Assembly: GCA_043749505.1 (NCBI GenBank) | Contig: JAYVDI010000084.1 | Coordinates: forward strand, 7,339 to 71,338 | Length of the DNA stretch: 64,000 nt | DNA from: Schlesneria sp. | GTDB lineage: Bacteria > Planctomycetota > Planctomycetia > Planctomycetales > Planctomycetaceae | Direction: 5' to 3' | Part shown: positions 1 through 64,000 of the stretch, piece after piece | Layout: each line of letters opens with the position of its first letter | Numbering within the stretch: the stretch's first letter is position 1 | Translations under genes and position numbers: made by a program | Notes under the pieces: model-generated | Told to the model about the DNA's origin: nothing | The model's input: the letters and a program-made list of their open reading frames with translations, nothing else | The model's database searches: none

Positions 1-38
1 TCGACAAGCTGCTCAGCCCCGAACGATTCGAGTGAGCC

Positions 39-1664
39 ATGTCCGAGCTCCTTACGATGACCGGCATCTCGAAGCGATTCGGCGCGACTCAGGCGCTGGC
101 GGGTGTTTCGTTGAGTGTTCCCGCCGGACGAGTTCTCGCGCTGATTGGCGAGAACGGTGCGGGGAAAAGCACGTTGATGAAAGTGCTCAGTGGGGCACAT
201 GGGCCGGACTCGGGGAGCATGCTACTGGCGGGACGGTCCTACGCACCGAGTGGTCCGCACGACGCGCGGCTCGCCGGGGTGAGCATGATCTATCAGGAAC
301 TGAACCTCGCGCCGGACTTGTCGGTTGAGGACAACATCATGCTCGGACAAGAGGCGCGGCGATCCGGTGCCTCACGGCTGTCGCGATGGCTTGGTCCCTT
401 CGTCCCGCTCGATCGCTCGGCGCAGCGAGTCCGCGTGAAGCAGGCTCTTGACCTGCTTGGCCATCCGCATCTCAAGCCTGAAACGCGCGTCGGTGATCTC
501 CCGATTGCCGTGCAACAACTGGTTGAGATCGCGCGGGCCTTGGTCTCCGAATCGAAGGTCATCGTGTTCGATGAACCGACCAGTTCGCTGACGCGACAGG
601 ATGTCGAGCATCTGTTCGCGGTTATCCGCAAGCTGCGCGACGCCGGACTGGGAATCGTCTACATCAGCCACTTCCTCGAAGAGATCAGGCAGGTCTGCGA
701 CTGCTACTCGGTGCTGCGCGACGGTCGTTCGGTGGGACAAGGCGAGCTGGCGGGAACGACCGACACGCAGATCGTCTCGCTGATGGTCGGCCGTGGCGTG
801 GCGGACCTCTTTCCCACCGTGGCGCACACACCGGGTGAGGTGCTGCTGTCATTGCAGGGCCTCAGCGGCGAACGGTCTCCACAACACGTGTCGCTCGAAT
901 TGCGGCGAGGCGAGATTCTCGGACTGGCCGGCTTGATCGGAGCCGGTCGCACCGAGACGCTTCGTTGCCTGTTCGGCCTCGATGCGGTGACGAGTGGAGA
1001 AGTGATGATCGCGTCGAATCGAGCGGACTGGGTAAATCGGGCCAGCTTGAAATCGAAAGCACCCCTCACCCTGGCCCTCTCCCCACAAAGCCGGGGCGAG
1101 GGAACAAGAGGGCTGCCGGACTTGACAGTACTGCCACGCTCGACGCGCGGTCGCATCCGTGCGGGACTCGGTCTCGTCTCGGAGGACCGCAAGACCGAGG
1201 GCCTCGCGCAGACACGGACGATTGCCGACAACATGACCTATAGCCGACTCGCGCCGTATGCGCGCGGTGGCGTGCTCAACTTGAAGCGACGCCGCGAGGA
1301 AGTCGTGCGTTGGATGGGGCGTCTCCAAGTCAAAGCCAACTCCCCCGAACAGACGATCGGCCAACTCTCGGGAGGCAATCAACAGAAGGTCGCCATCGCG
1401 CGTGTCCTTCATCAGCAAGCCGACATCCTGCTGCTCGATGAACCGACGCGCGGCATTGATGTGGGAACGAAGTCCGAAATCTATCGACTCATGGGCGAAC
1501 TGGCCGCCGAAGGGAAGGCGATCATATTTGTCAGTTCATACCTGACGGAATTGCTCGCCGTCTGCGATCGCGTCGGCGTGATGGCCCGAGGCCAACTCAA
1601 AGAGATCCGCCCCGCCAGCGACTGGACCGAAGAGTCGATCATGAGCATCGCCGTCTCGATCTGA
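39..1664 (+). CDS. Sugar-type ABC transporter ATP-binding protein with two nucleotide-binding domains (RbsA/MglA/XylG-like)
   Basis: 541-aa ORF with ATG at 39. NBD1 has Walker A GENGAGKST. NBD2 has the EDRK linker motif, signature LSGGNQQKVAIAR and Walker B LLLDEPTRGID. It carries an in-frame insert of about 35 aa derived from a repeat (1032-1136). An 11-codon tail of an upstream + strand ORF (..DKLLSPERFE*) ends at 33-35. Confidence 0.85.
   Translation: MSELLTMTGISKRFGATQALAGVSLSVPAGRVLALIGENGAGKSTLMKVLSGAHGPDSGSMLLAGRSYAPSGPHDARLAGVSMIYQELNLAPDLSVEDNIMLGQEARRSGASRLSRWLGPFVPLDRSAQRVRVKQALDLLGHPHLKPETRVGDLPIAVQQLVEIARALVSESKVIVFDEPTSSLTRQDVEHLFAVIRKLRDAGLGIVYISHFLEEIRQVCDCYSVLRDGRSVGQGELAGTTDTQIVSLMVGRGVADLFPTVAHTPGEVLLSLQGLSGERSPQHVSLELRRGEILGLAGLIGAGRTETLRCLFGLDAVTSGEVMIASNRADWVNRASLKSKAPLTLALSPQSRGEGTRGLPDLTVLPRSTRGRIRAGLGLVSEDRKTEGLAQTRTIADNMTYSRLAPYARGGVLNLKRRREEVVRWMGRLQVKANSPEQTIGQLSGGNQQKVAIARVLHQQADILLLDEPTRGIDVGTKSEIYRLMGELAAEGKAIIFVSSYLTELLAVCDRVGVMARGQLKEIRPASDWTEESIMSIAVSI
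1062..1108. repeat. GC-rich palindromic element, family A (CCCCTCACCCT.GCCCTCTCCCC.CAAAGC.GGGGCGAGGG), copy inside a CDS
   Basis: Near-identical copies lie at 9456-9498, 38539-38581 (inverted), 38669-38716, 56828-56875 (inverted) and 62651-62697. The ends CCCTCACCC and GGGCGAGGG can pair. Confidence 0.85.
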
Positions 1665-1685
1665 TCGACGCTTTAGGGTGGTGCC

Positions 1686-2333
1686 TCACCCGCCCGCGAA
1701 CAGCAGCCTCATCACGAATTGAACCGCCTCGCCAATCGGATTGAAGCCGGTCAGTTGTGGCAGCAGGATGAGGGCGATCAGCAGCATCGGTCCCAGTGAA
1801 CAGAATTGGTTCCACGCGGGACGCAGGCTGTCGGGGATCACGCCATCGACGATCTTGCTTCCGTCCAATGGTGGAATCGGAAACAGATTGAACACGCACA
1901 GCACGACGTTGACCTGGATCAGCACAATCAACAGAAATGGAACCGGCCCGAGTTGCGGAAGGAGTCCCGCGAACTGTGGTTGAGTCAGCAGCTTGAATGC
2001 GACAAACGCGCCGGTCGCGATGAGGGCGTTCGAGATCGGCCCGGCCGCCGCGACGAGCAACATTCCGCCGCGAAGGCTTACGCCCGGACGAAACCGCAGC
2101 GGATTGACCGGCACCGGCTTGGCCCAGCCGAACGGCACGCCCATCAGCGGCAGCAGGAACGTCCCGATCGGGTCCATGTGGACGAGCGGGTTCAGCGAGA
2201 GTCGGCCCAACTGTTTGGCCGTGTCGTCCCCCAGCTTCCACGCCGTCCAAGCATGTGCCCATTCATGAACAGTCAGCGACAACAAGAACGGGATGAACAT
2301 CATCAACCGCTCGATCAGATCGTTCACGTCCAC
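1686..2333 (-). CDS. Site-2 protease family (peptidase M50) membrane metalloprotease, short form without a PDZ domain
   Basis: 215 aa. HEWAH zinc motif in the first TM region and NLFPIPPLDGSKI motif in a later TM. GTG start at 2333 with GGAGAG 7 nt upstream. Confidence 0.85.
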   Translation of the reverse strand: MDVNDLIERLMMFIPFLLSLTVHEWAHAWTAWKLGDDTAKQLGRLSLNPLVHMDPIGTFLLPLMGVPFGWAKPVPVNPLRFRPGVSLRGGMLLVAAAGPISNALIATGAFVAFKLLTQPQFAGLLPQLGPVPFLLIVLIQVNVVLCVFNLFPIPPLDGSKIVDGVIPDSLRPAWNQFCSLGPMLLIALILLPQLTGFNPIGEAVQFVMRLLFAGG

Positions 2334-2395
2334 GATGGTCTCTCCAATAGATTGTGACGCGCTTGGCGCGATAGAGCGTCAATTGGTTCTGATGA

Positions 2396-2518
2396 TTTTC
2401 CGAGCGGGTTGGCGTCAGCCCCCCGGTTCTTGGGCGTCAGCCCACTCATCACCGCATCCAAGCACCGGGGGGCTGACGCCAACCCGCTCGGAAAACGCAA
2501 GAGGGCTGACGCCCAAGA
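2396..2518. repeat. Interleaved palindromic element built on four copies of GGCGTCAGCC / GGCTGACGCC
   Basis: Arm A 2396-2427 pairs perfectly with A' 2464-2495 (32 nt). Arm B 2428-2443 pairs with B' 2503-2518. The order is A-B-A'-B'. It lies in the intergenic region between the AAA and M50 genes. Confidence 0.8.
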
Positions 2519-2539
2519 GTCACGTTTGAGTTGCTGACA

Positions 2540-4027
2540 TTACGCTAGATCCACTCGTCGTCCAGCCCACTTGTCCGCCGACACCTCGTCGCGCGAGACC
2601 CCTTCCGTACCCGAGATCGCCTCCAGTCGCTGGACCTGAGCTTTGGGAACGAGTACCGCCGTGTCACCGCCACTCGGCCGCAGCTTGATGAACGTGGCAT
2701 CGACCCACAGCACGTCTCCCTCCAACGGCGGCTGGTCCTTCAAATGGAGCCGCACCACGGCGCGGCCGGTTGGTTCGGCGAGTTGTGACGTGGACTCGAT
2801 CAACACCGCATCGAGTCGATCAAACAACCGGTTCTGTGACTCGCGCGGACGGAGCGCCTGACGAAAGTCGTCGCGTGTGACGGCCAGCTCTGACGACTGT
2901 TGCCTCGCTCGTCGCACAGCCAGCAATGCGGCTTCGTTGGCGAGGCTTTCGAGGTCCGCGCCGTGCTGCCCTTCCGTCCAACCGGCCACTTCATCGAGCG
3001 ACACGTCTTGGTTGAGTGGCTTGCCCTTGGTGTGAATCTTCAAAATCTCGACCCGATCCGCGCGCGTCAGTTCGGGCATCTTGATCCGCCGGTCAAAGCG
3101 GCCCGGTCGGAGCAGGGCTTGATCAAGAATGTCGGGGCGGTTCGTCGCCGCGATCACCACGATGCGCGGCTGCTGCTGAAAGCCATCCAAACAGACGAGC
3201 AACTGGTTGAGCGTCTGTTCCCGTTCGTCGTGACTGCCACCCAGCCCCGATCCACGACGGCGACCGATCGCGTCGATCTCGTCGATGAAGATCACCGCCG
3301 GCGAATTTTTGGTCGCTGTCTCAAACATGTCTCGTACGCGCGCGGCACCGACACCCACGAACAGTTGCACGAACTCCGACGCCGCGACGACATAAAACTT
3401 CGCGCCGGTCTCCCCCGCCACGGCCCGCGCGAGATACGTCTTTCCCGAACCGGGCGGGCCTTCCAGCAAGATACCGCGAGGAAGCCGCACGCCCGCGTCA
3501 GTCCACCGCTGCGGAGCCTTCAAAAAATCGACGACATCGCCGAACAACTCTTTCGCCTCGTGACAGCCCCCCACATCCGCAAACGTGATCTTGGCCTCCG
3601 CCCCGACCAGCTTCGCGCGACTCTTGCTCAGCTCTAACAGGTTGAAGCCCCCCGCCCCGCCGTTCATCCGCTTCAAGAACCAGATCACCGCCATCAACAC
3701 AATGACCGCAGCCAGGGCATAGATCATCAGAGATTCGTACCCCCCCGAGAACGACCTGTATTGAGGCTCAACTCCCAATCGATCCAGTCGCTCACCCAAG
3801 TCTTGACTGAGACTGCCCGCGGTCTCCATCCATTTCGTCCCGGCAGTCTGAAAGCGAATCCGATTGCCGTCGATCTCGACGCTACGAACGTCGCCCGCTT
3901 TCACCGCCGCCGAGAACGTTTGAAACGGCACATTACGAGCCGCCCCATCTTGGCTGGCGAGGTACAGCCAGAAGAACACAGCGCCCAGCGCGAGCCAAAA
4001 CAGCAGCGTCTTCAGTTTTGAGTTCAT
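2540..4027 (-). CDS. FtsH-like membrane AAA+ ATPase lacking the M41 protease domain
   Basis: 495 aa. FtsH-type N-terminus (TM, extracytoplasmic domain, TM). Walker A GPPGSGKT, Walker B IFIDEIDA and [22 protein letters not shown] are present. There is no HExxH anywhere. The C-terminal ~110 aa are an unrelated small domain. Confidence 0.85.
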
Positions 4028-4116
4028 GGAATTTCAAACAGCCTCATTGAACGACTGGAGTGTCTCATACGTGGCAACCCGCCGCGCGAGCAAGGACGAC
4101 GGTACGGGGTGGCAGC

Positions 4117-4458
4117 TTACAATCGGAGAAGTGTTCGCAATTCGGCTTCAATCCCGGGTGCGAACTGCGCCGGAAGTTCGCCGAGGTATCGCACAAGACT
4201 GCTGCGGTGAAGCGTGGCAACCTTGTGCAGCCTCAAGACGGAACGAGCCTTGAGATTCGTTCCTGCCAATCCGGGGCTGGCCGGGTCCAGCAAAACATCG
4301 GTTGGTAGTGACATCACTGGCGTCACGGATGAGATGTACGCCACGACGACCTCGGGAATGGAACCGATTGGTCCCGTCAACAGCAGCACCGGTCGCAATT
4401 TCATTCCGGGTGCATCGCCGAAAGGGAAGTTGGCGAGGTAGATCTCACCGGGGTTCAT
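4117..4458 (-). CDS. Type II toxin, PemK/MazF family
   Basis: 113 aa. The N-terminus MNPGEIYLANFPFGD...KLRPVLLL is typical of PemK/MazF. It overlaps the upstream small ORF by 14 nt. Confidence 0.8.
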   Translation of the reverse strand: MNPGEIYLANFPFGDAPGMKLRPVLLLTGPIGSIPEVVVAYISSVTPVMSLPTDVLLDPASPGLAGTNLKARSVLRLHKVATLHRSSLVRYLGELPAQFAPGIEAELRTLLRL

Positions 4459-4684
4459 CGGTCGCCCTTCCGTCTGTCAGCGAATAAATGTCCTCGCGCG
4501 CGTCGGCCAACTCGGTGGCCCATTCGCGTGCAACTCCCGCTGACCAGTTTTGACCTGCATCGTCTTCGTTGGAAGCATTGACCCATATCATCACATCAAC
4601 CGGCCCCGGCGAGACATTCTCGGGAACAACGACCCACAACCGATGCTGTTCATCAATGCGGCCCTTCAATTTGAGAATGGTCAC
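4445..4684 (-). CDS. Putative cognate antitoxin (small beta-strand AF2212/DUF104-like N-terminus, acidic C-terminus)
   Basis: 79 aa. GTG start with CAGGAG 7 nt upstream. Its position and overlap with the PemK gene support the call. No strong family motif was recognised. Confidence 0.55.
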   Translation of the reverse strand: MTILKLKGRIDEQHRLWVVVPENVSPGPVDVMIWVNASNEDDAGQNWSAGVAREWATELADAREDIYSLTDGRATDEPR

Positions 4685-4753
4685 GGTACGACTCCTGAAC
4701 GAGGCGAAATCCCCAATACTGACGCGACGGTAGCAGATCGGCCGAGGCCCGGT

Positions 4754-7700
4754 CTACTTCCCCTTCAAGCTCTCCAAGTAAGCCAGTAGCGCCGCGAGTT
4801 GCTCGACATTGAGCTTGTCGGTCAGGCCGAAGGGCATGATCGAGACATCGCGTTTTCCCCGTTCGTCGATCTCGGACTTCTTGAGGATCGTTGCCAGACC
4901 GGCCACGTTGCGGAGTTCGATCTCATCGCCTGATTCTCGCACCACGAAGCCGTCGTGAACCTTGCCTGCATCGGTGACGAAGAACTGCGACTCGAAGCCC
5001 TGCGCGATCTTGGCACTCGGTTTGAGGATCGACTCGATCAACTCTTCCCGCTTGTACCGCTTGGCGATGTCGAGCAGCAGCGGTCCCTTGAGCGGTTCGT
5101 TCTGCGAGACCGTGTGACACGCGCTACAACCCTGTCTCGCAAACAGTTTCTTGCCGTACTTATCGTCCCCCTTGATCGAGGCTGTTTGAGCAATCGCCTC
5201 AGGCAGCGAAAGCTTGGCGAGCAGTGGCTTGTTCGGATCGACGGGCGGCTCCTTGTCGAGTTCCAGTTTCGCGGCGGCCCACTTCGCAGCGGCGCGAATG
5301 CCAGCGTTCTCCGACTTCGTCAGGTTGACGACTTGCAGCGATTGCGACTCGGCATCTGAGCGGCCGATCGCGCGAAGCAGGCTCACCGCGAGTTCCGGTT
5401 GCGACCACGCTCGCTCGACAAGCTTGAGAGCCGCGTCGCGCTCGGCCTTCTCACCGCGCGGGTTATCCGCCACTTGGACGAGGATCGCGTAGAAGTACTC
5501 GCGCACAAGCGACTCGCCTCCGGCGGCAACGAGAACACTCGGCGATTCAATCATCTCACCCAGTTTGGCGATATGCTTCGCGAAGACCGGTTCGCGGACG
5601 AAGCCGTTCCACGCGGCGACGACTTCGCCGTTCGGCTCATTTGCGTCCACTTCGGCAAACGCGCGCAATGCGATCTCCAGAACTTCGGGCTGGTTGGTAC
5701 GGCGCCCCAAGCCGCGCAGAGCCTTCACTCGCAACTCGGTCTGCGACTTATCGAACGTGGCCGCGACCTCCAACAACCGCGCGGCATCGCCCGACATTGG
5801 CGAACTTCCCGGCGCGAGCAACTCGACCCCCTGCGCGAAGAACGTTTTGTCGGCATGAGCCAGTGCGACGATCCGCTCTGTCGTGCCGGACAACTCAATC
5901 TTGTGCCGCCTCAATTCGACGAGCAGCCTCTTCACGGTGCGGGAGTCGCCCGTTGCCAACTCGGTTTGCAGAGCCTTCGTGATGCGATCGGTCTCGGACC
6001 ACGCGACCGGTTTGTAGTACGGGCCACTCGTGTCGGGGCGGGTACTCCACCAGTCGCCGGTGTATTCCCCTTCGCGATCATGGAGCCGACAAAGCGTTGC
6101 GAGAATCAGTTGCCGCGTCGTGGCGTAAGTGATCGGCTGACCGGTTGGCTGAGCAACAATCGGACGATCGAGCCATTCGATCAGCCCCGCGACAACAACG
6201 GGATCATGCAGCCGTCGCAACACCGCCGCTGCTCCAATCCGTTGTTCGAGCATTCGCTGCTCGGTCGAATTCGAGTTGAGAGACGCCAGACAAACTTCGC
6301 CCGCTTTCAACTCAACGAGACTATCGATGGCAACGTGAGCCACGATCGGATCGCGGTCCACCGCGAGCGGCAGCATTTTCTCCTGAACTTCGCGCGAGAC
6401 CTTGCCAAACCGTGACAGTCCGCGCACCGCCTGCAAGCGGACACGAGCATTCACGTCGGACAGAGCCTCCACAAACGGCTGGGACGACGTGTTCGCAAGC
6501 TGCGTTGTTCGATCGGCCATCGCACGCAAAGTGTGTTCGCGGATCGAAGCATCCGTCGCCAGCTTGGCCAGTACCATGTGAGACTTCTCACCGAGCAACT
6601 GCTTCAGGGTGAAGATCGCCGCGATCCGCACGGGGAGCATTGCATCAGAGGCGGCAAGTTGTTCGATGCCGTTCACCAACTCTGGCGACTCGCCCCGCAC
6701 GAGGATCTCTCGTTGGGCAGTCAACCGAATCGTGTGGCTCGGCGAGGCGAGTTGGCGAAGCAGTCGCGAGGTCTCTCCCAAGGCAGCCCTGTCGCTCCGC
6801 GACAGGAGGCGAGATGAACCCGCGGCTTCGTTTGCGGAATCCGTTTTCGATTTCGAGTCGCTCGACGATCGCGCTTCCTGTCGCGGAGCGACAGGGCTAC
6901 CTTGGGCGACTGGTCTCACCATCACGACGTACCCGACCTCGGGCTTGCTGAAGTTGAAGCCACCGTCGCGCCAACTGCTGATATAGATGTTGCCGCTGGC
7001 GTCGATGTCCATGTCGGTGGGGCGAGGCAACTCGACGAATGGTTCCTGCTCGGCCGTGAACCCCGCGCCATTCTTGGTGAGCGGATGCCGGTAGACGATG
7101 CTGCAGCCCCAGTCACAGGTGTAGAGCGACTGGCCGAGTCCCTCGGGCAGAGTCGGCTCGTCGATGAAGAGCGATCCACATGGCGAGCCGCCGCCGTAAT
7201 CGGCCATCGGCGGGATGATCTCATCCGGGAAGTTGATGAAGAGCGACGGGTAGCCCATCTGCCCGCCATGCGGCACATGACTGAGTCGCACGTTCCAGCC
7301 GCCACCGTCGTTGGTGTTGTCGCGCGTGAAGAGATCGAGTTCCGGGCTGATCGCCACGTCGTAAATGTTTCGCTGCCCGCGCGAGACGACTTGCAACTCA
7401 GAGCCATCCGGTCGGCAACGGACAATCCCGCCGCCGCGATACGCCAGCTCTTTTCCATCCGAGCCGGTCGCCTTGATGAAGCCGTAGTCTCCGACCGCAA
7501 CATAAATCCAACCGTCGATGCCGACTTGAATCCCGTTTGTCGTGTGGTCCGCCCCGCGAAACTTGAGATCAAAGCCGATCCCTTTGACCAGAGTCTCGGA
7601 GCGGTCACTCACACCGTCGCCGTTGTCATCGTGCAGGGCCACCAGGTTCGGCGGGGCGAGGACGATGAGCGAGGTCTTCAAGGTAGCCCTGTCGCTCCGC

Positions 7701-9370
7701 GACAGGAGGCGAGATGAACCATCGGCCCCATTCGTGGGATTCGATGGCGGTTGTGAGTCGCTCGACACGCGCGCTTCCTGTCGCGGAGCGACAGGGCTAC
7801 CTTGGACGACGATCCCGCGCGGGCTGTCGATGTTGGCGAAGGTCTTGAACTCGTCGGCCTTGCCGTCGCCATTTGTATCGCGGCAGCGGACGATCTTGCC
7901 GCGACCTTCCTTGCGGTCAAGCGACCCGTTCTCGTCGATGCCGACGTAGACCGTGCCATCGGGTGACGTGGCCAAACACGTCGGATAGTTCACGTCAGGG
8001 GGAGCGGCAAACAACGTGACTTCAAAGCCGGGCGGAGCCTTGATCCCGCTGAGCAGTCCCGTCCCTTTAATGCTGCGCGGCTTAAGATCGCCACCACCCG
8101 AGACCGTTCGTTCCTCGAACTTCGTCCCGAAGACCTCGAACTCAAAGAAGCTGCCCCAACGTCCGGGAGTCAGACTCGTCGTTGTGAGCCGCACGAACCG
8201 CACGTCTTTCGCGGCGAACTTCAGTGTCTGTGTTTGCTCGCGCGCATCACTCTTCTTCTGGTCCGAGAGCATCCACCATTGTTGACCATCGCCCGAACCT
8301 TCGACCTTGTAGCGGTAGTTCGTGTCGTCCGCTTCCCACAGCACTTGGACGCCCGTCACTTCCTGAGCCTGTTCCAGATCGACCTGCCACCAATAACCGG
8401 CCTCAGCGTTTGGCGAACACCAGCGTGTTTCTTCCTTCCCGTCGAGGGCGTGTTCTGGCGGATGACCGTCTTGCGACGCCGAAGCCGTTGCCTTTTTCCC
8501 TTTCGCCAAGTTGACTGGCACCAGTTCTTTCTTGGTGACGGCGAATGGCTGATGGTAATCGGGTGAAGTCTTGTCGCACGACCAGAGCAACGCGCGACAG
8601 AGCATGTCGAGATACCGGGCATCTCCGACCGTTTCATTGTTGTGGCCAAGCGTCGTGCTGAAGACACGCGTTTTCTTCGGCCCGTACTCGTTCACCCACG
8701 CAACGATGAAGTTTTCGACCTTGTTGCCCGTGTCCTGAGTCCCCCGCGCGATCGGCTTCGCGGTGTCGAACAGCTTCAGGTTGTTGTAAAGCTCCTCATT
8801 GATGGTCGTCCAATTCTCCAACCGCTTCGCGAACAAGCCGCCCGCGCCGCCGAAGCCCTTCACCACCGGATGCTCGGGAGCGACGAACGCGATGTCGATC
8901 GGCTTCTGCGGCCCGTGACTCGAAGACTGCATGCCAAGAAATTGGAACCAATCGTCCGTCCCCGTCCGATAGCTGTGCATCGCGCAGTGCAGGTTGATCG
9001 CCGGGATACCGCTCTTGTGCGCGTTCAGAATGTTCTGCACATACGGCTGCTCCTTCACATCGGCCGAGCATTCGTCGTGAATGACAACGTCATAGCCCTT
9101 TGCCCAGTCGGGGTTGTCGTAGATGTCGAACCGCGCCTTAATGCTCTTGTCGGGCGAGTAGACGATCGTGACCTCGGCCATCACGCGGGACTCGATCCCC
9201 TTCTTGAGGATGTCCTTCTGCTTGGCATAGTCGTGGCAGCAGCCACCCAGAATCAGCAGTGCCTTCAGCGGCTTGGGCTTCGTGATGGCAGCATCCTGCG
9301 CCGGAAGTTCAGCAGTTCGCGTGACCACAGAGGCGAGAAGCAAGAGCGAGAAGCGAATCAATCGGCGCAT
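4754..9370 (-). CDS. Giant secreted multidomain protein: ThuA-like, F5/8 type C (discoidin), dehydrogenase-like beta-propeller, HEAT repeats, and a C-terminal PVC-type cytochrome c (CxxCH) domain
   Basis: 1538 aa, ATG at 9370, signal peptide. ThuA-like LILGGCCHDY...HDEC. Discoidin-like ALDGKEETRWCSP..WWQVDL. Propeller motifs DTNGDGKADE and DDNGDGVSD. HEAT-like helical repeats. C-terminal GCSACHTV heme site. It contains two in-frame 126-nt palindromic inserts. Confidence 0.9.
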   Translation of the reverse strand: MRRLIRFSLLLLASVVTRTAELPAQDAAITKPKPLKALLILGGCCHDYAKQKDILKKGIESRVMAEVTIVYSPDKSIKARFDIYDNPDWAKGYDVVIHDECSADVKEQPYVQNILNAHKSGIPAINLHCAMHSYRTGTDDWFQFLGMQSSSHGPQKPIDIAFVAPEHPVVKGFGGAGGLFAKRLENWTTINEELYNNLKLFDTAKPIARGTQDTGNKVENFIVAWVNEYGPKKTRVFSTTLGHNNETVGDARYLDMLCRALLWSCDKTSPDYHQPFAVTKKELVPVNLAKGKKATASASQDGHPPEHALDGKEETRWCSPNAEAGYWWQVDLEQAQEVTGVQVLWEADDTNYRYKVEGSGDGQQWWMLSDQKKSDAREQTQTLKFAAKDVRFVRLTTTSLTPGRWGSFFEFEVFGTKFEERTVSGGGDLKPRSIKGTGLLSGIKAPPGFEVTLFAAPPDVNYPTCLATSPDGTVYVGIDENGSLDRKEGRGKIVRCRDTNGDGKADEFKTFANIDSPRGIVVQGSPVAPRQEARVSSDSQPPSNPTNGADGSSRLLSRSDRATLKTSLIVLAPPNLVALHDDNGDGVSDRSETLVKGIGFDLKFRGADHTTNGIQVGIDGWIYVAVGDYGFIKATGSDGKELAYRGGGIVRCRPDGSELQVVSRGQRNIYDVAISPELDLFTRDNTNDGGGWNVRLSHVPHGGQMGYPSLFINFPDEIIPPMADYGGGSPCGSLFIDEPTLPEGLGQSLYTCDWGCSIVYRHPLTKNGAGFTAEQEPFVELPRPTDMDIDASGNIYISSWRDGGFNFSKPEVGYVVMVRPVAQGSPVAPRQEARSSSDSKSKTDSANEAAGSSRLLSRSDRAALGETSRLLRQLASPSHTIRLTAQREILVRGESPELVNGIEQLAASDAMLPVRIAAIFTLKQLLGEKSHMVLAKLATDASIREHTLRAMADRTTQLANTSSQPFVEALSDVNARVRLQAVRGLSRFGKVSREVQEKMLPLAVDRDPIVAHVAIDSLVELKAGEVCLASLNSNSTEQRMLEQRIGAAAVLRRLHDPVVVAGLIEWLDRPIVAQPTGQPITYATTRQLILATLCRLHDREGEYTGDWWSTRPDTSGPYYKPVAWSETDRITKALQTELATGDSRTVKRLLVELRRHKIELSGTTERIVALAHADKTFFAQGVELLAPGSSPMSGDAARLLEVAATFDKSQTELRVKALRGLGRRTNQPEVLEIALRAFAEVDANEPNGEVVAAWNGFVREPVFAKHIAKLGEMIESPSVLVAAGGESLVREYFYAILVQVADNPRGEKAERDAALKLVERAWSQPELAVSLLRAIGRSDAESQSLQVVNLTKSENAGIRAAAKWAAAKLELDKEPPVDPNKPLLAKLSLPEAIAQTASIKGDDKYGKKLFARQGCSACHTVSQNEPLKGPLLLDIAKRYKREELIESILKPSAKIAQGFESQFFVTDAGKVHDGFVVRESGDEIELRNVAGLATILKKSEIDERGKRDVSIMPFGLTDKLNVEQLAALLAYLESLKGK
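6779..6904. mobile_element. 126-nt MITE/REP-like palindromic element (family B), in frame inside the giant CDS
   Basis: Terminal inverted repeats are CAAGG(C/T)AGCCCTGTCGCTCCGCGACAGGAGGCG and CGCTTCCTGTCGCGGAGCGACAGGGCTACCTTG. Each arm is itself a hairpin (CCTGTCG-5 nt-CGACAGG). The centre is variable. The element is 42 codons. Confidence 0.85.
7679..7804. mobile_element. Second copy of the 126-nt family B element, in frame inside the giant CDS
   Basis: It has the same arms, orientation and reading frame as the copy at 6779-6904, exactly 900 nt away. It is translated as QGSPVAPRQEAR...GSSRLLSRSDRA.L. Confidence 0.85.
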
Positions 9371-9455
9371 CGAACGCTGGTCCTTGGAATCGTTTGAAAG
9401 TGATCATGGAGGATGGGCACTCCGACCCGTCCGTCCTACGTGTTCTGATTTGGTT

Positions 9456-9498
9456 CCCCCCTCGCCCTCTCCCCGCAGAGCCGGGACGAGGGGACAAG
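9456..9498. repeat. Family A palindromic element, short copy, intergenic
   Basis: CCCCCCTCGCCCTCTCCCCGCAGAGCCGGGACGAGGGGACAAG lies between the giant gene start and the NYN gene end. Confidence 0.75.
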
Positions 9499-9532
9499 AA
9501 CGGGGTTCCATAGAGTTCACCAACGGACAGCA

Positions 9533-10393
9533 TCACGCTTCGTCGGCGCGGCCCTTCGGCTTGGCGACCTTTTTCGACTGGATCGGCCTCAGATACTTTT
9601 GGGCCTGTCCCGACTTGGTCGCTCGTGATTGAGTCTCGAAGACTTCCGTCGCGGCCAGCAATTGGCTGAGCTTCGAGTACCCGTAGTTGCGCGGGTCGAA
9701 ATCGGGAGCCTGGTTGGCGATGTAGCTGCCGATCCGCCCGACATAGCACCAACCGTCTTCGTCGGCGGACGACATCACCGCCGCGCGCAGCAGCTTGCCG
9801 AGGGTCGAGTCGCTCCGCAGTTCCTTGCCACTCTTCCGTGAGACAGTCGGGGCGTTCGCGGTCTCGGTTGAGTCGTCAGCCGTGACGAGGATCTCGGTGT
9901 AGACGAACTTATCGCACGCACCGACGAACGCGCGCGGCGTCTTCTTCTCACCGAAGCCCATCACCGTCATCCCTGACTCACGCAGCCGCGTCGCCAGCCG
10001 TGTGAAGTCGCTGTCGCTGGAAACCAGACAGAACCCATTAAGTCTTCCCGCATACAGCAGGTCCATCGCGTCGATGATGAGGGCCGCGTCGGTCGAGTTC
10101 TTGCCGCTGGTGTACCCGAACTGTTGGACCGGTTGAATCGCGTGCTCGTTCAGCATGTTCTTCCAACTGTTGAGCCGCGATGTGGTCCAATCGCCGTAGG
10201 CTCGCTTGATGCTGGCGATGCCGTACTTCGCGATTTCGCCGAGCAGCGTGACGATGGCAGAAGCCTGCGCGTTGTCGGCGTCAATGAGCACGGCAAAGCG
10301 GGGTTGATCGGAGTGGGGAGTCACGGGGGAAGACCTCGTCAAGAGAAGTGAGGAGCGAGCAATGGGAGACGCCCAGCATCGTCCTGTCCTCAC
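9533..10393 (-). CDS. NYN (LabA-like) domain protein with a C-terminal OST-HTH/LOTUS-like domain
   Basis: FAVLIDADN...GKNSTDAALIIDAMDLLY...FCLVSSDSDFTRLATRLRESG is a typical NYN core. The C-terminal ~70 aa are LOTUS-like (WCYVGRIGSYI...YGYSKLSQLL). The track start is a GTG at 10393. A GTG at 10324 (VTPHSDQPRFAV) is an equally plausible start. Confidence 0.75.
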   Translation of the reverse strand: MRTGRCWASPIARSSLLLTRSSPVTPHSDQPRFAVLIDADNAQASAIVTLLGEIAKYGIASIKRAYGDWTTSRLNSWKNMLNEHAIQPVQQFGYTSGKNSTDAALIIDAMDLLYAGRLNGFCLVSSDSDFTRLATRLRESGMTVMGFGEKKTPRAFVGACDKFVYTEILVTADDSTETANAPTVSRKSGKELRSDSTLGKLLRAAVMSSADEDGWCYVGRIGSYIANQAPDFDPRNYGYSKLSQLLAATEVFETQSRATKSGQAQKYLRPIQSKKVAKPKGRADEA

Positions 10394-10402
10394 GCCGACT
10401 AT

Positions 10403-10756
10403 TCAAGAGACGGCAGCCACAGCCACAGCCCGCCGCGCCCAGCGAACGAGTTCCTCGTCGCTCTCAAACACCTCACGAGGGACTTCGTAGTACGACTTCA
10501 TCACCTTGCCGGGCGACGGCGAAAACGGCTCGGCACCCCGCACGATGTATTCACCACGCGAGTCTTCATTGACCTTGAAAAAGAGCCGCTCATAGGCGAT
10601 CAGCCCGAAGAACGTCGCTCCACAATAGAGGCCGTGCCCACCAAACATCGCCCGTGATCGAACCTCACCCAATCCAGCCAGCAGCGAGACAACCTCCGCT
10701 GCGAACTTGCGAGGAACGGCTTTCTTCTTACCGGTCGCGGGCTTCTTCTTCGCCAT
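10403..10756 (-). CDS. TfoX/Sxy N-terminal domain family protein
   Basis: 117 aa. RSRAMFGGHGLYCGATFFGLI...LFFKV is TfoX_N-like. The ATG is 9 nt downstream of the lpdA stop. Confidence 0.7.
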   Translation of the reverse strand: MAKKKPATGKKKAVPRKFAAEVVSLLAGLGEVRSRAMFGGHGLYCGATFFGLIAYERLFFKVNEDSRGEYIVRGAEPFSPSPGKVMKSYYEVPREVFESDEELVRWARRAVAVAAVS

Positions 10757-10765
10757 CTTTCAGTC

Positions 10766-12184
10766 TCACCCCCGCTTCGGCCGGTACGAATGGGTGGCCT
10801 GACCGAAGACACTCTCGGCGGCTTCCATCAGGGTTTCGCTGAGAGTGGGATGCGCGTGGATCGTCTCCGCAAGATCGCGGGCCACGGCGGCGGTTTCCAC
10901 GGCGAGGGTTGCTTCGGCGATCATCTCACCAGCGTTGACTCCGACGAGGCCGACGCCGAGAACTCGTTCGGTCTGTGGGTCGATGATCAGCTTGGTCAGT
11001 CCTTCATTGCGTGAGAGCGTTGTCGCGCGGCCCGATGCGGCCCATGGGAACTTCACCACTTTGACTTCGATGTTGCGGGCGGCGGCTTCATGCTCCATCA
11101 GACCGCACCACGCGATCTCGGGATCGGTGAAGACGACGGCGGGGATCGCGATGTTGTCGAACTCGGCCTTACCGCCGTTCATGGCTTCCACCGCGATCTT
11201 CGCTTCGCGCGTCGCCTTGTGAGCGAGCATCGGTTCGCCCGCGATGTCGCCGATTGCGAAGATGTGCGGCACGCTCGAACGGAGTTGTCGATCGACCTTG
11301 ATGAAGCCCTTCTCGTCCACCGCGACACCGGTCGCTTCCAAGCCGAAGCCCTTGCTGTTCGGACGGCGACCGATGGAGATCAGTACTCGGTCGAACGTCA
11401 TCTTCGGCGCGACGCCCTCGCCCGCCAGAGTCGCTTCGATCCCGGCCTTCGTCGCCTTCAGAGCTTCAACCTTCGTGTTGAGATGCAGCGCGGCGAACTG
11501 TTTTTCGAGCCGCTTCTGAAGCGGACGAACCAGATCGCGATCGGCTCCGGGAAGCAGGCCGCTCGTTAATTCCACGACCGTCACCTTCGAGCCGAGCGCC
11601 GCGTAAACCGTTCCCATTTCGAGGCCGATGTATCCACCACCAACCACGAGCAGCGAGCCTGGAATGTCAGCCAGTTCGAGTGCGCCGGTCGAGTCCATCA
11701 CGCGCGGATCGCCAAGCTGAAACATCGGCGGCACGGCGGGAGACGAACCCGTCGCGATGATCGCCTTCTCGAACGACACTCGTTCGGTTTTGCCATCGGG
11801 ATGCTTCAACTCGATGGTGTTCGCGTCGAGAAACGTCCCTCGCGCCGCGACGAGCTTCACGCCGCGAACCTTGCTCAGTTCAGTGATGCCTCCAGACAGC
11901 TTGGTGATCACACCGTTCTTGAAGTCGCGCAGCTTGGCGAGATCAATCTTGGGCGCGTTGAACGTCAGCCCCCACTCAGCCGCCTCATGCGATTCATTGA
12001 TGAGCTTCGCGATGTGCAGCAACGCCTTCGACGGGATGCAGCCCCGGTTCAGACAGACACCACCGGGCCGAGCGCCCTCGTCCACCAGCAACACCTTCAT
12101 CCCATGATCCGCCGCCTCAAATGCCGCCGGATATCCACCGGGACCACCACCAAGCACGAGAAGTTCCGTCTGCGAGTCTGCCAT
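10766..12184 (-). CDS. lpdA: Dihydrolipoyl dehydrogenase (E3)
   Basis: GGGPGGY FAD motif, redox-active [13 protein letters not shown] motif [11 protein letters not shown]-terminal HAHPTLSE. I prefer the ATG at 12184 ([12 protein letters not shown]) over the TTG at 12199 used by the track. Confidence 0.9.
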
Positions 12185-12352
12185 GTGTTTCGATCTCAAA
12201 TTTCAAAAGTCATCGTGGATCAGCCGAGAACAAAATCAGCCCGACATGCGAGCCAAGGCCACTGCATGTCGGGCCGATAGTCTAGTCAGGTCGTTGTCGA
12301 ATTTCCTCGCCACCAAATCCATGTTGGCTTGTTCAGGCTTCGCAATCGCATC

Positions 12353-13624
12353 TCACGCGATCAACAGGCTGAACGCACTGCTCAGCATGTTGCACAGTTT
12401 GACGGTGAAGCGGGCGGCGTCGGCTCCGTTGACGACGCGGTGGTCGTAGGAGAGGGAGAGCGGGAGCATCAGACGTTCGGCGACTTTGCCGTCCACCAGT
12501 TGAAGCTGCTTCAGGCTGCGGGACATGCCGAGGATCGCCACTTCGGGATAGTTGACGATCGGCGTGAACGATGTCCCGCCGATGCCGCCGAGATTGGTGA
12601 TCGTGAACGTGCCCCCCTGCATGTCGGGCAGTTGCAGCTTGCGGTCGCGGGCTTTGGTGGCCAGATCGGTCAACTCGGCCGCCAGTTCGAGGATCGACTT
12701 TTGATCAACATTCTTCACGACGGGAACGACCAGTCCGTTCGGCGTATCGACCGCGATGCCGATGTTGTAGTACTTCTTCTGCACGATCTCGCCCTTGGCC
12801 GAGTCGAAGCTGGAGTTGAAGTTCGGGAACTCTTTCAGACAGGCCACGACTGCCTTCATCGCCAGCACGGTCATCGTCACCTTGGGTGAGCCTTTGGCCG
12901 CGTTCTCCACAAAGCGTTTGCGCAGAGCTTCGGTTTCGGTGATGTCTGACAAATCGTGCTGCGTCACGTGCGGAATGATCTGCCACGCGAAGCTGAGGTT
13001 GTTCGCCGATGTCTTCTGGAGTTTGCTGAACGCGACTCGTTCGACATCGCCGTATTTCGAGAAGTCGGGCAGAGGCGGTTCGACCACGCGACCGCCGCCG
13101 CCACTGGAACCCGCCGCCGCACGGGCCACGTCTTCGAGCGTAATCCGGCCACCGGAGCCGCTGCCGCTGATGCTTCCCAAGTTCAGACCGAGTTCGCGAG
13201 CGAGGCGTCTCGTGGCGGGACCGGCTGGTAACGGGAGGTCACGATCCGATGAAGCGGGCAGCGGAGCCTTGGCCAATGCGACGGCTGATGTCGCGATGAC
13301 GGGAGCCACTGTCTTCGCGGGTGTACTCGCCACCGCCGCTATCGCCGTGGACTTCACGCCACCGTTCATGCTCGGTGCGCCTGTCGCAGCAGGGTCAAGC
13401 ATCAACACGGCTTGCCCCGGTGTGATTGTCTGGCCCTTTTTGACGAGGATCTCCGTCACCTTGCCCGCCTTGTCGCACGGCAGGGGCAGGACCGCCTTGT
13501 CGGTTTCGATTTCCATGATGATGTGACCCGCCTGGATCACGTCGCCAACGGCCACCATGATCGCGGCCACATCACCGTTCTTCACACCATCACCGAGGTT
13601 GTCTGCTTTGAATTCGATGCTCAT
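12353..13624 (-). CDS. aceF: Pyruvate dehydrogenase E2, dihydrolipoamide acetyltransferase
   Basis: N-terminal lipoyl domain (IETDKAV), E3-binding domain (ATRRLARELGLNL), catalytic domain with LSLSYDHRVVNGADAARF. Confidence 0.9.
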   Translation of the reverse strand: MSIEFKADNLGDGVKNGDVAAIMVAVGDVIQAGHIIMEIETDKAVLPLPCDKAGKVTEILVKKGQTITPGQAVLMLDPAATGAPSMNGGVKSTAIAAVASTPAKTVAPVIATSAVALAKAPLPASSDRDLPLPAGPATRRLARELGLNLGSISGSGSGGRITLEDVARAAAGSSGGGGRVVEPPLPDFSKYGDVERVAFSKLQKTSANNLSFAWQIIPHVTQHDLSDITETEALRKRFVENAAKGSPKVTMTVLAMKAVVACLKEFPNFNSSFDSAKGEIVQKKYYNIGIAVDTPNGLVVPVVKNVDQKSILELAAELTDLATKARDRKLQLPDMQGGTFTITNLGGIGGTSFTPIVNYPEVAILGMSRSLKQLQLVDGKVAERLMLPLSLSYDHRVVNGADAARFTVKLCNMLSSAFSLLIA

Positions 13625-13692
13625 GTTTTCCGAACTCTCTCAAGTAGGGCGGGCACGGCCCACCGATTCGTCTTCGAGTTGATGTTTGGTCT

Positions 13693-13775
13693 CGTTTAAC
13701 CGCGTGGGCAACGCCCCGCGCGTTGATGGCGAGTCCCGCGTCGAACACGCGGGGCGTTGCCCACGCGGTTAAACG
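13693..13775. repeat. Perfect 28-bp inverted repeat, family C (CGTTTAACCGCGTGGGCAACGCCCCGCG), aceE-aceF intercistronic
   Basis: Arms 13693-13720 and 13748-13775 with a 27-nt spacer. A second copy lies at 55100-55191. Confidence 0.9.
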
Positions 13776-13796
13776 AAGAATTTGCCGTTGGCGGTC

Positions 13797-16550
13797 TCAC
13801 GCGAAAGCCGGGTCCACCTTCTCGGAGTCGATCCCCAAGTCTTTCAGTGCCTGCGGAAGTTTCTTCGCATCGAATTGGCCATCCTTGGCGAGGGCGACGA
13901 GCGTGGTGTAGGCCACGCATTCGGCGTCGATTTCAAAGTGACGCCGCAGTGCTTCACGAGTCTCACTCCGCCCGAAGCCGTCCGTCCCGCAGACGACATA
14001 CTGGCCGGAGATGTACGGGCGAATTTGCTCGGCGACGAGTTGCACGTTGTCGCTCGACGAGATGAACGGTCCCTTGAGGCCACTCAGCGTCTGTTCGATG
14101 AAACTGACCTTCGGTTTCTGATCGGGATGCAACCGGTTCCAGCGAGCCGTTGATTGAGCATCGCGTTTCAGTTCGTTGTAGCTCGTCACCGACCAGACAT
14201 CGGATTCGACACCGAATTTTTCGGCGAGCAACGTTTGGGCGCGGTTGACTTCGTTCAGGATCGGGCCGCTGCCAAGGAGTTGTGCTCGGGTGGCTCGCTT
14301 CTTCGCCGGAACGGCCGGGTCGAGCGGATAGAGTCCCTTGATGATCCCCTCTTCGACACCAGCAGGCATCGTGGGCATCATGTAGTTCTCGTTGTAGACG
14401 GAGAGATAGTAGAAGACATCTTCACCCTCGGCATACATCCGCCGCAGTCCGTCCTGCACGATGACGCACAACTCGTAACCGTAAGCGGGATCGTAAGCGA
14501 TCAGATTTGGCACCGTTCCCGCCATCAACTGGCTGTGACCGTCTTCGTGCTGAAGCCCTTCACCGTTGAGCGTTGTTCGGCCGGAGGTTCCTCCGCAGAG
14601 AAAGCCTTTGCAGCGCGAGTCGCCTGCCAACCAGATCAGGTCGCCGACACGTTGGAACCCAAACATCGAGTAGTAGATGTAGAACGGAATCATGTTCAGA
14701 CCGACGTTGGCGTAGGCCGTCCCCGCAGCGACGAACGAAGCCATCGCCCCCGCTTCGTTGATCCCTTCCATCAGGATTTGACCGGTCTTCTCTTCCTTGT
14801 ACGCCTTCGCCGTCCCCGCATCGACCGGTGTGTAGAGTTGGCCTTTGCTGGAGTAGATGCCGAACTGAGAGAAGAGGGCTTCCATCCCGAAGGTCTGTGC
14901 CTCATCGGGGATGATTGGGACGATTCGCTGGCCGACGTTGGCGTCTCGAATGAGAGCCTTGATCGTTTCGGAGAGGACTGTCGTCGTGGACCGGGCACGT
15001 GACGATGTGGCCGCCTCTTCGATCAAATGAGCGGCCGACGGAATCGTGAGCCGTTCCGTCGTGGGAACACGGACTGGCAGATAGCCGCCGAGCTTTTGGC
15101 GTTGCTCGTGCAGATACTTCATTTCCGGGCTGTCGGCGGCGGGCTTGTAGAACTCGGCGGCCTTCGCCTGTTCGTCGGTGATCGGAAGATCGAACGAGTT
15201 GCGGAAGTGGAGCAGCGCGGCGTCCTTCATCTCCTTCGATTGATGCGCCGTGTTTCGCCCCTCACCCGCTTCGCCCATTCCGAAGCCTTTGACGGTGTGA
15301 GCCAACACGACCGTCGGTGCACCCTTGTGAGTCACGGCGGCGTTGAACGCGGCATAGACCTTGATCGGATCGTGCCCACCGCGACGGAGCTTTTGCAGTT
15401 GGTCATCACTCAGGTGTTCAACTAACTTCAGCAGATCAGGGTGACGGCCGAAGAAGTCGTTGCGAATGTATCCGCCTGTTTCGACGCTGTACTTCTGGAA
15501 CTGGCCATCAACGACTTCACCAAGCGTCTTCACGAGGATGCCGGTGTCGTCCGCTTCGAGCAGCGGATCCCAGTCACTAGCCCAGATGATCTTGATCACG
15601 TTCCAACCGGCTCCGCGGAAGATCCCCTCCAGCTCGGGAATGATTTTGCCGTTGCCCCGCACCGGCCCGTCGAGCCGTTGCAGATTGCAGTTCACGACCC
15701 AAGTGATGTTGTCCAATTTCTCACGCGACGCCATCGAGATCGGCCCGAGGGACTCCGGCTCGTCGATCTCGCCATCACCGAGGAACGCCCAGACGCGCGA
15801 CTTGGAGGTGTCAAGTAAACCGCGATGTTCAAGGTAGCGCAGGAACCGCGCGTGATAGATCGAACAGATCGGGCCGAGGCCCATCGACACGGTCGGGAAC
15901 TGCCAGAAGTCGGGCATCAGCCACGGATGCGGGTACGACGAAAGGCCCGTCCCGCGAGGCAATTCACGGCGGAACTTGATCAGGTTCTCTTCCGTCAACC
16001 GGCCCTCAACGAACGCACGCGAATACATCCCCGGTGACGAGTGGCCTTGGAAATAGATCATGTCGCCAGTGTGATCGGCCGTCCGCGCGTGGAAGAAGTG
16101 GTTGAACCCCATCTCCACCAATGTGGCCGATGACGCGAACGTCGCGATGTGTCCACCGACGCCCGATCCGGTCGTGTAGGCCCGCGCCACCATTGCCATC
16201 GCGTTCCAACGAATGATGCTGCGGAGCTTTCTTTCGACAGCTCGGTCACCAGGAAAGAGCGGCTCGGCTTCGACGGGAATCGTGTTCACGTATGGAGTCG
16301 TGATCGCGGGGACGACCGGCACCGATTGAGCCTGCGCCCGAGAATAGAGCTGTGCAAGAAGCTGGCTGAGCGCCGCCGGGCCATGTCGATGGAGAATGTC
16401 ATCCACCGATTCCAGCCATTCCTCCATCTCGGTCGAATCGACGAGTACGGCCGGAACGTCAGAGACTTCGTCAGCGGGAGCGACTTCGACGGCGACCGGA
16501 TTTCGGTCGGCCTTGCGAGCCGCAGGAGGTGCTGCAAGTACGGAGGCCAT
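13797..16550 (-). CDS. aceE: Pyruvate dehydrogenase E1 component, homodimeric type
   Basis: About 917 aa and AceE-like throughout (GGHIATFASSATL, GDGEIDEPES, transketolase-like C-terminus). The track start is a GTG at 16580. The ATG at 16550 (MASVLAAPP) has better context. Confidence 0.9.
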   Translation of the reverse strand: MASVLAAPPAARKADRNPVAVEVAPADEVSDVPAVLVDSTEMEEWLESVDDILHRHGPAALSQLLAQLYSRAQAQSVPVVPAITTPYVNTIPVEAEPLFPGDRAVERKLRSIIRWNAMAMVARAYTTGSGVGGHIATFASSATLVEMGFNHFFHARTADHTGDMIYFQGHSSPGMYSRAFVEGRLTEENLIKFRRELPRGTGLSSYPHPWLMPDFWQFPTVSMGLGPICSIYHARFLRYLEHRGLLDTSKSRVWAFLGDGEIDEPESLGPISMASREKLDNITWVVNCNLQRLDGPVRGNGKIIPELEGIFRGAGWNVIKIIWASDWDPLLEADDTGILVKTLGEVVDGQFQKYSVETGGYIRNDFFGRHPDLLKLVEHLSDDQLQKLRRGGHDPIKVYAAFNAAVTHKGAPTVVLAHTVKGFGMGEAGEGRNTAHQSKEMKDAALLHFRNSFDLPITDEQAKAAEFYKPAADSPEMKYLHEQRQKLGGYLPVRVPTTERLTIPSAAHLIEEAATSSRARSTTTVLSETIKALIRDANVGQRIVPIIPDEAQTFGMEALFSQFGIYSSKGQLYTPVDAGTAKAYKEEKTGQILMEGINEAGAMASFVAAGTAYANVGLNMIPFYIYYSMFGFQRVGDLIWLAGDSRCKGFLCGGTSGRTTLNGEGLQHEDGHSQLMAGTVPNLIAYDPAYGYELCVIVQDGLRRMYAEGEDVFYYLSVYNENYMMPTMPAGVEEGIIKGLYPLDPAVPAKKRATRAQLLGSGPILNEVNRAQTLLAEKFGVESDVWSVTSYNELKRDAQSTARWNRLHPDQKPKVSFIEQTLSGLKGPFISSSDNVQLVAEQIRPYISGQYVVCGTDGFGRSETREALRRHFEIDAECVAYTTLVALAKDGQFDAKKLPQALKDLGIDSEKVDPAFA

Positions 16551-16865
16551 GTGCAGGAAACCTTCTGTCACGGAGGGCACGATGAACGATAAGGAGACTC
16601 ACCCCAAAAGAGAGGCGAGTTGAGAGAGACTTGGGAGACAAAGCCATCCCAAACTTGGGCGGCATGGTAGCAGGCAATTGTCGCCCTGCACAGACTGCGC
16701 CAGCACCCACGATCGCGCCTGAAGAGTATGCTGCCGTGTGTTGTCATCGCCAAATCCGATGGCAAATTGAGCGATGGCTCGCCACGGTTGCTGTCGGATT
16801 GCGATCTACTGGGGCATCGCATCTCGGCGAGCATTTTTGCCACCAAGTGACAGGCAATCTCGCCT

Positions 16866-16910
16866 TAGAAAACAGAAGAACCACCGACGTTTGGCGCCGG
16901 TGGTTCTTCT
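16866..16910 (-). terminator. Rho-independent terminator downstream of tRNA-Asp
   Basis: A 13-bp stem (16874-16886 with 16898-16910) is followed on the minus strand by GTTTTCT. Confidence 0.55.
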
Positions 16911-16929
16911 GTGATGTCTCCATCTGAAA

Positions 16930-17003
16930 CGAGATCGACGGGACTCGAACCCGCAGCCTCCAGCGTGACAAGCTGGCGATCTAACCAATTGATCTACGAC
17001 CCC
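16930..17003 (-). tRNA. tRNA-Asp (anticodon GTC)
   Basis: The reverse complement folds by hand as GGGGTCG-TA-GATC-AATTGGTTA-GATC-G-CCAGC-TTGTCAC-GCTGG-AGGCT-GCGGG-TTCGAGT-CCCGT-CGATCTC-G. The anticodon arm and T arm closely resemble the E. coli tRNA-Asp sequence as I recall it. CCA is not encoded. Confidence 0.9.
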
Positions 17004-17538
17004 TCGTTATTCCAGCCAAGCCACACATGCAATCTATCTCACGGTGTGAACCAGCCAGAGCGGGCAGCGATTCTAACGCCACCGATCTCACAGTCAAGCA
17101 AGCCTGATCTCACTCAATCACTCATCAGGTAAGGTGGGGTGATGTAAGTTCCGATTATTACGCTGAAGTTGATCGACTGCTTGGCGTTATCGTCACAAAA
17201 GTTTGATGAGGGCGCAGCAAGGGTTTGCCAATCCGAAGAGACAGGCCAGGAGTCGCCTCATTCGCCAGAACTCATCGCGAGCTGGTGAGACGGCCCCGCG
17301 ATGTCGCCTTATCTCGCTCAGCATTCGAGCAACCTCAGCCTGAATACTTGGCAATAGGCGGCAAAAACTGCGCGACCCCAGTCTTGGGTTGCCGTGAACT
17401 TTGTAGGGAGTCTTGTTAGATTCTCGCGCGTCGCGTCGTGATCAGATGCGGAATCAAGACTCGGCATAGTGGTTGCTCGCCGTGGGCGAGTGGTGGTGAT
17501 TTTTTCGCGCTCAACCTGATTTTGGAAGGCTTCGTGTT

Positions 17539-19740
17539 ATGAGTGGCAGTGCATCGCGGATCAATGCAATCAATGCAGTCACAAACTTTGAGTCAGCTCC
17601 GGCTCCGCTGAACTTCGCAGAGACTTCAGCGGGCGAACTGTTCGGTTGTAATGTGTTCAGTCAAAAGGTGATGAAGGATCGTCTCCCGAAGAGTATCTAC
17701 AAGTCGGTCTTGAAGACGATTGAGATGGGCGAACCTCTCGCCGCCGATGTCGCCGACACCGTCGCCGCCGCCATGAAGGACTGGGCCATCGAGAAAGGTG
17801 CTTCGCACTACGCTCACGTATTCCACCCGCTCACCGGATTGACTGCTGAAAAGCACGACAGCTTCCTCAATCCAGATGGAGCGGGTGGAGCGGTAGCCGA
17901 GTTCAGCGGTAGCGCCCTGATTCAAGGCGAGCCAGACGCATCGAGCTTCCCCTCGGGTGGCATTCGCGCCACATTTGAAGCACGCGGCTACACCGCTTGG
18001 GACGTGACCAGCCCGGCGTACATCCTTGAGAACGCCAATGGCACGACGCTCTGCATTCCGACCGCATTCTTCTCGTGGACCGGTGAAGTTCTCGACAAGA
18101 AGACGCCGCTGCTCCGCTCGATGAAGGCCGTCAATGTCCAAGCCCAGCGCATCCTGAAGCTGTTCGGCCACAAGACGCCCGCGCTCGTCGTCTCGACCTG
18201 CGGACCCGAACAGGAATATTTCCTGATCGATCGCAACTTCTTCTTCGCGCGGCCCGACCTCATCAACGCCGGTCGTACGCTGTTCGGTGCCCCGTCTCCC
18301 AAGGGGCAAGAGTTCTGCGATCAGTATTTCGGTGCGATCCCCGACCGCGTCCTCGCCTGCATGTTGGACGCCGAACGTGAGATGTTCAAACTCGGCATTC
18401 CAGTCAAGACCCGCCACAACGAAGTGGCTCCGAGCCAGTACGAGATCGCACCGGTCTACGAGAACGCCAACGTCGCAGCGGACCATCAGCAGCTCACCAT
18501 GCTGATCTTGAAGAAGGTCGCTCAGAAGCACGGTCTGGAATGCCTGCTGCACGAGAAGCCGTTCGCTGGCGTCAATGGCTCGGGCAAACACTGCAACTGG
18601 TCGCTCGGCAACGCGACTCAGGGCAACCTGCTCGAACCGGGCAAGACCCCGCATGAGAACATGCAGTTCCTCGTTTTCTGTGCGGCTGTAATCCGTGCCG
18701 TTCACAAGCACGGGACGCTGCTGCGAGCCGTCGTCGCCCACGCGGGCAACGATCATCGGCTGGGTGCCAACGAAGCTCCTCCGGCGATCATCTCGATCTT
18801 CCTCGGCGAGCAGCTTTCCAACGTGTTCGATCAGATCAAAACCAGCGGTTCGGCGGCGACCAGTATTCAACAGGGCATGATGACCGTGGGAGTCGATACG
18901 CTCCCACCACTGCCGAAGGATGCGGGAGACCGCAACCGCACCAGCCCGTTCGCTTTCACCGGCAACAAGTTTGAGTTCAGAGCAGTCGGTTCGAGCCAGT
19001 CGATGGCGGGACCGCTCGTTGCTTTGAATACGATCATGGCCGAGTCGCTCGACTACTGTGCCGCTGAACTGGAAAAGGTCGCGGGCGGCGATGCGGCGAA
19101 GTTCGGCTCAGCGGTTCAATCGCTGCTCAAGTCGATCATCAACGAGCACGGTGCGGTGATCTTCAATGGCGACGGCTACACGGAAGAATGGCAAGCCGAA
19201 TCGGCCCGACGCGGTCTGCCGAACAAGAAGCAGACGATCGACTCGCTGCCGGACCTCACCGACCCCGCCGTCATGTCGATGATGGAAAAGTACAAGGTGC
19301 TGACGCCGCGCGAACTCGAAAGCCGCCGCGAAATCTACTTTGAACAGTACGTCCTCACTCTGAACGTCGAGGCCAAGCTGACGCACGAGATCGCCAAGAC
19401 GATCATCTACCCGGCAGCCGTGCGTTACCAAAGCGAACTCGCCGCCGCCGCAGGCAACTGCAAAGCGGCCGGTGTTGAGTTCGATCTCTCGTTGCTGACC
19501 AAACTCAGCAGCCTGATCAAGTCGCTGAACCAAAGCGTCGCAGTGCTGGAGCATCTGAACGAAGAAGGTGGTCATGGCGGCCATGGCGTCTCGAACCCGC
19601 AACAAGCGGCCGAGCGCTGTGCCAAGAAGGTCAAGCCCGCGATGGAAGCCGTCCGAGCAGTGGCTGATGAACTCGAAGGGATCGTCGCCGACGACCACTG
19701 GCCACTGCCAACCTATCAGGAAATGCTCTTCATCAAGTGA
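17539..19740 (+). CDS. glnN: Glutamine synthetase type III
   Basis: 733 aa, the size typical of GSIII, with GSIII-like sequence throughout ([11 protein letters not shown]..., [10 protein letters not shown]). ATG with GGAAGG upstream. Confidence 0.9.
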
Positions 19741-19831
19741 TGCCCATCATCACGAACCCCGTACCGTAGTCCCGTCGCTCCGCCGACGGGACCACTCACG
19801 CGGGAAACAAGACCATTTCCATCAACTCATC

Positions 19832-19869
19832 GCGGCCCGAGGTGCCTCCACCTCGGGCCGCTTTCGTTT
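19832..19869 (+). terminator. Rho-independent terminator of glnN
   Basis: A 13-bp perfect stem GCGGCCCGAGGTG / CACCTCGGGCCGC with loop CCTC, followed by TTTCGTTT. Confidence 0.75.
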
Positions 19870-20010
19870 GATCTGCTCAATCCTCGTCACGTCCTGTCTG
19901 TTGACTCGCGATGCTGATGAGAACCTGAAAGACTTCTGACCACGCGGCGAGTTCGTCGCGGGCGGCTGATCGGATTCGATTCAAGTCGTACCTGTCCACA
20001 ATCACGGAGA

Positions 20011-20711
20011 ATGACTGCCATGCTGTTGCGTCGTGAGTTGGTAATTGTTGGTCTGATTTCGCTGATGTCGTTCAGCACAAGTTGGTCTCAAGAGAAGAAG
20101 GAAGCCCCCGTCGTGCCGCCGCGCGAGGGGAAGCGGGAGGTGGTCGAGGTCTTCAATGGGAAAGACCTCAAGGGCTGGGTGGGCAACGAGAAGCTCTGGT
20201 CGGTCAAGGACGGAGTCATCATCGGGAAGAACACCGAGGAGGTGAAAGTCAGCACCTATCTGCTGACCGAGAAGAACTACAGCGACTTCCGCCTGACGTT
20301 CGACTTTAAGCTGGCCGAGTCGGAGATGCACTCGGGCATCGCGCTGTGGGCCGCATCGCGCCGGACAAGGGCGACCCGCTGACCTACGCCGGGCATCTGG
20401 TCATGTTTCCGTCGGGCCACGGATTCTATGACCTCTACGGCCGCCAGATGATTCACCAGAACAACGAGATCGCCAAACCGCTTAGCAAGCAACACGACTG
20501 GAACAGCTACGAAATCCTCGCGCAGGGGAACCGCATCCGATTCGTGCTGAACGGCAAACTGATCTCGGACTGGCGCGAGCCGGAGCCGGAACGGATCAAG
20601 GACGCCCCGATCGGCCTCCAGTTGCACTCGAACAAGGCGGCTCAAGAGGTTCAGTTCAAGAACCTCAAGCTGGAGACGTTTCCCGAGGACAAGCTGCTGA
20701 CGGTGAAATGA
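20011..20711 (+). pseudogene. DUF1080 (3-keto-disaccharide hydrolase-like) secreted protein, interrupted by a single-base frameshift
   Basis: ORFs 20011-20382 and 20346-20711 together form one DUF1080 protein (FNGKDLKGW...VKDGVI...NRIRFVLNGKLI...PIGLQLH..VQFKNLKL). The frames join at the G-run in CTGTGGGCCGC near 20347-20350. One extra G would restore ..ALWGRIAPDKGD... ATG at 20011 or 20020. Confidence 0.7.
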
Positions 20712-20907
20712 AGAAGGCGGAGACCCTGTCCTCCGGAATTGACACCGTGAGCAGGTGGGGCCAATGACCACGGTCAGGAACGGAGCTGACATCCCTTTAG
20801 GATTAAGCCGCAGACTTCATCCGCTCAATTGGAATCCTGAATCCTCCCAAAACGTCGGATGAACTGGTTATACCTCTCTCATCCCGGGCCGGGTGAGGCA
20901 TCGCCTC

Positions 20908-22386
20908 TCAAATGAAGGTCTTCAGGTACTCGCGAACGCATAACTTCTTGCGGGTGTTATCGGAACTCATGTATCGAATGGTTCCGTAGATGGGACGCTC
21001 TGGTCCCCACGCGCGGTCGTAACGGCCGAGTACCCAGAAGATGCCGGAGTATGAATTCGGGTTGCGGCCATCGAGGGCGTATTTGTTGTTGAGTTCGATC
21101 ATGACATCGAGAGCGTCCCGAGGCGTTGCGGTCCATTCTAGAATCTTCTTGCCCCACAGCATTCGCAGATAGTTGTGGATGCGGCCTTGGCGAACGAGTT
21201 GTGTTTGCGCGGCGTTCCAAAGTGGATCGTGCGTTGTGGCTGCCGCGAATTGTTCCAGCGAATAAACGTACTGGCGAGGATCTCGCTCATGCTTGGCGAG
21301 AGTCGCTTGTGCCCAATCGGGGAGCGATTCGTACTGGTCGTAATCGTCACGGTGCGAGGTCATGTTGTAGCCCAGCTCACGCCAGGTGATGAACTCATCG
21401 AGCCATGACTCGGCTCCGGGACTCGCGCCCCACCAGCCCTCGCGTTTGCCGCCGGTGTTCTCGCCAAGCGACCCTGGCGACCATTCTTCGCGCGTCATCA
21501 ATTCTTGAAACAATTCATGAGACGAGATGTGGCCGAAGTGTAGATACGGCGAAAGGCCGCTGCGGTTTTCGGCATCGGGATCGTTCGCCCCTGCCGCGTA
21601 CTGTGTGAGATGCTGGTCCAAAAACTTCGTCAAGCGCTGCCGAGCCAGCGTTGATCCACCACGCGCTTCGACGATGCCGACCGAGTGGTCAATCGGCAAT
21701 GCCGCGAGTTCCGCACTGTCGCCAGCCAACAACTTCGCCGACACCGGGGGCCAGCGCGTGGTGATCTCCGGCGGCAGCGACTGGATTGGTGGAAGACGCA
21801 CGCCACTCAAAGGGTTCGGCTTCGGAAATTCTTCAAGATGCGGGAGCAATTGCTTCTGCAGGTAAGCTCGGAACGAGAATGCCGTTGTGAAAACTCGGTC
21901 TGTGGCGCGCAACGGCAGTAGGCCGTTTGAATCCACGGACTCCAGTCGCACCGACAACCGAGATGCCGCTGCCGAAACCATGTGTGGCAAAAAGGCTGAC
22001 GGGAAGTCATCCGTCACGACGACGCAAGCTCGCCGGGCCAACGCCGCCAGCAATCCCTTGTCGGCGTCGGGCCATGGTTCGACATACGGAAAGTACATCA
22101 CGCCGGGATTGTTGAGCGCGGCGATTCGAGCGGCATTTTCGGCCATGCCGTCGATCATGAAGCAATGAATCCGATCGCTCGCCCATCGATACCCGATTCG
22201 TAGTGGCTCGAAGATCACCAGCGGCTTTTGCAACTCAACAGCCAACTCCACCGCGCGTTGCAGGCTGAAATTGGAAGATAGTCGCCGAAATGAGATCATC
22301 CAATACAACACGAATTCGCCGTCCGCTCGAATCGGCGCGTCGTTGCAATTTTGAATGCGAATCTTTGGAACGAGTCTGGCACTCAT
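20908..22386 (-). CDS. phr: Deoxyribodipyrimidine (CPD) photolyase, class II
   Basis: From the ATG at 22386 (MSARLVPKIR...) the protein is 492 aa. YWM..RR N-terminal motif. C-terminal HNYLRMLWGKKILEW...LDGRNPNSYSGIFWVLGRYDRAWGPERPIYGTIRYM is typical of class II. The track ORF extends 162 codons upstream into the neighbouring gene and is not credible there. Confidence 0.85.
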   Translation of the reverse strand: MSARLVPKIRIQNCNDAPIRADGEFVLYWMISFRRLSSNFSLQRAVELAVELQKPLVIFEPLRIGYRWASDRIHCFMIDGMAENAARIAALNNPGVMYFPYVEPWPDADKGLLAALARRACVVVTDDFPSAFLPHMVSAAASRLSVRLESVDSNGLLPLRATDRVFTTAFSFRAYLQKQLLPHLEEFPKPNPLSGVRLPPIQSLPPEITTRWPPVSAKLLAGDSAELAALPIDHSVGIVEARGGSTLARQRLTKFLDQHLTQYAAGANDPDAENRSGLSPYLHFGHISSHELFQELMTREEWSPGSLGENTGGKREGWWGASPGAESWLDEFITWRELGYNMTSHRDDYDQYESLPDWAQATLAKHERDPRQYVYSLEQFAAATTHDPLWNAAQTQLVRQGRIHNYLRMLWGKKILEWTATPRDALDVMIELNNKYALDGRNPNSYSGIFWVLGRYDRAWGPERPIYGTIRYMSSDNTRKKLCVREYLKTFI

Positions 22387-24326
22387 CAGAAATTCAACCT
22401 CCAGAGAGTCAGGTTCAAGATGACGGCGAACGAGGTCCACGCCAGATACGGAACCAGCAACAACGCCGCAGTGCGCGACTTGGCTTGAAACGCGAGACAG
22501 GTCGCGACAATCGAGAGCCAGAGTACGAGGATCTCGGCGAAAGCGAGGCCAGGGCGTTGCAGGCCGAAGAACAGAAATGACCAGAGCACGTTGAGCGCGA
22601 GTTGAATGACAAACCAATTCAATGCGGCCCTCGCGGCACTCCACCCGTGGCCACGCCACACGAGCCACGCGGCGACGGCCATCAGAAAATAGAGAGCAGT
22701 CCAAACCGGGCCGAAGAGCCAGTCGGGCGGATTCCAATTCGGTTTCGCCAGCGTTTGATACCAGCCGCCGACGGATGTCGCCGTGAAGGCCGCTCCCAAA
22801 CCAGCAGATAGGAAGCAGACGGCCATGAAGCCAACCAACCACGCCACCTGTCGAAGCGCGGTCGGTTGCCACGTTGTTGTTTCGACTGAGCGGCGAGCGG
22901 TGCTCGCGATGCCGTTCAGCATGCCGCCGAACACAAACTCATGCAGCGGGTAGATCATGTACCAATAGGCTAAGCCCGTCAGGCCAATCGGATCGAACAC
23001 TGCGGTTTGTCGAATGCGCGAACCGTTGTCCGTCGGCTCGACTTCAAATTCGAGCCACGCTCGGCCGGGAAGTTTCATCTCGGCGGATAGTCGCAAACGG
23101 CGACTCGGTTCCAGCGAATCGACTCGCCAGCAATCGACGGGATCGCCGACTCGCAGATCAACCGCATCTCGCCGACCGCGTCGCAAGCCGACTCCACCGA
23201 CGAGCAAATCGAGCCAGCCTCGAAGTCGCCACAGCCAGTTGCCGTAGTACCAACCGGTTTTACCGCCAATCCGTTGAATCGGAGCGAACGCGGCTTCGAC
23301 CGGAACATCGACTTCAACTTCACGCGAATCGACCAGTCGCGTTCCGAATCGGATTCCACCCCAGCGATTGGGGCGGCCTGAGGCACTGATTGCATCGGAC
23401 CAGCGTGTGGCCGTCAGTTCGTGGTCTTCGTTGACGAGCGCTCGCGCGATGGCGTCGCGGACGCCGCGCGGGCGAATCGCGAACACTTCGTGGGCGTGCG
23501 AGTTCGTGACCACGGTCGGATTTCGCAGGCTCTCGACCAGCTTGCGGCCGATGCGAGCGTAAACGGGAGTCACCAGTCCGAGCCACAAGCTCGACAATCG
23601 TGGCGAAAGAAACGGCACCGAAATCATCCAGCGTTTCAGCCCGCGCTGTCGCGCGTACTCTTGCATGATGTCGCCGTAGGAGACTTGATCCGGACCGCCG
23701 ATCTCGAAGATGTCGCTTGGACCTGCGGGCAAGTCAATCGCGGCCAGCAGGTAGCTCAACAGGTCTTCAATCGCGATCGGCTGCGCCGGTGTTGACACCC
23801 ATTTCGGGCAAATCATCACCGGAAGTTTTTGCACTAACGTTCGGATCAGTTCAAACGACAAGCTGCCGGAGCCAATCACGATCGACGCCCGGAACTCGAC
23901 AACTTGTGCGCCCGATTCGCGCAGGATCGCGCCAACCTCTTGGCGGCTGCGCAGATGTTTTGAGAGTTGCTGCTGCTCGTCACCCAAGCCGCCGAGATAG
24001 ACGATGCGCCGCACTCCGCTTCGTTTCGCGGCTTCGGCAAAGTTGCGGGCGGCGACGCGATCTTCGTCCTCGAAGTCGTTGCCGGTCCCCATCGAATGCA
24101 CGAGATAAAACGCGGTTTCGATCTCTTCGAGAGCAGACTCCAACGTCTCTGGCTGCAACACATCTCCAGCGACAATTTCCGTCTGCGGCCCCACTCGCGG
24201 CTGCAAGAACTCCGGTCGCCGAGCCAGGCAACGAACCTGATGCCCACGCTGTTCTAGCAACGGGATCAATCTTCCGCCGACGTAGCCTGTGCCGCCGGTG
24301 ACAAGAATTCGCGAACCAGCAGACAT
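22386..24326 (-). CDS. Fusion protein: NAD(P)-binding SDR/NmrA-like domain, DUF2867, and C-terminal TspO/MBR (tryptophan-rich sensory protein)
   Basis: 646 aa. N-terminal ILVTGGTGYVGGRL Rossmann motif. Central DUF2867-like region (GKTGWYYGNWLWRLRGWLD). The last ~160 aa form a 5-TM TspO domain (WYQTLAKPNWNPPDWLFGPVWTALY...VPYLAWTSFAVILN). Its stop TGA shares one base with the photolyase ATG (TGATG). Confidence 0.8.
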   Translation of the reverse strand: MSAGSRILVTGGTGYVGGRLIPLLEQRGHQVRCLARRPEFLQPRVGPQTEIVAGDVLQPETLESALEEIETAFYLVHSMGTGNDFEDEDRVAARNFAEAAKRSGVRRIVYLGGLGDEQQQLSKHLRSRQEVGAILRESGAQVVEFRASIVIGSGSLSFELIRTLVQKLPVMICPKWVSTPAQPIAIEDLLSYLLAAIDLPAGPSDIFEIGGPDQVSYGDIMQEYARQRGLKRWMISVPFLSPRLSSLWLGLVTPVYARIGRKLVESLRNPTVVTNSHAHEVFAIRPRGVRDAIARALVNEDHELTATRWSDAISASGRPNRWGGIRFGTRLVDSREVEVDVPVEAAFAPIQRIGGKTGWYYGNWLWRLRGWLDLLVGGVGLRRGRRDAVDLRVGDPVDCWRVDSLEPSRRLRLSAEMKLPGRAWLEFEVEPTDNGSRIRQTAVFDPIGLTGLAYWYMIYPLHEFVFGGMLNGIASTARRSVETTTWQPTALRQVAWLVGFMAVCFLSAGLGAAFTATSVGGWYQTLAKPNWNPPDWLFGPVWTALYFLMAVAAWLVWRGHGWSAARAALNWFVIQLALNVLWSFLFFGLQRPGLAFAEILVLWLSIVATCLAFQAKSRTAALLLVPYLAWTSFAVILNLTLWRLNF

Positions 24327-24372
24327 TAGTGAGATCTCGATGACGAACCGGGAACGGCAAACACGATCAACG

Positions 24373-24406
24373 CGAAAACACCTGAACCGAACGACGGCTC
24401 AGGTGT
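24373..24406 (-). terminator. Rho-independent terminator of the fasciclin gene
   Basis: On the minus strand: ACACCTGA, a 13-nt loop, TCAGGTGT, followed by TTTTCGC. Confidence 0.55.
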
Positions 24407-24468
24407 TGTTGCAGAGTTGGCAGGGAACTCCGGCGAGCACCGGTGCGGGGAAACACACTCGACCACTA

Positions 24469-25491
24469 TTAGCGACGGAAGTGTCGAGTTTGGACCAGAG
24501 AGTATGTCACTCGACCGGTGGTCGGACAGACGTTCGACACAATTGTCGGCTGAGACGGCATGACGTGTGAAGTCTTCACCGTGGCGGCTGGAGGTAACAT
24601 CACACTGTCAATCACATGAATGACTCCGTTCGAGGCATCAATGTCGGTCGCGATGAGTCCGGCACCGTTGATGGTCGCCGCACCGTTCTTCATCGCGGTG
24701 GTCAACGTGCCGCCATGAACGGTCTTCAATTCCGCCTTGCTCAGCACTTCGTTGGAGAACACTCGACCCACGACAACGTGAAACTTCAGAATTGCCGCGA
24801 GCTTCTCTTTGTTCTCGGGTTTGAGCAGGCTCTCGACCGTACCGGCTGGCAGCTTCGCAAACGCTTCATCCGTCGGCGCGAAAACGGTCAGCGGCTGATC
24901 GCCAGCCAACACTTCCACGAGACCAGCGGCCTTAGCAGCCGCGAGCAACGTCTTAAATGTTCCCGCCTTGGATGCCGTCGCTGGAATGTTGTCCGCAGAG
25001 GGCAGCAGCACTTGATCGATCACGTGAATGATCCCATTCGAGCAATGAATGTCGGCCTTCACGACGGTCGCTTGATCGACTCGCACGTTGCCATCCTCGG
25101 TCTTGATGTTCACTCGCTGTCCATTCACCGTCACTGCGGCATTCAGCTTGACGACCTGAGCCGCCGCCACGTTGCCAGCCACGACGTGATACGTCAGCAC
25201 CGACACGAGTCGGGCTTTGTTTTCCGGTTTCAGCAGCGTCTCCACCGTTCCGGCTGGCAGCTTGGCGAATGCTTCGTCGGTCGGAGCAAGAACCGTGAAC
25301 GGCCCATTGCCTTGCAGTGTTTCCACCAACCCGGCGGCCTTCAAAGCTGCCGCCAACGTCTTGAACGACCCCGCCTCCACTGCCGTCGTCACAATGTCTT
25401 TGCCCGCCGCATCCGCAGCCATCAAGCTGCCTTGAGTCAGGCTGATCGCCGCCGCTGCGGCCACACTTAAAAAGAATCTTCGATTCAACAT
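24469..25491 (-). CDS. Secreted fasciclin (2 x FAS1) domain protein
   Basis: 340 aa with a signal peptide. Two FAS1 repeats, each with [13 protein letters not shown] / [17 protein letters not shown] and NG(I/V)IHVID motifs. Confidence 0.85.
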
Positions 25492-25856
25492 GTCGCTCTC
25501 CCCAATCTCTAGTTCTGGAACTTCCTGAACGATGCCCGACCTGAAATAAGTCGTTCAAATCGTTCAGTTTGATTCAGACCGCCTTCGCCCAAAAGGCTTA
25601 ACCAGATTCTTGATTATTTCAATTTATACTTCACGCAACCAGCTCGCCTAGGTACCTCTTCCCATCGCGGCGTAAAGTCGGTTGTGCGTGGTCACCCAGA
25701 TTCGAGTGTGACTAGGCGTTCGTCCGGCCACCAGGTTTTTGACGGTAAATGAACGTTTTGGATGTTTTTTGTGTTGAGGGTCTTCGCGACTGACGGTAAT
25801 GTCTCAACCAACTTGGAAAGTCCGACAAATTCACCAGTCCGCTTTTGAAGCGAGTC

Positions 25857-26762
25857 ATGCAACACCTTCTCTCACCAAAGCAAGTGGCCACTGCGATTGG
25901 GGCCAGCGAATCATCGCTCAAGCGGTGGTGCGATCAGGGATTATTGACGACGGTGAAGACGGCGGGCGGGCATCGTCGGATTTCGGTTCAAGAAGCTTTG
26001 CGATTCGTGCGCGAGCACAATCATGCGGTCGTCGAGCCGCGAATCCTGGGGATGTCTGCCACGGATGACCGAAAGGCACGTCGGATTGAAGGCTGTGCCG
26101 AGCGCCTGGCAACGGCACTGCTCACGAACAACGAGCAAGCCTGCCATGCCATCGTGTTCGATCTGTTTCTGGCTGGTCAGCCGGTGAGCCAAATCTTTGA
26201 CGAAGTCATCGCCGTGGCATTTCGGACCATCGGTGAGAAGTGGGAATGCCACGAAGCCGACATCTACGAAGAGCGGTGCTCGTGCCAGATCGCCTTGCGG
26301 ATCTTACATGAACTGCGGTCGAAGCAGACGCCGCCGAACTCGGGTCTCGTCGCGTTGGGGGCGACCATTGAAGGGGATCAGTACTCGTTGTCGGTGACGA
26401 TGTCCGAGATTGTGCTGCGCGCGGTCGGCTGGGATGCCCGGCTGCTCGGTTCGTCGATCCCGTTTGATTCGATGGCGAATGCCATCCAGCAGCATGAGCC
26501 GCGAATGTTGTGGCTCAGCGTTTCGTACATCCCGAACGAGCCGGCCTTCATCGCCGGTTTCAATCGCTTATCCGAGGCCGCGTCCAAGACCAACACCGCT
26601 GTCGTTGTTGGCGGGCGAGCGTTGACGACCGAGATTCGGACGCGACTCCGCTACTCCGCCTTTTGCGACACGATGCGGCATCTCGAAGAGTTCGCCAATA
26701 CCTTGAGTCGGCAAGCGGAGATTGCTCCCAAGAAAACTCGCAAACCACGAAAGAACGCTTGA
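25857..26762 (+). CDS. HTH (excisionase/MerR-type) regulator with B12-binding-like helical and Rossmann domains (CarH/LitR-like architecture, non-canonical motifs)
   Basis: N-terminal LLSPKQVATAIGASESSLKRWCDQGLL..GGHRRI HTH. Middle helical bundle IGEKWECHEADIYEER. C-terminal flavodoxin-like domain VALGATIEGDQYSLSVTM...WLSVSY...VVVGGRA. ATG at 25857 (the track uses a TTG at 25845). Confidence 0.7.
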   Translation: MQHLLSPKQVATAIGASESSLKRWCDQGLLTTVKTAGGHRRISVQEALRFVREHNHAVVEPRILGMSATDDRKARRIEGCAERLATALLTNNEQACHAIVFDLFLAGQPVSQIFDEVIAVAFRTIGEKWECHEADIYEERCSCQIALRILHELRSKQTPPNSGLVALGATIEGDQYSLSVTMSEIVLRAVGWDARLLGSSIPFDSMANAIQQHEPRMLWLSVSYIPNEPAFIAGFNRLSEAASKTNTAVVVGGRALTTEIRTRLRYSAFCDTMRHLEEFANTLSRQAEIAPKKTRKPRKNA

Positions 26763-26769
26763 GGCACCG

Positions 26770-28086
26770 ATGACATTCGCTCGATTCGATCTCGCCGTAG
26801 CCACGTTCGCCAGAACGTGGGTTTTCTCGTGTGTGGCCCATGTTGTGGTGAACGCGGCTACGACATTGTTTGCCGCCAATCCCACCGCGACGTGGCCGCA
26901 GTGGCGCGGTCCGTCGCGTGATGGGCAAGCGGCAGTGACGCCCGCGTGGCCGGATCAGGTCGATGAGGCGGCGCTCACTCGAAAATGGCGTGTCGAATTG
27001 GGACCGAGCTATTCCGGGCCGATCGTCGGCGAGGATCGCGTTTTCGTCACGGAGACTCGCGGCAAGAAGACCGAGGTCGTGCAGGCATTCTCGCGAACCG
27101 ACGGCCAAGTCTTGTGGTCCGCCGAGTGGCCGGGTGCGACATTGGTTCCGTTCTTCGCTTGGGAGAACGGCGAATGGATTCGAGCGACTCCGGCCTACGA
27201 CGGCGAATCGCTGTTCGTTGCGGGAATGCGCGATGTGCTGGTTTGTCTCGATGCCGCGAACGGCAAGGAACGCTGGCGAGTTGATTTCGTCGAGCGGTTC
27301 GAATCGCCGTTGCCAACGTTTGGTTGCGTGTCATCTCCGCTGGTCGATGGCGAGCATGTTTACGTTCAGGCCGGAGCTTCGTTCGTGAAGCTCAACAAGC
27401 GAAACGGCGAGACAGTCTGGCGGTCGCTGCAAGACGGTGGCGGTATGAACGGCAGCGCGTTCTCGTCGCCCATGAAAGCCACGATCGCGGGACAGCCGCA
27501 GTTCTTGGTGCAGACCCGCGAGAAACTTGCGGGCGTTGACGAGGCCACTGGCAGCGAACTCTGGTCGCAGAAGATCGAAGCCTTTCGCGGCATGAATATC
27601 CTTACGCCGGTGGTGTTCGGGGATTCGATTTTCACGAGTACCTACGGAGGCAAATCTTGGCTGTACGATCTCACAAAAAGCGGCGATGTGGCCGCTGCCA
27701 GCATGAAGATGTCGGTGACCGAACGCTGGCAGAACAAAACTCAAGGTTACATGTCCACACCGGTCGTCATCGACGGGCACATCTATACGCATTTGAAAAA
27801 CCAACGTTTCGCGTGCATCGACCTCGCGACGGGCAAGGAACGCTGGGTGACCACGCCGTTCGGCAAGTATTGGAGCCTCGTCGCACAAGACAAAAAGATT
27901 CTGGCCCTCGATGAACGGGGCGATTTATTCCTGATTTACGCCAATCCGATGAAGTTCGAGTTGCGTAGTCAGCGTCACATCAGCGATTCGCCAACGTGGG
28001 CGCATTTGGCCGTTTGCGGCGAGGAAGTTTTTGTTCGCGACCTGAACGGGCTGACGAGCTTTCGTTGGTCTGCCACGCAACAGTAA
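26770..28086 (+). CDS. PQQ-like / BamB-like beta-propeller repeat protein, secreted
   Basis: WPQWRGPSRDGQ start motif and repeated V(F/Y)V...G.L.ALD..TG...W blades. The ATG at 26770 is 7 nt after the regulator stop. Confidence 0.75.
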   Translation: MTFARFDLAVATFARTWVFSCVAHVVVNAATTLFAANPTATWPQWRGPSRDGQAAVTPAWPDQVDEAALTRKWRVELGPSYSGPIVGEDRVFVTETRGKKTEVVQAFSRTDGQVLWSAEWPGATLVPFFAWENGEWIRATPAYDGESLFVAGMRDVLVCLDAANGKERWRVDFVERFESPLPTFGCVSSPLVDGEHVYVQAGASFVKLNKRNGETVWRSLQDGGGMNGSAFSSPMKATIAGQPQFLVQTREKLAGVDEATGSELWSQKIEAFRGMNILTPVVFGDSIFTSTYGGKSWLYDLTKSGDVAAASMKMSVTERWQNKTQGYMSTPVVIDGHIYTHLKNQRFACIDLATGKERWVTTPFGKYWSLVAQDKKILALDERGDLFLIYANPMKFELRSQRHISDSPTWAHLAVCGEEVFVRDLNGLTSFRWSATQQ

Positions 28087-28100
28087 AGGATGACGCCATC

Positions 28101-29387
28101 ATGAAGATCGCGATCATCGGAGCCGGAATTTCCGGGCTGACCGCGGCGTATCAACTCAGTCTCTCCCATGACATCACGCTGTTCGAGGCCAACGACTATC
28201 TCGGCGGGCACACGAATACCGTCGAGGTCGATTTGGAAGGAGAGCGGCAGGTGATCGACACCGGGTTCATCGTGTTCAACGACTGGACGTATCCCAATTT
28301 CATTGAACTGTTGAACGAACTCGGCGTCAGATCGCGGCCGACATCAATGGGTTTCAGTGTTCGATGCGATGCTGCGAACTTGGAGTATAACGGTTCGTCG
28401 CTGAACGGACTGTTTGCCCAACGACGGAATTTACTGCGGCCAAGCTTCTATCAGATGCTGGCCGACATTCTGCGATTCAATCGCGACGCTCCCGAGTTGG
28501 TGCAGAGCGGCCCAACGACCGATGAAACAACGGTTGGTGAGTTCCTCGCGCGGCAGCGTTACTCGCGTGAGTTTGCTGAGCATTATCTGCTGCCGATGGG
28601 AGCCGCGATCTGGTCGTGCCCCGTCGGGATGTTTGAAAGATTTCCGATCCGGTTTATCGTCGAGTTCTACCGCAATCATGGTTTATTGAGCGTTCGCAAT
28701 CGACCAACGTGGCGAGTCATTGAAGGTGGTTCTCGGAATTACGTCGCAAAAATGGCGGAGCGGTTTCGAGATCGCATTCGTCTCAGTACGGCGGTTGAGT
28801 CAGTCCGCCGCTCGGCAGATGGAGTGGTCGTCGTCCCGCGAAATCACTCGCCGGAAACCTTCGATCATGTTGTCTTTGCCTGTCACAGCGACCAAGCCTT
28901 GCGGATGTTGGCGGATTCGACCTCGACCGAGCGCGACGTGTTGTCCGAATTTCCTTACGGACGCAACCTCGCCGTACTGCACACCGATCAAGCGGTCCTG
29001 CCGAAGCGGCGGCGAGCTTGGGCGAGCTGGAATTATCATCTTGCCGGTCCGTCATCGAATTCTGCCAGCCAGGTGGCCACGGTGACCTATCAGATGAACC
29101 TTTTGCAGCATCTGCAATCAAAGCACGTCTTCAACGTGACGCTCAGCAACGCGACGCTGAACAACGACGAACGAATTGACCCGGCTAAGGTGCTGCGGCG
29201 ATTTGAATATCACCATCCGATCTTCACCGTTCAGCGTGCTGCCGCGCAGGCTCGGCATTGCGACCTAATCAACGTTAACCGGACTTCCTTCTGCGGCGCG
29301 TACTGGGGCAACGGCTTCCATGAAGATGGCGTCGTCAGTGCCCTGCGCGTTTGCGATGCTCTTTTGCCAAAGGAGTCGCGGGCATGA
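28101..29387 (+). CDS. FAD-dependent oxidoreductase (amine oxidase / phytoene-desaturase-like)
   Basis: [19 protein letters not shown] dinucleotide-binding motif directly at the ATG at 28101. The length and C-terminal [12 protein letters not shown] motif are typical of the family found next to DUF1365/CFA genes. Confidence 0.85.
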
Positions 29388-30226
29388 GAAGCTGTCTTTA
29401 TGAAGGTGTCGTGCAGCATCGACGGCTCGATCCGATTGAGCATTCATTTCGATATCGGTTGTTTCTCGTCTTCGTGGACTTGGCGGAACTGGACTCGATA
29501 TTCGGGCGACGCGGCGTCTGGTCCACTCGCTGGCCAGCACTGGCGCGGTTCCGGCGTGCCGATTATTTGGGAGAGCCAACTCGCCCGCTGAGCGACTGTG
29601 TCCGCGATTTGATTGAGCAGAGAACCGGGCATCGTCCAGCCGGACCGATCGGGCTGCTGACCAATTTCCGCTACTTCGGCTTCGGCATGAATCCGGTCAG
29701 TTTTTATTACTGCTTCGATACGGCTGGCGAACGAGTTGAAACCGTCGTCGCGGAAGTCAGCAACACACCGTGGAATGAGAAGCACTGCTATGTGTTGAGC
29801 TTCACAGGCTGGGACGCTGCTCCAACCGATTTGCACGATGAGCAGACCGGGACGGAGTGCCAAGGGGCAGGGCGGTTCGAGAACCCAAAAGAGTTTCACG
29901 TTTCGCCGTTCATGCCGATGGACATGACCTATCGCTGGCGAGTCAGCGAGCCGCGCGAACGGCTGGCGGTGACCATCGAGAACTATTCGAACGACATCAA
30001 ACGATTCGACGCGACGCTGTCACTACAACGACGACCGATCACGCGCTGGCAGCTTGCGCGCGCATTGTTGCGATATCCCTTGATGACGATGCAGGTTTTT
30101 CTGGGCATCTATTGGCAAGCGCTGCGGCTGTGGCTGAAGCGAGTCCCGTATGTGCCTCATCCACGACGTGCCGTCCCGACGGCGGCTGAGTCACAACTTT
30201 CATCCTCGAAACAAGCGACATTATGA
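29384..30226 (+). CDS. DUF1365 family protein
   Basis: [23 protein letters not shown] is the N-terminal signature I associate with DUF1365. ATGA overlap with the upstream stop. Confidence 0.8.
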
Positions 30227-31551
30227 GCACAGCGTGCGCGCCCCAGTTATCGAATCCTCCCACGAACTCGTCGTCGAACGATGACGACTGCGTAGCTGCA
30301 CCGGATCGCATGGGATTCGTGAGCCGGTTAGCCCGACGACTGGTGTTGCAGAAACTGCAAGAGTTGAACGGTGGGACCATTCAATTAGCCGATGCGACTG
30401 GCGCAACGACGCTCGGTCGCGGCGGCGACTTGCAAGCGGCGTTGCAAGTCCACAACCCGGCGTTCTTTCGTCATGCGGTTCTGGGCGGAAGCCTGTCGGT
30501 GGCCGAGTCGTATCTGCGTGGCGATTGGGACTGCGACGATCTGACGGCGTTCCTTCGGATCTTTGTGCGGAATATCGAGGCAACGGATCAGCTCGATCGC
30601 GGGCTATCGCGAATTGGCAAATGGGTCAATCGTCTGTATCACCGCTGGCATGCGAACAGTAAATCGGGAAGCCGTCGAAACATTCACGCTCATTACGATC
30701 TCGGTAACGAGTTCTTCCGGCTGATGCTCGACGACACGCTGGCGTATTCGAGTGGCATCTTTTTATCGCCCACCAGCACGCTGCGCGAGGCTTCGCTGGA
30801 GAAGATGGATCGCATTTGTCGCAAGCTCGATCTGCGTGCGAATGATCATCTGCTGGAGATCGGCACCGGCTGGGGTGGGTTGGCAATTCACGCGGCCAAG
30901 CAGTTCGGCTGCCGCGTTACGACGACCACGATCTCGCAGCAACAGTTCGATGTCGCTCGCCAACGAATCGACGAGGCGGGACTAACGGATCGCGTGACGT
31001 TGCTGTTGCAGGACTATCGCGACCTGACAGGCCAGTTCGACAAACTGGTCTCCGTCGAGATGATCGAAGCGGTCGGGCATCAGTACTACGACACTTACTT
31101 CCGCAAATGCAGCGAGTTGCTTAAGCCCGAGGGGACGTTCGTGCTGCAAGGGATCGTGATGCCGGATCGTCGCTATGCCAAGTATTTGAAATCGGTGGAC
31201 TTCATCCAGAGATACGTCTTTCCCGGCGGTTGCCTGCCTTCGATGACCGCGATGTTGGAGTCGATGTCTCGCGTCACCGACTTGCGGTTCGTTCACGCCG
31301 AGGACTTCGGCACGCACTACGCTCAGACTCTGCGCGAATGGCGGCAACGATTTCATGAGCGACTGGATGATGTTCGCGGGCTGGGCTTTCCCGACCGATT
31401 CATTCGCATGTGGAACTACTACCTCAGCTATTGCGAGGCAGCGTTCGACGAACGATTTACCGGCGTCGTCCAAATCCAATTCGACAAACCACGGTGCCAA
31501 CGCGACCCGCTCGCGATCGGGTCGCGCGCCGCGGCATGGAGGTCGGCATGA
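30223..31551 (+). CDS. Cyclopropane-fatty-acyl-phospholipid synthase family SAM-dependent methyltransferase
   Basis: [21 protein letters not shown] (SAM motif I), [10 protein letters not shown] and [14 protein letters not shown] are typical CMAS motifs. ATGA overlap with the DUF1365 stop. Confidence 0.85.
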
Positions 31552-32597
31552 GCCTGATGTCCTTGGGAATTGAAGCCGTGGAACGAGGTTTGATCCCGGA
31601 TGTGATTACGCGCGTGGCGATTCGGCGATTGTGCGAGCAGCGCCTGCGTGAATCCAATCGCGGCAGCGACAACGCCGATTCAAGGGAATTCCAAGCGTTC
31701 GTCCAGTCGATGTGCGCGGGGCCAATCGCACCCGTTCCAGAGAAAGCCAACGAACAGCATTACGAATTGTCGCCGGAGTTCTTTACCGCCGTACTCGGCC
31801 CGCATCGCAAATACAGCTCATGCTTTTGGCCGACCGCAGACACGTCGTTGGTTGATGCCGAGGCGGCGGCACTCGAAATCACTTGTCAGCGAGCCGAGCT
31901 GGCCGATGGCCAACAGATCCTGGAACTCGGTTGCGGCTGGGGTTCGCTGTCGCTGTGGATGGCCGAGCGGTATCGAAACAGTCGCATCACGGCAGTCTCG
32001 AATTCGGCTCCGCAACGGCGATTCATCGAATCGGAAGCGGCCTCACGCGGCCTCACGAACTTGCACCTTATCACCGCCGACATGAACCAGTTCGCCACTG
32101 AGCCGCATCGATTTGACCGTGTTGTCTCGGTGGAGATGTTCGAGCACATGCGGAACTACGAATTGCTGTTGGAACGAATCGCGTCGTGGCTACGACCGGA
32201 AGGCCGGCTGTTTGTGCATCATTTCTGCCATCAAAGACTCGTGTACCCGTTTGAAACCGACGGCGATGCCAACTGGATGGGCCGCTACTTTTTCACCGGC
32301 GGTTTGATGCCGAGCGAGAACATGCTGCGGCAGTTCGACCGGCACATGACGGTCGTCGAGCAGTGGCGGTGGGACGGCACGCACTATCAACGCACGTCCG
32401 AAGCGTGGCTCACGAACTTGGACGCTCATCGCCGCGAGGTGTTGCCGATCCTCGCCGCGACTTACGGACGCGATGAGGCTCGCCGCTGGTTTCACCGCTG
32501 GCGTTTGTTCTTTCTCGCCGTATCAGAGTTATTCGGCTACGCGAACGGCCGCGAGTGGTTCGTGTCGCATTCGCTGTTGCAGCTGAATGGGAAGTAA
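31548..32597 (+). CDS. Second CFA-synthase-like SAM-dependent methyltransferase
   Basis: HYELSPEFF, ILELGCGWGSLS, VSVEMFEHM and YFFTGGLMPS motifs. The ATG at 31548 overlaps the upstream TGA (ATGA). Confidence 0.8.
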   Translation: MSLMSLGIEAVERGLIPDVITRVAIRRLCEQRLRESNRGSDNADSREFQAFVQSMCAGPIAPVPEKANEQHYELSPEFFTAVLGPHRKYSSCFWPTADTSLVDAEAAALEITCQRAELADGQQILELGCGWGSLSLWMAERYRNSRITAVSNSAPQRRFIESEAASRGLTNLHLITADMNQFATEPHRFDRVVSVEMFEHMRNYELLLERIASWLRPEGRLFVHHFCHQRLVYPFETDGDANWMGRYFFTGGLMPSENMLRQFDRHMTVVEQWRWDGTHYQRTSEAWLTNLDAHRREVLPILAATYGRDEARRWFHRWRLFFLAVSELFGYANGREWFVSHSLLQLNGK

Positions 32598-32600
32598 ACT

Positions 32601-33419
32601 ATGACACCACTGACCGCGATGCTGCTGAACTCAGTGCTGGTCGTGATCGCTGTGATGACGTGCTTGTGGCTGCTGAGCCTCGCTCGCCGCGACGCCAGTA
32701 TCGTCGATCCTTTTTGGGGAACCGGGTTCATCGTCGTGACGTGGTTCACGCTGACAGGGATTCCAGCAGCGCAAGCGGTCGAGCGGTCGTGGTTGCTCGC
32801 CACACTGACGACGATCTGGGGCTTGCGGCTGTCGCTGTATCTGCTGTGGCGAAACCGGGGACACGGCGAAGACCGACGGTATCGAGCGATGCGCGAATAT
32901 CACGGGCCGCGTTTCTGGTGGGTCAGTCTGCTAACGGTTTTCCTGTTGCAGGGACTCATCCTGTGGATCGTGTCGATGCCAATTCAAGCCGCGATGGTCG
33001 CAGCGGCATCGAAGCCACTCGGCTGGCTCGATCTGGCCGGCGCAAGCTTTTGGAGCATCGGCCTGTTCTTTGAAGCGGTCGGAGATTTTCAAATGGCTCG
33101 TTTTCAAGCCAATCCACAAAACGCTGGCCGAGTCATGGATCGCGGCCTCTGGCGACTGACTCGGCACCCGAATTACTTTGGCGATTTTTGCGTCTGGTGG
33201 GGGCTGTACTTGATCGCCGCTGCGGGCGGTGCCGCATGGACGATCTTCAGCCCGCTGCTGATTTCGTTCCTGCTGCTGAAGGTTTCCGGAGTGACACTAT
33301 TGGAGAAAACCATCACCAGTCGTCGTCCCGAATATGCGGCCTACCAAATGCGAACCAGCTCATTCTTTCCGTGGCCACCGAACGCGTGTCGCGCTGATCG
33401 CTCGCCTCGTCCCCAATGA
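32601..33419 (+). CDS. DUF1295 (steroid 5-alpha-reductase/ICMT-like) membrane protein
   Basis: 272 aa, multi-TM, with RDASIVDPFWG and RHPNYFGDFCVWWG motifs. It starts 3 nt after the upstream stop. Confidence 0.8.
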   Translation: MTPLTAMLLNSVLVVIAVMTCLWLLSLARRDASIVDPFWGTGFIVVTWFTLTGIPAAQAVERSWLLATLTTIWGLRLSLYLLWRNRGHGEDRRYRAMREYHGPRFWWVSLLTVFLLQGLILWIVSMPIQAAMVAAASKPLGWLDLAGASFWSIGLFFEAVGDFQMARFQANPQNAGRVMDRGLWRLTRHPNYFGDFCVWWGLYLIAAAGGAAWTIFSPLLISFLLLKVSGVTLLEKTITSRRPEYAAYQMRTSSFFPWPPNACRADRSPRPQ

Positions 33420-33447
33420 CAAATCAAGCCGTCAAGCGTTGCATTAC

Positions 33448-33646
33448 CAGCCTGTTGAAAAGGTAGGACGGGCACTCTTGCCCGTCGGTTTTCAAGCTAA
33501 GAACTCGTCCAAAAACAATGTCGTCTTTCGCTTTGCGAAAGAACGCCCTTTCGCGGAGCGAAAGGCGACAAACGGCGGAGTCATTCTTGGACAGGTTCTA
33601 AATGACGGGCAAGAGTGCCCGTCCTACAGGGTTATTCAACAGGCTG
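33448..33646. repeat. Composite palindromic element, family D (outer 39-43 nt inverted arms plus two inner 7-bp/5-nt-loop hairpins)
   Basis: Arms are 33448-33486 (CAGCCTGTTGAAAAGGTAGGACGGGCACTCTTGCCCGTC) and 33604-33646. Each arm contains the GACGGGCA....TGCCCGTC hairpin. The inner hairpins are 33524-33542 (TCTTTCG-CTTTG-CGAAAGA) and 33547-33565 (CCTTTCG-CGGAG-CGAAAGG). Confidence 0.85.
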
Positions 33647-34609
33647 TTACGCGAGGGCTTTCGCCACGGCGGCTTTGGTTTTTTCGAGGCCGGTCTGGGC
33701 GACTTCGAGTCCGTCCTGTTTCCAGTAGTTGGGGTTGAACAACTCCAGCGACAGAACGCCGCGGTAGCCGTTGTCGCGCAGGGTGCGGAAGATGCTGGTG
33801 AGCGGAGCGACACCATCGCCGCAGTAGACACGCGCGGCGTCGTTGATCGCGGCGCGCGGAGGATCGGCGGGGTAGTCATTCACATGGAAGTTGAACATGC
33901 GCCGACCGGCGAACATGTTCAACCCTTCAAAGTCTGAGCCGCCTTTATAGATGTGATAGACATCGAGCAGAAAACAGGCTCTCGGATGAGCCGCTTCAAT
34001 CCCGACGAACGCTGCTTCGCCGAGTCGGGCCAGCGTTTTTGAGAAACCCCACAGTTCGAGTTGCGGATAGACACCCTCTTGTTGGCCGATCTCACATAGC
34101 GCGCGATAGCGTTCGCCCAGTTGGAGCAGATCGAGGCCAGTCTTATCGGTGACGCCGACGGGGGGGGCGGCCAGCCGTTCGCCGCCGATCTCGCGGACCA
34201 TCCCCATGCACCGCTTGGCCTCTTCGAGTCCTTCTTTCCGTTTGGCTTCGTCTTCGTGCAGGAAGGCCGCGAAGCCGATCGCGCTTTCGACAGTCAGTCC
34301 CGCGTCGGCGATCCGCTTGCGCAGGTCAGACAGTACGCCGCCCCCTTTAACATAGTTGTCGAGCGATCGGATCCACGGTTCGATCCCGGTGTATCCGGCC
34401 TTCGTTGCGATCTCGATCTCAGAAACGGCATCGACTTTTTTTCCTTGATACTGGCACTCGCGAATCGTGCTCGTGTTGAGGCAGTACCGAAACGGAGAAC
34501 TCTTGTCCGATGCAGGCTCTGCGCCAGCAGCTCGAACTGTGGTCGAGGCAACGGTGAGCGAAGCGGCTGAGGCGGCGAAGAAGCCTCGCCGTGACAGATC
34601 GAGCGACAT
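33647..34609 (-). CDS. Sugar phosphate isomerase/epimerase (xylose isomerase-like TIM barrel) with a Tat signal
   Basis: The ATG at 34609 gives MSLDLSRRGFFAASAAS (twin-arginine). The body is AP-endonuclease-2/xylose-isomerase-like (YTGIEPW, LELWG, HVNDYP). Confidence 0.8.
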   Translation of the reverse strand: MSLDLSRRGFFAASAASLTVASTTVRAAGAEPASDKSSPFRYCLNTSTIRECQYQGKKVDAVSEIEIATKAGYTGIEPWIRSLDNYVKGGGVLSDLRKRIADAGLTVESAIGFAAFLHEDEAKRKEGLEEAKRCMGMVREIGGERLAAPPVGVTDKTGLDLLQLGERYRALCEIGQQEGVYPQLELWGFSKTLARLGEAAFVGIEAAHPRACFLLDVYHIYKGGSDFEGLNMFAGRRMFNFHVNDYPADPPRAAINDAARVYCGDGVAPLTSIFRTLRDNGYRGVLSLELFNPNYWKQDGLEVAQTGLEKTKAAVAKALA

Positions 34610-34712
34610 GGGGACGAGCCTTGAAATCGAGGAAGGAGACAACGCGGGGCGTCAGGATACGTGGGGACAGCGCGATCAGAAAGTCAGGCTGTACTGAAGG
34701 GAGGAAGACAAC

Positions 34713-34804
34713 TCGAAGTCCGGATTTTCCTAAAGCCAGACTTCCTACGGAGGGAACATCCTCCCGATTGGAAGTCTGGCTAACAAAGCTAAGCCGGACT
34801 TCGA
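34713..34804. repeat. Nested palindromic element, family E (TCGAAGTCCGG ... CCGGACTTCGA)
   Basis: Outer arms 34713-34723 and 34794-34804. Inner arms AGCCAGACTTCC 34734-34745 and GGAAGTCTGGCT 34770-34781. It is related to the hairpin at 62592-62627. Confidence 0.75.
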
Positions 34805-35129
34805 TCCATCGGAATCGACATCCCAAGGGCGTTGATTGAATAGCTTCTTGGTCGCAAGTAGACTGCGACGGTCAAGTCGAATTTCTGGATTGGGCTGATT
34901 TGGCGAAGTTCTCCTATATTAACGGGAGTTAGAAAGTGCGGCGATTGATCCGGTTGGTCGGGTCGGTGTCGTGCTGAGTCCGAGGTGGGTTCAAAGACGA
35001 TAGATTGAGGCCGTGCGAGGTCGCCCTGGTGATGGGGTGCTTCGTCGGATTGATGATCGAAATGATAAATCGTGCTGTGAGTCGCATCGGACGGTTTTGA
35101 AACACGGAAAAATTCAACGGAGTGGTCTC

Positions 35130-37349
35130 ATGGGCAATCGAGCAATTCAATCAACACAGGCGATGCGGCCGCAGTATTGGCGGGGACGAAACTGGGCACG
35201 CGGCTTGGCCGCACTCGGCGTGGTGGCGGGTGTGGTCACGGGGACTTGGGCCGTTGAAGAGGCGACGAAATCGGGGCCTCCCGGTTTGAGGGGAATTCTG
35301 TCGAACGTGGCTCCGGCGGCGCTCAGCGTCGAGGAATTCGCGAAGCTCGACGGGACTTGGACTGAGTGGTCACAGGGAGCGGCGGCGGCGGTCACGGATT
35401 TCTACGCCAAACTCGATTCGTCGGACTCGAAAGAACAGCGTGCGGCGCTCGACCTGTTAAAGCGGAAGCTCGATGTGATGCAGCGGGCGATCAGTGATGC
35501 CAAGTTTGCGTCTTTGCATGACCCGTTGATTGCGCTTCACAATCGACTTGCTCGTCGCATCGACTTCGCGGAAGCGACGCTCGACACGATTGAGATGGAC
35601 CCGGTGGCCGCTCGTGCGGCGAACCTCGCCAAGGCTGGACAGGCAATTGCCTCATCCACTTCGGCGCTGCGAAGCTATCTGAATGGGATTGGCGGCGGTG
35701 GTCCGTGGCTTTCGTATGTGAAAGCGGACCAACTTGGCGCTGCACTGGCCAAGGGAGTCGATAGTGAAGCGGCGATCACGGCGGCAAAGTTGAGCAAAGA
35801 GAAGATCTCGGGACGAACGACTTTGACCGCTGAAGACCAGAAGCAGTTTCTCGGGCGACCGGCATTTCTCGCTTATGAAGCCGCCGTCGATCAGTACCTC
35901 ACCGTGGCGAATTGGCAGGCTCCGGCAGATGCCACAGAGCAGTTGCGAGGACAGCTCAAGGGTCTGTTCGATGCGACCGATGCGTACGCGGAATCGCGAG
36001 CCAAGGAAGATGCTGGCAAAGTGCGGACGGCGTATGCGGCGATCCGCAAACTCGCGCCGGATGGTGGCGAGCGGCTGTCGGCCGTTCTTCAGAAGTACCT
36101 CTTCAATTACAACAGCCGCATCGTGGCGAGCGAAGAATTTTTGAACCGATTGCTTTCGGATGCTCGCACCGAAAATGGGCAGGTCGTGGACAACGTGCTT
36201 GGGGCACAGGTCAGCGGTTACCAGACGACTTCGACGACTGTTGGTGTCGATCTTCGGCCCAGCCCGAACACAGCTCGATTTGACTTGGCCTTGTCGGGGA
36301 CAATTCAGTCCAACACGGTCGGTGTGACGAGTCAGGCAACGGTCCAGACCTCGGGTTATCACACGTTTCTCGCGGCGAAGGGGATCACCTTCGACGGCCA
36401 GAAATTCGTCACATCTCCCGCCACGATCTCGGTGAACCCACACAACACGACGACGGGGATCTCAACGAATGCCGGGGGCTTCCTGTTTGGAGGGATCGTC
36501 CGCGACATCGCTTCCAAGGAAGTGGAAGCTCGACGCGGCCAAGCCGAAGCGATCGCCGCAAGTCGCGTGCAAGATCGCGTGCTGCCCAAGTTCAACGAGG
36601 AAGTCGATCGATCATTCGCTGACGCGACCGTCAAGATTGAGAAGGAAGTGTTTGCGGGACTCCGTGCGGCGGGGCTGTATCCTGACGCGATCACGTACCA
36701 ATCGACGGACACCGCGTTGCGGGTGAATTCACGTTTAATGGGAATGGGTGAACTGGGAGCCGACTTGCCTCACAGCGGCCTCGCTTCGGATCGCGGAGCG
36801 ACGGTGATGCTCCACGAGTCGGCCATCAACAACTCGATCGACCGCATGGAACTCGCGGGACAGACGCTGAACGACACCGAACTGCGGGCGAAGATTGAAG
36901 CGTTCCTCAGTAAGGCTCTGAACCGAGCCGTGAAGTTAGACGCGGTCAAAGCTGTGGCAGACGAAGGTGATGAAGCCAAGTCGCTGAGCGCGATTTCGTT
37001 CGCACCTGCCGATCCGATGCGCGTCCGCCTCGAAGGGGGCGAATTGGTGTTGGTGATCCGCGCGGGCTTCAAGCAGGAAGGGAAAGACGACATTCCCGTG
37101 CGCGAGATCGTGGTGCCGATCGCCTTTGAAGTGAAGGGCAAGCAAATCGTGGCGACGCGCGGCAACGTGGCGTTTCCCGAGGGTGGCGGCCTCGCGACGA
37201 ACGGCGTGATCCGCAAAAAGATTCAGTCGGTCCTGCCCGACCGCACGCTCGATGGCAAGGTTGACATCAAGGGGCCGAACAAAACGGTCACCGCTTACGT
37301 CTCGCGAATCAAAGTGGCCGATGGCTGGATTGGAATTACAGTGAATTGA
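35130..37349 (+). CDS. Hypothetical membrane-anchored protein (N-terminal TM, long helical region, beta-rich C-terminus)
   Basis: ATG at 35130 with GGAG 8 nt upstream. It has coding-like composition over 740 aa. No family was recognised. Confidence 0.6.
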   Translation: MGNRAIQSTQAMRPQYWRGRNWARGLAALGVVAGVVTGTWAVEEATKSGPPGLRGILSNVAPAALSVEEFAKLDGTWTEWSQGAAAAVTDFYAKLDSSDSKEQRAALDLLKRKLDVMQRAISDAKFASLHDPLIALHNRLARRIDFAEATLDTIEMDPVAARAANLAKAGQAIASSTSALRSYLNGIGGGGPWLSYVKADQLGAALAKGVDSEAAITAAKLSKEKISGRTTLTAEDQKQFLGRPAFLAYEAAVDQYLTVANWQAPADATEQLRGQLKGLFDATDAYAESRAKEDAGKVRTAYAAIRKLAPDGGERLSAVLQKYLFNYNSRIVASEEFLNRLLSDARTENGQVVDNVLGAQVSGYQTTSTTVGVDLRPSPNTARFDLALSGTIQSNTVGVTSQATVQTSGYHTFLAAKGITFDGQKFVTSPATISVNPHNTTTGISTNAGGFLFGGIVRDIASKEVEARRGQAEAIAASRVQDRVLPKFNEEVDRSFADATVKIEKEVFAGLRAAGLYPDAITYQSTDTALRVNSRLMGMGELGADLPHSGLASDRGATVMLHESAINNSIDRMELAGQTLNDTELRAKIEAFLSKALNRAVKLDAVKAVADEGDEAKSLSAISFAPADPMRVRLEGGELVLVIRAGFKQEGKDDIPVREIVVPIAFEVKGKQIVATRGNVAFPEGGGLATNGVIRKKIQSVLPDRTLDGKVDIKGPNKTVTAYVSRIKVADGWIGITVN

Positions 37350-37386
37350 AGCCGCCGGCTAACAGCAACAATTGACGGCTCTTACA

Positions 37387-37423
37387 AGCCCCGCAGGCCA
37401 CTCGCTTGCGGGGCTGTTTCGTT
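37387..37423 (+). terminator. Rho-independent terminator
   Basis: AGCCCCGCA, an 11-nt loop, TGCGGGGCT, followed by GTTTCGTT. Confidence 0.65.
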
Positions 37424-37435
37424 GGGAGTGACGCA

Positions 37436-37523
37436 CACTAACCCGAAGCGTGAGCGAGGACGATCCCGCGCGAGACATCAACGCTGAATGTCTCATCGCC
37501 CTCGCTCACGCGGCGGGTTAGTG
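37436..37523. repeat. Palindromic element, family F (AACCCG.AGCGTGAGCGAGG ... CCTCGCTCACGC.GCGGGTT), 20 nt upstream of the copA ATG
   Basis: Arms 37436-37460 and 37499-37523. A second copy lies at 63548-63621. Both are followed by GTGTTCCT. Confidence 0.85.
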
Positions 37524-37542
37524 TTCCTAGGAGAGGCTGTTC

Positions 37543-40170
37543 ATGACTGAAGACCAATCACCGTTGCGATCACTCGCGTTGTCTTCGCTGAAGGTTCTCA
37601 ACAACGAACCGGATGCGTCGGGGCCAGCATCGACCCACGCCATCGATCCGATCTGCGGGATGAGCGTTGATCGTGCGACCGGTCGCTCGTGCGAGCGCGA
37701 TGGAACGACGTGGTACTTCTGCTGCGAGTTCTGTCGCACGAAGTTTCTCAACCCGGCACCCGCTTCGACCGAGCCTCCACTGCCCGGCACGAACTACTTC
37801 TGCCCGATGTGCCCCGGCGTGACGAGCGATCATCCCGCGAGTTGCCCGACGTGCGGCATGGCTCTCGAACCCGAATTGGCTTCAGGAACTCACGGTGACG
37901 ATGACACAGGACTGCGCGATTTGTGGAGGCGCTTCGTCCTTGCGGTCGCCTGCACGGTGCCCGTGTTCGTGCTGGCGATGGGTCCGATGATCGGGCTTCC
38001 CGTTAATCGCTGGGTCCGACCAACGACATCGTTTTGGTTGCAAGCACTGCTCAGCACGCCGGTCGTGTTGTGGTGCGGCTGGCCCTTCTGGGTGATCGGT
38101 TTCCAATCGCTGCGGACTCGTTGCTGGAACATGTTCACACTGATCCTGCTCGGTGTGGGGGCGGCCTTCGTGATGAGTCTCGTGGAGTTGTTCAGGCTGA
38201 CGTTTGGGTACTCCTCGACAGGGCACGAACAGGTTCACGCCAATCTCTACTTCGAGTCGGCGGCAGTCATCACGACGCTGGTGTTGCTCGGTCAGATTTT
38301 GGAACACCGCGCACGGCGTCGGACGGGGCAGGCGATTCGCGAGCTGATGAACCTCGCGCCGCCGATGGCATGCGTGATTCGGAACGGTGTCGAGCAAACC
38401 GTTCCACTGGGCGAAGTCATGCCGAGCGAGATGATTCGCGTCCGTCCGGGCGAGACAATTCCGGTCGATGGCTTGCTGATGGGCGAAGGTTCACTCCGTG
38501 ATGACTCACACCGCAACGCCGAGTCTTTTTCCGGTCCCGTTGCCCCCCGCCTTGGGGGGGAGAGAGTTAGGGTGACGAGGGCCGAGGCGGACACGCGACC
38601 ATTCACCGCAACAACCCCGACGGAGCCGAATGACTTTCATCCGACGCAACTCCGCTGCGAAGAGGAGACCCCTCACCCTAACCCTCTCCCCGCAAAGCCG
38701 GGGCGAGGGGACAAGGCCAAGAGTCCGTTCATCGCCTTCTCTGACCTTCATCCCTCGACCCTCAACGATCAACCTCCGCTGACGACCATCGACGAATCGA
38801 TGCTGACGGGCGAGTCGCTTCCGGTCGCGAAGGGTGTTGGCGATCAAGTGCTCGGCGGGACAGTAAACCAGACAGGCTCATTCCTGATGCGGGCGGAGCG
38901 GGTTGGTAGCGAGACGTTGCTCGCGCAAATCATTGGGTTGGTGGCGAAGGCTCAGCGCAGTCGAGCGCCCGTACAGCGGCTGGCCGATGTGGTGGCGAGT
39001 TGGTTTGTACCCGCAGTGCTGAGTGTGGCTGCGGTCACTCTCATCGCGTGGTCGCTGGCGGGATCGTCCAGTCATGGGCTGGCGAATGCTGTCGCGGTCC
39101 TGATCATTGCGTGTCCGTGTGCGCTCGGGCTGGCGACTCCGATGGCGATCACGGTGGGAATGGGGCGAGCCGCCCGCAGCGGAGTCCTCTTTCGCGATGC
39201 CGAATCGCTCGAAGAACTTCATCGCATCGACACGCTGTTCATCGACAAGACCGGTACGCTGACTGAGGGAAAGCCGAGTCTGATGAAGCTCGATCCCGTG
39301 TCAGGCTTCTCTCGCAGAGAGATCTTGCAATTGATCGCCTCTGTTGAGCAATCGAGCGAACATCCGTGGGCGCGAGCCTTCGTGAATGCCGCGAACGCAG
39401 AGGGAATCGAACTCCTGTCGGTTGCTGATTTTCTCAACGTGCCGGGGCAAGGTGTGAGCGGTCGCGTGAATCACCAGATCGTCCGCGTGGGCCGCTCTCA
39501 GTTCATTTTCGATGGATTCCGCGATCGAGTCACCGAAGGACCACCTTCCGGAGGAAGAAGTGTTCTGTTTGCGTCGGTGGATGGCCAGTGCGGTGCAATG
39601 TGTGAGTTAGAAGATGAGATTCGCTCGTCGAGTCCCTTGGCAGTGGAGGGGCTTCAAAAAAGAAACGTCAGAGTCGTATTGCTCACCGGAGATCAACTCA
39701 GCTCTGCACAGGTTGTGGCCCAGAAAGTCGGGATTGATCGAGTGGAAGCAGTGCTCAAGCCAGACGACAAGCTCACACGGATCGAAGATGCCCGTCTCTC
39801 CGGCCATGTCGTTGCGATGGCAGGAGACGGGATCAACGACGCGCCCGCATTGGCTGCTGCAAACGTTGGCATCTCGCTGGGAACCGGCACCGACGTGGCG
39901 AAGCAATCGGCGGGAGTGATCCTCGTTCAGCCCGATTTGCGCCGGATCGTCACCGCATTGGCGCTCAGTCGGGCAGTCATGACGAACATCCGCCAGAACC
40001 TATTCTTCGCGTTCGCCTACAACGCGTTGGGAGTCCCGCTCGCAGCGGGAGTTCTCGAACCCTTCGGCGGCCCGGCCCTCGATCCGATGCTGGCGGCATT
40101 GGCAATGAGTCTGAGTTCGTTGTCTGTAATTGGCAATGCGCTGCGGCTGAACGGCTTGCAGGACGAGTGA
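37543..40170 (+). CDS. copA: Copper-translocating P1B-type ATPase with an N-terminal YHS/TRASH-type metal-binding domain
   Basis: N-terminal CGMSVD...YFCCEFC and CPMCPGV...CPTCGM. ESMLTGES (TGE) motif, CPC motif (IACPCALGLATP), DKTGTLT, GDGINDAPAL. It contains a 97-aa in-frame insert (38494-38784). Confidence 0.9.
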   Translation: MTEDQSPLRSLALSSLKVLNNEPDASGPASTHAIDPICGMSVDRATGRSCERDGTTWYFCCEFCRTKFLNPAPASTEPPLPGTNYFCPMCPGVTSDHPASCPTCGMALEPELASGTHGDDDTGLRDLWRRFVLAVACTVPVFVLAMGPMIGLPVNRWVRPTTSFWLQALLSTPVVLWCGWPFWVIGFQSLRTRCWNMFTLILLGVGAAFVMSLVELFRLTFGYSSTGHEQVHANLYFESAAVITTLVLLGQILEHRARRRTGQAIRELMNLAPPMACVIRNGVEQTVPLGEVMPSEMIRVRPGETIPVDGLLMGEGSLRDDSHRNAESFSGPVAPRLGGERVRVTRAEADTRPFTATTPTEPNDFHPTQLRCEEETPHPNPLPAKPGRGDKAKSPFIAFSDLHPSTLNDQPPLTTIDESMLTGESLPVAKGVGDQVLGGTVNQTGSFLMRAERVGSETLLAQIIGLVAKAQRSRAPVQRLADVVASWFVPAVLSVAAVTLIAWSLAGSSSHGLANAVAVLIIACPCALGLATPMAITVGMGRAARSGVLFRDAESLEELHRIDTLFIDKTGTLTEGKPSLMKLDPVSGFSRREILQLIASVEQSSEHPWARAFVNAANAEGIELLSVADFLNVPGQGVSGRVNHQIVRVGRSQFIFDGFRDRVTEGPPSGGRSVLFASVDGQCGAMCELEDEIRSSSPLAVEGLQKRNVRVVLLTGDQLSSAQVVAQKVGIDRVEAVLKPDDKLTRIEDARLSGHVVAMAGDGINDAPALAAANVGISLGTGTDVAKQSAGVILVQPDLRRIVTALALSRAVMTNIRQNLFFAFAYNALGVPLAAGVLEPFGGPALDPMLAALAMSLSSLSVIGNALRLNGLQDE
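38494..38784. mobile_element. 291-nt composite repeat-derived insertion inside copA (two inverted family A copies flanking ~90 nt)
   Basis: The canonical ...VDG.V..G.S.VDESMLTGES is split here as GLLMGEGS-[97 aa]-TIDESMLTGES. The insert contains a family A copy in reverse at 38539-38581 and a forward copy at 38669-38716. Confidence 0.8.
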
Positions 40171-40366
40171 TGTCAACGTTGTGCGGCGGAGCGCGTTGCG
40201 TTCACCAGCAGTTCAGCATCGGAAGGCTCTGATTTGGCTGGCCTCCAACGCGGAGTTGATGGTTGTGAGACTTTCCTTCGACCAATAGAATGCCCCCCTA
40301 TTTCAGCAGCTTTTGATCTGACCGGATCGGTCGCTGCGGCTGCAAAATTGGAGTTGGACCGAGCGC

Positions 40367-40843
40367 ATGCGTTTTCTCCTCATTGATCGAATCACCGAGT
40401 TGGTGCCGCATCAGTCGGTCTCGGCCCTCAAAAATTTGTCGCTGTCTGAAGAATATCTCGCTGACCACTTCCCCGGTTTTCCTGTCATGCCTGGCGTCCT
40501 GATGCTTGAAACGCTGGTTCAGGCGGGTGGGTGGCTGATTCGGCACTCAGAAGACTTCGCCCAAAGCACCATCCTGCTGAAAGAGGTGCGGGCGATCCGA
40601 TACAACAACTTCGTTTCCCCTGGGAACACGCTTCAGGTTCAGATGACTGTCAGGAAGCGAGATGGCGGCGTTTGGGACTTCACCGGAACTGGAACGGTGA
40701 ACGGGACATCGGCAGTTTCCGCCCGGCTGACTCTCGAAGCCTTCAATCTCGCTGATCGTAATCCCGAGTTGGCCGAATCTGATTCCCACCGCCGAGAGGT
40801 CTATCGCGGCCTCTTCCAGCAAATCTGGAAGCCTGCGGCTTGA
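40367..40843 (+). CDS. FabZ/FabA-like 3-hydroxyacyl-ACP dehydratase (hot-dog fold)
   Basis: MRFLLIDRI...EEYLADHFPGFPVMPGVLMLETLVQ is the typical dehydratase active-site region. Confidence 0.8.
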   Translation: MRFLLIDRITELVPHQSVSALKNLSLSEEYLADHFPGFPVMPGVLMLETLVQAGGWLIRHSEDFAQSTILLKEVRAIRYNNFVSPGNTLQVQMTVRKRDGGVWDFTGTGTVNGTSAVSARLTLEAFNLADRNPELAESDSHRREVYRGLFQQIWKPAA

Positions 40844-40949
40844 TGAATGAAATTGGGGAAGCTCTGCGAACTGCAGAACATTCACGCTAGAACAACAACA
40901 CGACAGATCCAAATCGACCGACGATTGTGCGATGAAGGGTGACTCTTCG

Positions 40950-41705
40950 ATGAAGCTTGCAGGACGAATCGCATTGGTGACCGGCGGAAGTCGCGGGATT
41001 GGCCGGGCCATCGTTTGCCAGTTGGCAGAAGCGGGTGCGAAGGTCGCCTTCGTCTATCAGTCGAACCGCGACGCCGCCGAAAATTTGGCGAAGGAACAGG
41101 CAGACTTGGGCCGCGAAGTGTGGGCCTTGCAAGCCGACGTGAGCAAGAAGCCGGAAGCCGATGCAGTAGTAGAACAAGTGTTGGCCAAGTGGTCGAAGAT
41201 CGACATTCTCGTCAACAATGCCGGGATCATCCGCGACAAACCGATCCTCGCGATGTCGATCGAGGAGTGGCAGCAGGTGATCGATACCAATCTGACCAGC
41301 GTGTTCAACTTCTGTCAGGCAGTTGTTCGCCCGATGATGTCGGCCCGCTACGGCCGGATCATCAACATGTCGAGCGTTTCGGCAGATTTCTCGAACCCAG
41401 GGCAAGCCAACTACGCGGCGAGCAAGGCGGGAATCGAAGGCTTCTCACGCTGTATGGCAGTCGAATACGCCAAACGCGGGATCACGGTGAACTGCGTAGC
41501 ACCGGGTTTCATCGAAACGGACATGACGGTTGCAGTCGTCAACTTGGCCGGGGACAAGATCAAAAATGCGATCCCCGTGAAGCGGCTCGGCAAGCCGGAA
41601 GACATTTCCAACGCCGTGCTGTTCTTCGCCTGCGAAGAAGCCAGCTACGTAACCGGACAAGTATTAAAGGTGGATGGCGGATTGACGCTGGGCGGGATGG
41701 GCTGA
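40950..41705 (+). CDS. fabG: 3-oxoacyl-ACP reductase
   Basis: The ATG at 40950 gives MKLAGRIALVTGGSRGIG. NNAG, S...YAASK catalytic motif, and a C-terminal VDGGL. Confidence 0.85.
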   Translation: MKLAGRIALVTGGSRGIGRAIVCQLAEAGAKVAFVYQSNRDAAENLAKEQADLGREVWALQADVSKKPEADAVVEQVLAKWSKIDILVNNAGIIRDKPILAMSIEEWQQVIDTNLTSVFNFCQAVVRPMMSARYGRIINMSSVSADFSNPGQANYAASKAGIEGFSRCMAVEYAKRGITVNCVAPGFIETDMTVAVVNLAGDKIKNAIPVKRLGKPEDISNAVLFFACEEASYVTGQVLKVDGGLTLGGMG

Positions 41706-41901
41706 TCGTCAGCCATCAAGGTAAATTGAAAAGCGGGAATTGGCTGCGTTGCCTCAAGGTGGCGTGGCTATGAGATAAGTGTGGGTTCGATTGGCCGGAG
41801 CCTTGCCCCGACGGTCAATCGCCGATTCAGGGGCGGCAAAGAGCGGGACGGTGGTTCGCGGGCTGGGTGTTCGCCGAACTGCCTCCTCAGGAGAAATTGG
41901 G

Positions 41902-42300
41902 ATGCCTTCACGCGACGAAATTTTGGAAAAGGTCAGAGAGACATTGGTCGATGCGCTGGGACTCGATGACGATGAGGTCACGCCCACCTCGCGGCTCAAA
42001 GCCGATTTGGGAGCCGAGTCGATCGATTTCTTGGACATCGTGTTTCGGCTCGAAAAGAACTTCAACACGAAGATTCCTCGCAACGAACTGTTCCCCGAAA
42101 GCCTGTTCTCGGCCGACGCGGGCTTTGCCGAGAACGGTCGCGTCACCGAAAAGGGATTGACCGAACTGAGGACTCGTTTGCCTCACGCCGATCCCGCAAC
42201 GATCGAGAAACTGGCGCTGGATCCACGAGTCGAGAATGTCGAGGACTTGTTCACGGTCAATATGGTCGTGAACTTTCTGGCCAACAAGCTGGGTGCGTGA
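41902..42300 (+). CDS. Acyl carrier protein with a ~50-aa C-terminal extension
   Basis: ATG at 41902 with AGGAG upstream. The phosphopantetheine site context is LGAESIDFLDIVF. It is 132 aa, compared with about 80 aa for canonical AcpP. Confidence 0.75.
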   Translation: MPSRDEILEKVRETLVDALGLDDDEVTPTSRLKADLGAESIDFLDIVFRLEKNFNTKIPRNELFPESLFSADAGFAENGRVTEKGLTELRTRLPHADPATIEKLALDPRVENVEDLFTVNMVVNFLANKLGA

Positions 42301-42390
42301 TTGGCCGAGTCGCGGCGTTGAGGCGAGTCACTTTGTCTCGAGTGCGTCCCGGTGACGGATCGTTGCCGGTGACGCCCCGAAGGGTGTGTC

Positions 42391-42888
42391 ATGCGTTGGT
42401 TCTGGGTCGATCGGTTCACCGAGTTTGAGAGTGGTTCTCACGCCAAGGCGATTAAAAACGTCACCTTGGCGGAAGAGCACCTGCACGATCATCAACCTGG
42501 TTTTCCGGTCATGCCCGCTTCGCTCATCCTCGAAGGATTGGCCCAAACGGGCGGGCTGTTGCTGGGTGAGAGCCGCCAGTTTTCCAAATTGGTGGTGCTG
42601 GCCAAAGTCCCACGCATGACCTTTCACGGTTGGGCGGGACCGGGTGACACGCTCACGTATTCAGCCAAGTTGACGGACTCGCGTGATGAAGGCGGAATGG
42701 TGGACGTGACGGCTCACGTAGGCGATCGCTTGGTGGCTGACGGCGAGATTGTCTTCGCTCACGTTGACGAAAAAGAGGCGGGAGCAGGCCGCGCCGATCA
42801 ACTGAACTGTGTCTTCACTCTGCTGCGCGGTGTGTTGGATGTTGGCAAGGCGGGTGATGGATCAAAGGGCGCTTCCGGTCCCTCGTGA
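42391..42888 (+). CDS. Second FabZ/FabA-like dehydratase
   Basis: MRWFWVDRF...EEHLHDHQPGFPVMPASLILEGLAQ. Confidence 0.75.
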   Translation: MRWFWVDRFTEFESGSHAKAIKNVTLAEEHLHDHQPGFPVMPASLILEGLAQTGGLLLGESRQFSKLVVLAKVPRMTFHGWAGPGDTLTYSAKLTDSRDEGGMVDVTAHVGDRLVADGEIVFAHVDEKEAGAGRADQLNCVFTLLRGVLDVGKAGDGSKGASGPS

Positions 42889-42930
42889 GCGCGGTTGCGA
42901 TTCAAGTTTTGGTGGCGAGGAGAGAATCAC

Positions 42931-44214
42931 ATGAGACGCAGAGTCGTGGTGACCGGGATTGGTGCCGTGACCCCGATTGGCAATTCTGTGGACGCCATGT
43001 GGCAGTCTCTGCAGGAAGCGAAGAGCGGGATCGGTTCAATCACGCATTTCGATGCCTCACATTTTCCAACCAAGTTCGCGGCCGAAGTGAAAGGCTTTGA
43101 TCTTGCCAACTATGTTGATGACCCGAAGCGTTTCGAGTTCTCTGGGTTGAACATTCGCTTCGCGGTCGGTGCGGCCAAGCAAGCGATGGACGATTCGGGC
43201 TTGCTCGACGGGAAGCTCGATCCCGCACGGTTCGGCGTCTATCTCGGTGCGGGTGAAGGACAGCAGGACTTTTCCCTCCTCATGGGATTGTGTGCGGAGT
43301 GCCAGCGTGATGGACAAGTCGATCTCGAACTCTTCACGCGCGGTGGATTGCAGCGGTTGCACGCTCAGACGGAGCTTGAGCAGGAACCGAACATGCCCGC
43401 CGGTCATCTGGCGGGGTTGTTCGACGCGCAGGGGCCAAATCTGAACTGCCTCACGGCGTGCGCCGCTTCAAGTCAGGCGATCGGCGAAGCGACGGAACTC
43501 ATCCGTCGTGGCGATGCCGACGCGATGCTGTCCGGAGGTGCGCACAGCATGATTCATCCGTTCGGTGTGACCGGATTCAACCTGCTCACGGCACTCTCGA
43601 CGCACAACTCCGACCCCCAGGGCGCATCTCGCCCATTCGATCGCAATCGCGACGGCTTCGTCCTTGGCGAGGGAGCCGGGATGGTGGTCCTCGAAGAACT
43701 CGAACACGCCCTGCAACGGGGAGCTCGCATTTACGGGGAAGTCGTTGGCTACGGATCGACGGCCGACGCCTACCGCATCACTGACATTCATCCCGAAGGC
43801 CGCGGTGCCGTCGCCTGCATCCGCATGGCCATGCGGGATGCGAGCCTCAACCCGGAAGACATCCAGTACATCAACGCACACGGGACAAGTACCGAAGTCA
43901 ACGACAAGGTTGAGACCTCGGCCATTCGGCAGACGTTTGGTGACGCGGCCTACAAGACGCCCGTCTCCAGCATCAAGAGCATGATGGGACATCTGATCGC
44001 CGCCGCCGGGAGCGTCGAAGCAATCACCTGCCTGTTGGCCATTCGTGATGGAGTGCTGCCACCGACCATCAACTACTGCACACCCGATCCCGACTGCGAT
44101 CTCGACTACGTTCCGAACGAAGCCCGCCAAGCCCCCGTCCGTCGGGCACTCTCCAACAGCTTTGGTTTCGGTGGCCAGAACGTGTCGCTGATCTTCTCGG
44201 AGTTCCGAGGCTGA
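42931..44214 (+). CDS. fabF: Beta-ketoacyl-ACP synthase II
   Basis: The ATG at 42931 gives MRRRVVVTGIGAVTPIG. Active-site C in LTACAASS. HGTSTEVND and SMMGHLI His motifs. NSFGFGGQN C-terminus. Confidence 0.85.
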   Translation: MRRRVVVTGIGAVTPIGNSVDAMWQSLQEAKSGIGSITHFDASHFPTKFAAEVKGFDLANYVDDPKRFEFSGLNIRFAVGAAKQAMDDSGLLDGKLDPARFGVYLGAGEGQQDFSLLMGLCAECQRDGQVDLELFTRGGLQRLHAQTELEQEPNMPAGHLAGLFDAQGPNLNCLTACAASSQAIGEATELIRRGDADAMLSGGAHSMIHPFGVTGFNLLTALSTHNSDPQGASRPFDRNRDGFVLGEGAGMVVLEELEHALQRGARIYGEVVGYGSTADAYRITDIHPEGRGAVACIRMAMRDASLNPEDIQYINAHGTSTEVNDKVETSAIRQTFGDAAYKTPVSSIKSMMGHLIAAAGSVEAITCLLAIRDGVLPPTINYCTPDPDCDLDYVPNEARQAPVRRALSNSFGFGGQNVSLIFSEFRG

Positions 44215-44332
44215 CAATCTGGATGAGCGAGGCATAGCACGGGCGGCTTGCCTGTGCTTCTCAACGAGAAAGCCGAGCAGGCGAGCCGCCTACTCTAGGT
44301 TGATTATCGGTCGGAGAAGTGCGAGTCCGGTC

Positions 44333-45460
44333 ATGTCGCTGCCGATGGTCATCCCCTTAGAAGCCATGAGCCGTGCGCTCGAACTCGCGCGACGCGGCGT
44401 CGGTCGCGTCGAACCGAATCCCGCTGTCGGCGCGGTGATCGTCGCTGATGACGGACGGGTACTGGGCGAGGGCTGGCACGAACGATTCGGCGGGCCACAT
44501 GCCGAAGTCATGGCTCTCGCGGCGGCTGGCGTTTTGGCTCGTGATGCCACGCTGTACGTGACGCTCGAACCGTGCTGTCACTTCGGCAAGACACCACCCT
44601 GTTCGCGTGCCGTGATTGCGGCGGGGATTCGTCGCGTGGTGGTGGCCACTGGCGATCCGGCGGCGCATGTCAACGGCGGCGGCATCGCCGAATTGCGTGC
44701 GGCGGGGATCGAAGTGGAAGTGGGACTGATGGCTCAAGCAGCCCGCCGTCTCATCGCGCCGTTCACCAAGCTCACGACAACGGGCCAGCCGTGGGTCCAC
44801 GCCAAATGGGCGATGACGCTCGATGGCAAGCTCGCGTCGAAATCCGGTTCGTCGCTCTGGATCACGAACGAAGCCTCCCGCGCAATCGTGCATCAGTTGC
44901 GAGGCCGCATGGACGCGATCCTCGTCGGCATCGGGACGGTTATCACGGACGATCCGTTGCTGACGGCGCGGCCACCGGGACCAAGAACTCCCCTTCGCAT
45001 CGTACTCGATTCCTTTGCCAAGATTCCGTTGGAGTCGCAGCTTGTTCGTACCACCAGTGAGACACCGACGATTGTCGTAACAACGTCTCACGCTGACACA
45101 AATCGTTGTTCCGCGCTCAGTGCGGCGGGTGTTCAAGTTCTTATGATCGAGTGCGATTCTAATGGCCATCCTGATCTCGCCGTCTTGCTCACCGAACTCG
45201 GACGCCAGCGTCTGACGAATGTCCTCGTGGAAGGCGGAGGTCAAGTCTTGGGATCGTTTTTCGATCGAAGTCTGATTGACGAGGTGCATGCGTTCATCGC
45301 GCCGAAGTTGATCGGCGGAGCAAGCGCACCGTCTCCGCTCATGAGTGAGGGCCGGGCCGACATGTGCGAGGCGCTGAGCTTGGATGACTCGACCGTTGAG
45401 ATCCTCGAAGGCGACATGTATCTCCACGGCTGGACGGCCAAAACTTCGTCGATCGAGTGA
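44333..45460 (+). CDS. ribD: Bifunctional riboflavin biosynthesis protein RibD (deaminase/reductase)
   Basis: The CMP/dCMP deaminase zinc motif HAEV...TLEPCCHFGKTPPC is followed by a RibD_C reductase domain. The start is uncertain (TTG 44300, ATG 44333, 44345 or 44366). Confidence 0.85.
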   Translation: MSLPMVIPLEAMSRALELARRGVGRVEPNPAVGAVIVADDGRVLGEGWHERFGGPHAEVMALAAAGVLARDATLYVTLEPCCHFGKTPPCSRAVIAAGIRRVVVATGDPAAHVNGGGIAELRAAGIEVEVGLMAQAARRLIAPFTKLTTTGQPWVHAKWAMTLDGKLASKSGSSLWITNEASRAIVHQLRGRMDAILVGIGTVITDDPLLTARPPGPRTPLRIVLDSFAKIPLESQLVRTTSETPTIVVTTSHADTNRCSALSAAGVQVLMIECDSNGHPDLAVLLTELGRQRLTNVLVEGGGQVLGSFFDRSLIDEVHAFIAPKLIGGASAPSPLMSEGRADMCEALSLDDSTVEILEGDMYLHGWTAKTSSIE

Positions 45461-45599
45461 GTCATCACACTCCACGTGGCGCTGAGTGATATGTTCAATC
45501 GCCCCGTGTGCCTACCATGTCCTTGAGCGACCAAGAACCCACAGCGCTGCGGCATGCGGCTCGCCAATGTGTCACCTTTGGTTGCGAGATATCTCTCGC

Positions 45600-45651
45600 A
45601 AACACGAATGCCGGAGACGACCACAGTTGTTCGTCTCCGGCATTCGTGTTT
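45600..45651. terminator. Bidirectional terminator hairpin between the convergent ribD and YTV genes
   Basis: A perfect 21-bp stem AAACACGAATGCCGGAGACGA / TCGTCTCCGGCATTCGTGTTT with a 10-nt loop. The A/T runs are part of the stem ends. Confidence 0.7.
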
Positions 45652-45689
45652 GACAGTCAATTCACCGCTGGGCGGCATTGACGCTGAAG

Positions 45690-47045
45690 TCAGTTGTTTG
45701 CACAGCCACCGGCACCGCAGGCGGCACTCGGAGCGGCACAGCCCGCTTGAGCACACGGATCGGTTGGACAGCAGGTCTGCACGGGGACTCGACGGCAGAC
45801 CGTCCGTGGGACGCAGATGACTTTCGTTTCTTGAATCTGTCGCGGCGTGCAGTGGGTCTTCGTCACCATGCGGGTTTCACAGACTTGGCGGCAGGTCGTG
45901 TAGGGAACCTTGCGGGTCCGAACTTCCTGAGTCATCGAGCAGGTTGTGTAAGGGACTTTCTTGGTGATCGTCTCGCAGGTCCAAGAGCAAGTCGTGTAAG
46001 GAACCTTCTTGGTGATCGTCTCACAGGTCCAAGAGCAGGTCGTGTAAGGAACCTTCTTGGTGATCGTCTCACAGGTCCAAGAGCAGGTCGTGTAAGGAAC
46101 CTTCTTGGTGATCGTCTGTTGTTCGTAGCGAACACAGGTGTACGGAACTTGCTTCGTGCAGGTGACTGGAACGCGACGGCAGACCGTGTAGGGTTGCTGG
46201 CAGTGACGGACTTCTTGCACCATGCGAGTGCAACAGACCGTTCGCATTTCAGTGCGGGGAACCCAGCGGCGACAGCAAACCGTGCGGGTCGTCTGGCAGC
46301 ATCCGGTACTGGTGGTCGAGCAGCCCGTGTTACAGGTCGAGGTGCAAGAAGGTTGAGCACAGACCGGTCCCGGAACCTGCTTGGTCTCCGTCACCCAATC
46401 GCCTGTGCAGACTTCGACTTGCTTGGTCTCCGTCACCGGCTTGCAGACCGTGTGGCACACGTCTCGGTAACAGATTTCGGTTTCGGTCTTGTAGGTCGTA
46501 CAGCAGACTTCGCGGCACTTGGTCTCATAGACCGGCTTGCAGATCGTGCAGCAAACATCGCGATAGCAGGTCTGGTAGCAGGGCTTGCGAACCGTGCAGC
46601 AGACATCGCGGTAGCAGGTCTGGTAGCAGGGCTTGCGAACCGTGCAGCAGACATCGCGGTAGCACGTCTGGAAGCAGGGCTTGCGAACCGTGCAGCAGAC
46701 ATCGCGGTAGCACGTCTGGTAGCAGGGCTTGCAGACGGTGTAGCACTCGTCGCGATAGCAGGTCTCGTAAACGTTGCGGGTGCAGGTCACGGGGACTTGC
46801 TCGGAACACTGTTCGTAAACTGTCCGACAGCAATTGACCGTCTGCTGTTCGTAGACGGTTTCTCGCACGGTCTTATAGCGGGTTCCACAGCAGCGTTTGG
46901 CCGCCAAGAAGTTGCCGCACGGGGCACACGCATCGGAAGGGCAGCACCGTGCGCTGGCCGCTCCGCAATAGAAGGCTTCAACTCGCGTGTCGCTGCCGAG
47001 AGCCAACAAACTTGCTGCGACGACAATCCAAGCTGCGTGTCTCAT
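45690..47045 (-). CDS. Secreted cysteine-rich repeat protein, planctomycete YTV-type envelope protein
   Basis: 451 aa, signal peptide, and a very high Cys content by eye. Recurring PYT(T/V)C, CYRDVCCTVRKPCYQT and ITKKVPYTTCSWTCET units. Confidence 0.8.
   Translation of the reverse strand: MRHAAWIVVAASLLALGSDTRVEAFYCGAASARCCPSDACAPCGNFLAAKRCCGTRYKTVRETVYEQQTVNCCRTVYEQCSEQVPVTCTRNVYETCYRDECYTVCKPCYQTCYRDVCCTVRKPCFQTCYRDVCCTVRKPCYQTCYRDVCCTVRKPCYQTCYRDVCCTICKPVYETKCREVCCTTYKTETEICYRDVCHTVCKPVTETKQVEVCTGDWVTETKQVPGPVCAQPSCTSTCNTGCSTTSTGCCQTTRTVCCRRWVPRTEMRTVCCTRMVQEVRHCQQPYTVCRRVPVTCTKQVPYTCVRYEQQTITKKVPYTTCSWTCETITKKVPYTTCSWTCETITKKVPYTTCSWTCETITKKVPYTTCSMTQEVRTRKVPYTTCRQVCETRMVTKTHCTPRQIQETKVICVPRTVCRRVPVQTCCPTDPCAQAGCAAPSAACGAGGCANN
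45946..46117. repeat. 48-nt tandem repeat, about 3.6 copies (coding, ITKKVPYTTCSWTCET)
   Basis: The units at 45994-46041 and 46042-46089 read as identical by eye. The first unit is slightly diverged. Confidence 0.9.
46536..46768. repeat. 48-nt tandem repeat, about 4.8 copies (coding, CYRDVCCTVRKPCYQT)
   Basis: Units start at 46536, 46584, 46632, 46680 and 46728, with only a few substitutions between them. Confidence 0.9.
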
Positions 47046-47571
47046 CGATCGGTCCTTGTCCCTGTCTAAACTGCGAACTCAAGCGGTCAATCACGGCGGT
47101 AATCAAAGTGCGCGCAGCTGTCGGTTTCGTCTCCTCGGAGATCGACCGACACACCCACCCAACTTGAGACAAAATGCGCACTAGCGCGCACCGCGATCCA
47201 TCGCATGTGTTCTCCGACGGCCCCTCACAGAAACCGGTAGTTGATCGAAGAAGCCTACAAATGATGGCACTTGGGTTCCCAAGCACGCTCACCGACGAGG
47301 CCATTTCTGTCGTGATCTTCATCGGCGGAGTTCTCGAATCGTCTTCTCGGTATTTCGCCACGGCTTTGCTCAACACGCATAATTCCCAGACTGCCCCCGG
47401 GCCTCGACGGTATGAATCGCCATCATCGGCTCAATCGGTAAAAACGGCTGGAGTGCGCTGGAGAGACCATGGGGCAGTTCGTTTTGAGTGGTCGGCTCGA
47501 CTTGTTGTCGAGAACACTTCACGATGTTTTGCGATGTCGAAGCGGAACCTACTCGTGCAGGAGTTGCCATC

Positions 47572-48396
47572 GTGAAGTTTGCGATCTGTCAGGAATTGTT
47601 TGTGGATTGGGAATGGGAACGTCAGTGTCAGTTCATCGCGGAGACTGGTTATACGGGGATCGAACTCGCGCCGTTCACACTCGCTCCGCGGATCACCGAT
47701 GTTAGTGCCGCGCGGAGGCGCGAGTTGCGGACGGTTGCCGAATCACACGGCTTGACGATCTGCGGTTTGCACTGGCTCTTGGCGAAGACCGAAGGACTGC
47801 ATCTCACCACCGCCGACGACGACGTTCGCCGCGCGACGGGCCAGTATCTGAGAGACCTCGGTCAGGCCTGCGGTGATCTCGGCGGGACGTTCATGGTTTT
47901 CGGGTCTCCACTGCAGCGGAGTCTGATGGATGGAACCTCGCGCGACGAAGCGATGGAACGCGCGGCAGAAGTGTTTCGCACGACGATGCCGGTCTTGTCC
48001 GATCGTGGCGTGACAATCGTCATGGAACCGCTCACGACCAAGGAAACGAACTTCATCAATACCTGTGCGGACGCTGTCGAGTTGATGAGCCGGGTCGATC
48101 ATCCGAATTTCGTGCTGCATCAAGACGTGAAGGCCATGCTTAGCGAGCCGACTCCGATCCCCGAATTGATCGCGCAGTACGCCGACGTGACCGGACACTT
48201 CCACGTCAACGATGACAATTTGCTCGGCCCAGGTATGGGACGCACTGACTACCGCCCAATCTTCGAGGCACTGTTGCGAACGGGGTACTCGGGCTGGGTA
48301 TCAGTCGAAGTTTTTGATTACGCGCCCGGCGCAGAGCACATTGCACAGGTCAGCATGCGTTACATGCGCGATGTCCTGCGAGACCTCAACGCGTAA
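47572..48396 (+). CDS. Sugar phosphate isomerase/epimerase (xylose isomerase-like TIM barrel)
   Basis: The GTG at 47572 (VKFAICQELF) has GCAGGAG 8 nt upstream. The protein is family-like throughout (GIELAPF, HFHVNDDN, WVSVEVFD). The track starts it at the GTG at 47488. Confidence 0.8.
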   Translation: MKFAICQELFVDWEWERQCQFIAETGYTGIELAPFTLAPRITDVSAARRRELRTVAESHGLTICGLHWLLAKTEGLHLTTADDDVRRATGQYLRDLGQACGDLGGTFMVFGSPLQRSLMDGTSRDEAMERAAEVFRTTMPVLSDRGVTIVMEPLTTKETNFINTCADAVELMSRVDHPNFVLHQDVKAMLSEPTPIPELIAQYADVTGHFHVNDDNLLGPGMGRTDYRPIFEALLRTGYSGWVSVEVFDYAPGAEHIAQVSMRYMRDVLRDLNA

Positions 48397-49317
48397 TGAA
48401 CGATCAATGAGTTGTTGGTCTTCATGCCCTTTCAGCGTCAGTCGCCAAAGTGCCGCACGCGAATGGTCACTGCTGCCGTAGTGACTCGCGTTGCCCGTGC
48501 GCGTCGTGAGTGATCGAAAAGTGCGCTGTGCTGGCACTCGCTGTCGTTTGGAGATGTTCGTTACACGAGAGTGGCTCGTTGTCATAGATCGCGCGGCAGG
48601 CCTTCTACTTCGCGCGCCGGCTTTCAGTGGAGGTCAGCGAATGCTGTTCAACATCCTTAGCTTGCGCTGCGAATGGGCGACATCAACTCAACGGTTTCAC
48701 GCCGCTTACCGTGGCACTCAGTGCAGGGGGATACACCGTGAACATCTCGCGCAAACAGCCTGTTTCATAGACTATTCGAGTCGCCCGCAACATCGGCTTC
48801 GTTCATTGAGAATGATCTCGTGACACAGCTCACTCGTTGTGGCATGTGGGTCTCATCGCGCCTTGTTCGCGCGGCAGCACATGGCGTCGAATCATCTATC
48901 GCGCGCGATCATCGCATCGTTCATTCATCGTGAACGAGATCATTCAATACGATGACCGCGCGATGCCATCACGAAGCGCATCGCGCGCAGCATCACATCG
49001 AACAGCGCGTGAACTTTGGCAAAATGAGTTTTTTCTTGTCATCAACGCGCAGAATTGCCTTGAAGTATTCTTCGGAATACGTAGGATGTCGCCCAGTTTG
49101 GTGTCTGGGGTCTTGGATCATTTACTGTCAAGTCAACGTCAACGAATTGCTGCCGCGATGAGTGACGCACGAGACGGTGAACAAGCTCTCAGACACGCGG
49201 CTTGTCAGGGTTGACAGGCCGAATGGATTCGGACGGTGTGACTTGTTGAGATCGATCTGCTTAGCCCGGTGCGCCAGCGGTTGAGACAGTCACGCAAAAG
49301 ACTCTTGGAAGGAGTAC

Positions 49318-49479
49318 ATGCAAGTGGCAAAGAAGAAGGCAGTAGCGAAGAAGGCAGTCGCGAAGAAGGCCGTTGCGAAGAAGGCCGTCGCCAAGAAGGC
49401 AGTCGCGAAGAAGGCCGTTGCCAAGAAGGCAACGAAGAAGGCCGCGAAGAAGAAGGCTGCCGCAGCCCCGACTCCCTGA
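49318..49479 (+). CDS. 53-aa Lys/Ala-rich basic protein (histone H1-like AKKAV repeats), not in the ORF track
   Basis: GGAAGGAG lies 4-11 nt upstream of the ATG at 49318. The sequence is MQVAKKKAVAKKAVAKKAVAKKAVAKKAVAKKAVAKKATKKAAKKKAAAAPTP*, with a 15-nt periodicity. A strong terminator follows 39 nt downstream. Confidence 0.7.
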   Translation: MQVAKKKAVAKKAVAKKAVAKKAVAKKAVAKKAVAKKATKKAAKKKAAAAPTP

Positions 49480-49517
49480 ATGATCGGCCTCACGGCCTGA
49501 TCTCGCTTGCTACAACG

Positions 49518-49565
49518 AAGAAGAGAGGCGGTTGGTTATCCAGCCGCCTCTCTTCTTTCTTTGCC
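49518..49565 (+). terminator. Rho-independent terminator after the small basic ORF
   Basis: A 14-bp stem AAGAAGAGAGGCGG / CCGCCTCTCTTCTT with a 12-nt loop, followed by TCTTTG. Confidence 0.8.
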
Positions 49566-49653
49566 TCGCCATTTCTCGTGACGTGAGCAACCCGTTGCCC
49601 TCCCACTCTCACTTGGGCGAGCATCAGAATTGATGATGCTCGAACACGGTCAG

Positions 49654-50541
49654 TCACACTTGCGCTCGTGTGGACTCGGTCGGCATCTCGCCGAACGGCT
49701 CTTTTTCTGCGACGGGTTCCAACGTAACAACGGGCACAGACTGAGCGGATAGCATCGACTCGACGCCGGCGACAGGCTCGACGGCTGACAGCGCTGCATC
49801 GATAGGTAACACGGTGCTGCTCACGAACGGAGGCTCTTGTCCCTGAAGTTGGCACAAGGCGTTCTCGGCCGCGCGTTGTTCGGCTTCTTTTTTGTTCGGT
49901 CCCCAAGCCGGGGCGTACGGGTCACCGCCGACGAGGACTGCCACCAAGAAGCATTTCGAGTGATCCGGTCCCTTCTCATCGAGTACTTGATAGACCGGCG
50001 TTCCTCGGTTGTTCTTCTGTACGAGCTGTTGGAGCAAGCTTTTGTAGTTCTTGCCGTGACTCGTCTCGACCGTTCGTTCGATCTCAGGAGCCATGAGTCG
50101 GCGGACGAGTACACGGGCCGCATCGAAGCCACCGTCGAGATACACGCCTGCAACAATGGACTCAAACACGGCGGCCATGATCGAAGCGGGGAGATTGTCC
50201 GGGTCGGCCAAGCCTTTGCCGAGTTGCACGCAGTAGTGAAGTCCCAAGTCGGAGCTGATCTTGGCGCACGTCGTTCGGCTGACGATCACCGACTTGACGC
50301 GCGTCAGGTCTCCCTCGGTCTTGTTGGGGTACAATTCAAAGAGCTGCTCGCAGACGACCGCACCCATGATGGCATCGCCGAGAAACTCCAGCCGCTCGTT
50401 CGACTCCAATCGCGTTCGAGCAATTGAAGCATGCGTCAGGCACAGCGTGAGCAATTGGCGATCACGAAACCGATATTCGAGCGATGCCTCGCAGTGGCCG
50501 AGGGTTTGGCTCATCGCATCCGACTCAGGCTGGTCCGTCAT
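49654..50541 (-). CDS. rnc: Ribonuclease III with a C-terminal extension
   Basis: ATG at 50541. The signature [13 protein letters not shown] is followed by a dsRBD ([21 protein letters not shown]...[16 protein letters not shown]), then about 70 extra residues. Confidence 0.9.
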
Positions 50542-50674
50542 CCGGTCAGATCCTTGATTGTCACGGTGGCGGCCAGCCGCAAGACAACAGGGCTGGAGTT
50601 GGGTTGCTTCTATATTTCGCGAGTGCCGCAGTGTCAATCCGCTGCCAGGCGAAGGGCCGAGTCGTCAACCGCAC

Positions 50675-51715
50675 TCACCGCTTCGCATTCAACACACCGG
50701 TCACCTGCGAATGGAACTGCTGCAGATCGACCTGTTGGCCGTCCTTCGGAAACGGGTGCGTTGTAAGGAACCACTCTTCGGTGAATGAAGCCGAATCACC
50801 TGGCTTCAGTCGTTCGCGCGGGCCGATCGGTTCGAGCTCGATGCGCGGACCAGTCGGATACCAGACCGAGAGCGTGATGGCAGCGGCTTCGCTATAGACG
50901 CGGTCGGGGTGCGTGGCGAAGCGTTTCACGAACAGCATGTCGTTCGGCATGAGGTAGCCGAGCCATCCCGCGTAGGAGTCGAAGCCGAGCTTCGGCTTGC
51001 GGGGCGGGGCGAGGATTTCGAGAAAGCCATCTCGCTCACGGATCAAGTCGTCCTTGTTGCGAACGTTGATGATGGCGCTGTCTTCGTACATCGCGTACTT
51101 CGACGGAAAGCGGCTCGGTCGATCGCCGAGAGGGATCAGGCAGATGCCACCGCCGGGTGAGAACGAGCGGCCCCAATGACAGATCTCCTGCACCTTGTTC
51201 GAGATGTTGAAGATCGTCTGCTTGCAGATCAGGCTCGGCGCGACGGGCTGGCCGTTCACAAGGGATTCTGCGGTGAGCGAGAACTCGCGCACGAGTTGAA
51301 TCCCTGCCAGTTCGTCGCGCGGGCTGGTGAGCTTCGCCGCGCAAGGCCCAACGATTTCGCCGGTCCATTCGCCCGACCAAAGCTTCTGATGCGGAGTCGT
51401 CACCAACTCGGGGCCATAATCAAACCGGCCGGCCGAGATCGAACCAACCTTTCCCGGCTGCCACTCCTTCTCTTGCTCATCGAGATACATCGCCCCTTTG
51501 CCATCAACCGAGAAGTCGAGCACGCGACCGCCCGCCTCCGGGCAGAGAATGGCGTGTGCCGTTCCCCGTTTCAGTGCGATGGCCTTCGTGTAGTTGAAGT
51601 GCTTGATGGCCTGAGCTGATCCGGCATCCGTGCGCGCTGTCGGTTGCTGGGCAAAGCAAGAATCGACCGAGACTGCCAATGTGAGAGTCAGAACTAAAAG
51701 TGCCGGACGAGTCAT
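50675..51715 (-). CDS. Hypothetical secreted protein (possibly a galactose-mutarotase-like fold)
   Basis: ATG at 51715 with GGAG 8 nt upstream. Signal peptide MTRPALLVLTLTLAVSVDSCFA. No firm family assignment. Confidence 0.6.
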   Translation of the reverse strand: MTRPALLVLTLTLAVSVDSCFAQQPTARTDAGSAQAIKHFNYTKAIALKRGTAHAILCPEAGGRVLDFSVDGKGAMYLDEQEKEWQPGKVGSISAGRFDYGPELVTTPHQKLWSGEWTGEIVGPCAAKLTSPRDELAGIQLVREFSLTAESLVNGQPVAPSLICKQTIFNISNKVQEICHWGRSFSPGGGICLIPLGDRPSRFPSKYAMYEDSAIINVRNKDDLIRERDGFLEILAPPRKPKLGFDSYAGWLGYLMPNDMLFVKRFATHPDRVYSEAAAITLSVWYPTGPRIELEPIGPRERLKPGDSASFTEEWFLTTHPFPKDGQQVDLQQFHSQVTGVLNAKR

Positions 51716-51793
51716 GCTGAGGCTCCGATTTGGGCGTTGTCTATGGCTGGAATGAACCGCAATTTTCGTTGAGGCGAACCCGATCAAGGGGCA

Positions 51794-52198
51794 TCACATT
51801 AACCAGTTCTCTTTTGGCAAATCTGAGATGGCCGTGAAGACTTGATCCGCTGTCAGTACGACGAGCTGATGCTGCCTCGCGATTGCGGCGATCACCAAAT
51901 CAAACTGGGATAGCACTCGACCTTGTTTGCGGCAGATGGCGAACAGCTCCTCATATTCAGCCGCCGTGTCGGCATCCATTGGCCAGAGTCGGAACACGGA
52001 AAGGGACTGTCGCAACCGATCCAAGTTTCGTTGGTAGTACCGCCCCAGCCGGATACCTGCTCGATACTCGAATAGCACTGGGAGACAGATCCCGACGCGA
52101 TCACCGCTGCGCAGCACAGAATCGACACGCGGCACCAGCATGGCATGACCATCGAGATAAGCTGAGAAGTGGTTGGTGTCCAACAGGTACTTTGTCAC
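51794..52198 (-). CDS. vapC: PIN-domain toxin VapC
   Basis: 134 aa. (M)TKYLLDTNHF places the first acidic PIN residue, and later D and TAD residues follow. The GTG start overlaps the upstream stop (GTGA). Confidence 0.8.
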   Translation of the reverse strand: MTKYLLDTNHFSAYLDGHAMLVPRVDSVLRSGDRVGICLPVLFEYRAGIRLGRYYQRNLDRLRQSLSVFRLWPMDADTAAEYEELFAICRKQGRVLSQFDLVIAAIARQHQLVVLTADQVFTAISDLPKENWLM

Positions 52199-52479
52199 GT
52201 CGAAGCGTCCCGAACTTGGCGGGCGACTTGCTCACGACTGACGCGATCCACGTCCTTCAGCGCGACGGCAATTTGCTCGCGTTCTTCGCCCTCGTACTCC
52301 ATCGGCCCTAAGTCTCGAAAAACTAGCAGTCGCCGTTCCAATTCATCCGCGGTGAGGTCTTCATCGAAGCCGACAGCGTTCGATGACACCGGGACGATCT
52401 CGACCGTCATTCCCTCCCAACGGCGAGGAATTGGTCCGCTCGTTTCGACTCGACCGTCCAAGATGGTGGCCAACAGCAT
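52195..52479 (-). CDS. Putative VapC-associated antitoxin
   Basis: 94 aa and acidic. N-terminal small beta domain (ILDGRVE...GMTVEIVPV). It overlaps vapC by 4 nt. Confidence 0.6.
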   Translation of the reverse strand: MLLATILDGRVETSGPIPRRWEGMTVEIVPVSSNAVGFDEDLTADELERRLLVFRDLGPMEYEGEEREQIAVALKDVDRVSREQVARQVRDAST

Positions 52480-52521
52480 GATGAACTCCGCACGTGCGAT
52501 GACTGAAATAACAGTGGCAAG

Positions 52522-55197
<2,676 letters not shown>

Positions 55198-55506
55198 TTA
55201 CATCCCGCTCAGCCGAAATTTCAACCGCTTCACGTTCAGGTGAGGAAACTGCTGCTTCAAACGGCCGAGTAATTCAGCCGACTGAAACGATACCAACTCA
55301 TTCAGCAGCGGAGCCGTCTCGACGGAGACGGTCAACGTGCCACGAACCACTTGTGTCGGACGAGTCTGTCCGGCATGAGTCTCGCCCACGACGGACTTCC
55401 ACGCGACTTGTAGTTCGTCCTCACTGCGGACTCGCGCAAATCCCCGCAATGCAATCAACTCGGCCAGTGCGAGGGACAGCGGTTGCGGATCACGCGAGCC
55501 AGACAT
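55198..55506 (-). CDS. DUF721 (DciA-type) protein
   Basis: 102 aa. The W..VVG..HA..T.P..V..G.L.V.V....L..EL pattern is typical of DUF721. Its position between dnaN and gyrB also fits. Confidence 0.75.
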   Translation of the reverse strand: MSGSRDPQPLSLALAELIALRGFARVRSEDELQVAWKSVVGETHAGQTRPTQVVRGTLTVSVETAPLLNELVSFQSAELLGRLKQQFPHLNVKRLKFRLSGM

Positions 55507-55542
55507 TGTTAACTCTTTTTGTTTGTCGGCACCGCGATTGAA

Positions 55543-56655
55543 CTACCTGTCGCGCGACAGCGGCATGATGACATAGGTGTAGTGATCTTCCGTGGCGAAC
55601 ACGGCCGGGTCTTCGTGCGTGCTGAGCTGACAGCGGAACTGTGACCCGCTGTCGAGTGACTTCAAGAAGTCGGCAACGTAGCGCGGATCGAACGTGATCT
55701 TGATGTCTTCGCCATCGAACGGGATCGGTAGCTCAATCTTTGACTGCCCGATGTCGGCGGCTTGGCTGTTCAGCTTCAGGATTCCTTTGCCGAACGTGAA
55801 ATCGACGCCGCGACTTTCTTCGTTTGTCACGATTTGAGCCTGCCGGATCGCGGCGTAGAACGGGGCGACCACCATGTCGATCGTGGCTTTGAACGAAGTC
55901 GGGACAACCTTACGCCAATCGGGAAAGCGACCTTGAACGAGTTGGCTTGTGATCGTTGTCCCGCCGCAGCGGATGGCAATGTCGTTGGCATGGATCGCGA
56001 TGTGCGCCTCAGCCTCGCCGTCGGACAGGCTGCGTTCGAGCAAGTTCATGGCTTTGGACGGAACGACGGGAGGCGTCGCTGGCTTCTCAGGTGATCCAAC
56101 CGTGCGGCAATCTCCTGCGACGACAGCCAACCGGCGGCTGTCGGTCGCGGCGAAGGTCGCTCGATCGGAAGTCAGCTCGACTTGCACGCCGCCGAGGGCA
56201 TAGCGGGTGCTTTCGGTATCGGTGGCGAAGATCGTCCGGTGAATCAACTGCTTCAGCGTCGCAGCCTTTACTACGAAGTACTCTTCGTCCTCAAACGTCG
56301 CGACGGGAGGGAAGTCGGCGGGGTCTTCGGCGGAGAGACGAAACTCGCTGTACCCGCAACGAATCCAGATCGCGTCGCCGGTGATCTCCAGCTTCACCAC
56401 ATCGTCGGTCAACTCACGCAAGACCGACAATACGCGGGCGGTCGGGAGCAACGCTTCGCCATTCGAGTCGGCTTCGATATCGGGCAAGTTACAGCGAATG
56501 CCGATCTCGCTGTCGTTGCCGATCAGCGTCGCTTTGTCCCCCGAGACGACCAGCTTGATGTTCTTGAGAATATCCTTCGTCGTGCGACTCGGCACGACAC
56601 CGGCCACGGTCTGAAAGGCGTTGGTGAGAGTCGCTCGTTGACAGATGATTTGCAT
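55543..56655 (-). CDS. dnaN: DNA polymerase III beta sliding clamp
   Basis: The ATG at 56655 gives MQIICQRATLTNAFQTVAGVVPSR. It is 370 aa with a three-domain clamp pattern and a C-terminal YVIMPL. The track ORF extends 52 codons further upstream. Confidence 0.9.
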   Translation of the reverse strand: MQIICQRATLTNAFQTVAGVVPSRTTKDILKNIKLVVSGDKATLIGNDSEIGIRCNLPDIEADSNGEALLPTARVLSVLRELTDDVVKLEITGDAIWIRCGYSEFRLSAEDPADFPPVATFEDEEYFVVKAATLKQLIHRTIFATDTESTRYALGGVQVELTSDRATFAATDSRRLAVVAGDCRTVGSPEKPATPPVVPSKAMNLLERSLSDGEAEAHIAIHANDIAIRCGGTTITSQLVQGRFPDWRKVVPTSFKATIDMVVAPFYAAIRQAQIVTNEESRGVDFTFGKGILKLNSQAADIGQSKIELPIPFDGEDIKITFDPRYVADFLKSLDSGSQFRCQLSTHEDPAVFATEDHYTYVIMPLSRDR

Positions 56656-56827
56656 GGCGAAACGGTGCTTTTGAATAAGGGAAAGAGTCAATCCTCGGGG
56701 CGGATTTCGCGGCGACAGGCCGCAGGTGGAATGGGCCATTTTGAGTGGGCGGATTGTAGCCAAGTTCGCTCCAAAACGCAGCCGTCCGAGCTGCGTCAAA
56801 ACAGGGGGCAAACTTTCGTTGGAAAGG

Positions 56828-56875
56828 CTTTGTCCCCTCGCCCTGGCTTTGGGGGGAGAGGGCTAGGGTGAGGGG
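56828..56875. repeat. Family A palindromic element, inverted orientation, intergenic
   Basis: CTTGTCCCCTCGCCCTGGCTTTGGGGGGAGAGGGCTAGGGTGAGGGG. Confidence 0.85.
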
Positions 56876-56949
56876 CTTTTCTTCACCCTGACCCAATCAC
56901 GCCAACCTGTTCAAAACAGCCGAAGCGATCGTGTTCAAGCCAGAGAAAC

Positions 56950-57043
56950 TAAGGAGCGGGGCCGTAATCACTTCCCGAAGGTGGCACAAACCGGGGCTAG
57001 CGCCCTGCGGCTCATCGGGAAGTAATTGCGGCCCCGCTCCTAA
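56950..57043. repeat. Palindromic element, family G (TAAGGAGCGGGGCCGTAATCACTTCCCGA ... TCGGGAAGTAATTGCGGCCCCGCTCCTAA)
   Basis: The 29-nt arms are at 56950-56978 and 57015-57043. The right arm encodes the last ~10 codons (..RSGAAITSR) of the HisA/HisF-like gene. Confidence 0.8.
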
Positions 57044-57782
57044 CGTCCGCCGCCGTCAATCGACCATCATGCAGAGCCGATGCGACTAAGACTTGCTGGA
57101 CGCCAGACGCTCGCCAGCCGATCAGGTCTTCAACGCCACGCACCCCACCACCGCAGGTCAAGCGGACGTGCGGGAACTCAGCAAGAATTGACTGGCACAG
57201 CAAACCCGTCCGCGCGCCGCTTCCCATCCCGACATCCGCCAGATCGAGCACGATTAGCCGTGAGACCCCGCAATCGACCGCTTGTCGAACGATCTCGCGC
57301 GGGTCGCGACTCCAGCCACTCGCAGACTCCGCCAACATCGGCTCGCCGTTTTGCAGGTCGAGGCTGAACGTGACCGTCTCACACGCAGCGGACAGTTCAG
57401 CAAGGTGGCTCGGTGCGCGTGACGACTCCAACCCAATCACCACTTCGCAGCCGAGCGAACGCCATTGTTGAACGTCCACGACCGTTTCGACGCCCCCATC
57501 CACCAGCAGCCGAAAGCCGTCTTCGACAAGCTGCCTGACGACATCCCAGTTGGGACGGTGATGCACGATCCCATCGAGATCGGCCACGTAGAGCCGTTCA
57601 AAACCGAACTCCCTCCGCAGCGCACGCGCCACTTCGAGCGGAACGGTGAACGACGTGAGCTGACTGCGCAACGGAAGGTACTCATCCCGTCGGCCGGCCA
57701 CGCCACGCACGACCACGCTCCCGAGCAAGTCGAGAACAGGCAGCACGAACTTATCGGCTAGGGCGGGCGAATCAGCAGTCAT
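57012..57782 (-). CDS. HisA/HisF family TIM-barrel protein (paralogue outside a his operon)
   Basis: ATG at 57782. PVLDLLGSVVVRGV...YVADLDG...LLVDGGV...GGGVRGVEDL matches the HisA/HisF phosphate-binding pattern. Confidence 0.7.
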   Translation of the reverse strand: MTADSPALADKFVLPVLDLLGSVVVRGVAGRRDEYLPLRSQLTSFTVPLEVARALRREFGFERLYVADLDGIVHHRPNWDVVRQLVEDGFRLLVDGGVETVVDVQQWRSLGCEVVIGLESSRAPSHLAELSAACETVTFSLDLQNGEPMLAESASGWSRDPREIVRQAVDCGVSRLIVLDLADVGMGSGARTGLLCQSILAEFPHVRLTCGGGVRGVEDLIGWRASGVQQVLVASALHDGRLTAADVRSGAAITSR

Positions 57783-57894
57783 CGTGCGGAGTGGTCCAGC
57801 GTGGACAGAGATCAAAACGAACAGTGATACTAACGATCAGTGTGAAACGTGTCTGTTTGGATTGTGTACTTGATCTTCATCGCGAGGTTTCACC

Positions 57895-58875
57895 GTGGCC
57901 GATCCTGCCTCCATCGCAGCGGCTCCTGCATCACCAAGACCGAATGCCGGGCGCGAGGCAACCTCGCGGACGTGGCGGTTGTTGATCTCGTTCCTCCGGA
58001 TCGTTCTGCTGTTGCTCATCATGATCGCGTGGTTTCAAAGATCGCTGATTTACCATCCAGCGAAGGCCAAAGCGTTACCTGCTTCGGGGAGTCACGTTTC
58101 TCACGCGATCTTCGATGTCACCGTGAAGTCACACGATGGCCTGACGCTCAATGGTTGGCTCAGTATTGCGGACGAACTCCAGTCAGCGCTGCCCGTCGAT
58201 CTGAAGCCACTTTTGAAAAAAGGGCGACCACTGGTCATCGTGTTCCCCGGCAATGCCGGTCATCGCGCCTATCGGACTCACTTGCTGCACACGTTCGGTG
58301 AACTCGATGTCGATGCGTTGATCTTCGATTACCGAGGTTACGGCGATAATCCGGGCAAGCCATCCGAAGCCAACTTCGTGCGCGACGCGCGGACCGTGTG
58401 GGACTACGCTCACAAGACGCTGGGGGTCTCGCCCAAACAGATCGTTCTTTACGGTGAGTCACTTGGTGGCGGAACGGCCGTGAGGTTGGCGAGCGAACTC
58501 TGTCGAGATGGCATCGAACCGGGTGGCCTCATCATCCAGTCCTCCTTCAGTTCACTGATTGATGCGGGCGGCTATCACTTCCCGGTGCTGCCTGTGAGTT
58601 TGATTCTGATCGACCGCTTCGAGTCCTCGCGCCACATCACCGCCATAACCTGCCCGATCCTCCAACTGCACGGCGTGCGTGATTGCGTTGTCCCGCTGTC
58701 ACTCGGCAAGAAGCTGTTCGACGCGGCACCGGCTCAGTCATCGAGCAAGACCACCAAGCGACAAGTCCTCCTGCCGAACTCCGATCACAACGATGTCTAC
58801 GGCCCCGACCTGCCGCTGGTCGTCGATGCTCTGCGCGCCTTCTTGAAACAAGTCGCCACGCACGCCGCACGGTAA
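57895..58875 (+). CDS. Alpha/beta hydrolase with an N-terminal membrane anchor
   Basis: Nucleophile elbow YGESLGGG. A downstream D and a SDHND His motif. The start codon is non-ATG per the track, and the N-terminal boundary is uncertain. Confidence 0.75.
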   Translation: MADPASIAAAPASPRPNAGREATSRTWRLLISFLRIVLLLLIMIAWFQRSLIYHPAKAKALPASGSHVSHAIFDVTVKSHDGLTLNGWLSIADELQSALPVDLKPLLKKGRPLVIVFPGNAGHRAYRTHLLHTFGELDVDALIFDYRGYGDNPGKPSEANFVRDARTVWDYAHKTLGVSPKQIVLYGESLGGGTAVRLASELCRDGIEPGGLIIQSSFSSLIDAGGYHFPVLPVSLILIDRFESSRHITAITCPILQLHGVRDCVVPLSLGKKLFDAAPAQSSSKTTKRQVLLPNSDHNDVYGPDLPLVVDALRAFLKQVATHAAR

Positions 58876-58949
58876 ATCAACCGCCGCACTGTTGAACCGG
58901 GCACGGATTTTCCGCGTGGGCGTGCCGTGACCCCCATGAAGAGAATTGA

Positions 58950-59157
58950 CCACGGATGGCACTGAGGGCACAGATAAGACCAAGAGTGACAAAACTGAGT
59001 TGAGGACCCTCTTCATGAACTCGCCAGTCGCCTCGGCATTGCAGCGACGGGCGCTGAGGATGAGAGAGACTTGGGTCAGTTGTAGGACCAAGATTGCAGG
59101 ACACCTCTTGGTTGGTTTCCTCTTCTTCACATCTGTGCCTATCAGTGCCATCTGTGG
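58950..59157. repeat. MITE-like element, family H, with ~26-nt terminal inverted repeats
   Basis: CCACGGATGGCACTGAGGGCACAGAT at 58950-58975 pairs with ATCTGTGCCTATCAGTGCCATCTGTGG at 59131-59157 (3 mismatches). It is intergenic, upstream of lysS. Confidence 0.7.
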
Positions 59158-59344
59158 TCGATACTCTTCTTCACTCCCGTTGCGAGATTCCCGCGTTGGG
59201 GAATCCGTAGTTGAACCAGTTCGTACTCATGGCGGCGGCCTGCTTCGGTGTCCATGCCATTGACGTTCGATGTCGATTCACCCATAGTTCCGCCCCGCCT
59301 GAAACGGCAGAAAACCCCTATTTCACAGACAGAAACTGCGAATC

Positions 59345-60808
59345 ATGTCCGACACGCCCGATCGTTTGGAAGCCGCCCGACTCGACAAACTCGCGAAGAT
59401 TGAGGCACTCGGTCTCGACCCGTGGGGCCAGCGTTTTGATGGGCATATCGCCATCGAAGAGGCTCGCGACAAATGTCCGACCGAGTCGGGGACGGAAGGT
59501 CCGGTCGTGCGTGTCGCCGGACGTATCCTCCGCTGGAACGACAAAGGGAAGCTGCACTTCATTCACATCCAAGACTACACCGGTCGCATCCAGTTGATGC
59601 TGTCCAAAAAGGACGCCAGCGAAGCGATGTGGTCGCTGCTGGAGTGCCTCGATCTGGGAGACCTGATCGGCGTGGATGGCACCACGCGCGTGTCGAACAC
59701 CGGCGAGAAAACGATCCTCGTGACGGGCCTCACGATCCTCTGTAAGTCGCTCGCGCAGCCTCCTGAAAAATTCCACGGCCTCCAAGACAAAGAGTTGCTG
59801 CTCCGTCAGCGCTACGTCGATCTGATTTACACCGAGGGCGTCCTCGACCGCATGTTCAAGCGGCTCAGGATCATTGATTCCATTCGTCAGACGCTGCGTA
59901 ACGAAAAATTCTTCGAGGTCGAAACGCCCGTCCTGCACGCGATCGCCGGTGGCGCGGCGGCACGTCCGTTTACGACGCATCACAACGCACTCGACATTCC
60001 GCTCTTCCTGCGCATCGCGCTGGAACTGCATCTCAAGCGGCTGATGGTCGGCGGCGTCGAGCGGGTCTACGAGATGGGCCGCGTCTTCCGCAACGAGGGG
60101 GTCGATGGGACTCACAACCCCGAGTTCACGATGATCGAACTCTATCAGGCGTATGCCAACTACGAAGTGATGATGGAACTCGCCGAGAAGATCATCTCGA
60201 ACGCTGCCATCGCCGCGAACGGCACGGCCGTCCTACCGTGGGGTGACAAAACCGTCGATTTCACGCCGCCTTTTCAGCGTGCGAAATACGGCGATCTCTT
60301 CCGCGAACACGCTGGCTGTGACATGCACGACCCCGCAGGAGTCGTCGCCGTCGCGAAGACGCTCCACATCGAAACGGCCAACCGGCACCACGACGTGATC
60401 GTCAACGATGTCTTCGAAGCGACCGTCGAAGACAAACTGGTCGGCCCGATTTTTGTCTACGACTACCCGGCGTCCATGTGCCCGCTGACGAAGCGAAAGA
60501 AGTCCGATCCAGCCATCGCCGAGCGGTTCGAGATGTTCGTGGATGGTATGGAACTCGCCAATGCCTACACCGAACTAAACGACCCGCGCCTGCAAGAGGA
60601 ACTATTCCGCACGCAACTTCAGGGGCTGGCCGAGGAGGACTCGATGGCCAAGATGGACCACGACTTCGTCCGAGCCTTGAAAGTCGGCATGCCCGCCGCC
60701 GGCGGTATGGGAATCGGCATCGACCGCCTCGTCATGCTCCTGACCAACACCACCAGCATCCGTGATGTGATCTTCTTCCCACTCCTTAAGCCGGAGCATT
60801 CGGCGTAG
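59345..60808 (+). CDS. lysS: Lysine--tRNA ligase, class II
   Basis: 487 aa. OB-fold anticodon-binding N-terminus. Class II motifs ([34 protein letters not shown]). Confidence 0.9.
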
Positions 60809-61028
60809 GTGGCGGACGGAGAGAACCGACTCTTGGCAAGAAGCTCTTCCCCGAATGGGCCGTCTCGATCACAATCGGTTCGTGAACCGGCAAGTTGCTC
60901 CGGCAATCGCTCAGTGTTGAATGAGTTCAGTTCATCTGGGCGATCAATGGCGACGGACGACATCAGGATGAAATGACCGACGGAACGAACGCTGCTCGCC
61001 CCGCGACCAATTGCCAAAGGACTGGCCC

Positions 61029-62582
61029 ATGTACAAGTTGATTCTCTGTCAGCGTTATTTGCGAACGCGCTATATTGCTCTGGCCAGCGTCATCAGTGTG
61101 ACGCTCGGCGTGGCGACGATGATTGTCGTGAACTCGGTCATGGCGGGGTTTAGCGGCGAGATGCGGGAACGCATCAAGGGCGTTCTCGCCGATGTCGTCA
61201 TCGAAACCCGTAGTACCGACGGCGAGCCGGACGCGGAGTCTCACAAGGCTCTCGTCCGTGAGCTGATCGGCAAGTACGTGGCGGGAGTCACGGCGACGGT
61301 CGAGATGTACGGGATGCTCAGCTTCGAGTATGGCGGGCAATACATCCCGCATCCCGTGACGCTGATCGGCATCGACCCCGAGAGCAAGTCGGAAGTTGGC
61401 CCACTGGTCGATTACTTGCAGAGCTATCACGCTCAGCACGATGGAAAGAATGTCACTCCCGCCGAGCGGTCCCTCGGTCAGAAGCCCGGTTGGGAATTGA
61501 CGGCCTCTGCGATCGAACGACGGCAACGCGTCGCCGAAATTACTCAGCAGCGCGCTCAGTTGCTGAGAAAGCTCAAGGAGCAGCGACACGACGAAGCGGG
61601 GCAACACGAACCGGCTCCGCACGCCGCTTTGGATGATCCGTTCGCGGAAGTGGACGCCAAGCTGCCAGGAGGCGGTGTCCAAGATTTGGCTTCGATTGCC
61701 CAGCCGCAGGACGGGCGAGTCTACATCGGCGCGGGCCTCATCAGCTTTCCTCACAAGGATGAGCAAACGGGTGAAATGCGCACCGTGTTCATGGTTCGTC
61801 CCGGCAATGATGTGAAGATCACGACGGCTACGGCGGGGATTCCAACGGGAGCCTACTACGATGCGACCGTCGTCGATGTCTTCCAGAGTGGCATGAGCGA
61901 GTACGACTCGAATTTCGTCTTCTGCAACCTCGAACATTTGCAGAAGGTTCGCAAGATGATTCGCACGCGCGAAGACGGCACCGAATCGCGGGCGATCACG
62001 TCCGTACAGATTCGCCTCAAGGACTATCGCGATTCCGACAAAGTCGTCGAACTACTGCGGACGGAGTTCACACCCGATCGCTACACCGTGCGAACGTGGG
62101 AACAAAAACAGGGGCCACTGTTGGCGGCGGTCGATGTCGAATCGTCAATCCTGAACATCCTGTTGTTCCTGATCATTGCCGTCGCGGGCTTCGGCATCCT
62201 GGCGATCTTCTTCATGATCGTGGTTGAGAAGACGCGCGATATCGGAATCTTGAAGGCTCTCGGGGCAAGCTCCTCCGGTGTGATGTCGATCTTCTTGAGT
62301 TACGGTCTGTCACTCGGAATGGTCGGCAGCGGGGTGGGCGTCATCGCGGGGCTGCTCTTCGTTCACTACATCAATCAGATCGAAGGGATCATCACGATCA
62401 TCACCGGTCACAAGGTCTTCGACGAGCGGATCTATTACTTCAAAGAGATTCCAACTCATGTGGACCCGTTCACGGTCTGCTGGGTCGCGCTCGGTGCCAT
62501 CACGATCGCCGTCGTCGCGAGCATCCTCCCCGCACGCCGCGCGGCACGCCTGCAACCGGTGCAAGCGCTCAGACACGAGTAA
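61029..62582 (+). CDS. LolC/LolE-type (FtsX/MacB-like) ABC transporter permease with an enlarged periplasmic domain
   Basis: The ATG at 61029 gives MYKLILCQRYLRTRYIALASVISV. C-terminal FtsX domain (KTRDIGILKALGAS...). It is 517 aa because of a long extracytoplasmic region. Confidence 0.8.
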   Translation: MYKLILCQRYLRTRYIALASVISVTLGVATMIVVNSVMAGFSGEMRERIKGVLADVVIETRSTDGEPDAESHKALVRELIGKYVAGVTATVEMYGMLSFEYGGQYIPHPVTLIGIDPESKSEVGPLVDYLQSYHAQHDGKNVTPAERSLGQKPGWELTASAIERRQRVAEITQQRAQLLRKLKEQRHDEAGQHEPAPHAALDDPFAEVDAKLPGGGVQDLASIAQPQDGRVYIGAGLISFPHKDEQTGEMRTVFMVRPGNDVKITTATAGIPTGAYYDATVVDVFQSGMSEYDSNFVFCNLEHLQKVRKMIRTREDGTESRAITSVQIRLKDYRDSDKVVELLRTEFTPDRYTVRTWEQKQGPLLAAVDVESSILNILLFLIIAVAGFGILAIFFMIVVEKTRDIGILKALGASSSGVMSIFLSYGLSLGMVGSGVGVIAGLLFVHYINQIEGIITIITGHKVFDERIYYFKEIPTHVDPFTVCWVALGAITIAVVASILPARRAARLQPVQALRHE

Positions 62583-62591
62583 ACGGCAAGC

Positions 62592-62627
62592 CTCGAAGTC
62601 CGGCTTTAAGAAAAGCCGGACTTCGAG
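62592..62627. repeat. Perfect 16-bp hairpin (CTCGAAGTCCGGCTTT-AAGA-AAAGCCGGACTTCGAG), family E-related, 10 nt after the permease stop
   Basis: Seen directly in the sequence. No T-tract follows, so it is a REP-like element rather than a classical terminator. Confidence 0.8.
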
Positions 62628-62650
62628 ATGCTGCAACCAGAGCGAAGAAG

Positions 62651-62697
62651 CCCCTCACCCTAGCCCTCTCCCCACAAAGCTGGGGCGAGGGGCCAAG
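62651..62697. repeat. Family A palindromic element, intergenic
   Basis: CCCCTCACCCTAGCCCTCTCCCCACAAAGCTGGGGCGAGGGGCCAAG. Confidence 0.85.
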
Positions 62698-62820
62698 CCA
62701 AAACAAACGACCTCCCCATTTGATCGGCCAGGAACGGAAACCATGCCCACCGCCAGCACGATCTTTCACCCGTCTTCAGCCTTTTCTCCTTTCACGACCC
62801 CGTCTCGCGAGAAGCCTCCC

Positions 62821-63519
62821 ATGCCCGAACCGCAGATTGCGGCGATTGCCGTTGAGAAGGCGTACCGCAAGGGAGACCACCAAGTCCCCGTGCTGCATGG
62901 CGTGGACATCTCCGTTCACAAGGGTGAGTTCCTCTCGATCGTCGGCCAGTCGGGATCGGGGAAGAGTACGTTGCTGCATCTGCTCGGCCTGCTCGATGCG
63001 CCCGACGTGGGCGAAGTGCAACTCGACGGCCAGCGCATCGACGACCTACCCGCACGGACGCGCGACGAATTGCGGAACCGAGTCTTCGGCTTCGTCTTTC
63101 AGTTTTATCATCTGCTGCCCGAACTAAGTCTCATGGAAAACGTGCTGGTTCCGCTGATGATCCGGCACTCGATCTGGGGCTACTGGCAGCGGCGGCGCGA
63201 GTACCAAGATCGCGCCCGTGAAATGATTGATCGCGTGGGACTGGGCCACCGCCTGACACACCGTCCGTCCGAACTGTCCGGCGGTGAGATGCAGCGCGCC
63301 GCGATCGCCCGCTCGCTCGTCGCACGCCCCGAAATTCTGCTCGCCGATGAACCGACCGGCAACCTCGATCAAGGGACCGGACGCGGCATCATCGAGCTGA
63401 TGGCCAAGTTGAACGAGCAGGAACGCCTCACTATTATCATGGTTACTCACGACCAGCTCATCGCCGCGGAAGCTCATCGCACGGTGAAACTCTGTGAAGG
63501 TCGGATCGAACCGGCGTAA
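62821..63519 (+). CDS. lolD: LolD/MacB-type ABC transporter ATP-binding protein
   Basis: ATG at 62821. Walker A GQSGSGKST, signature LSGGEMQRAAIAR, Walker B LLADEPTGNLD. The track ORF (from 62458) runs through the upstream repeats and is over-extended. The ATG at 62743 is an alternative start. Confidence 0.85.
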   Translation: MPEPQIAAIAVEKAYRKGDHQVPVLHGVDISVHKGEFLSIVGQSGSGKSTLLHLLGLLDAPDVGEVQLDGQRIDDLPARTRDELRNRVFGFVFQFYHLLPELSLMENVLVPLMIRHSIWGYWQRRREYQDRAREMIDRVGLGHRLTHRPSELSGGEMQRAAIARSLVARPEILLADEPTGNLDQGTGRGIIELMAKLNEQERLTIIMVTHDQLIAAEAHRTVKLCEGRIEPA

Positions 63520-63547
63520 GGCTTGCGGCGTATGTCACTCTTGCAAC

Positions 63548-63621
63548 GCCAACCCGCAGCGTGAGCGAGGGGGAGGGAATATCCCTCGTGGAATCGCCCT
63601 CGCTCACGCTGCGGGTTGGTG
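63548..63621. repeat. Family F palindromic element, second copy
   Basis: Arms GCCAACCCGCAGCGTGAGCGAGGG at 63548-63571 and CCCTCGCTCACGCTGCGGGTTGGTG at 63597-63621. Confidence 0.85.
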
Positions 63622-63714
63622 TTCCTGAACCTCGTTCGCCTGTTCACTGTCTGCATCGACCACGACTCGCAGCCCGGCCCGGTGCCGGGCTGCTTCAACA
63701 CGGGAACCCTTTCG

Positions 63715-64000
63715 ATGGCCTTGAAGATTTACCTCGGCGGCAAGTTGGTGGACGAAGCCGATGCCAAGATCAGCGTGTTCGATCACGGGCTGCTCTACGG
63801 CGACGGCGTCTTCGAGGGGATTCGCGTTTATGGCGGCAAGGTTTTCCTCCACCAGCAGCACATCGACCGACTCTTTGAAAGTGCGAAAGCCATTCGGCTC
63901 GTCATCCCGATGACGCCGGAACAGGTAATCGATGCGGTCGAGCAAACGGTGAAGGCCAACAACATTGGTGATGGTTACGTGCGGCTCGTCGTCACGCGCG
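63715..64000 (+). CDS. ilvE: Branched-chain-amino-acid aminotransferase (class IV), 5' part truncated by the window end
   Basis: The open frame from the ATG at 63715 reads MALKIYLGGKLVDEADAKISVFDHGLLYGDGVFEGIRVYGGKVFLHQQHIDRL...GYVRLVVTR. The FDHG.LYGDGVFEGIR motif is typical of the family. It is absent from the track because no stop lies inside the window. Confidence 0.8.
   Translation, partial: MALKIYLGGKLVDEADAKISVFDHGLLYGDGVFEGIRVYGGKVFLHQQHIDRLFESAKAIRLVIPMTPEQVIDAVEQTVKANNIGDGYVRLVVTR

Follow-up and report, generated by a model that had tools for sequence, protein, structure and literature searches.

Two 126-nt segments within a single gene of Schlesneria sp. are, judging from their sequence, REPINs, each being a tail-to-tail doublet of GTAG-tagged REPs around a variable spacer. 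We consider it highly probable that these copies were inserted by a RAYT system and have been tolerated in frame as selection-filtered passengers, not as adaptations. The gene lies in the 64-kb stretch of DNA analyzed here (the window), and the case is a well-documented new example of a phenomenon known from Rickettsia, Opitutus and others.

Element anatomy and position in the host protein

The two copies, named A and B after the protein sites that they occupy (Table 1), form a direct-repeat pair 900 nt apart. They are identical at 107 of 126 positions over the element (85% identity over 132 nt), with 18 of the 19 differing positions falling between positions 36 and 84 and the remaining one at 121. 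The inverted termini extend over 33 nt with 97% complementarity in copy A and over 42 nt with 90% in copy B, and a 22-nt arm core occurs four times in the 64-kb window while 0.00 occurrences were expected from shuffles. Each arm is laid out as AAnGTAG followed by the hairpin CCTGTCGC-TCC-GCGACAGG, whose 8-bp stem and 3-nt loop are inside the limits given for REP palindromes (stem 5-13 bp, loop 2-20 nt; PMC3733652). The tag is GTAG in three of the four window arms and GCAG in the fourth. RNA folding gave -86.6 kcal/mol (z = -10.6) for copy A and -83.4 kcal/mol (z = -10.5) for copy B, and the folded elements overall had minimum free energies of -83 to -92 kcal/mol with z from -10.5 to -11.6. An Rfam search of positions 6500-8100 returned sub-threshold chance matches only.

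Alignment and ORF translation confirmed the earlier note's description of two palindromic 126-nt copies in the same orientation and frame of a 1538-aa gene, including inverted termini of about 33 nt. The 7-bp hairpin with a 5-nt loop given there results when one pair of the full 8-bp, 3-nt hairpin is opened, and the variable centre put at about 35 nt is corrected to about 49 nt.

Table 1. Host gene, element copies and arms in the window, and the sequence of the empty site A
Feature	Position	Strand	Details
Host gene, 1538 aa	4754..9370	-	ORF list, translation, Pfam, homologues
REPIN copy A (site A)	7679..7804	-	126 nt, 42 codons, protein residues 523-564
REPIN copy B (site B)	6779..6904	-	126 nt, 42 codons, protein residues 823-864
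Copy A arm, one GTAG-tagged REP	7679..7711	+	CAAG-GTAG(7683-7686)-C-hairpin(7688-7706)-AGGCG
Copy A arm, inverted	7772..7804	-	minus-strand GTAG (CTAC 7797-7800); hairpin 7777-7795
Copy B arm	6779..6811	+	degenerate tag GCAG 6783-6786; hairpin 6788-6806
Copy B arm, inverted	6872..6904	-	minus-strand GTAG (CTAC 6897-6900); hairpin 6877-6895
Empty site A			…ATCGTCGTCGACGGAAAC…

According to Pfam, the host protein consists of ThuA, F5/8 type C (discoidin), DUF7133 beta-propeller, HEAT repeat and cytochrome c domains in this order. It has 746 homologues with a usual length of 1420-1460 aa, and some sources name these “putative membrane-bound dehydrogenase-like” or “heme-binding” proteins. The DUF7133 domain match is split in two in the window protein. 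Site A follows PRGIVV, in the turn that joins two beta-strands within the DUF7133 propeller, and site B is located in the linker joining the last propeller strand to the first HEAT helix. In the AlphaFold model, which is otherwise confident (mean pLDDT 82.5), site A (model residues 94-135) is coil with a block-mean pLDDT of 46-76, flanked by strands 90-97 and 135-143. Site B (model residues 395-427) is coil with pLDDT <50 between a strand (385-391) and a helix (429-445). Low-confidence coil at both sites bears out the placement proposed earlier, one copy in the propeller and one in the linker that precedes the HEAT repeats.

Both copies are read in the minus-strand ORF frame as QGSPVAPRQEAR(V/S)SSDS...GSSRLLSRSDRA(T/A)L, and translation agrees with the earlier reading of 42 codons per copy in the same frame. 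Peptides expected from the segments, if translated, include GIVVQGSPVAPR and LLSRSDRATLK. Plus-strand frame 0 of both copies gives QGSPVAPRQEAR followed directly by a stop, which accounts for the spurious plus-strand ORFs stopping at 6817 and 7717 and confirms that on the opposite strand the arm runs into a stop codon, as had been described. Three of the six frames are open in each window copy, therefore read-through is no rare property. The earlier statement that the survivors are precisely those which preserve the ORF holds but carries little weight: about half of the orientation-frames 0 and 1 in the family are free of stops.

The element family and a transposase partner

More than 111 stretches from at least 25 species-level assemblies of Planctomycetaceae contain the arm, as do more than 120 metagenome contigs. 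Further copies, proposed earlier as a check, are thus present in relatives and are mostly intergenic. Related DNA contained 152 unique doublets, with element sizes of 95-135 nt, and 120 of these could be classified. While 99 of the 120 lie outside long ORFs, 21 (~17%, about one in six) lie inside long ORFs with recognised domains, the hosts including PSCyt/PSD1 proteins, a GlnE-like enzyme, an ABC transporter, a nitrite-reductase-like protein and DUF7133 propeller proteins. The 64-kb window of the source genome has two copies, both intragenic. Across 193 arms, positions -3 to -1 of the tag (G, T and A) are conserved at 97, 96 and 90%, this GTA being outside the pattern that was used to collect the arms. 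The flanking AA is conserved at 62-69%, and no conservation was seen past position -7 in the 193 half-sites. A subfamily-specific 34-mer had no match in JGI metagenome contigs. A profile of the 42-aa peptide searched against a set of 5.8 billion proteins gave six matches, all with E >0.3 and all in short proteins; such a query is too short to yield a census of host proteins.

Intragenic copies are biased in length class and reading frame, and these are the informative biases. An arm-to-arm length of 2 mod 3 occurs in none of the 21 in-ORF copies vs 38 of 99 other copies (p = 0.00017). The in-ORF frames are SPVAPRQ in 17 cases and VALSLRD in three (p = 0.003), and in the family as a whole these two frames are stop-free equally often (148/300 vs 155/300). 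The biases bear on the possibility that the segments never reach the protein, either because the gene is a decaying pseudogene or because the hairpin is excised or bypassed on the mRNA. Hairpins strong enough to impede ribosomes would fit such a scenario. However, the 1538-codon ORF is intact, as are the element-bearing ORFs of the close orthologues P0002, P0004, P0006 and P0007 (80-87% amino acid vs 54-68% four-fold-site identity). Removal or bypass, moreover, would need no stop-free, length or frame class, yet the 0/21 and 17:3 biases are observed, and we find this scenario very improbable. Both segments are most probably transcribed and translated within the host protein.

At three loci of related genomes or metagenomes (L106, L109 and L149/L118) the element brackets, on both sides, an ORF of 222-234 aa for a RAYT-like HUH/Y1 transposase, in which ~60 aa are inserted following the first strand. 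A 25-sequence profile of this protein had 4ER8 (TnpA-REP) as its sole match in the PDB (E = 0.002), with an alignment spanning the HUH and catalytic-Tyr motifs. The motifs MPNHVHLL and RYIADNP vary little or not at all among the 25 homologues and have the counterparts LPEHMHCI and YIYINP in 4ER8. Single-sequence phmmer of the L106 transposase against the PDB gave a chance cytochrome match only. The L106-type protein scores below the curated cut-offs of both NCBIfam REP_Tyr_transpos (NF047646; 40.2 vs 80 bits) and Pfam Y1_Tnp (PF01797; 18.7 vs 23 bits), and is therefore classed as a divergent RAYT-like Y1 transposase, not an equivalog. Its homologues have precomputed PF01797 matches, and some sources use the name RayT for them. 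No RAYT homologue was detected in the 64-kb window by tblastn. Since this window is the readable part of the source genome, we infer the cognate transposase and intergenic copies of that genome from its relatives.

The earlier note had called the copies MITE-like. A mobile palindromic element is indeed indicated, and elements of 95-135 nt that end in inverted repeats and are dispersed in numerous copies would also suit a classical IS-derived MITE. Such a MITE shares its terminal inverted repeats with a DDE transposon, is flanked by a target-site duplication and is moved in trans by a full-length IS. However, there is no direct repeat and no target-site duplication at either window copy (flanks GTCGTC...AAGACC and GTCGCC...GGAGAG), and the termini consist of GTAG and a self-complementary hairpin, which is REP architecture. 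The sole gene repeatedly bracketed is a homologue of Y1 HUH, not DDE, transposases. A GTAG REP doublet is accordingly a better description than a MITE, and descent from an IS is extremely unlikely.

We propose that the REPIN is a non-autonomous mobile element of Schlesneria/Planctomyces-like Planctomycetaceae, and that its partner is a divergent RAYT which is encoded in related genomes and whose gene the same element brackets. If it acts like E. coli TnpA-REP and the IS200/IS605 transposases, this RAYT would recognise GTAG and the hairpin on single-stranded DNA and would cut and rejoin strands, and such cutting and rejoining may be the route by which copies spread. In TnpA-REP, GTAG is required for binding and cleavage, and in vitro the enzyme cleaves single-stranded DNA at CT and transfers strands (PMC3479197). 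Two copies would have been inserted into the ThuA-discoidin-propeller-HEAT-cytochrome c gene. They would persist because their length is a multiple of three, because the SPVAPRQE...LSRSDRATL frame is free of stops and encodes a hydrophilic Pro/Ser-rich peptide, and because a beta-hairpin turn and an inter-domain linker tolerate an extra disordered loop of 42 residues.

Presence and absence among orthologues

Both peptides are missing in 115 of the 120 best homologues, P0005 and P0009 included, which bears out the proposal that orthologues would lack the segments; no homologous 42-aa segment was found in the distant orthologues among these 120. The closest clade has nine members with 78-84% BLASTP identity to the window protein. 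Within it, site A is occupied by the REPIN family of the window in P0001, P0002, P0004 and P0006, and site B is occupied, among all 120, in P0001, P0002 and P0007 only. Both sites are empty in P0005 and P0009 of this clade and in all 111 more distant homologues. The beta-turn after PRGIVV holds three different GTAG doublet families across seven of the nine close orthologues. Two further candidates, L014 and L100, were considered as orthologues in which the element occupies these sites, but they proved to be distant paralogues with DUF7133, ~29% identical, whose inserts lie elsewhere.

The orthologue absences and the family copies elsewhere refute the idea of an ancestral protein segment whose coding DNA is palindromic by chance. 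Nothing except the open reading frame speaks for such an origin, the identical DNA element is also present in intergenic positions and in unrelated genes, and zero chance matches are expected, which leaves it with practically no probability.

The shorter site B linkers of P0003, P0004, P0005 and P0006 were considered as decayed REPIN remnants. This was rejected, as local alignment scores against the element were not above those of shuffles, the observed score being reached by 12 to 500 of 500 shuffles. Gains at site B are indistinguishable from losses. Spacer relationships conflict with the gene tree. Gapped spacer identity is 0.67-0.74 for orthologous copies, and this is marginally informative on common descent because unrelated family members already reach 0.58-0.60 (maximum 0.69).

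The arms were compared among orthologues at both sites. At site B the arms of the window protein, P0002 and P0007 are identical at 33/33 and 28-30/30 nt, while their spacers are merely 57-68% identical. All four-fold sites of these arms are identical (12-13/12-13) vs a gene-wide four-fold identity of 58-68% in the same pairs. If the copies are pure passengers, frozen four-fold sites are unexpected unless the insertions are recent or homogenised. In the site A 3' arm, 1-3 of three four-fold sites are identical, which is ordinary synonymous divergence. The hairpin of this arm has a compensatory change from G-C to A-T in P0002 and P0004 (TCG to TCA and AGC to AGT, both synonymous), the one such event seen.

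One way to explain these patterns is exaptation, with an intragenic REPIN kept for a role of its DNA or RNA hairpin and the arms selected as nucleic acid, not as peptide. Suggested roles are translation attenuation or pausing at a domain boundary, protection of upstream mRNA, or service as a live RAYT substrate. Consistent with this are the identity of the site B four-fold sites, the compensatory synonymous change in the site A 3' arm, the high stability of the mRNA hairpins (-83 and -87 kcal/mol, z ~-10.5) and the position of copy B exactly at the propeller/HEAT domain boundary. However, presence/absence polymorphism in close orthologues shows that the segments are dispensable, the site A 3' arm diverges in an ordinary manner, and the compensatory event is a single one. 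The same arm sequence is also constant family-wide, in at least 25 genomes, therefore the same pattern would result from gene conversion or from recent insertions drawn from a conserved master pool. We regard exaptation as unlikely.

Another possibility, which we put forward tentatively and consider rather unlikely, is that in this planctomycete clade REPINs, beyond being tolerated in genes, land or are exchanged preferentially at certain protein loops and that intragenic copies stay “alive” as nucleic-acid elements. Three families in one loop, arms frozen at synonymous sites, the compensatory change and the conflict between spacers and gene tree may be cited for this site-biased reading. If true, RAYT/REPIN systems would be a recurrent, site-biased source of variation for the loops and linkers of large proteins in planctomycetes. 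The loop taken by three REPIN families is a concrete system for asking about RAYT target preferences.

Comparison with known repeats in genes

The window element resembles the known REP/REPIN-RAYT systems, namely E. coli REP/BIME with TnpA-REP and Pseudomonas REPINs (PMC3479197, PMC3116915, PMC3337134). Shared features are GTAG at the foot of the hairpin, two inverted REPs forming one long hairpin, numerous dispersed copies and, at the related loci, copies of the repeat on both sides of a Y1 HUH transposase gene. There are two differences. Classical REPINs are extragenic by definition and are usually treated as strictly so, whereas about one copy in six of this family is read through in a real protein-coding gene. 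Compared with classical RAYTs, the transposase of 220-234 aa has the ~60-aa insertion and falls below the curated RAYT and Y1_Tnp cut-offs.

The earlier note knew of no such case in planctomycetes. This novelty is weaker than supposed, as the accessible text of Di Nocera 2013 (PMC3733652) catalogues in-frame GTAG- and CGTC-tagged REPs, often dimers, that lie wholly within ORFs and add residues to the proteins. Its examples include GTAG-17 to -20 of Opitutus terrae (PVC superphylum) and GTAG-20/21 of Rhodopirellula baltica. Some ORFs are hit twice, tail-to-tail dimers with variable spacers are described, and the authors propose that the insertions are neutral in flexible linkers or loops. In-ORF GTAG dimers, double hits and PVC-group hosts are thus shared with the window element, at least as far as that text goes; the stem CCTGTCGC/GCGACAGG had no match in the text supplementary files of the paper. 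The insert described here is a 126-nt doublet encoding 42 aa, whereas most dimers in the accessible text add 20-30 aa, and its hosts are conserved proteins of large size and several domains, in contrast to the R. baltica examples given there, which are small hypothetical proteins. Relative to that text, presence/absence among orthologues and structural placement are what the present analysis adds.

The Rickettsia palindromic elements (RPE; described via PMC3733652) are palindromes of ~100-150 nt in frame in functional-looking protein genes. The window element is likewise inserted in frame in conserved protein genes at tolerated positions, but RPEs belong to a different phylum and the resemblance is drawn on function only. 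The accessible text of the same paper assigns intragenic RPE-4 and RPE-6 of R. conorii to the CGTC class and states that no dedicated CGTC-REP transposase has been reported. Bacterial MITEs by which proteins gain residues, such as those of Coxiella burnetii, as far as described in the accessible text of PMC5896051 and the review PMC10969869, are also small non-autonomous repeats that change coding sequences without destroying them. They are, however, of the TIR type, whereas the window element is built like a REP, lacks a target-site duplication and has a Y1 partner in relatives.

The window element is a clean, polymorphic and structurally placed addition to the few cases of “selfish DNA inside proteins”, which are represented by Rickettsia RPEs and Opitutus REPs. 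Such inserts also have practical consequences. They inflate and fragment domain hits, as with the split DUF7133 match, and they break assemblies, many RAYT homologues being found on contigs of ~1 kb.

In-frame doublets in the host gene and their relatives

The two element copies of the minus-strand host gene (Table) differ at 19 of 126 positions, 18 of them in the 49-nt centre (positions 36-84) and one in the GTAG tag. The inverted termini of the two copies measure 33-42 nt (90-97% complementarity), and every arm has its own hairpin (CCTGTCGC-TCC-GCGACAGG). The window contains four occurrences of the 22-nt arm core compared with 0.00 expected from shuffles. These results confirm the description in the earlier note of two direct copies, each read through for 42 codons in the same frame and with a hairpin in each arm. 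Each copy has three open frames out of six. As also noted earlier, + strand frame 0 of both copies meets a TGA immediately after the arm, which accounts for two spurious ORFs on that strand, one ending at 6817 and the other at 7717.

Table. Coordinates and occurrence of the repeats, insertion sites and transposase loci
Feature	Position or locus	Context
Element copy B	6779-6904	minus strand, ORF 4754-9370 (1538 aa); direct copy, 900 nt spacing to copy A
Element copy A	7679-7804	minus strand, same ORF
Site A	after PRGIVV	element present in P0001, P0002, P0004, P0006
Site B		element present in P0001, P0002, P0007
Transposase locus	L106	Schlesneria MAG
Transposase locus	L109	Planctomyces MAG
Transposase locus	L149/L118	metagenome
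Two family copies in one ORF	L066 5613-5745 and 7422-7569	in frame; 133 and 148 nt
Different palindromic element	38545-38703	+ strand ORF 37543-40170 (875 aa, heavy-metal P-type ATPase-like); in-frame read-through
Further GTAG-headed REP doublet	33463-33627	outside long ORFs
Palindromic repeat TCGTTTAACCGCGTGGGCAACGCCCCGCG	13692-13776 and 55097-55194	apparently intergenic
Palindromic repeat AACCCGCAGCGTGAGCGAGGG	37435-37524 and 63545-63623	apparently intergenic
Nested palindromes	2396-2518	apparently intergenic

A search of one genome per bacterial species with one arm gave family matches in at least 111 stretches from at least 25 assemblies, all labelled Planctomycetota and mostly Schlesneria and Planctomyces MAGs, and a second scan found the element in at least 120 metagenome contigs. 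In an alignment of 193 arms, conservation ends near position -7, and G (97%), T (96%) and A (90%) occupy the three bases adjoining the search pattern; each arm thus consists of (C)AAnGTAG plus the hairpin, as in a GTAG-tagged REP. A pair of such REPs in tail-to-tail orientation, separated by a variable spacer, constitutes a REP doublet (REPIN). Folded as RNA or ssDNA, the element forms a single long hairpin over its whole length (-83 to -92 kcal/mol, z -10.5 to -11.6); it matched no Rfam family. The earlier note was right in substance that a palindromic element is inserted in frame, but the element is not a TIR/TSD MITE, given the lack of a target-site duplication at either window copy and the GTAG-plus-hairpin anatomy. 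Family members and DUF7133 genes were also detected in MAGs titled 'Candidatus Kuenenia stuttgartiensis' (CAMDPK/CAMDRI assemblies: L008, L031, L033, L077, L087, L091, L097, L100), labels which look doubtful.

Homologues of the host protein number 746, with a typical orthologue length of 1420-1460 aa; the window protein has an extra 84 aa. Element peptides were detected in five of the 120 best homologues, all five among the nine closest (P0001-P0009), and the segments are missing from all of the best 120 outside these nine. Two of the nine, P0005 and P0009 (79-80% BLASTP identity), are without the element at both sites, and at site A they have a tight turn, VVDGNKLIV, similar to the turn in distant orthologues. 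The family is present elsewhere in JANODP, the MAG from which P0005 comes. By sequence comparison, both 42-aa segments are insertions. Since there are further copies beyond the window gene and orthologues free of the segments, neither observation named in the earlier note as speaking against its reading (an element found nowhere else, or the same segments in distant orthologues without the palindrome) holds.

A RAYT-like transposase flanked by the element

An ORF of 222-234 aa with the element on both sides, about 15-35 nt away, was found in related genomes and metagenomes (Table). The encoded protein has an HUH motif, MPNHVH, and a catalytic Tyr motif, YIADNP, both of them invariant. The only PDB match of a 25-homologue profile is 4ER8, which is TnpA-REP, the REP-associated transposase of E. 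coli (E-value 0.002, both motifs within the alignment), and many homologues have precomputed PF01797 matches, some sources naming them RayT. Scores against NCBIfam REP_Tyr_transpos (40 bits, cut-off 80) and Pfam Y1_Tnp (18.7 bits, cut-off 23) are nevertheless below threshold, and we therefore describe the protein, from its sequence, as a divergent RAYT-like Y1 transposase. The 64-kb window itself contains no homologue. The element's anatomy and this association in related genomes establish it as a RAYT-associated REPIN. E. coli TnpA-REP requires GTAG at the hairpin foot for binding and cleavage, cuts ssDNA at CT dinucleotides and is capable of strand transfer (PMC3479197). By analogy, the planctomycete protein may move the element by ssDNA cut-and-join.

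Many members of this Y1 family (P0123, P0128-P0131 and others) have the JGI label “type I restriction enzyme R subunit”, probably a wrong name that has spread between records. Many are also found on short contigs (about 1 kb), which would fit breakage of assemblies by the flanking REPINs.

Position in the protein and choice of frame

Residues 430-900 were modelled with AlphaFold from 55 aligned homologues (mean pLDDT 82.5, pTM 0.83), and the model shows helices after a confident beta-propeller. Insert A (model residues 94-135), which cuts the Pfam DUF7133 match into two, falls between strands 90-97 and 135-143 and is modelled as coil (block-mean pLDDT 46-76). Insert B (394-435), with pLDDT below 50 over 395-427, is mostly coil connecting the last strand (385-391) to the first helix (429-445). 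Both inserts are predicted to be disordered excursions, A at a hairpin turn and B at a domain linker.

Sufficient flanking DNA for classification was available for 120 of 152 unique doublets, and 21 of the 120 (17.5%) are within ORFs, defined by at least 100 open codons on both sides. Clear domains were recognised in the host ORFs, which include PSCyt1/PSCyt2/PSD1 proteins, a GlnE/GlnD-like enzyme, a NirB-like reductase, several DUF7133 paralogues and an ABC transporter with the insert between its membrane and ATPase domains. Arm-to-arm lengths of 2 mod 3 occur in none of the in-ORF copies compared with 38 of 99 others (p = 0.00017), and the SPVAPRQ frame, not the VALSLRD frame, is used by 17 of 20 in-ORF copies (p = 0.003). 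Stop codons cannot explain this frame bias because in the family as a whole the two frames lack stops with equal frequency (148/300 and 155/300, respectively); the third is usually closed by the TAG within GTAG. Indirectly, the length and frame biases point to translation of the segments and to a relevance of the peptide itself, a Pro/Ser-rich hydrophilic peptide perhaps being better tolerated than a basic amphipathic one.

Comparison and prediction together show that the copies persist because of their in-frame, stop-free sequence and their predicted disordered positions. Overall, we consider it very probable that the element is a RAYT-associated REPIN, with ssDNA cut-and-join movement inferred from E. 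coli, which persists as such an insert.

The double insertion in the window gene has a parallel in L066, a related DNA stretch, where an ORF of at least 1006 aa without a Pfam match has two in-frame inserts reading SPVAPRQE...PVAERQGY.

Sequence change, site occupancy and known REPs

Gene-wide four-fold-site identity among seven sequenced orthologues is 0.51-0.76, and these sites give the tree ((((P2,P3),P4),win),P5),(P6,P7), with P2-P7 for P0002-P0007 and win for the window gene. At site B, arms of win, P2 and P7 are identical at 33/33 and 28-30/30 nt and at all 12-13 four-fold sites (chance at the gene-wide rate 0.001-0.01 per pair), while their spacers are just 57-68% identical. The 5' arm at site A is just as frozen; the 3' arm has ordinary synonymous change, with one compensatory G-C to A-T pair in its hairpin in P2 and P4, and the spacer groupings (win,P4) and (P2,P6) conflict with the gene tree. 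All copies in the host gene are exactly 126 nt compared with a family mode of 131-134 nt, and the window spacers are 0.74 identical to each other compared with a maximum of 0.69 to unrelated family members. These observations as a whole are compatible with constraint on the arms, homogenisation from a genomic pool or repeated recent insertion.

Different GTAG-headed palindromic doublets occupy the site A turn in P0003 (GTAGGGTGGGAC..., L117 about 3600-3700, same family in L063 and L073) and P0007 (GTAGGATGGGCTTCCAGCCC..., L115 2446-2532), and P0008 has an insert of the same kind as P0007. Thus, some REP doublet is in this turn in seven of the nine closest orthologues, P0008 being judged from protein sequence alone. 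This occupancy could reflect a target preference, replacement of one REPIN by another, or simply a turn that is more permissive than any other position. Additional lineage-specific inserts in the ThuA domain of P0002 and P0004 (EKPVGKQEPLSPGPSPRKAGARGEGEV, alignment columns about 270-300) and in the HEAT region of P0007 (about 56 aa, …GSPDPAETDDRRSP…RRGQETRAEL, columns about 1180-1240) look like translated repeats.

The element resembles REP/REPIN-RAYT systems in architecture and transposase association and Rickettsia palindromic elements (RPEs) in its in-frame state, for which the intragenic GTAG and CGTC REPs of Di Nocera et al. 2013 (PMC3733652) are a closer match. Their catalogue includes dimers encoding extra residues, ORFs with two insertions, PVC-group hosts such as Opitutus terrae and GTAG families in Rhodopirellula baltica, and they suggest that in-ORF inserts are neutral in flexible loops (PMC3733652). 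A search of the part of its supplement available as text gave no match to the stem sequence of the window element (PMC3733652). In-frame GTAG REPs are therefore already known, and the present analysis adds orthologue polymorphism, structure placement and family statistics. The hot loop, frozen arms and frame bias are the points that could raise the significance of the finding.

The source genome seems rich in REPIN-like repeats (Table). The doublet outside long ORFs, GTAGGACGGGCACTCTTGCCCGTC ... GACGGGCAAGAGTGCCCGTCCTAC, has 24-nt arms with 100% complementarity and a 117-nt spacer. The element in the P-type ATPase-like ORF has 31-nt arms, CCCCGCCTTGGGGGGGAGAGAGTTAGGGTGA and TCACCCTAACCCTCTCCCCGCAAAGCCGGGG, with 87% complementarity, and is within an extra stretch of about 95 aa between ...GLLMGEGS and TIDESMLTGES, making this a second window gene with an in-frame repeat.

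Follow-up and report, generated by a model that had tools for sequence, protein, structure and literature searches.

CarH and the class I LitR proteins of Thermus, Myxococcus and Bacillus are AdoB12-dependent repressors released by light. CtMerR of Chloracidobacterium thermophilum (8JBS/8JBT), found by SignatureFinder, is a validated B12 photoreceptor, and BldC of Streptomyces is a developmental regulator, a stand-alone domain of 68 residues without a sensor, whose protomers bind 9-bp direct repeats with the consensus AATTxxxxC (PMC5859096). The enzymes UfaD, UfaO (a DUF1365 protein), UfaM and FufM of the proteobacterial FAD-DUF1365-CFA(-SAM-MT-DUF1295) clusters produce furan fatty acids (PMC7380195). 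Light induces phrB-tspO and two fasciclin genes in Mycobacterium kansasii (PMC9861118), and singlet oxygen induces a fasciclin-like gene, DUF1365, DUF1295, CFA1 and a coclaurine-N-methyltransferase-like gene in Chlamydomonas (PMC4067076). In the 64-kb stretch of DNA analyzed here (the window), positions 20908-33419 constitute a real, conserved planctomycete island directed against light damage, with genes for photolyase, porphyrin-binding TspO and predicted furan-fatty-acid synthesis.

Gene content and layout of the island

The ten ORFs of the island and their domain content (ORF list, Pfam and NCBIfam; Table 1) agree with the preliminary description, as do, to the nucleotide, the plus-arm gaps of 7, 14, -4, -4, -4 and 3 nt and the divergent region of 365 nt (25492-25856) between the fasciclin and regulator starts, which were verified by a start-codon check.

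Table 1. Features of the island and of its divergent intergenic region
Feature	Position	Strand	Basis or remark
Class II CPD photolyase, 492 aa	20908..22386	-	TIGR00591 phr2, PDB relatives
YbjT-like NAD(P)-binding SDR + DUF2867 + TspO fusion, 646 aa	22386..24326	-	Pfam
RNA hairpin, 13-bp stem, then U-rich tail	24377..24407	-	Between fasciclin gene and TspO fusion
Exported fasciclin protein, two FAS1 domains	24469..25491	-	Pfam Fasciclin, 256 bits, two stretches
Predicted operator O1, AAGTCGTTCAAATCGTTCA	25548..25566	+	Two 9-bp direct repeats; PWM
Promoter-like element GTTAAG-N15-CGGTCT	25576..25602	-	Conserved; with respect to fasciclin transcription, its end lies 9 nt before O1
Predicted operator O2, AAAACATCCAAAACGTTCA	25750..25768	-	PWM
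Regulator, 301 aa	25857..26762	+	HTH_17, B12-binding_2, B12-binding (Pfam, NCBIfam)
Exported PQQ_2/BamB-like beta-propeller, 438 aa	26770..28086	+	PQQ_2, 155 bits; begins 7 nt past the regulator
Candidate UfaD-like FAD-dependent fatty-acyl desaturase (amine-oxidase type)	28101..29387	+	Amino_oxidase, 99 bits
UfaO-like DUF1365 protein, candidate furan-ring-forming oxygenase	29384..30226	+	DUF1365, 285 bits
UfaM/CFA-synthase-family SAM methyltransferase, 442 aa	30223..31551	+	CMAS, 292 bits
FufM/coclaurine-N-methyltransferase (CNMT)-like SAM methyltransferase, 349 aa	31548..32597	+	PDB match CNMT 6gkv
DUF1295 membrane protein	32601..33419	+	DUF1295, 243 bits

On the minus arm, the photolyase scores 340 bits against TIGR00591, under the 550-bit cut-off of that model, and its best solved relatives are the class II enzymes of Methanosarcina mazei (8oet/2xry, E 1e-67) and also of rice (3umv). 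Its assignment to class II was correct, but the 654-aa ORF given for it was over-extended: the family match starts at residue 172 of that ORF, and the gene actually begins with the ATG at 22386, which shares 1 nt with the TGA that ends the TspO fusion. The fusion consists of NAD_binding_10/NmrA (aa 5–150), DUF2867 (aa 328–469, 126 bits) and TspO_MBR (aa 500–643, 165 bits) domains, and this architecture is present in nearly all of its best 120 homologues (at least 62% identity), a few being without one domain. The 142-nt gap between the fasciclin gene and the fusion contains a strong hairpin (-26.2 kcal/mol, z = -3.86, with none of 200 shuffles equally stable), possibly a partial terminator or stabilizer, and no operator was found in this gap; the TspO fusion and the photolyase may therefore form a separate unit here. 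The N-terminus of the fasciclin protein (NRRFFLS) looks like a twin-arginine signal.

On the plus arm, the propeller has distant matches to BamB (E 4e-8). The enzymes that follow had been likened to those of proteobacterial singlet-oxygen and light clusters, and they are indeed orthologues of the cluster proteins at 37–53% identity: 48–53% for the UfaD-like protein (with the FAD oxidoreductase), 38–39% for the UfaO-like protein (with DUF1365 proteins), 42–46% for the UfaM-like protein (with CFA-family proteins), 49.6% for the second methyltransferase (with the "class I SAM MT" of the Burkholderia cluster) and 37% for the DUF1295 protein (with its Burkholderia-cluster counterpart), the last also showing weak likeness to the steroid 5-alpha-reductase, ICMT and PEMT families. 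Both methyltransferases had been described as CFA-synthase-like. This applies to the first, which scores 286 bits against NF008686 (under the cut-off of 400) and whose gene occupies the position of R. palustris ufaM (RPA2569), but not to the second, which shares 29% identity with the first and matches plant CNMT (6gkv, its best PDB match, E 2e-74) far better than E. coli Cfa (E 6e-31). FufM itself shares 37.9% identity with the CNMT-like AT4G33110 (PMC10940516).

The regulator, its predicted operators and their conservation

Alignments to CtMerR (8jbs) and BldC (6ama) show that the regulator is composed of a BldC-type wHTH, a CarH/CtMerR-type four-helix bundle and a Rossmann B12-binding fold, and its AF2 model (pLDDT 89.9) matches the cobalamin-binding domains of TtCarH and CtMerR in Foldseek with TM values of 0.83–0.86. 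The label "CarH/LitR-like" is thus valid for fold and architecture alone, since the DNA-binding domain is of the BldC type and both signature histidines are missing. Where the CarH motif reads Wx9EH and DxHxxG/P, the regulator has Wx9ER and DxYxxS. Both histidines are substituted in all 80 relatives (Wx9ER and DxYxxP), with Arg replacing the His of Wx9EH and Tyr the lower axial His; at the latter position, 144 of 150 cluster representatives have Tyr or Phe. In contrast, the family shows no variation at GxxW, Glu and GxxxP, nor at the SxS and GG positions of the classic motif. Judged by its sequence, the regulator is related to the vitamin-B12 light sensor CarH but of a kind not described before, in which neither of the two B12-contacting histidines is retained. 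Since its sensor domain is without the residues that give CarH its B12 photoreception, it is the content of the regulon that points to light as the input.

The operator of this regulator is likely a tandem 9-bp direct repeat, AAWTCGTTC x2. Repeat 8-mers are found in 25–32 of 77 regulator upstream regions (about 1 expected), of 83 pairs of repeat cores, 54 have a spacing of 9 nt, and both the repeats and O1 agree with the recognition code of BldC. Two sites in the window score above 20 bits with the PWM, both within 25492-25856. O1, the top site (32.7 of a possible 34.9), has a degenerate third repeat at 25567-25576, and its center precedes the fasciclin start by 67 nt. The center of O2 (21.2), ranking second, precedes the regulator start by 98 nt, and O2 has the same orientation relative to its own gene as O1. 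The third-best site scores 17.9, and a shuffled-sequence control at a looser threshold of 14 bits gave about 0.2 sites. Each arm thus has a copy of this conserved operator within the 365-nt region, as would be expected if the adjacent regulator controls both.

In a PWM survey of 1.12 Mb of related loci (threshold of at least 18 bits), 112 of the 135 sites fall in the 450 nt preceding a regulator, fasciclin, ufaD or photolyase gene. More than 20 loci have counterparts of O1 ahead of their fasciclin genes, many of them at a distance of 62–89 nt, and O2-like sites in the same orientation lie about 87–100 nt upstream of the regulator in about a dozen (including L002, L008, L017, L019, L021, L023, L025, L029, L030, L031, L039 and L052). 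The repeat in distant relatives comes right after a TATAAT box, about 30–45 nt before the regulator start, which is a position typical of a repressor. By-eye alignment of 18 fasciclin upstream regions shows the sequence GTTAA-N15-16-CGGT in 15 of them; it occurs once in the window and may act as a promoter element; a sigma-70 consensus scan gave 3 matches against 4.2 expected.

The closest loci belong to MAGs labelled Schlesneria (93–96% regulator identity), confirming the planctomycete context. Housekeeping flanks (GSIII and a xylose-isomerase-like gene) are common only to these closest relatives, whereas island genes accompany the regulator down to 44% regulator identity, so the arrangement is not due to chance. 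Across Planctomycetota, 21 of the 32 full-flank loci have the ufa operon beside the regulator, and the operon was seen in co-directional and divergent orientation in 23 loci each. Propeller (15/32), fasciclin (12/32), TspO fusion (11/32) and photolyase (4/32) genes are less frequent, with only 1 locus having none of these; of the 40 loci that contain the propeller, 38 have it immediately 3' of the regulator. Strong linkage to the regulator is thus restricted to the ufa arm. Nevertheless, the comparative survey of the two arms that had been proposed found the ufa operon together with at least one minus-arm gene in 11 of the 32 loci, so their adjacency is not a chance event of this genome.

Proposed mechanism and alternatives

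We consider it probable that the island forms the center of a photoprotection regulon in planctomycetes, under the control of the regulator, and that it operates as follows. The regulator would bind the AAWTCGTTC repeats as a head-to-tail oligomer in the manner of BldC, on sites that coincide with two divergent promoters or lie shortly downstream of them. O1 would serve fasciclin and, through transcription continuing past that gene, the TspO fusion and the photolyase; O2 would serve the regulator's own operon. The resting regulator would repress, rather than activate, both arms, until a light-derived or photo-oxidative signal inactivates it via the CarH-like sensor domain. Upon derepression, the CPD photolyase would act on UV damage and TspO would handle photosensitizing porphyrins, while UfaM, UfaD, UfaO and the FufM-like enzyme, in this order, would convert phospholipid-bound monounsaturated acyl chains to furan fatty acids, monomethyl and probably also dimethyl, that scavenge singlet oxygen. 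The DUF1295 protein and the two exported proteins (fasciclin and propeller), with a presumed role in the envelope, would also be produced.

The foremost alternative, which has a modest chance of being right, is that the B12-like domain is cofactor-free or serves oligomerization only, the signal arriving by oxidation of cysteine thiols or from a separate partner (an antirepressor or photoreceptor, modelled on CarA-CarS or class II LitR-LOV). Four cysteines are conserved among the 80 relatives (Cys25 and Cys143 in 79, Cys270 in 75 and Cys131 in 72), Cys25 sits in the recognition helix where CtMerR and BldC carry Ser or Ala, a paralogue of the regulator adjoins a gene for a DCC1-like thiol-disulfide oxidoreductase, and B12-independent relatives of CarH exist (PMC9304148, PMC9758184). 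However, Cys131, Cys143 and Cys270 are just 47–71% conserved in the wider family, no conserved partner gene adjoining the regulator was found (the propeller is exported), and the invariant Gly, Pro and Trp positions that shape the corrin pocket are hard to explain without a ligand.

It is somewhat less plausible that the product of the lipid operon is not furan fatty acids but acyl chains modified in another way, such as cyclopropane or methyl-branched ones, with a role in adaptation to membrane stress in general. The models and sequence comparisons used do not separate UfaM from true Cfa, the first methyltransferase scoring best against CFA-synthase models, and the literature searched holds no report of planctomycete furan fatty acids. 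Against this, the first methyltransferase gene is closely coupled by 4-nt overlaps and co-inherited throughout the phylum with UfaD- and UfaO-type genes, the order ufaD-ufaO-ufaM is that of R. palustris, and furan-fatty-acid synthesis, which the preliminary description already named, is the sole demonstrated role of UfaD/UfaO-type genes (PMC7380195).

A conventional CarH, with base-off/His-on AdoCbl and a dark tetramer released by green or blue light, would account for the complete architecture with both B12 subdomains and for the invariant motif positions, but is improbable because CarH is defined by, and depends functionally on, the two histidines that are substituted in all 80 relatives (PMC9304148, PMC11796333). 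That the arms are independent, the regulator controlling its own operon alone and the minus arm being constitutive or controlled elsewhere, is very hard to credit: minus-arm genes are beside the regulator in just about a third of loci, but the top operator of the window is the fasciclin-proximal O1, fasciclin genes that lie several kb away from the regulator (L003, L038, L043 and L050) are still preceded by the operator at a fixed distance, and the TspO fusion lies inside the regulator operon in other loci (e.g. L059, L076 and L078).

Comparison with known systems

The photoprotection regulon proposed here resembles those of CarH and class I LitR in having a regulator with a MerR-superfamily wHTH at the N-terminus, a four-helix bundle and a Rossmann B12-binding fold, tandem direct repeats overlapping promoters (binding being predicted here), autoregulation and photoprotective targets. 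It differs in the DNA-binding domain (BldC/HTH_17 type versus the RxWERRY MerR type), the repeat length (9 versus 11 bp), the Wx9ER motif and axial Tyr (versus Wx9EH and axial His), and the predicted targets (furan-fatty-acid, photolyase and TspO genes versus carotenoid genes). The closest solved relative, CtMerR (E 2e-24), shares the BldC-like DNA-binding domain and the cobalamin-binding fold (TM 0.86) but keeps EH and GxxH where the planctomycete family has ER and GDxY. BldC has a homologous wHTH and binds head-to-tail to repeats that match AAWTCGTTC, but lacks a sensor domain.

The sigmaE-ChrR singlet-oxygen regulon of Rhodobacter (Cereibacter) sphaeroides contains orthologous enzymes (photolyase, ufaD-ufaO and a CFA-family methylase), but it is controlled by an ECF sigma/anti-sigma pair, its genes are distributed among several loci, R. 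sphaeroides has no FufM, and the regulon does not include TspO, fasciclin or propeller genes. In the class II LitR (PplR/PmlR) and short-LOV regulons of Pseudomonas and the MerR-like/ChrR blue-light response of Vibrio, a LitR-related regulator of the MerR superfamily adjoins phrB, SDR, FAD oxidoreductase and ufaM genes, and a Salinivibrio plasmid cluster has the order MerR-phrB-NTF2-SDR-FAD-DUF1365-CFA. However, class II LitR keeps the helix bundle only and requires a LOV partner, BLASTP gave no match between a class II LitR-type regulator and the planctomycete one, and the photolyase is of class I there and of class II in the island. The regulator type therefore differs, as had been suggested, from both sigmaE-ChrR and class II LitR (PMC9758184).

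The TspO, propeller and fasciclin genes, described as extra partners, are present, but TspO and fasciclin are not new to light responses. The M. kansasii and Chlamydomonas (SAK1-dependent) sets together cover nearly the whole content of the island, although their genes are scattered, under unrelated regulators and with no known operon or operator link. The island's gene content, with TspO and fasciclin included, is thus already known from other bacteria and algae as light- or singlet-oxygen-induced, with precedent for induction component by component (PMC9758184, PMC5241685, PMC9861118, PMC4067076, PMC7074977). What is new, as far as sequence comparison can tell, is the regulator subfamily and its predicted operator.

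Gene content of the two arms

The ORF map, Pfam and NCBIfam scans and a start-codon check recovered all genes listed in the preliminary description, and the gaps of 7, 14, -4, -4, -4 and 3 nt between the seven plus-strand genes proved exact in the start-codon check. These genes are, in order, the regulator, a PQQ_2/BamB-like propeller, an FAD amine-oxidase-type oxidoreductase, DUF1365, two methyltransferases and DUF1295. The island is flanked by housekeeping genes, namely those for pyruvate dehydrogenase E1, E2 and E3, a type III glutamine synthetase, a xylose-isomerase-like protein and a P-type ATPase, and Rfam and tRNA scans gave no matches within it.

On the minus arm, the TspO domain of the fusion covers positions 1–145 of the 145-position profile (PF03073, 165 bits; Pfam), as expected of a complete five-helix TspO; a literature search found no published papers on a YbjT-TspO fusion. 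The photolyase ORF as listed was over-extended, since the family match begins only at its residue 172; the start of the gene is placed at the ATG at 22386, which shares one base with the TGA of the TspO fusion, so that the two genes are translationally coupled. The PDB matches of the photolyase, 8oet and 2xry (M. mazei) and 3umv (rice), with E values of 1e-67 to 1e-54, are class II photolyases; those from M. mazei cover residues 20–490, i.e. similarity extends over the full length, and the TIGR00591 match reaches 340 bits, under the curated cut-off of 550 (NCBIfam). Fasciclin and the TspO fusion are separated by a 142-nt spacer which holds a hairpin (-26.2 kcal/mol, z = -3.86, 13-bp stem, U-rich tail) and in which the PWM scan of the window placed no operator. 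We infer that the TspO fusion and photolyase are transcribed together with fasciclin, cautiously because of this strong hairpin and the operator-free spacer. The hairpin may be a partial terminator setting the ratio of fasciclin to TspO/photolyase expression. A 171-aa ORF with no Pfam match, 115 nt downstream of the photolyase, is kept only in the closest relative (L002, 78%) and may or may not join the minus-arm transcript.

Features of the window and of related loci (the latter, with L-numbers, in coordinates of their own)
Feature	Position	Strand	Remarks
171-aa ORF	20277-20792	-	
Class II photolyase, 492 aa	22386..20908	-	family match, start codon, PDB relatives
NmrA/YbjT-like NAD(P)-binding + DUF2867 + complete TspO fusion, 646 aa	24326..22386	-	Pfam
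Hairpin in fasciclin-TspO fusion spacer	24377-24407	-	
Fasciclin, two domains	25491..24469	-	Pfam
Divergent region	25492-25856		365 nt
O1, predicted operator, fasciclin side	25548-25566		score 32.7 of possible 34.9; centre 67 nt upstream of fasciclin start
GTTAA-N15-16-CGGT element	25602..25576		
Direct repeat, two copies	25740-25748, 25791-25799		
O2, predicted operator, regulator side	25750-25768	-	score 21.2; centre 98 nt upstream of regulator start
Regulator	25857-26762	+	
Second methyltransferase	31548-32597	+	
Long ORF, 778 aa	35013-37349		no Pfam match
Fatty-acid or polyketide-type cluster	40367-44214		7 kb downstream of island
Long ORF, 463 aa	45678-47069		no Pfam match
Long ORF, 370 aa	50675-51787		no Pfam match
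Third-best PWM match	52523-52541		17.9 bits; 3' end of gyrB
Sigma factor gene, L036	~8690-9600	-	
Sigma factor gene, L057	~8680-9630	-	
Sigma factor gene, L075	~8770-9700	-	
Short ORF, L003	~9735-9900		
Short ORF, L012	~8250-8420		
Regulator paralogue and neighbours, L081	7291-7740, 11104-14199		likewise in L082

UfaD is an FAD/NAD-binding desaturase, UfaO a DUF1365 oxygenase and UfaM a CFA-synthase-family methylase whose product is 11-methyl-12-trans-18:1 and not a cyclopropane; FufM, a second methylase about 26% identical to UfaM, converts the monomethyl furan fatty acid to the dimethyl form, and in R. palustris RPA2571-2570-2569 are clustered (PMC7380195). The window order FAD-DUF1365-CMAS is the same as that of the R. 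palustris cluster. The UfaD-like protein contains Amino_oxidase and NAD_binding_8 domains (Pfam), as expected of an FAD/NAD-binding, phytoene-desaturase-like protein encoded beside ufaO, and its gene overlaps the DUF1365 gene by 4 nt (start-codon check); the UfaO-like protein matches DUF1365 over its full length (PF07103, 285 bits; Pfam). The first methyltransferase has the CFA-synthase-family membership and gene position expected of UfaM, the family match being silent on product specificity. Two CFA-synthase-like genes had been described, which is correct for the first (CMAS) but not for the second, 29% identical to it, which matches plant coclaurine N-methyltransferase (CNMT; E 2e-74) far above E. 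coli CFA synthase (E 6e-31). Since FufM was reported to share 37.9% identity with LIME1, a CNMT-like Arabidopsis protein (PMC10940516), the second methyltransferase is best read as putatively FufM-like, a link that is transitive via that report, in which case the operon would be a complete dimethyl furan-fatty-acid set.

Two proteobacterial plasmid-borne clusters, from Salinivibrio (MerR-phrB-NTF2-SDR-FAD-DUF1365-CFA) and Burkholderia (ECF sigma/anti-sigma-DUF1295-SAM-MT-lipocalin-FAD-DUF1365-CFA), were used as proxies for the UfaM, UfaD, UfaO and FufM sequences. All five window lipid genes have clear orthologues among them, with identities of 48–53% for the UfaD-like protein (to FAD oxidoreductases serving as proxies for RSP1091), 38–39% for DUF1365, 42–46% for the CFA-family methyltransferase, 49.6% for the second methyltransferase and 37% for DUF1295. 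The presence of orthologues in both clusters indicates that the enzyme module is known and widespread, under different regulators in each lineage. RSP1089, considered as a CFA-like gene by synteny, was dropped as it is listed as a GPH symporter (PMC7074977). The cluster downstream of the island encodes a FabA-like protein, a FabG-like SDR, an acyl carrier protein, a second FabA-like protein and a beta-ketoacyl synthase; ketoacyl-synthase genes also flank the regulator in the related locus L083.

Fold and pocket residues of the regulator

Among solved structures, the regulator is closest to CtMerR of Chloracidobacterium (8JBS), which has been validated as a B12 photoreceptor (E 2e-24 for the match), with TtCarH a weaker match. 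The AF2 model (pLDDT 89.9) predicts a two-subdomain cobalamin-binding fold with an N-terminal wHTH, and its top Foldseek matches are the cobalamin-binding domains of CtMerR and TtCarH (TM 0.83–0.86, rmsd 2.3–2.7 A). The wHTH is BldC-like, matching NF033787 (HTH_BldC) at E 4e-8, under the curated cut-off (NCBIfam), and residues 3–46, which take in the recognition helix (KRW) and the wing (GGHRR), align to BldC 6ama.

The light-response signature consists of GxxW, EH, GxxH and GxxxP, the key residues of TtCarH being W131, E141, H142 and H177; Wx9EH belongs to the four-helix bundle and caps the 5'-deoxyadenosyl group, and the His of the classic B12 motif D/ExHx2G/P-x41-SxT/V-x22-27-GG is the lower axial ligand (PMC9304148, PMC11796333). 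The window regulator has GEKW, ER, GDQY and GSSIP, with both His residues replaced. In the 80 relatives aligned, W129 and E139 are invariant and position 140 is always Arg, while the axial His is Tyr176 in all 80; D174, S221, S223, G252 and G253 of the classic motif are kept at the correct spacing. When 1.84 billion cluster representatives were searched with a profile, 876 clusters matched at E 1e-30 or better; of the best 150 of these, 136 have Arg and 13 have His at position 140, and 137 have Tyr, 7 Phe and 1 His at position 176. Since the substituted and pocket positions (W129, E139, R140, D174, Y176, G198, P202, S221, G252 and G253) are invariant in the 80 relatives, which share 44–96% identity, loss of the two His residues does not represent decay. 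The earlier designation as a CarH/LitR-like regulator therefore holds for fold and architecture, yet the protein departs from CarH in two defining features. Class II LitR keeps only the B12-binding_2 helix bundle, has an unrelated C-terminus and pairs with a short LOV protein (PMC9758184). The window regulator is not of this class since both B12 subdomains are present, and inspection of its neighbourhood revealed no adjacent LOV gene.

The conserved pocket scaffold argues for a bound ligand, and Tyr or Phe at axial position 176 argues against metal ligation by this residue; the idea that Tyr176 ligates a metal (haem- or cobalt-Tyr) is accordingly weakened by the Phe-containing representatives. 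The corrin pocket is kept (GxxW, Glu, GxxxP, SxS and GG invariant), with Tyr/Phe in place of the axial His and Arg in place of the upper-face His, and from this we draw a speculative reading that we consider rather improbable: these regulators would form a new class of CarH-derived sensor that holds a tetrapyrrole in an unprecedented way and reports light or singlet oxygen by chemistry other than His-ligated Co-C photolysis. Candidates for the tetrapyrrole are i) base-off/His-off cobalamin, ii) thiolate-linked cobalamin via Cys131/Cys143, and iii) a porphyrin or haem photosensitiser. If this sensor-class reading is true, the regulon would couple porphyrin handling (TspO) to photosensitiser sensing. 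Cys25, in the recognition helix, and Cys143 are each found in 79 of the 80 relatives, and with such conserved cysteines a thiol switch would be feasible; that a Cys redox switch is universal is made less likely by the conservation of just 47–71% for Cys131, Cys143 and Cys270 in the wider family. The link of the regulator to light is one that we infer.

Predicted operator and linkage across Planctomycetota

Using k-mer enrichment to analyze 77 regulator upstream regions, TCGTTCA cores were identified, a given 8-mer occurring in 25–32 regions versus about 1 expected, with neighbouring cores 9 nt apart in 54 of 83 pairs. The operator consensus is AAWTCGTTCAAATCGTTCA, with a 9-nt period, AAWTCGTTC. 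BldC protomers bind 9-bp direct repeats of the form AATTxxxxC head-to-tail (PMC5859096), and the predicted operator appears to consist of tandem repeats of this type; its fit to the BldC code lends independent support to the element, which the regulator would bind. Two PWM sites above 20 bits, O1 and O2, were found in the 64-kb window, both inside the divergent region, whereas a threshold loosened to 14 bits yielded no more than about 0.2 sites in shuffled sequence; the third-best match probably arose by chance. Scanning 1.12 Mb of related loci gave 135 PWM sites, 112 of them no more than 450 nt upstream of a regulator, fasciclin, ufaD or photolyase gene.

In distant relatives a TATAAT box immediately precedes the repeat, 30–45 nt before the regulator start, a position that suggests promoter occlusion. 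Fasciclin genes keep the operator at a fixed 62–89 nt, even several kb away from the regulator, and have a conserved GTTAA-N15-16-CGGT element ahead of it; as GTTAA-N15-17-CGGT gives 1 match versus 0.49 expected in the window alone (not significant), support for the element comes solely from this conservation. Scanning the island for sigma-70 promoters and terminators gave promoter matches at or below chance, which were not used. An exact 9-nt direct repeat, TGACGGTAA, occurs at a spacing of 51 nt in that half of the divergent region which is nearer the regulator; its first copy abuts O2, and the copies are possibly promoter elements.

At least 572 regulator relatives were found in a scan of one genome per GTDB species, and the best 80, all from records labelled as planctomycete lineages, were analyzed. 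Of the 32 loci with at least 8 kb on either side, 21 carry the five-gene ufa module, 15 the propeller, 12 fasciclin, 11 the TspO fusion and 4 photolyase, and only one has none of these. Among all 80, the propeller directly follows the regulator in 38 of the 40 loci having it. Relative to the regulator, the ufa operon runs in the same direction in 23 loci and diverges in another 23, and the TspO fusion lies within the regulator operon in some. Rearrangement of genes that nonetheless remain behind the same operator is characteristic of a regulon. That the two arms might be adjacent by chance only in this genome, as the preliminary description had allowed, is contradicted by comparative genomics, as 11 of the 32 loci pair the ufa module with at least one minus-arm gene and the operator is retained.

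An exact-operator scan of metagenome contigs yielded at least 120 loci; among the matches listed, 26 had island homologues, with the regulator within 500 nt in 20 and fasciclin in 9, and the sole recurrent new neighbour was a sigma-70-family gene. The remaining matches, mostly on short or low-GC contigs, are probably due to chance. In part of the family (L036, L057 and L075, and metagenome loci L134, L150 and L183), a sigma-70-family sigma factor (regions 2 and 4) is divergent from the regulator and shares its operator region, the operator lying about 40 nt before the sigma factor start, suggesting a LitR-LitS-like cascade in those lineages; a sigma factor gene of the L036/L057/L075 type is absent from the window. 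Several close relatives, including L003 and L012, have between the upstream operator and the regulator a short ORF (MLVLTRKTDQEIVI...VRLGIVAPKE...), presumably resembling a CsrA-type RNA-binding protein, which is absent from the window. In L081 and L082, a 55%-identical regulator paralogue has a DCC1-like thiol-disulfide oxidoreductase gene as its divergent neighbour and a UvrA-like gene, not ufa genes, nearby, indicating that the family also pairs with redox and DNA-repair genes.

Comparison with known regulons

No literature linking Planctomycetes to CarH-type regulation or furan fatty acids was found. If the proposed regulon model is right, i) this would be the first defined light/photo-oxidative regulon for Planctomycetota, with a predicted operator usable for genome-wide regulon mapping, ii) nearly the whole cross-kingdom singlet-oxygen set (UfaD/O/M, FufM/CNMT-like, DUF1295, fasciclin, TspO and photolyase) would lie behind one operator, iii) DUF1295, fasciclin, the YbjT-TspO fusion and the propeller would become testable within a single genetic system, iv) dimethyl furan fatty acids would be predicted in a phylum with no previous report of them, and v) a large CarH-like family (876 clusters) would be barred from the canonical His-on AdoCbl mechanism, raising the broader question of light/redox sensing by B12-type domains, from which new optogenetic parts may be possible.

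The island content is known biology, here gathered at one locus. The Rhodobacter sigmaE regulon has photolyase, cfaS/ufaM and RSP1091-1090 (PMC7074977), and Pseudomonas LitR regulons have phrB, an SDR, an FAD oxidoreductase and ufaM (PMC9758184). In M. kansasii, phrB-tspO and two fasciclin genes are light-induced (PMC9861118), and in Chlamydomonas CFA1, a CNMT-like methyltransferase, DUF1365, DUF1295 and a fasciclin-like gene are singlet-oxygen-induced (PMC4067076). Thus, of the proposed planctomycete set with a different regulator type and extra partners, the difference in regulator stands, but TspO and fasciclin, already light-induced in M. kansasii, are known members of light responses. What is new is the regulator subfamily, combining a BldC-type wHTH with a His-less CarH-type domain, and its predicted operator of 9-bp direct repeats.

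Follow-up and report, generated by a model that had tools for sequence, protein, structure and literature searches.

An in-frame insert of 291 nt (97 amino acids, L318-T414) at positions 38494-38784 (forward strand) enlarges the beta-hairpin turn of the actuator (A) domain in a predicted copper pump of Schlesneria sp. (Planctomycetota), and its two arms are oppositely oriented copies of a short palindromic repeat. Across orthologues, no fewer than three distinct palindromic elements occupy this turn, one of them nested in another. We consider it likely that the pump is functional and that selfish or neutral DNA became established in one of its surface loops, a permissive one. The window analysed here is a 64-kb stretch of assembly GCA_043749505.1 (contig JAYVDI010000084.1, positions 7,339-71,338, forward strand). 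An earlier note on this DNA had described the segment as repeat-derived, in frame and placed just upstream of the TGE motif, a description with which the loop length and the two repeat copies reported below agree.

Results

The gene at 37543-40170 (forward strand) is complete and encodes a P1B-1 (CopA-like) copper-exporting P-type ATPase of 875 amino acids, as assigned from the open reading frame, Pfam, NCBIfam, and an AF2 model with Foldseek. From the N-terminus, Pfam recognizes YHS, HMBD, E1-E2_ATPase and HAD (Hydrolase) domains; the E1-E2 match is split in two and its second stretch begins at residue 415, equivalent to profile position 49. The NCBIfam model TIGR01511 (ATPase-IB1_Cu, copper-translocating P-type ATPase) also matches in two stretches, its 540.9 bits exceeding the cutoff of 397; for TIGR01525 the score is 572.1 and the cutoff 346. 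Because the threshold of NF007952, the E. coli CopA equivalog, is not reached (499 vs 1316), the pump is, by its sequence, a member of the subfamily and not an E. coli-type equivalog.

The P1B-1 subgroup is characterized by a metal-site signature consisting of CPC in TM4, YN(x4)P in TM5 and M(x2)SS in TM6. This transmembrane P1B-1 signature is complete in the pump, with CPC at 524-526, YN..P at 826-832 (Y826-N827...P832) and MSLSS at 855-859 (M855-S-L-S858-S859). The other motifs downstream of the insert are equally intact (TGE 422-424, DKTGT 568-572, SEHP 605-608, GDGINDAP 761-768), and TGE, DKTGT, SEHP and GDGINDAP fall mostly into invariant columns; the preserved frame and the intact CPC, DKTGT and GDGINDAP motifs had been noted before. 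The codons of the catalytic (dephosphorylation) loop, T422-G423-E424, lie at 38806-38814 (forward strand). All three columns are invariant in the first orthologue alignment, and in an alignment of 109 sequences this still applies to G423 and E424, with T422 close to invariant. In its architecture and in all catalytic and metal-site motifs the protein resembles the canonical P1B-1 Cu(I)-ATPases L. pneumophila CopA (LpCopA; 3rfu/4bbj) and A. fulgidus CopA (7r0g), and it shares 43% sequence identity with LpCopA (Foldseek E 1.9e-50). It differs from canonical CopA at the N-terminus, where YHS and HMBD domains replace a ferredoxin-like HMA domain, and at the hairpin turn 265-269 of LpCopA, in place of which it has approximately 102 residues. 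A scan of genome contigs with generic MAGDGIND-type patterns returned P1B ATPases of other phyla, with no close relative among the matches listed.

The extent of the insert was defined by loop length, by the split alignment to LpCopA and by model confidence. The PVDG codons (P307-G310, 38461-38472, forward strand), which form invariant columns, belong to the last conserved strand 5' of it. The loop between PVDG and DES counts 106 residues compared to 9 in canonical pumps, yielding a net insert of 97 residues. In the phmmer alignment to LpCopA (3rfu), the part ending with PVDGLL pairs with CopA residues 191-264 and the part starting with TIDESMLTGE with residues 270 onward, with about 102 window residues standing in for about 5 of CopA. 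Hence, the alignment to CopA orthologues and structures that the earlier note had called for places the insert at the LpCopA 264-270 hairpin turn, with boundaries ambiguous by a few residues. The TGE loop begins 7 residues past the insert end, which bears out the claimed position in the A domain just before this loop.

Overall, the AF2 model of the pump has a pLDDT of 81.3 and a pTM of 0.76. Outside the insert it superposes on CopA structures, with LpCopA (4bbj/3rfu) as the best Foldseek matches, and pLDDT values in the N-domain are 65-98. Residues 327-411 reach a pLDDT of only 29-36, between confident strands at 309-313 and 414-417. Structure modelling, proposed earlier as a check on surface projection, thus gave a low-confidence loop (pLDDT ~30) between confident A-domain strands, while the projection itself is a prediction of the model. 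The insert is probably a floppy or disordered loop. Its composition is rich in proline (15.8%) and depleted in L/I/V/M/W/Y, and histidine makes up 4.2% of it vs 1.4% of the remaining protein.

Five parts can be distinguished within the insert, with conservation given as mean pairwise nucleotide identity among eight orthologues. The left tail (38494-38538, forward strand; LRDDSHRNAESFSGP) is acidic and contains histidine (identity 0.75, third positions 0.77); across orthologues it is rich in D/E/H/S (DEDSISDDSHSDDES). The left arm (38532-38584, reverse strand) is a palindromic unit of the repeat family A, partly degenerate here (nhmmer E 8e-11, match 38532-38579). A spacer (38585-38668, forward strand; identity 0.78, third positions 0.73), which resembled no other sequence found, separates it from the right arm (38668-38716, forward strand), a hairpin-forming family-A unit that encodes PHPNPLPAKPGRGDK (nhmmer E 1.6e-15). 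The right tail (38717-38784, forward strand; …SDLHPSTLNDQPPLT) has an identity of 0.71. Its QPST..QPP part suggests an older origin, judged by sequence, because it is also present in P0005, P0013 and P0019, which all lack the left arm. The arms contain inverted repeats of 31 nt (38545-38575 and 38673-38703) that are 87% complementary and 97 nt apart; the opposite orientation of two palindrome copies had been recognized before, and the family profile confirms the earlier arm coordinates to within a few bases. A scan of metagenome contigs with an 18-mer of the spacer, for which an exact match was required, gave 22 matches of at most 31 nt, all due to chance; the JGI orthologue P0004 differs from this 18-mer by one base.

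Family A is a GC-rich, palindromic, hairpin-forming repeat of approximately 48 nt, present in six copies in the window according to nhmmer with the family profile. Its 22-mer core, allowing up to 3 mismatches, was matched 5 times in the window vs 0.00 times expected from shuffles. The z-scores of the hairpins range from -1.1 to -4.8, and the G-rich strand of the unit (GGGGAGAGGGTTAGGGTGAGGGG) has four G-tracts. Elsewhere in the window all copies are single units; of the six copies in total, three lie between genes. These are located upstream of dnaN (55543-56811, reverse strand) at 56828-56875 (reverse strand), between the genes of an FtsX-type permease and an ABC ATPase at 62651-62697 (forward strand), both detected by the 22-mer core and nhmmer, and at 9459-9498 (forward strand), where a shorter, degenerate unit (nhmmer E 3e-6) is apparently intergenic from sequence and open reading frames. 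A further unit (1061-1108, forward strand; nhmmer E 3.4e-13) lies in frame in the gene of a sugar-type ABC transporter ATPase (39-1664). Compared to Gemmatirosa and Streptomyces homologues, both plasmid-borne, the alignment to which defines this insert, the ABC ATPase has 34 extra residues exactly at the family-A unit. Its NCBIfam match is interrupted at residues 328-331, and a PDB sequence search did not resolve the insert. In 80 loci of other phyla the repeat did not occur, and the orthologous loci retrieved (3-13 kb) contained almost no further copies. None of the aligned family-A units carries a GTAG or CGTC tag. A separate family B with a GTAG tag (...GTTGAAAAGGTAGGACGGGC...) comprises an element in P0005 and a doublet at 33447-33647 of the window.

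This two-arm insert also occurs in frame in seven orthologues (P0002, P0003, P0004, P0008, P0009, P0010 and P0011), which come from seven other independent assemblies (five ENA, one JGI, one NCBI), and the length differences among the bearers are all multiples of 3. An assembly or sequencing artefact, named by the earlier note as a possible refutation, is at odds with this recurrence. Among the eight insert-bearers the dN/dS of the pump core is 0.09-0.20 (mean 0.14) at a dS of 0.37-0.89, and the core dN/dS of the window against each orthologue is 0.12-0.22; the N-domain was included in a separate computation of core dN/dS. On these sequence comparisons the core stayed under purifying selection after the insert had been acquired. 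Because the insert is kept in seven diverged orthologues at such core values, the pump is not a dead gene, contrary to one of the options offered earlier. This selection is also indirect support for copper transport by the window pump, an activity predicted from sequence.

For the insert dN/dS is 0.34-1.17. The identity of tails and spacer is 0.71-0.78 at all positions vs 0.67-0.77 at third positions, and 40% of their columns are invariant vs 31% at core third positions. From these values, tails and spacer evolve near-neutrally, at about the synonymous rate.

The arms behave differently. Invariant columns reach 78% in the arms vs 40% in tails and spacer (Fisher p 2e-9) and vs 31% at core third positions (p 1.6e-17), and third-position identity is 0.88 and 0.95, the latter value belonging to the right arm. 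The arm-encoded peptide PHPNPLP...GRGDK is invariant or nearly so; because synonymous sites are conserved likewise, its conservation is, as far as sequence can tell, an effect at the nucleotide and not at the protein level. The left arm of the window has 5 private substitutions in 46 bases, which weaken the palindrome as would be expected for decay, and the right arm has no private bases. The right-arm loop varies (AKPGRGD, RRRGRGD, QRRGRGD or RGRGRGD) with a hairpin in each case, and the patchy distribution of these variants relative to the core tree fits gene conversion. Conservation of the arms is far above that of neutral DNA; pure neutrality fails to explain it, and gene conversion, repair or a function at the sequence level has to be invoked.

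When the insert RNA is folded at minimum free energy, the arms pair with each other; the fold of the whole insert has a z-score of -1.95, and 9 of 200 shuffles fold equally well. RNAalifold on 18 family-A units found zero compensatory pairs; the stems are invariant G/C runs, which makes covariation uninformative. An apparent G-C to C-G swap beside the right-arm loop was considered as compensation and rejected, lying outside the consensus helix. No Rfam family matched within 37000-40500, and for introns this holds at E up to 1.

Exactly 9 residues separate PxDG and DES in 60 of the 120 best homologues. Outside the planctomycete subclade that carries LTT[IV]DES these loops are KLTEGKSSV-like (58 of the 60); the other two belong to subclade members and read TLMDEMTTI/V. 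Within the subclade the loop holds between 9 and 107 amino acids. P0005 has a GTAG-tagged palindrome nested in the family-A right arm (DNA fold z -7.55), and P0016 and similar orthologues have a third palindrome in the loop (z -7.49). P0014 and P0017 lack an insert, one or both arms are missing in P0013, P0017 and P0019, and in orthologues of 64-75% identity the insert is absent or unrelated. Taken from these sequences, the loop appears to have been built up stepwise and in a nested fashion. Among the 120 best homologues no homologous segment was found outside the planctomycete clade, the other ~60 having the canonical 9-residue turn. Together with the absence of the repeat from the 80 loci of other phyla, this leaves without an example the orthologues of unrelated phyla that the earlier note had thought could refute it.

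Discussion

The earlier interpretation as a composite MITE is not upheld. The insert has the terminal inverted repeats of a MITE in its 31-nt arms, and it resembles bacterial MITEs (Correia/NEMIS, ERIC, Nezha, RUP; PMC10969869, PMC3184786) in size (291 nt, approximately 185 nt from arm to arm), in lacking its own coding capacity and in the occurrence of occasional in-frame intragenic copies. Unlike these, it shows no target-site duplication and no further whole copy, neither the spacer nor the composite recurring in the 64-kb window, and its would-be terminal repeats are independent units that occur singly, in line with the nested build-up among orthologues. The sole candidate for a target-site duplication, an 11-nt direct repeat at 38529 and 38819, lies partly within the insert and adjoins a protein-level repeat, GE[TS][IL]PV; we judged it to be chance. 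A comparison of the insert with the rest of the gene by blastn-short gave nothing below E 0.1 in eight of eight orthologues. As this does not exceed chance, we also rejected a reading in which the left tail (..DDSHRNAESFSGPVA) would have arisen from DESMLTGESLPVA by a long, now degenerate target duplication, a reading prompted by the 11-nt repeats 290 nt apart.

The closest known analogues appear to be the Rickettsia palindromic elements (RPEs) and intragenic REPs. RPEs are small palindromes found between genes and, in frame, within functional genes, where they encode a peptide judged to be fold-compatible (PMC10969869). As with RPEs, the insertion is kept in orthologues, and unrelated genes of one genome are affected, here copA, which by its sequence evolution is under purifying selection, and the ABC ATPase within 64 kb, compared to several genes in RPEs (PMC10969869). 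RPEs are approximately 100-150 bp long and known from Rickettsia, whereas family A is ~48 nt long, GC-rich, without evident sequence relation to RPEs, and resides in a free-living member of the Planctomycetota; because length and base composition differ, sequence homology is not expected, and the likeness is one of functional class. Moreover, unlike RPEs, the copA insert combines two inverted units with non-repeat sequence, 97 amino acids in all, and across orthologues at least three palindrome families have colonised the copA loop. REP and REPIN elements (PMC3733652, PMC8049555) are short multi-copy hairpin repeats, mostly extragenic, some of which lie wholly in ORFs and add residues, as family A does; repeat clusters within ORFs encode 43-82 amino acids (Di Nocera et al. 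2013, PMC3733652). The REP super-families carry a GTAG or CGTC tag (PMC3733652), which family A lacks. The two-arm insert recalls the inverted doublet of REPINs (PMC8049555), but its arms are 97 nt apart. With the remaining family-A copies in the window all singletons, there is no clear sign that the doublet is the unit that replicates.

The following course of events would account for the data. In the planctomycete lineage the loop would already have been lengthened before family A arrived; two insertions of the repeat, oppositely oriented, would then have hit the A-domain hairpin turn between PVDG and DES. Since TGE, CPC, DKTGT and the other downstream motifs are needed, only in-frame, stop-free versions would survive, and the insert would be translated. 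According to the model, it may form a proline-rich disordered loop off the hairpin end, away from the TGE loop, which would leave docking of the actuator domain and pumping intact. Tails and spacer would drift neutrally, and the arms would most likely be held near the family consensus by gene conversion with other copies or by hairpin-templated repair.

Arm conservation is also the point at which a different reading deserves attention, namely that the arms are kept for a role at the nucleic-acid level, through arm pairing in the mRNA, a hairpin or a G-quadruplex, with effects on translation speed, mRNA stability or processing, or protein binding. The excess of invariant columns, synonymous positions included, speaks for such a role, as do the hairpin retained in all amino-acid-changing right-arm loop variants, the pairing of the arms in the folded insert RNA and the four G-tracts. 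Against this, the whole-insert fold is marginal, the alignment of units offers no compensatory pair (in stems that are uninformative), Rfam is silent and the left arm of the window itself is decaying; the arms are dispensable, because close orthologues lack one or both, and concerted evolution of a repeat family gives the same conservation without function. We therefore regard this role as unlikely, and its specific form, in which the arms are selected as an intragenic element (a long-range mRNA stem or a hairpin/G-quadruplex pair, for instance) that tunes copA translation or decay or binds a repeat-recognising protein, as slightly less likely still. The chances are lower again that the insert was co-opted as a functional protein segment, be it a disordered regulatory or tethering loop of the actuator domain, such as an acidic/His-rich arm that binds metal or a chaperone, or an element of autoinhibition. 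Retention in frame in eight lineages, the D/E/H/S-rich left tail, the elevated histidine content and the conserved arm peptide could be cited for it, but the requirement for the downstream domains suffices to account for the preserved frame, and the arm peptide is matched by its synonymous sites. The near-synonymous rate of tails and spacer, the insert dN/dS of up to 1.17, the pLDDT of ~30 and the orthologues of 64-75% identity without the insert or with unrelated ones point the same way. With close orthologues such as P0014 and P0017 lacking the insert, the neo-functionalised pump considered earlier is disfavoured on these grounds, and of the branches then proposed the evidence favours the unusually tolerant pump.

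It is very improbable, and largely refuted, that a recent composite MITE insertion inactivated the pump and left a gene that only looks open. The short distance to the catalytic loop and the terminal-like inverted arms would suit such an event, as would the N-domain of the window pump (39291-39810), which is only 46-50% identical at the nucleotide level to that of every orthologue. Yet the pLDDT of this domain is 65-98 and its invariant residues E602, E606, H607, P608, F630 and D691 are preserved, all catalytic motifs are intact, neither a target-site duplication nor a second composite copy was found in the window, and the insert was in place before the eight orthologues diverged (dS up to 0.89), whose cores remain under strong constraint. 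Hardly any weight falls on an assembly or sequencing artefact, or on removal of the segment after transcription or translation as an intron or intein. Palindromic repeats can mislead assemblers and the length is an exact multiple of 3, but the matching structure recurs in the seven other assemblies, the Rfam search returned no intron, and Pfam detects no Hint/intein domain. At 97 amino acids the segment is also smaller than known mini-inteins, which counts against the intein reading.

Conclusions

If selfish or neutral DNA indeed settled in this loop, as we think likely, the gene would provide a clean, dated case outside Rickettsia in which small palindromic repeats were absorbed into an important enzyme near its catalytic loop while the enzyme, judging from its sequence evolution, was kept under selection. 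The PVDG-DES turn of the P1B-ATPase actuator domain is highly permissive, holding 9-107 residues in nature, which is of practical interest for the insertion of tags or sensors into copper pumps. With at least three palindrome families in one loop, one of them nested, it constitutes a natural system for distinguishing targeting, in which repeats attract repeats, from mere tolerance. Annotators who meet PHPNPLP..GRGDK, LTLALSPQSRGEGT or other peptides of repeat origin in planctomycete proteins should take them neither as domains nor as signs of pseudogenes. If the arms were under selection, the A-domain hairpin would be an evolutionary landing pad that repeatedly recruits regulatory palindromes into a coding region.

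Position and extent of the insert in CopA

The copA-type gene of the window is a single long ORF (37543-40170, + strand) encoding 875 aa with YHS, HMBD, E1-E2_ATPase and HAD-hydrolase domains (Pfam) and with all catalytic and metal-site motifs of the pump. It scored 540.9 bits against the copper-translocating P-type ATPase subfamily TIGR01511 (NCBIfam; cutoff 397). This match and the Pfam E1-E2 match were both split in two, the second E1-E2 stretch starting from residue 415 at profile position 49. In the alignment with CopA of L. pneumophila (3rfu), the sequence through ...IPVDGLL corresponded to CopA 191-264 and TIDESMLTGE... to CopA 270 onwards, with ~102 residues in the place of ~5. The spacing from PxDG to DES was exactly nine residues in 60 of the 120 best homologues and 106 in the window. 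Both the CopA alignment and the homologue loop lengths bear out the 291-nt insert upstream of the TGE motif that the earlier note had described at 38494-38784. The net insert is 97 aa (L318-T414), its edges being ambiguous by a few residues, and the TGE codons (38806-38814, + strand) lie seven residues past its end.

An AlphaFold2 model of the pump, made from a 109-sequence alignment (mean pLDDT 81.3, pTM 0.76), had CopA structures as its best PDB matches (4bbj, E 1.9e-50; 3rfu; 7r0g). Residues 327-411 were modelled at pLDDT 29-36 with secondary structure absent, flanked by confident strands at 309-313 and 414-417. According to the alignment, the insert, which contains 15.8% proline and few hydrophobic residues, takes the place of a hairpin turn whose second strand runs into the TGE loop; this turn probably faces away from the P-domain interface.

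The same gene has a divergent N-domain (39291-39810, residues ~583-756), with 46-50% nucleotide identity to 12 of 12 orthologues compared with 76-91% in its flanks (dN 0.62-0.75, dS saturated). The orthologue N-domains are themselves of several types, and that of the window was modelled at pLDDT 65-98 with the invariant residues kept. The pattern resembles cassette-like mosaicism or recombination of this domain.

Family-A repeat units

The insert contains two inverted arms of 31 nt (38545-38575 and 38673-38703) that are 87% complementary. They belong to family A, a GC-rich, hairpin-folding unit of ~48 nt with the structure CCCCTCACCCTAACCCTCTCCCC-loop-GGGGCGAGGGGAC and with CCCCGCAAAGCCGGGG or CCCCCGAAGACGGGGG as possible consensus variants. 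Five instances of its 22-mer core were counted in the window, against 0.00 expected by chance. A profile built from 18 units matched six copies in the window: the right arm (38668-38716, + strand), the left arm (38532-38579, - strand), 1061-1108 (+), 56828-56875 (-), 62651-62697 (+) and a shorter, truncated unit without the 5′ CCCTCACCCTAA part (9459-9498, +). The inverted arms and these multiple matches confirm that the insert is repeat-derived. Rfam gave no match in the copA region.

Three of the six units in the 64 kb lie in frame within coding sequence. The one outside copA, at 1061-1108, is part of gene 39-1664 (+ strand), which encodes a two-domain sugar-type ABC ATPase (AraG/XylG/RbsA-like), and is translated as ...KAPLTLALSPQSRGEGTRGL... 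Compared with Gemmatirosa and Streptomyces homologues, this protein has 34 extra residues (…NRADWVNRASLKSKAPLTLALSPQS…LTVLPRSTRG) exactly at the repeat, located between Walker A and the EDRK region of its second nucleotide-binding domain. It also has a separate extra segment of 12 aa near residue 111.

The G-rich strand of family A, GGGGAGAGGGTTAGGGTGAGGGG, has four G-tracts with 3-nt loops, includes TTAGGG (38545-38580 and every unit) and by sequence matches the canonical G-quadruplex motif. In the left arm of copA it is the mRNA sense strand, intact in the orthologues but broken in the window (GAGAGAG). The truncated unit at 9459-9498 adjoins a GTAG-type half-site, cccgtccgtcctacgtg, at 9428-9445, both downstream of gene 9533-10393 (- strand); different repeat families seem to cluster.

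The insert is shared and the pump is under selection

Searching the protein collection gave 19 close relatives at 60-74% identity. In the alignment, seven of these orthologues (P0002, P0003, P0004, P0008, P0009, P0010 and P0011) have the two-arm segment in common, arm for arm, with the pattern ...SGPLSPRLGGERVRVRGAEADTRPL...EEKPPHPNPLPRRRGRGDKA...QPSTLNDQPS-LTTIDES. Their DNA came from seven assemblies (five ENA samples, one JGI metagenome and one NCBI MAG). Since seven separate assemblies carry the insert, the assembly artefact considered in the earlier note is excluded. Length differences of the insert among orthologues were all multiples of three in the codon alignment. The insert is old and shared rather than recent and private.

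Nei-Gojobori dN/dS was calculated on the core of the gene, from which the insert and the mosaic N-domain had been removed. It was 0.09-0.20 across the eight sequences with the insert (mean 0.14; dS 0.37-0.89), and for the window against every orthologue 0.12-0.22, or 0.12-0.33 with the N-domain included. These values indicate that the pump was kept under purifying selection after gaining the insert. Together with the intact motifs, they argue strongly against a dead gene that still looks open, one of the readings proposed before.

Evolution inside the insert

Mean pairwise nucleotide identity in the tails and spacer of the insert was 0.71-0.78 (third positions 0.67-0.77; 40% of columns invariant), and in the core 0.81-0.86 (third positions 0.63-0.71, to which the 31% of invariant columns refers). 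The tails and spacer had no codon-position signature and dN/dS of the insert was 0.34-1.17; they therefore evolve near neutrality, and presumably the only reason for their open frame is that the essential downstream domains would be lost with a frameshift or stop.

The two arms had a pairwise identity of 0.91 (third positions 0.88 and 0.95; 78% of columns invariant), a conservation far above neutral (Fisher p 2e-9 vs the rest of the insert and 1.6e-17 vs core third positions). The peptide of the right-arm loop varies (AKPGRGD, RRRGRGD, QRRGRGD or RGRGRGD), with the hairpin kept in each. Synonymous sites of the arms are frozen yet the loop peptide varies, so conservation acts at the nucleotide and not at the peptide level. 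A nucleic-acid-level function of the arms could be a cause, which we consider improbable; covariation analysis of the arm hairpin was uninformative. The loop variants are patchy, differing between P0002 and P0011, which are closest in the core (dS 0.35), and this suggests gene conversion; the fetched orthologous loci contained almost no further family-A copies. Arms homogenised via conversion or repair would be the corresponding mechanism. Read against the codon alignment, the left arm of the window has five private substitutions that weaken the palindrome, consistent with its decay in this lineage.

A hotspot for palindromes in one hairpin turn

In the subclade with the strand LTT[IV]DES the loop ranges from 9 to 107 residues; among the 120 best homologues, nine-residue loops outside this subclade are KLTEGKSSV-like. 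Loop contents were read from the DNA of five further orthologues. The insert is absent from P0017 (and P0014). The QPSTIDHQP tail is present alone in P0019 and together with a modified right arm in P0013. In P0005 a family-B palindrome interrupts this modified right arm. It consists of CAGCCTGTTGAAAAACGTAG and, after it, a 14-bp stem (DNA fold z -7.55), and it has copies at 33447-33647 in the window and in the intergenic DNA of other loci. P0016 (and P0006, P0007, P0012, P0015 and P0018) carries a third palindrome (z -7.49). Together with the two-arm loops, these show that at least three palindrome families have entered one hairpin turn, once in a nested manner.

Over the core, the nearest relative of the window is P0005 (0.86-0.91 nucleotide identity), the insert of which differs. 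Between the window and the seven two-arm orthologues, which have an MPDD N-terminus, identity is 0.74-0.82 in the insert and at about this level in the core too. The two-arm state may be ancestral, with remodelling in some lineages, or it may have been moved by recombination.

The copA genes lie in two synteny contexts, with the two-arm insert present in both: one with FabA-like, short-chain dehydrogenase and acyl-carrier genes downstream (window and loci L083, L089, L090 and L092), the other with an RmlD-like gene upstream (L081, L084, L086-L088) or DUF2339 downstream (L081, L082, L091). The pump clade has a second variable insertion site, where P0009, P0010, P0011, P0013, P0015, P0016 and P0018 carry an extra 25-35 aa, e.g. 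HRDDYGRPDYRSVKRDWLVGSASRDEPRHAPHH, directly before the conserved LYFESAAVITTLVLLGQ helix (columns ~301-345 of the alignment of close orthologues). The window lacks this insertion, which would fall between residues ~230 and 233 of its pump.

The family-B element at 33447-33647 is a ~200-bp MITE/REPIN-like element between the convergent genes 32601-33419 (+) and 33647-34642 (-), with GTAG-tagged hairpins, CAGCCTGTTGAAAAGGTAGGACGGGCACTCTTGCCCGTC, as inverted ends. It is of the same family as the palindrome nested in the P0005 loop (L083 5966-6050); further copies are at L092 2793-2829 and L089 18-117 and 7175-7195. At 45540-45570 the window matches one end of the third family exactly over 18 nt (…CGGCATGCGGCTCGCCAA…), and a perfect palindrome of ~20 bp, acacgaatgccggagacgacc…ggtcgtctccggcattcgtgt, which may be a terminator, follows at 45598-45650.

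Discussion

The two oppositely oriented arms had been interpreted as a composite MITE. No target-site duplication was found around the insert; a lone 11-nt direct repeat, 290 nt apart, lies partly within it and was not above chance (insert vs gene, eight orthologues). An exact-match metagenome scan with an 18-mer of the spacer detected no copy elsewhere, the other family-A copies are single units only, and the orthologue series displays a stepwise assembly of the loop segment. These results speak against a composite element. The observation made in the earlier note stands, and its interpretation is supported in part: a tolerant pump is favoured, a dead gene and a composite MITE are not supported. 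The insert is likely to be selfish DNA that a working pump tolerates in a permissive loop of its A domain, and its arms would have been homogenised through conversion or repair.

The hallmark of Rickettsia RPEs is that palindromic elements sit in frame within functional genes (PMC10969869). REPs contained entirely in ORFs, some of them in clusters that encode 43-82 aa, have been described from several phyla (PMC3733652), and the REPIN unit is an inverted REP doublet (PMC8049555). The copA insert resembles all three in its way of working, without being assigned to the RPEs. The alignment of family-A units showed neither the GTAG nor the CGTC tag described for the REP super-families (PMC3733652), and the units are therefore kept apart from these families. 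Particular to the copA case are the host phylum, the compound size of 97 aa, the site beside a P-type ATPase's catalytic loop, and a single loop that several palindrome families have used repeatedly and in nested fashion.
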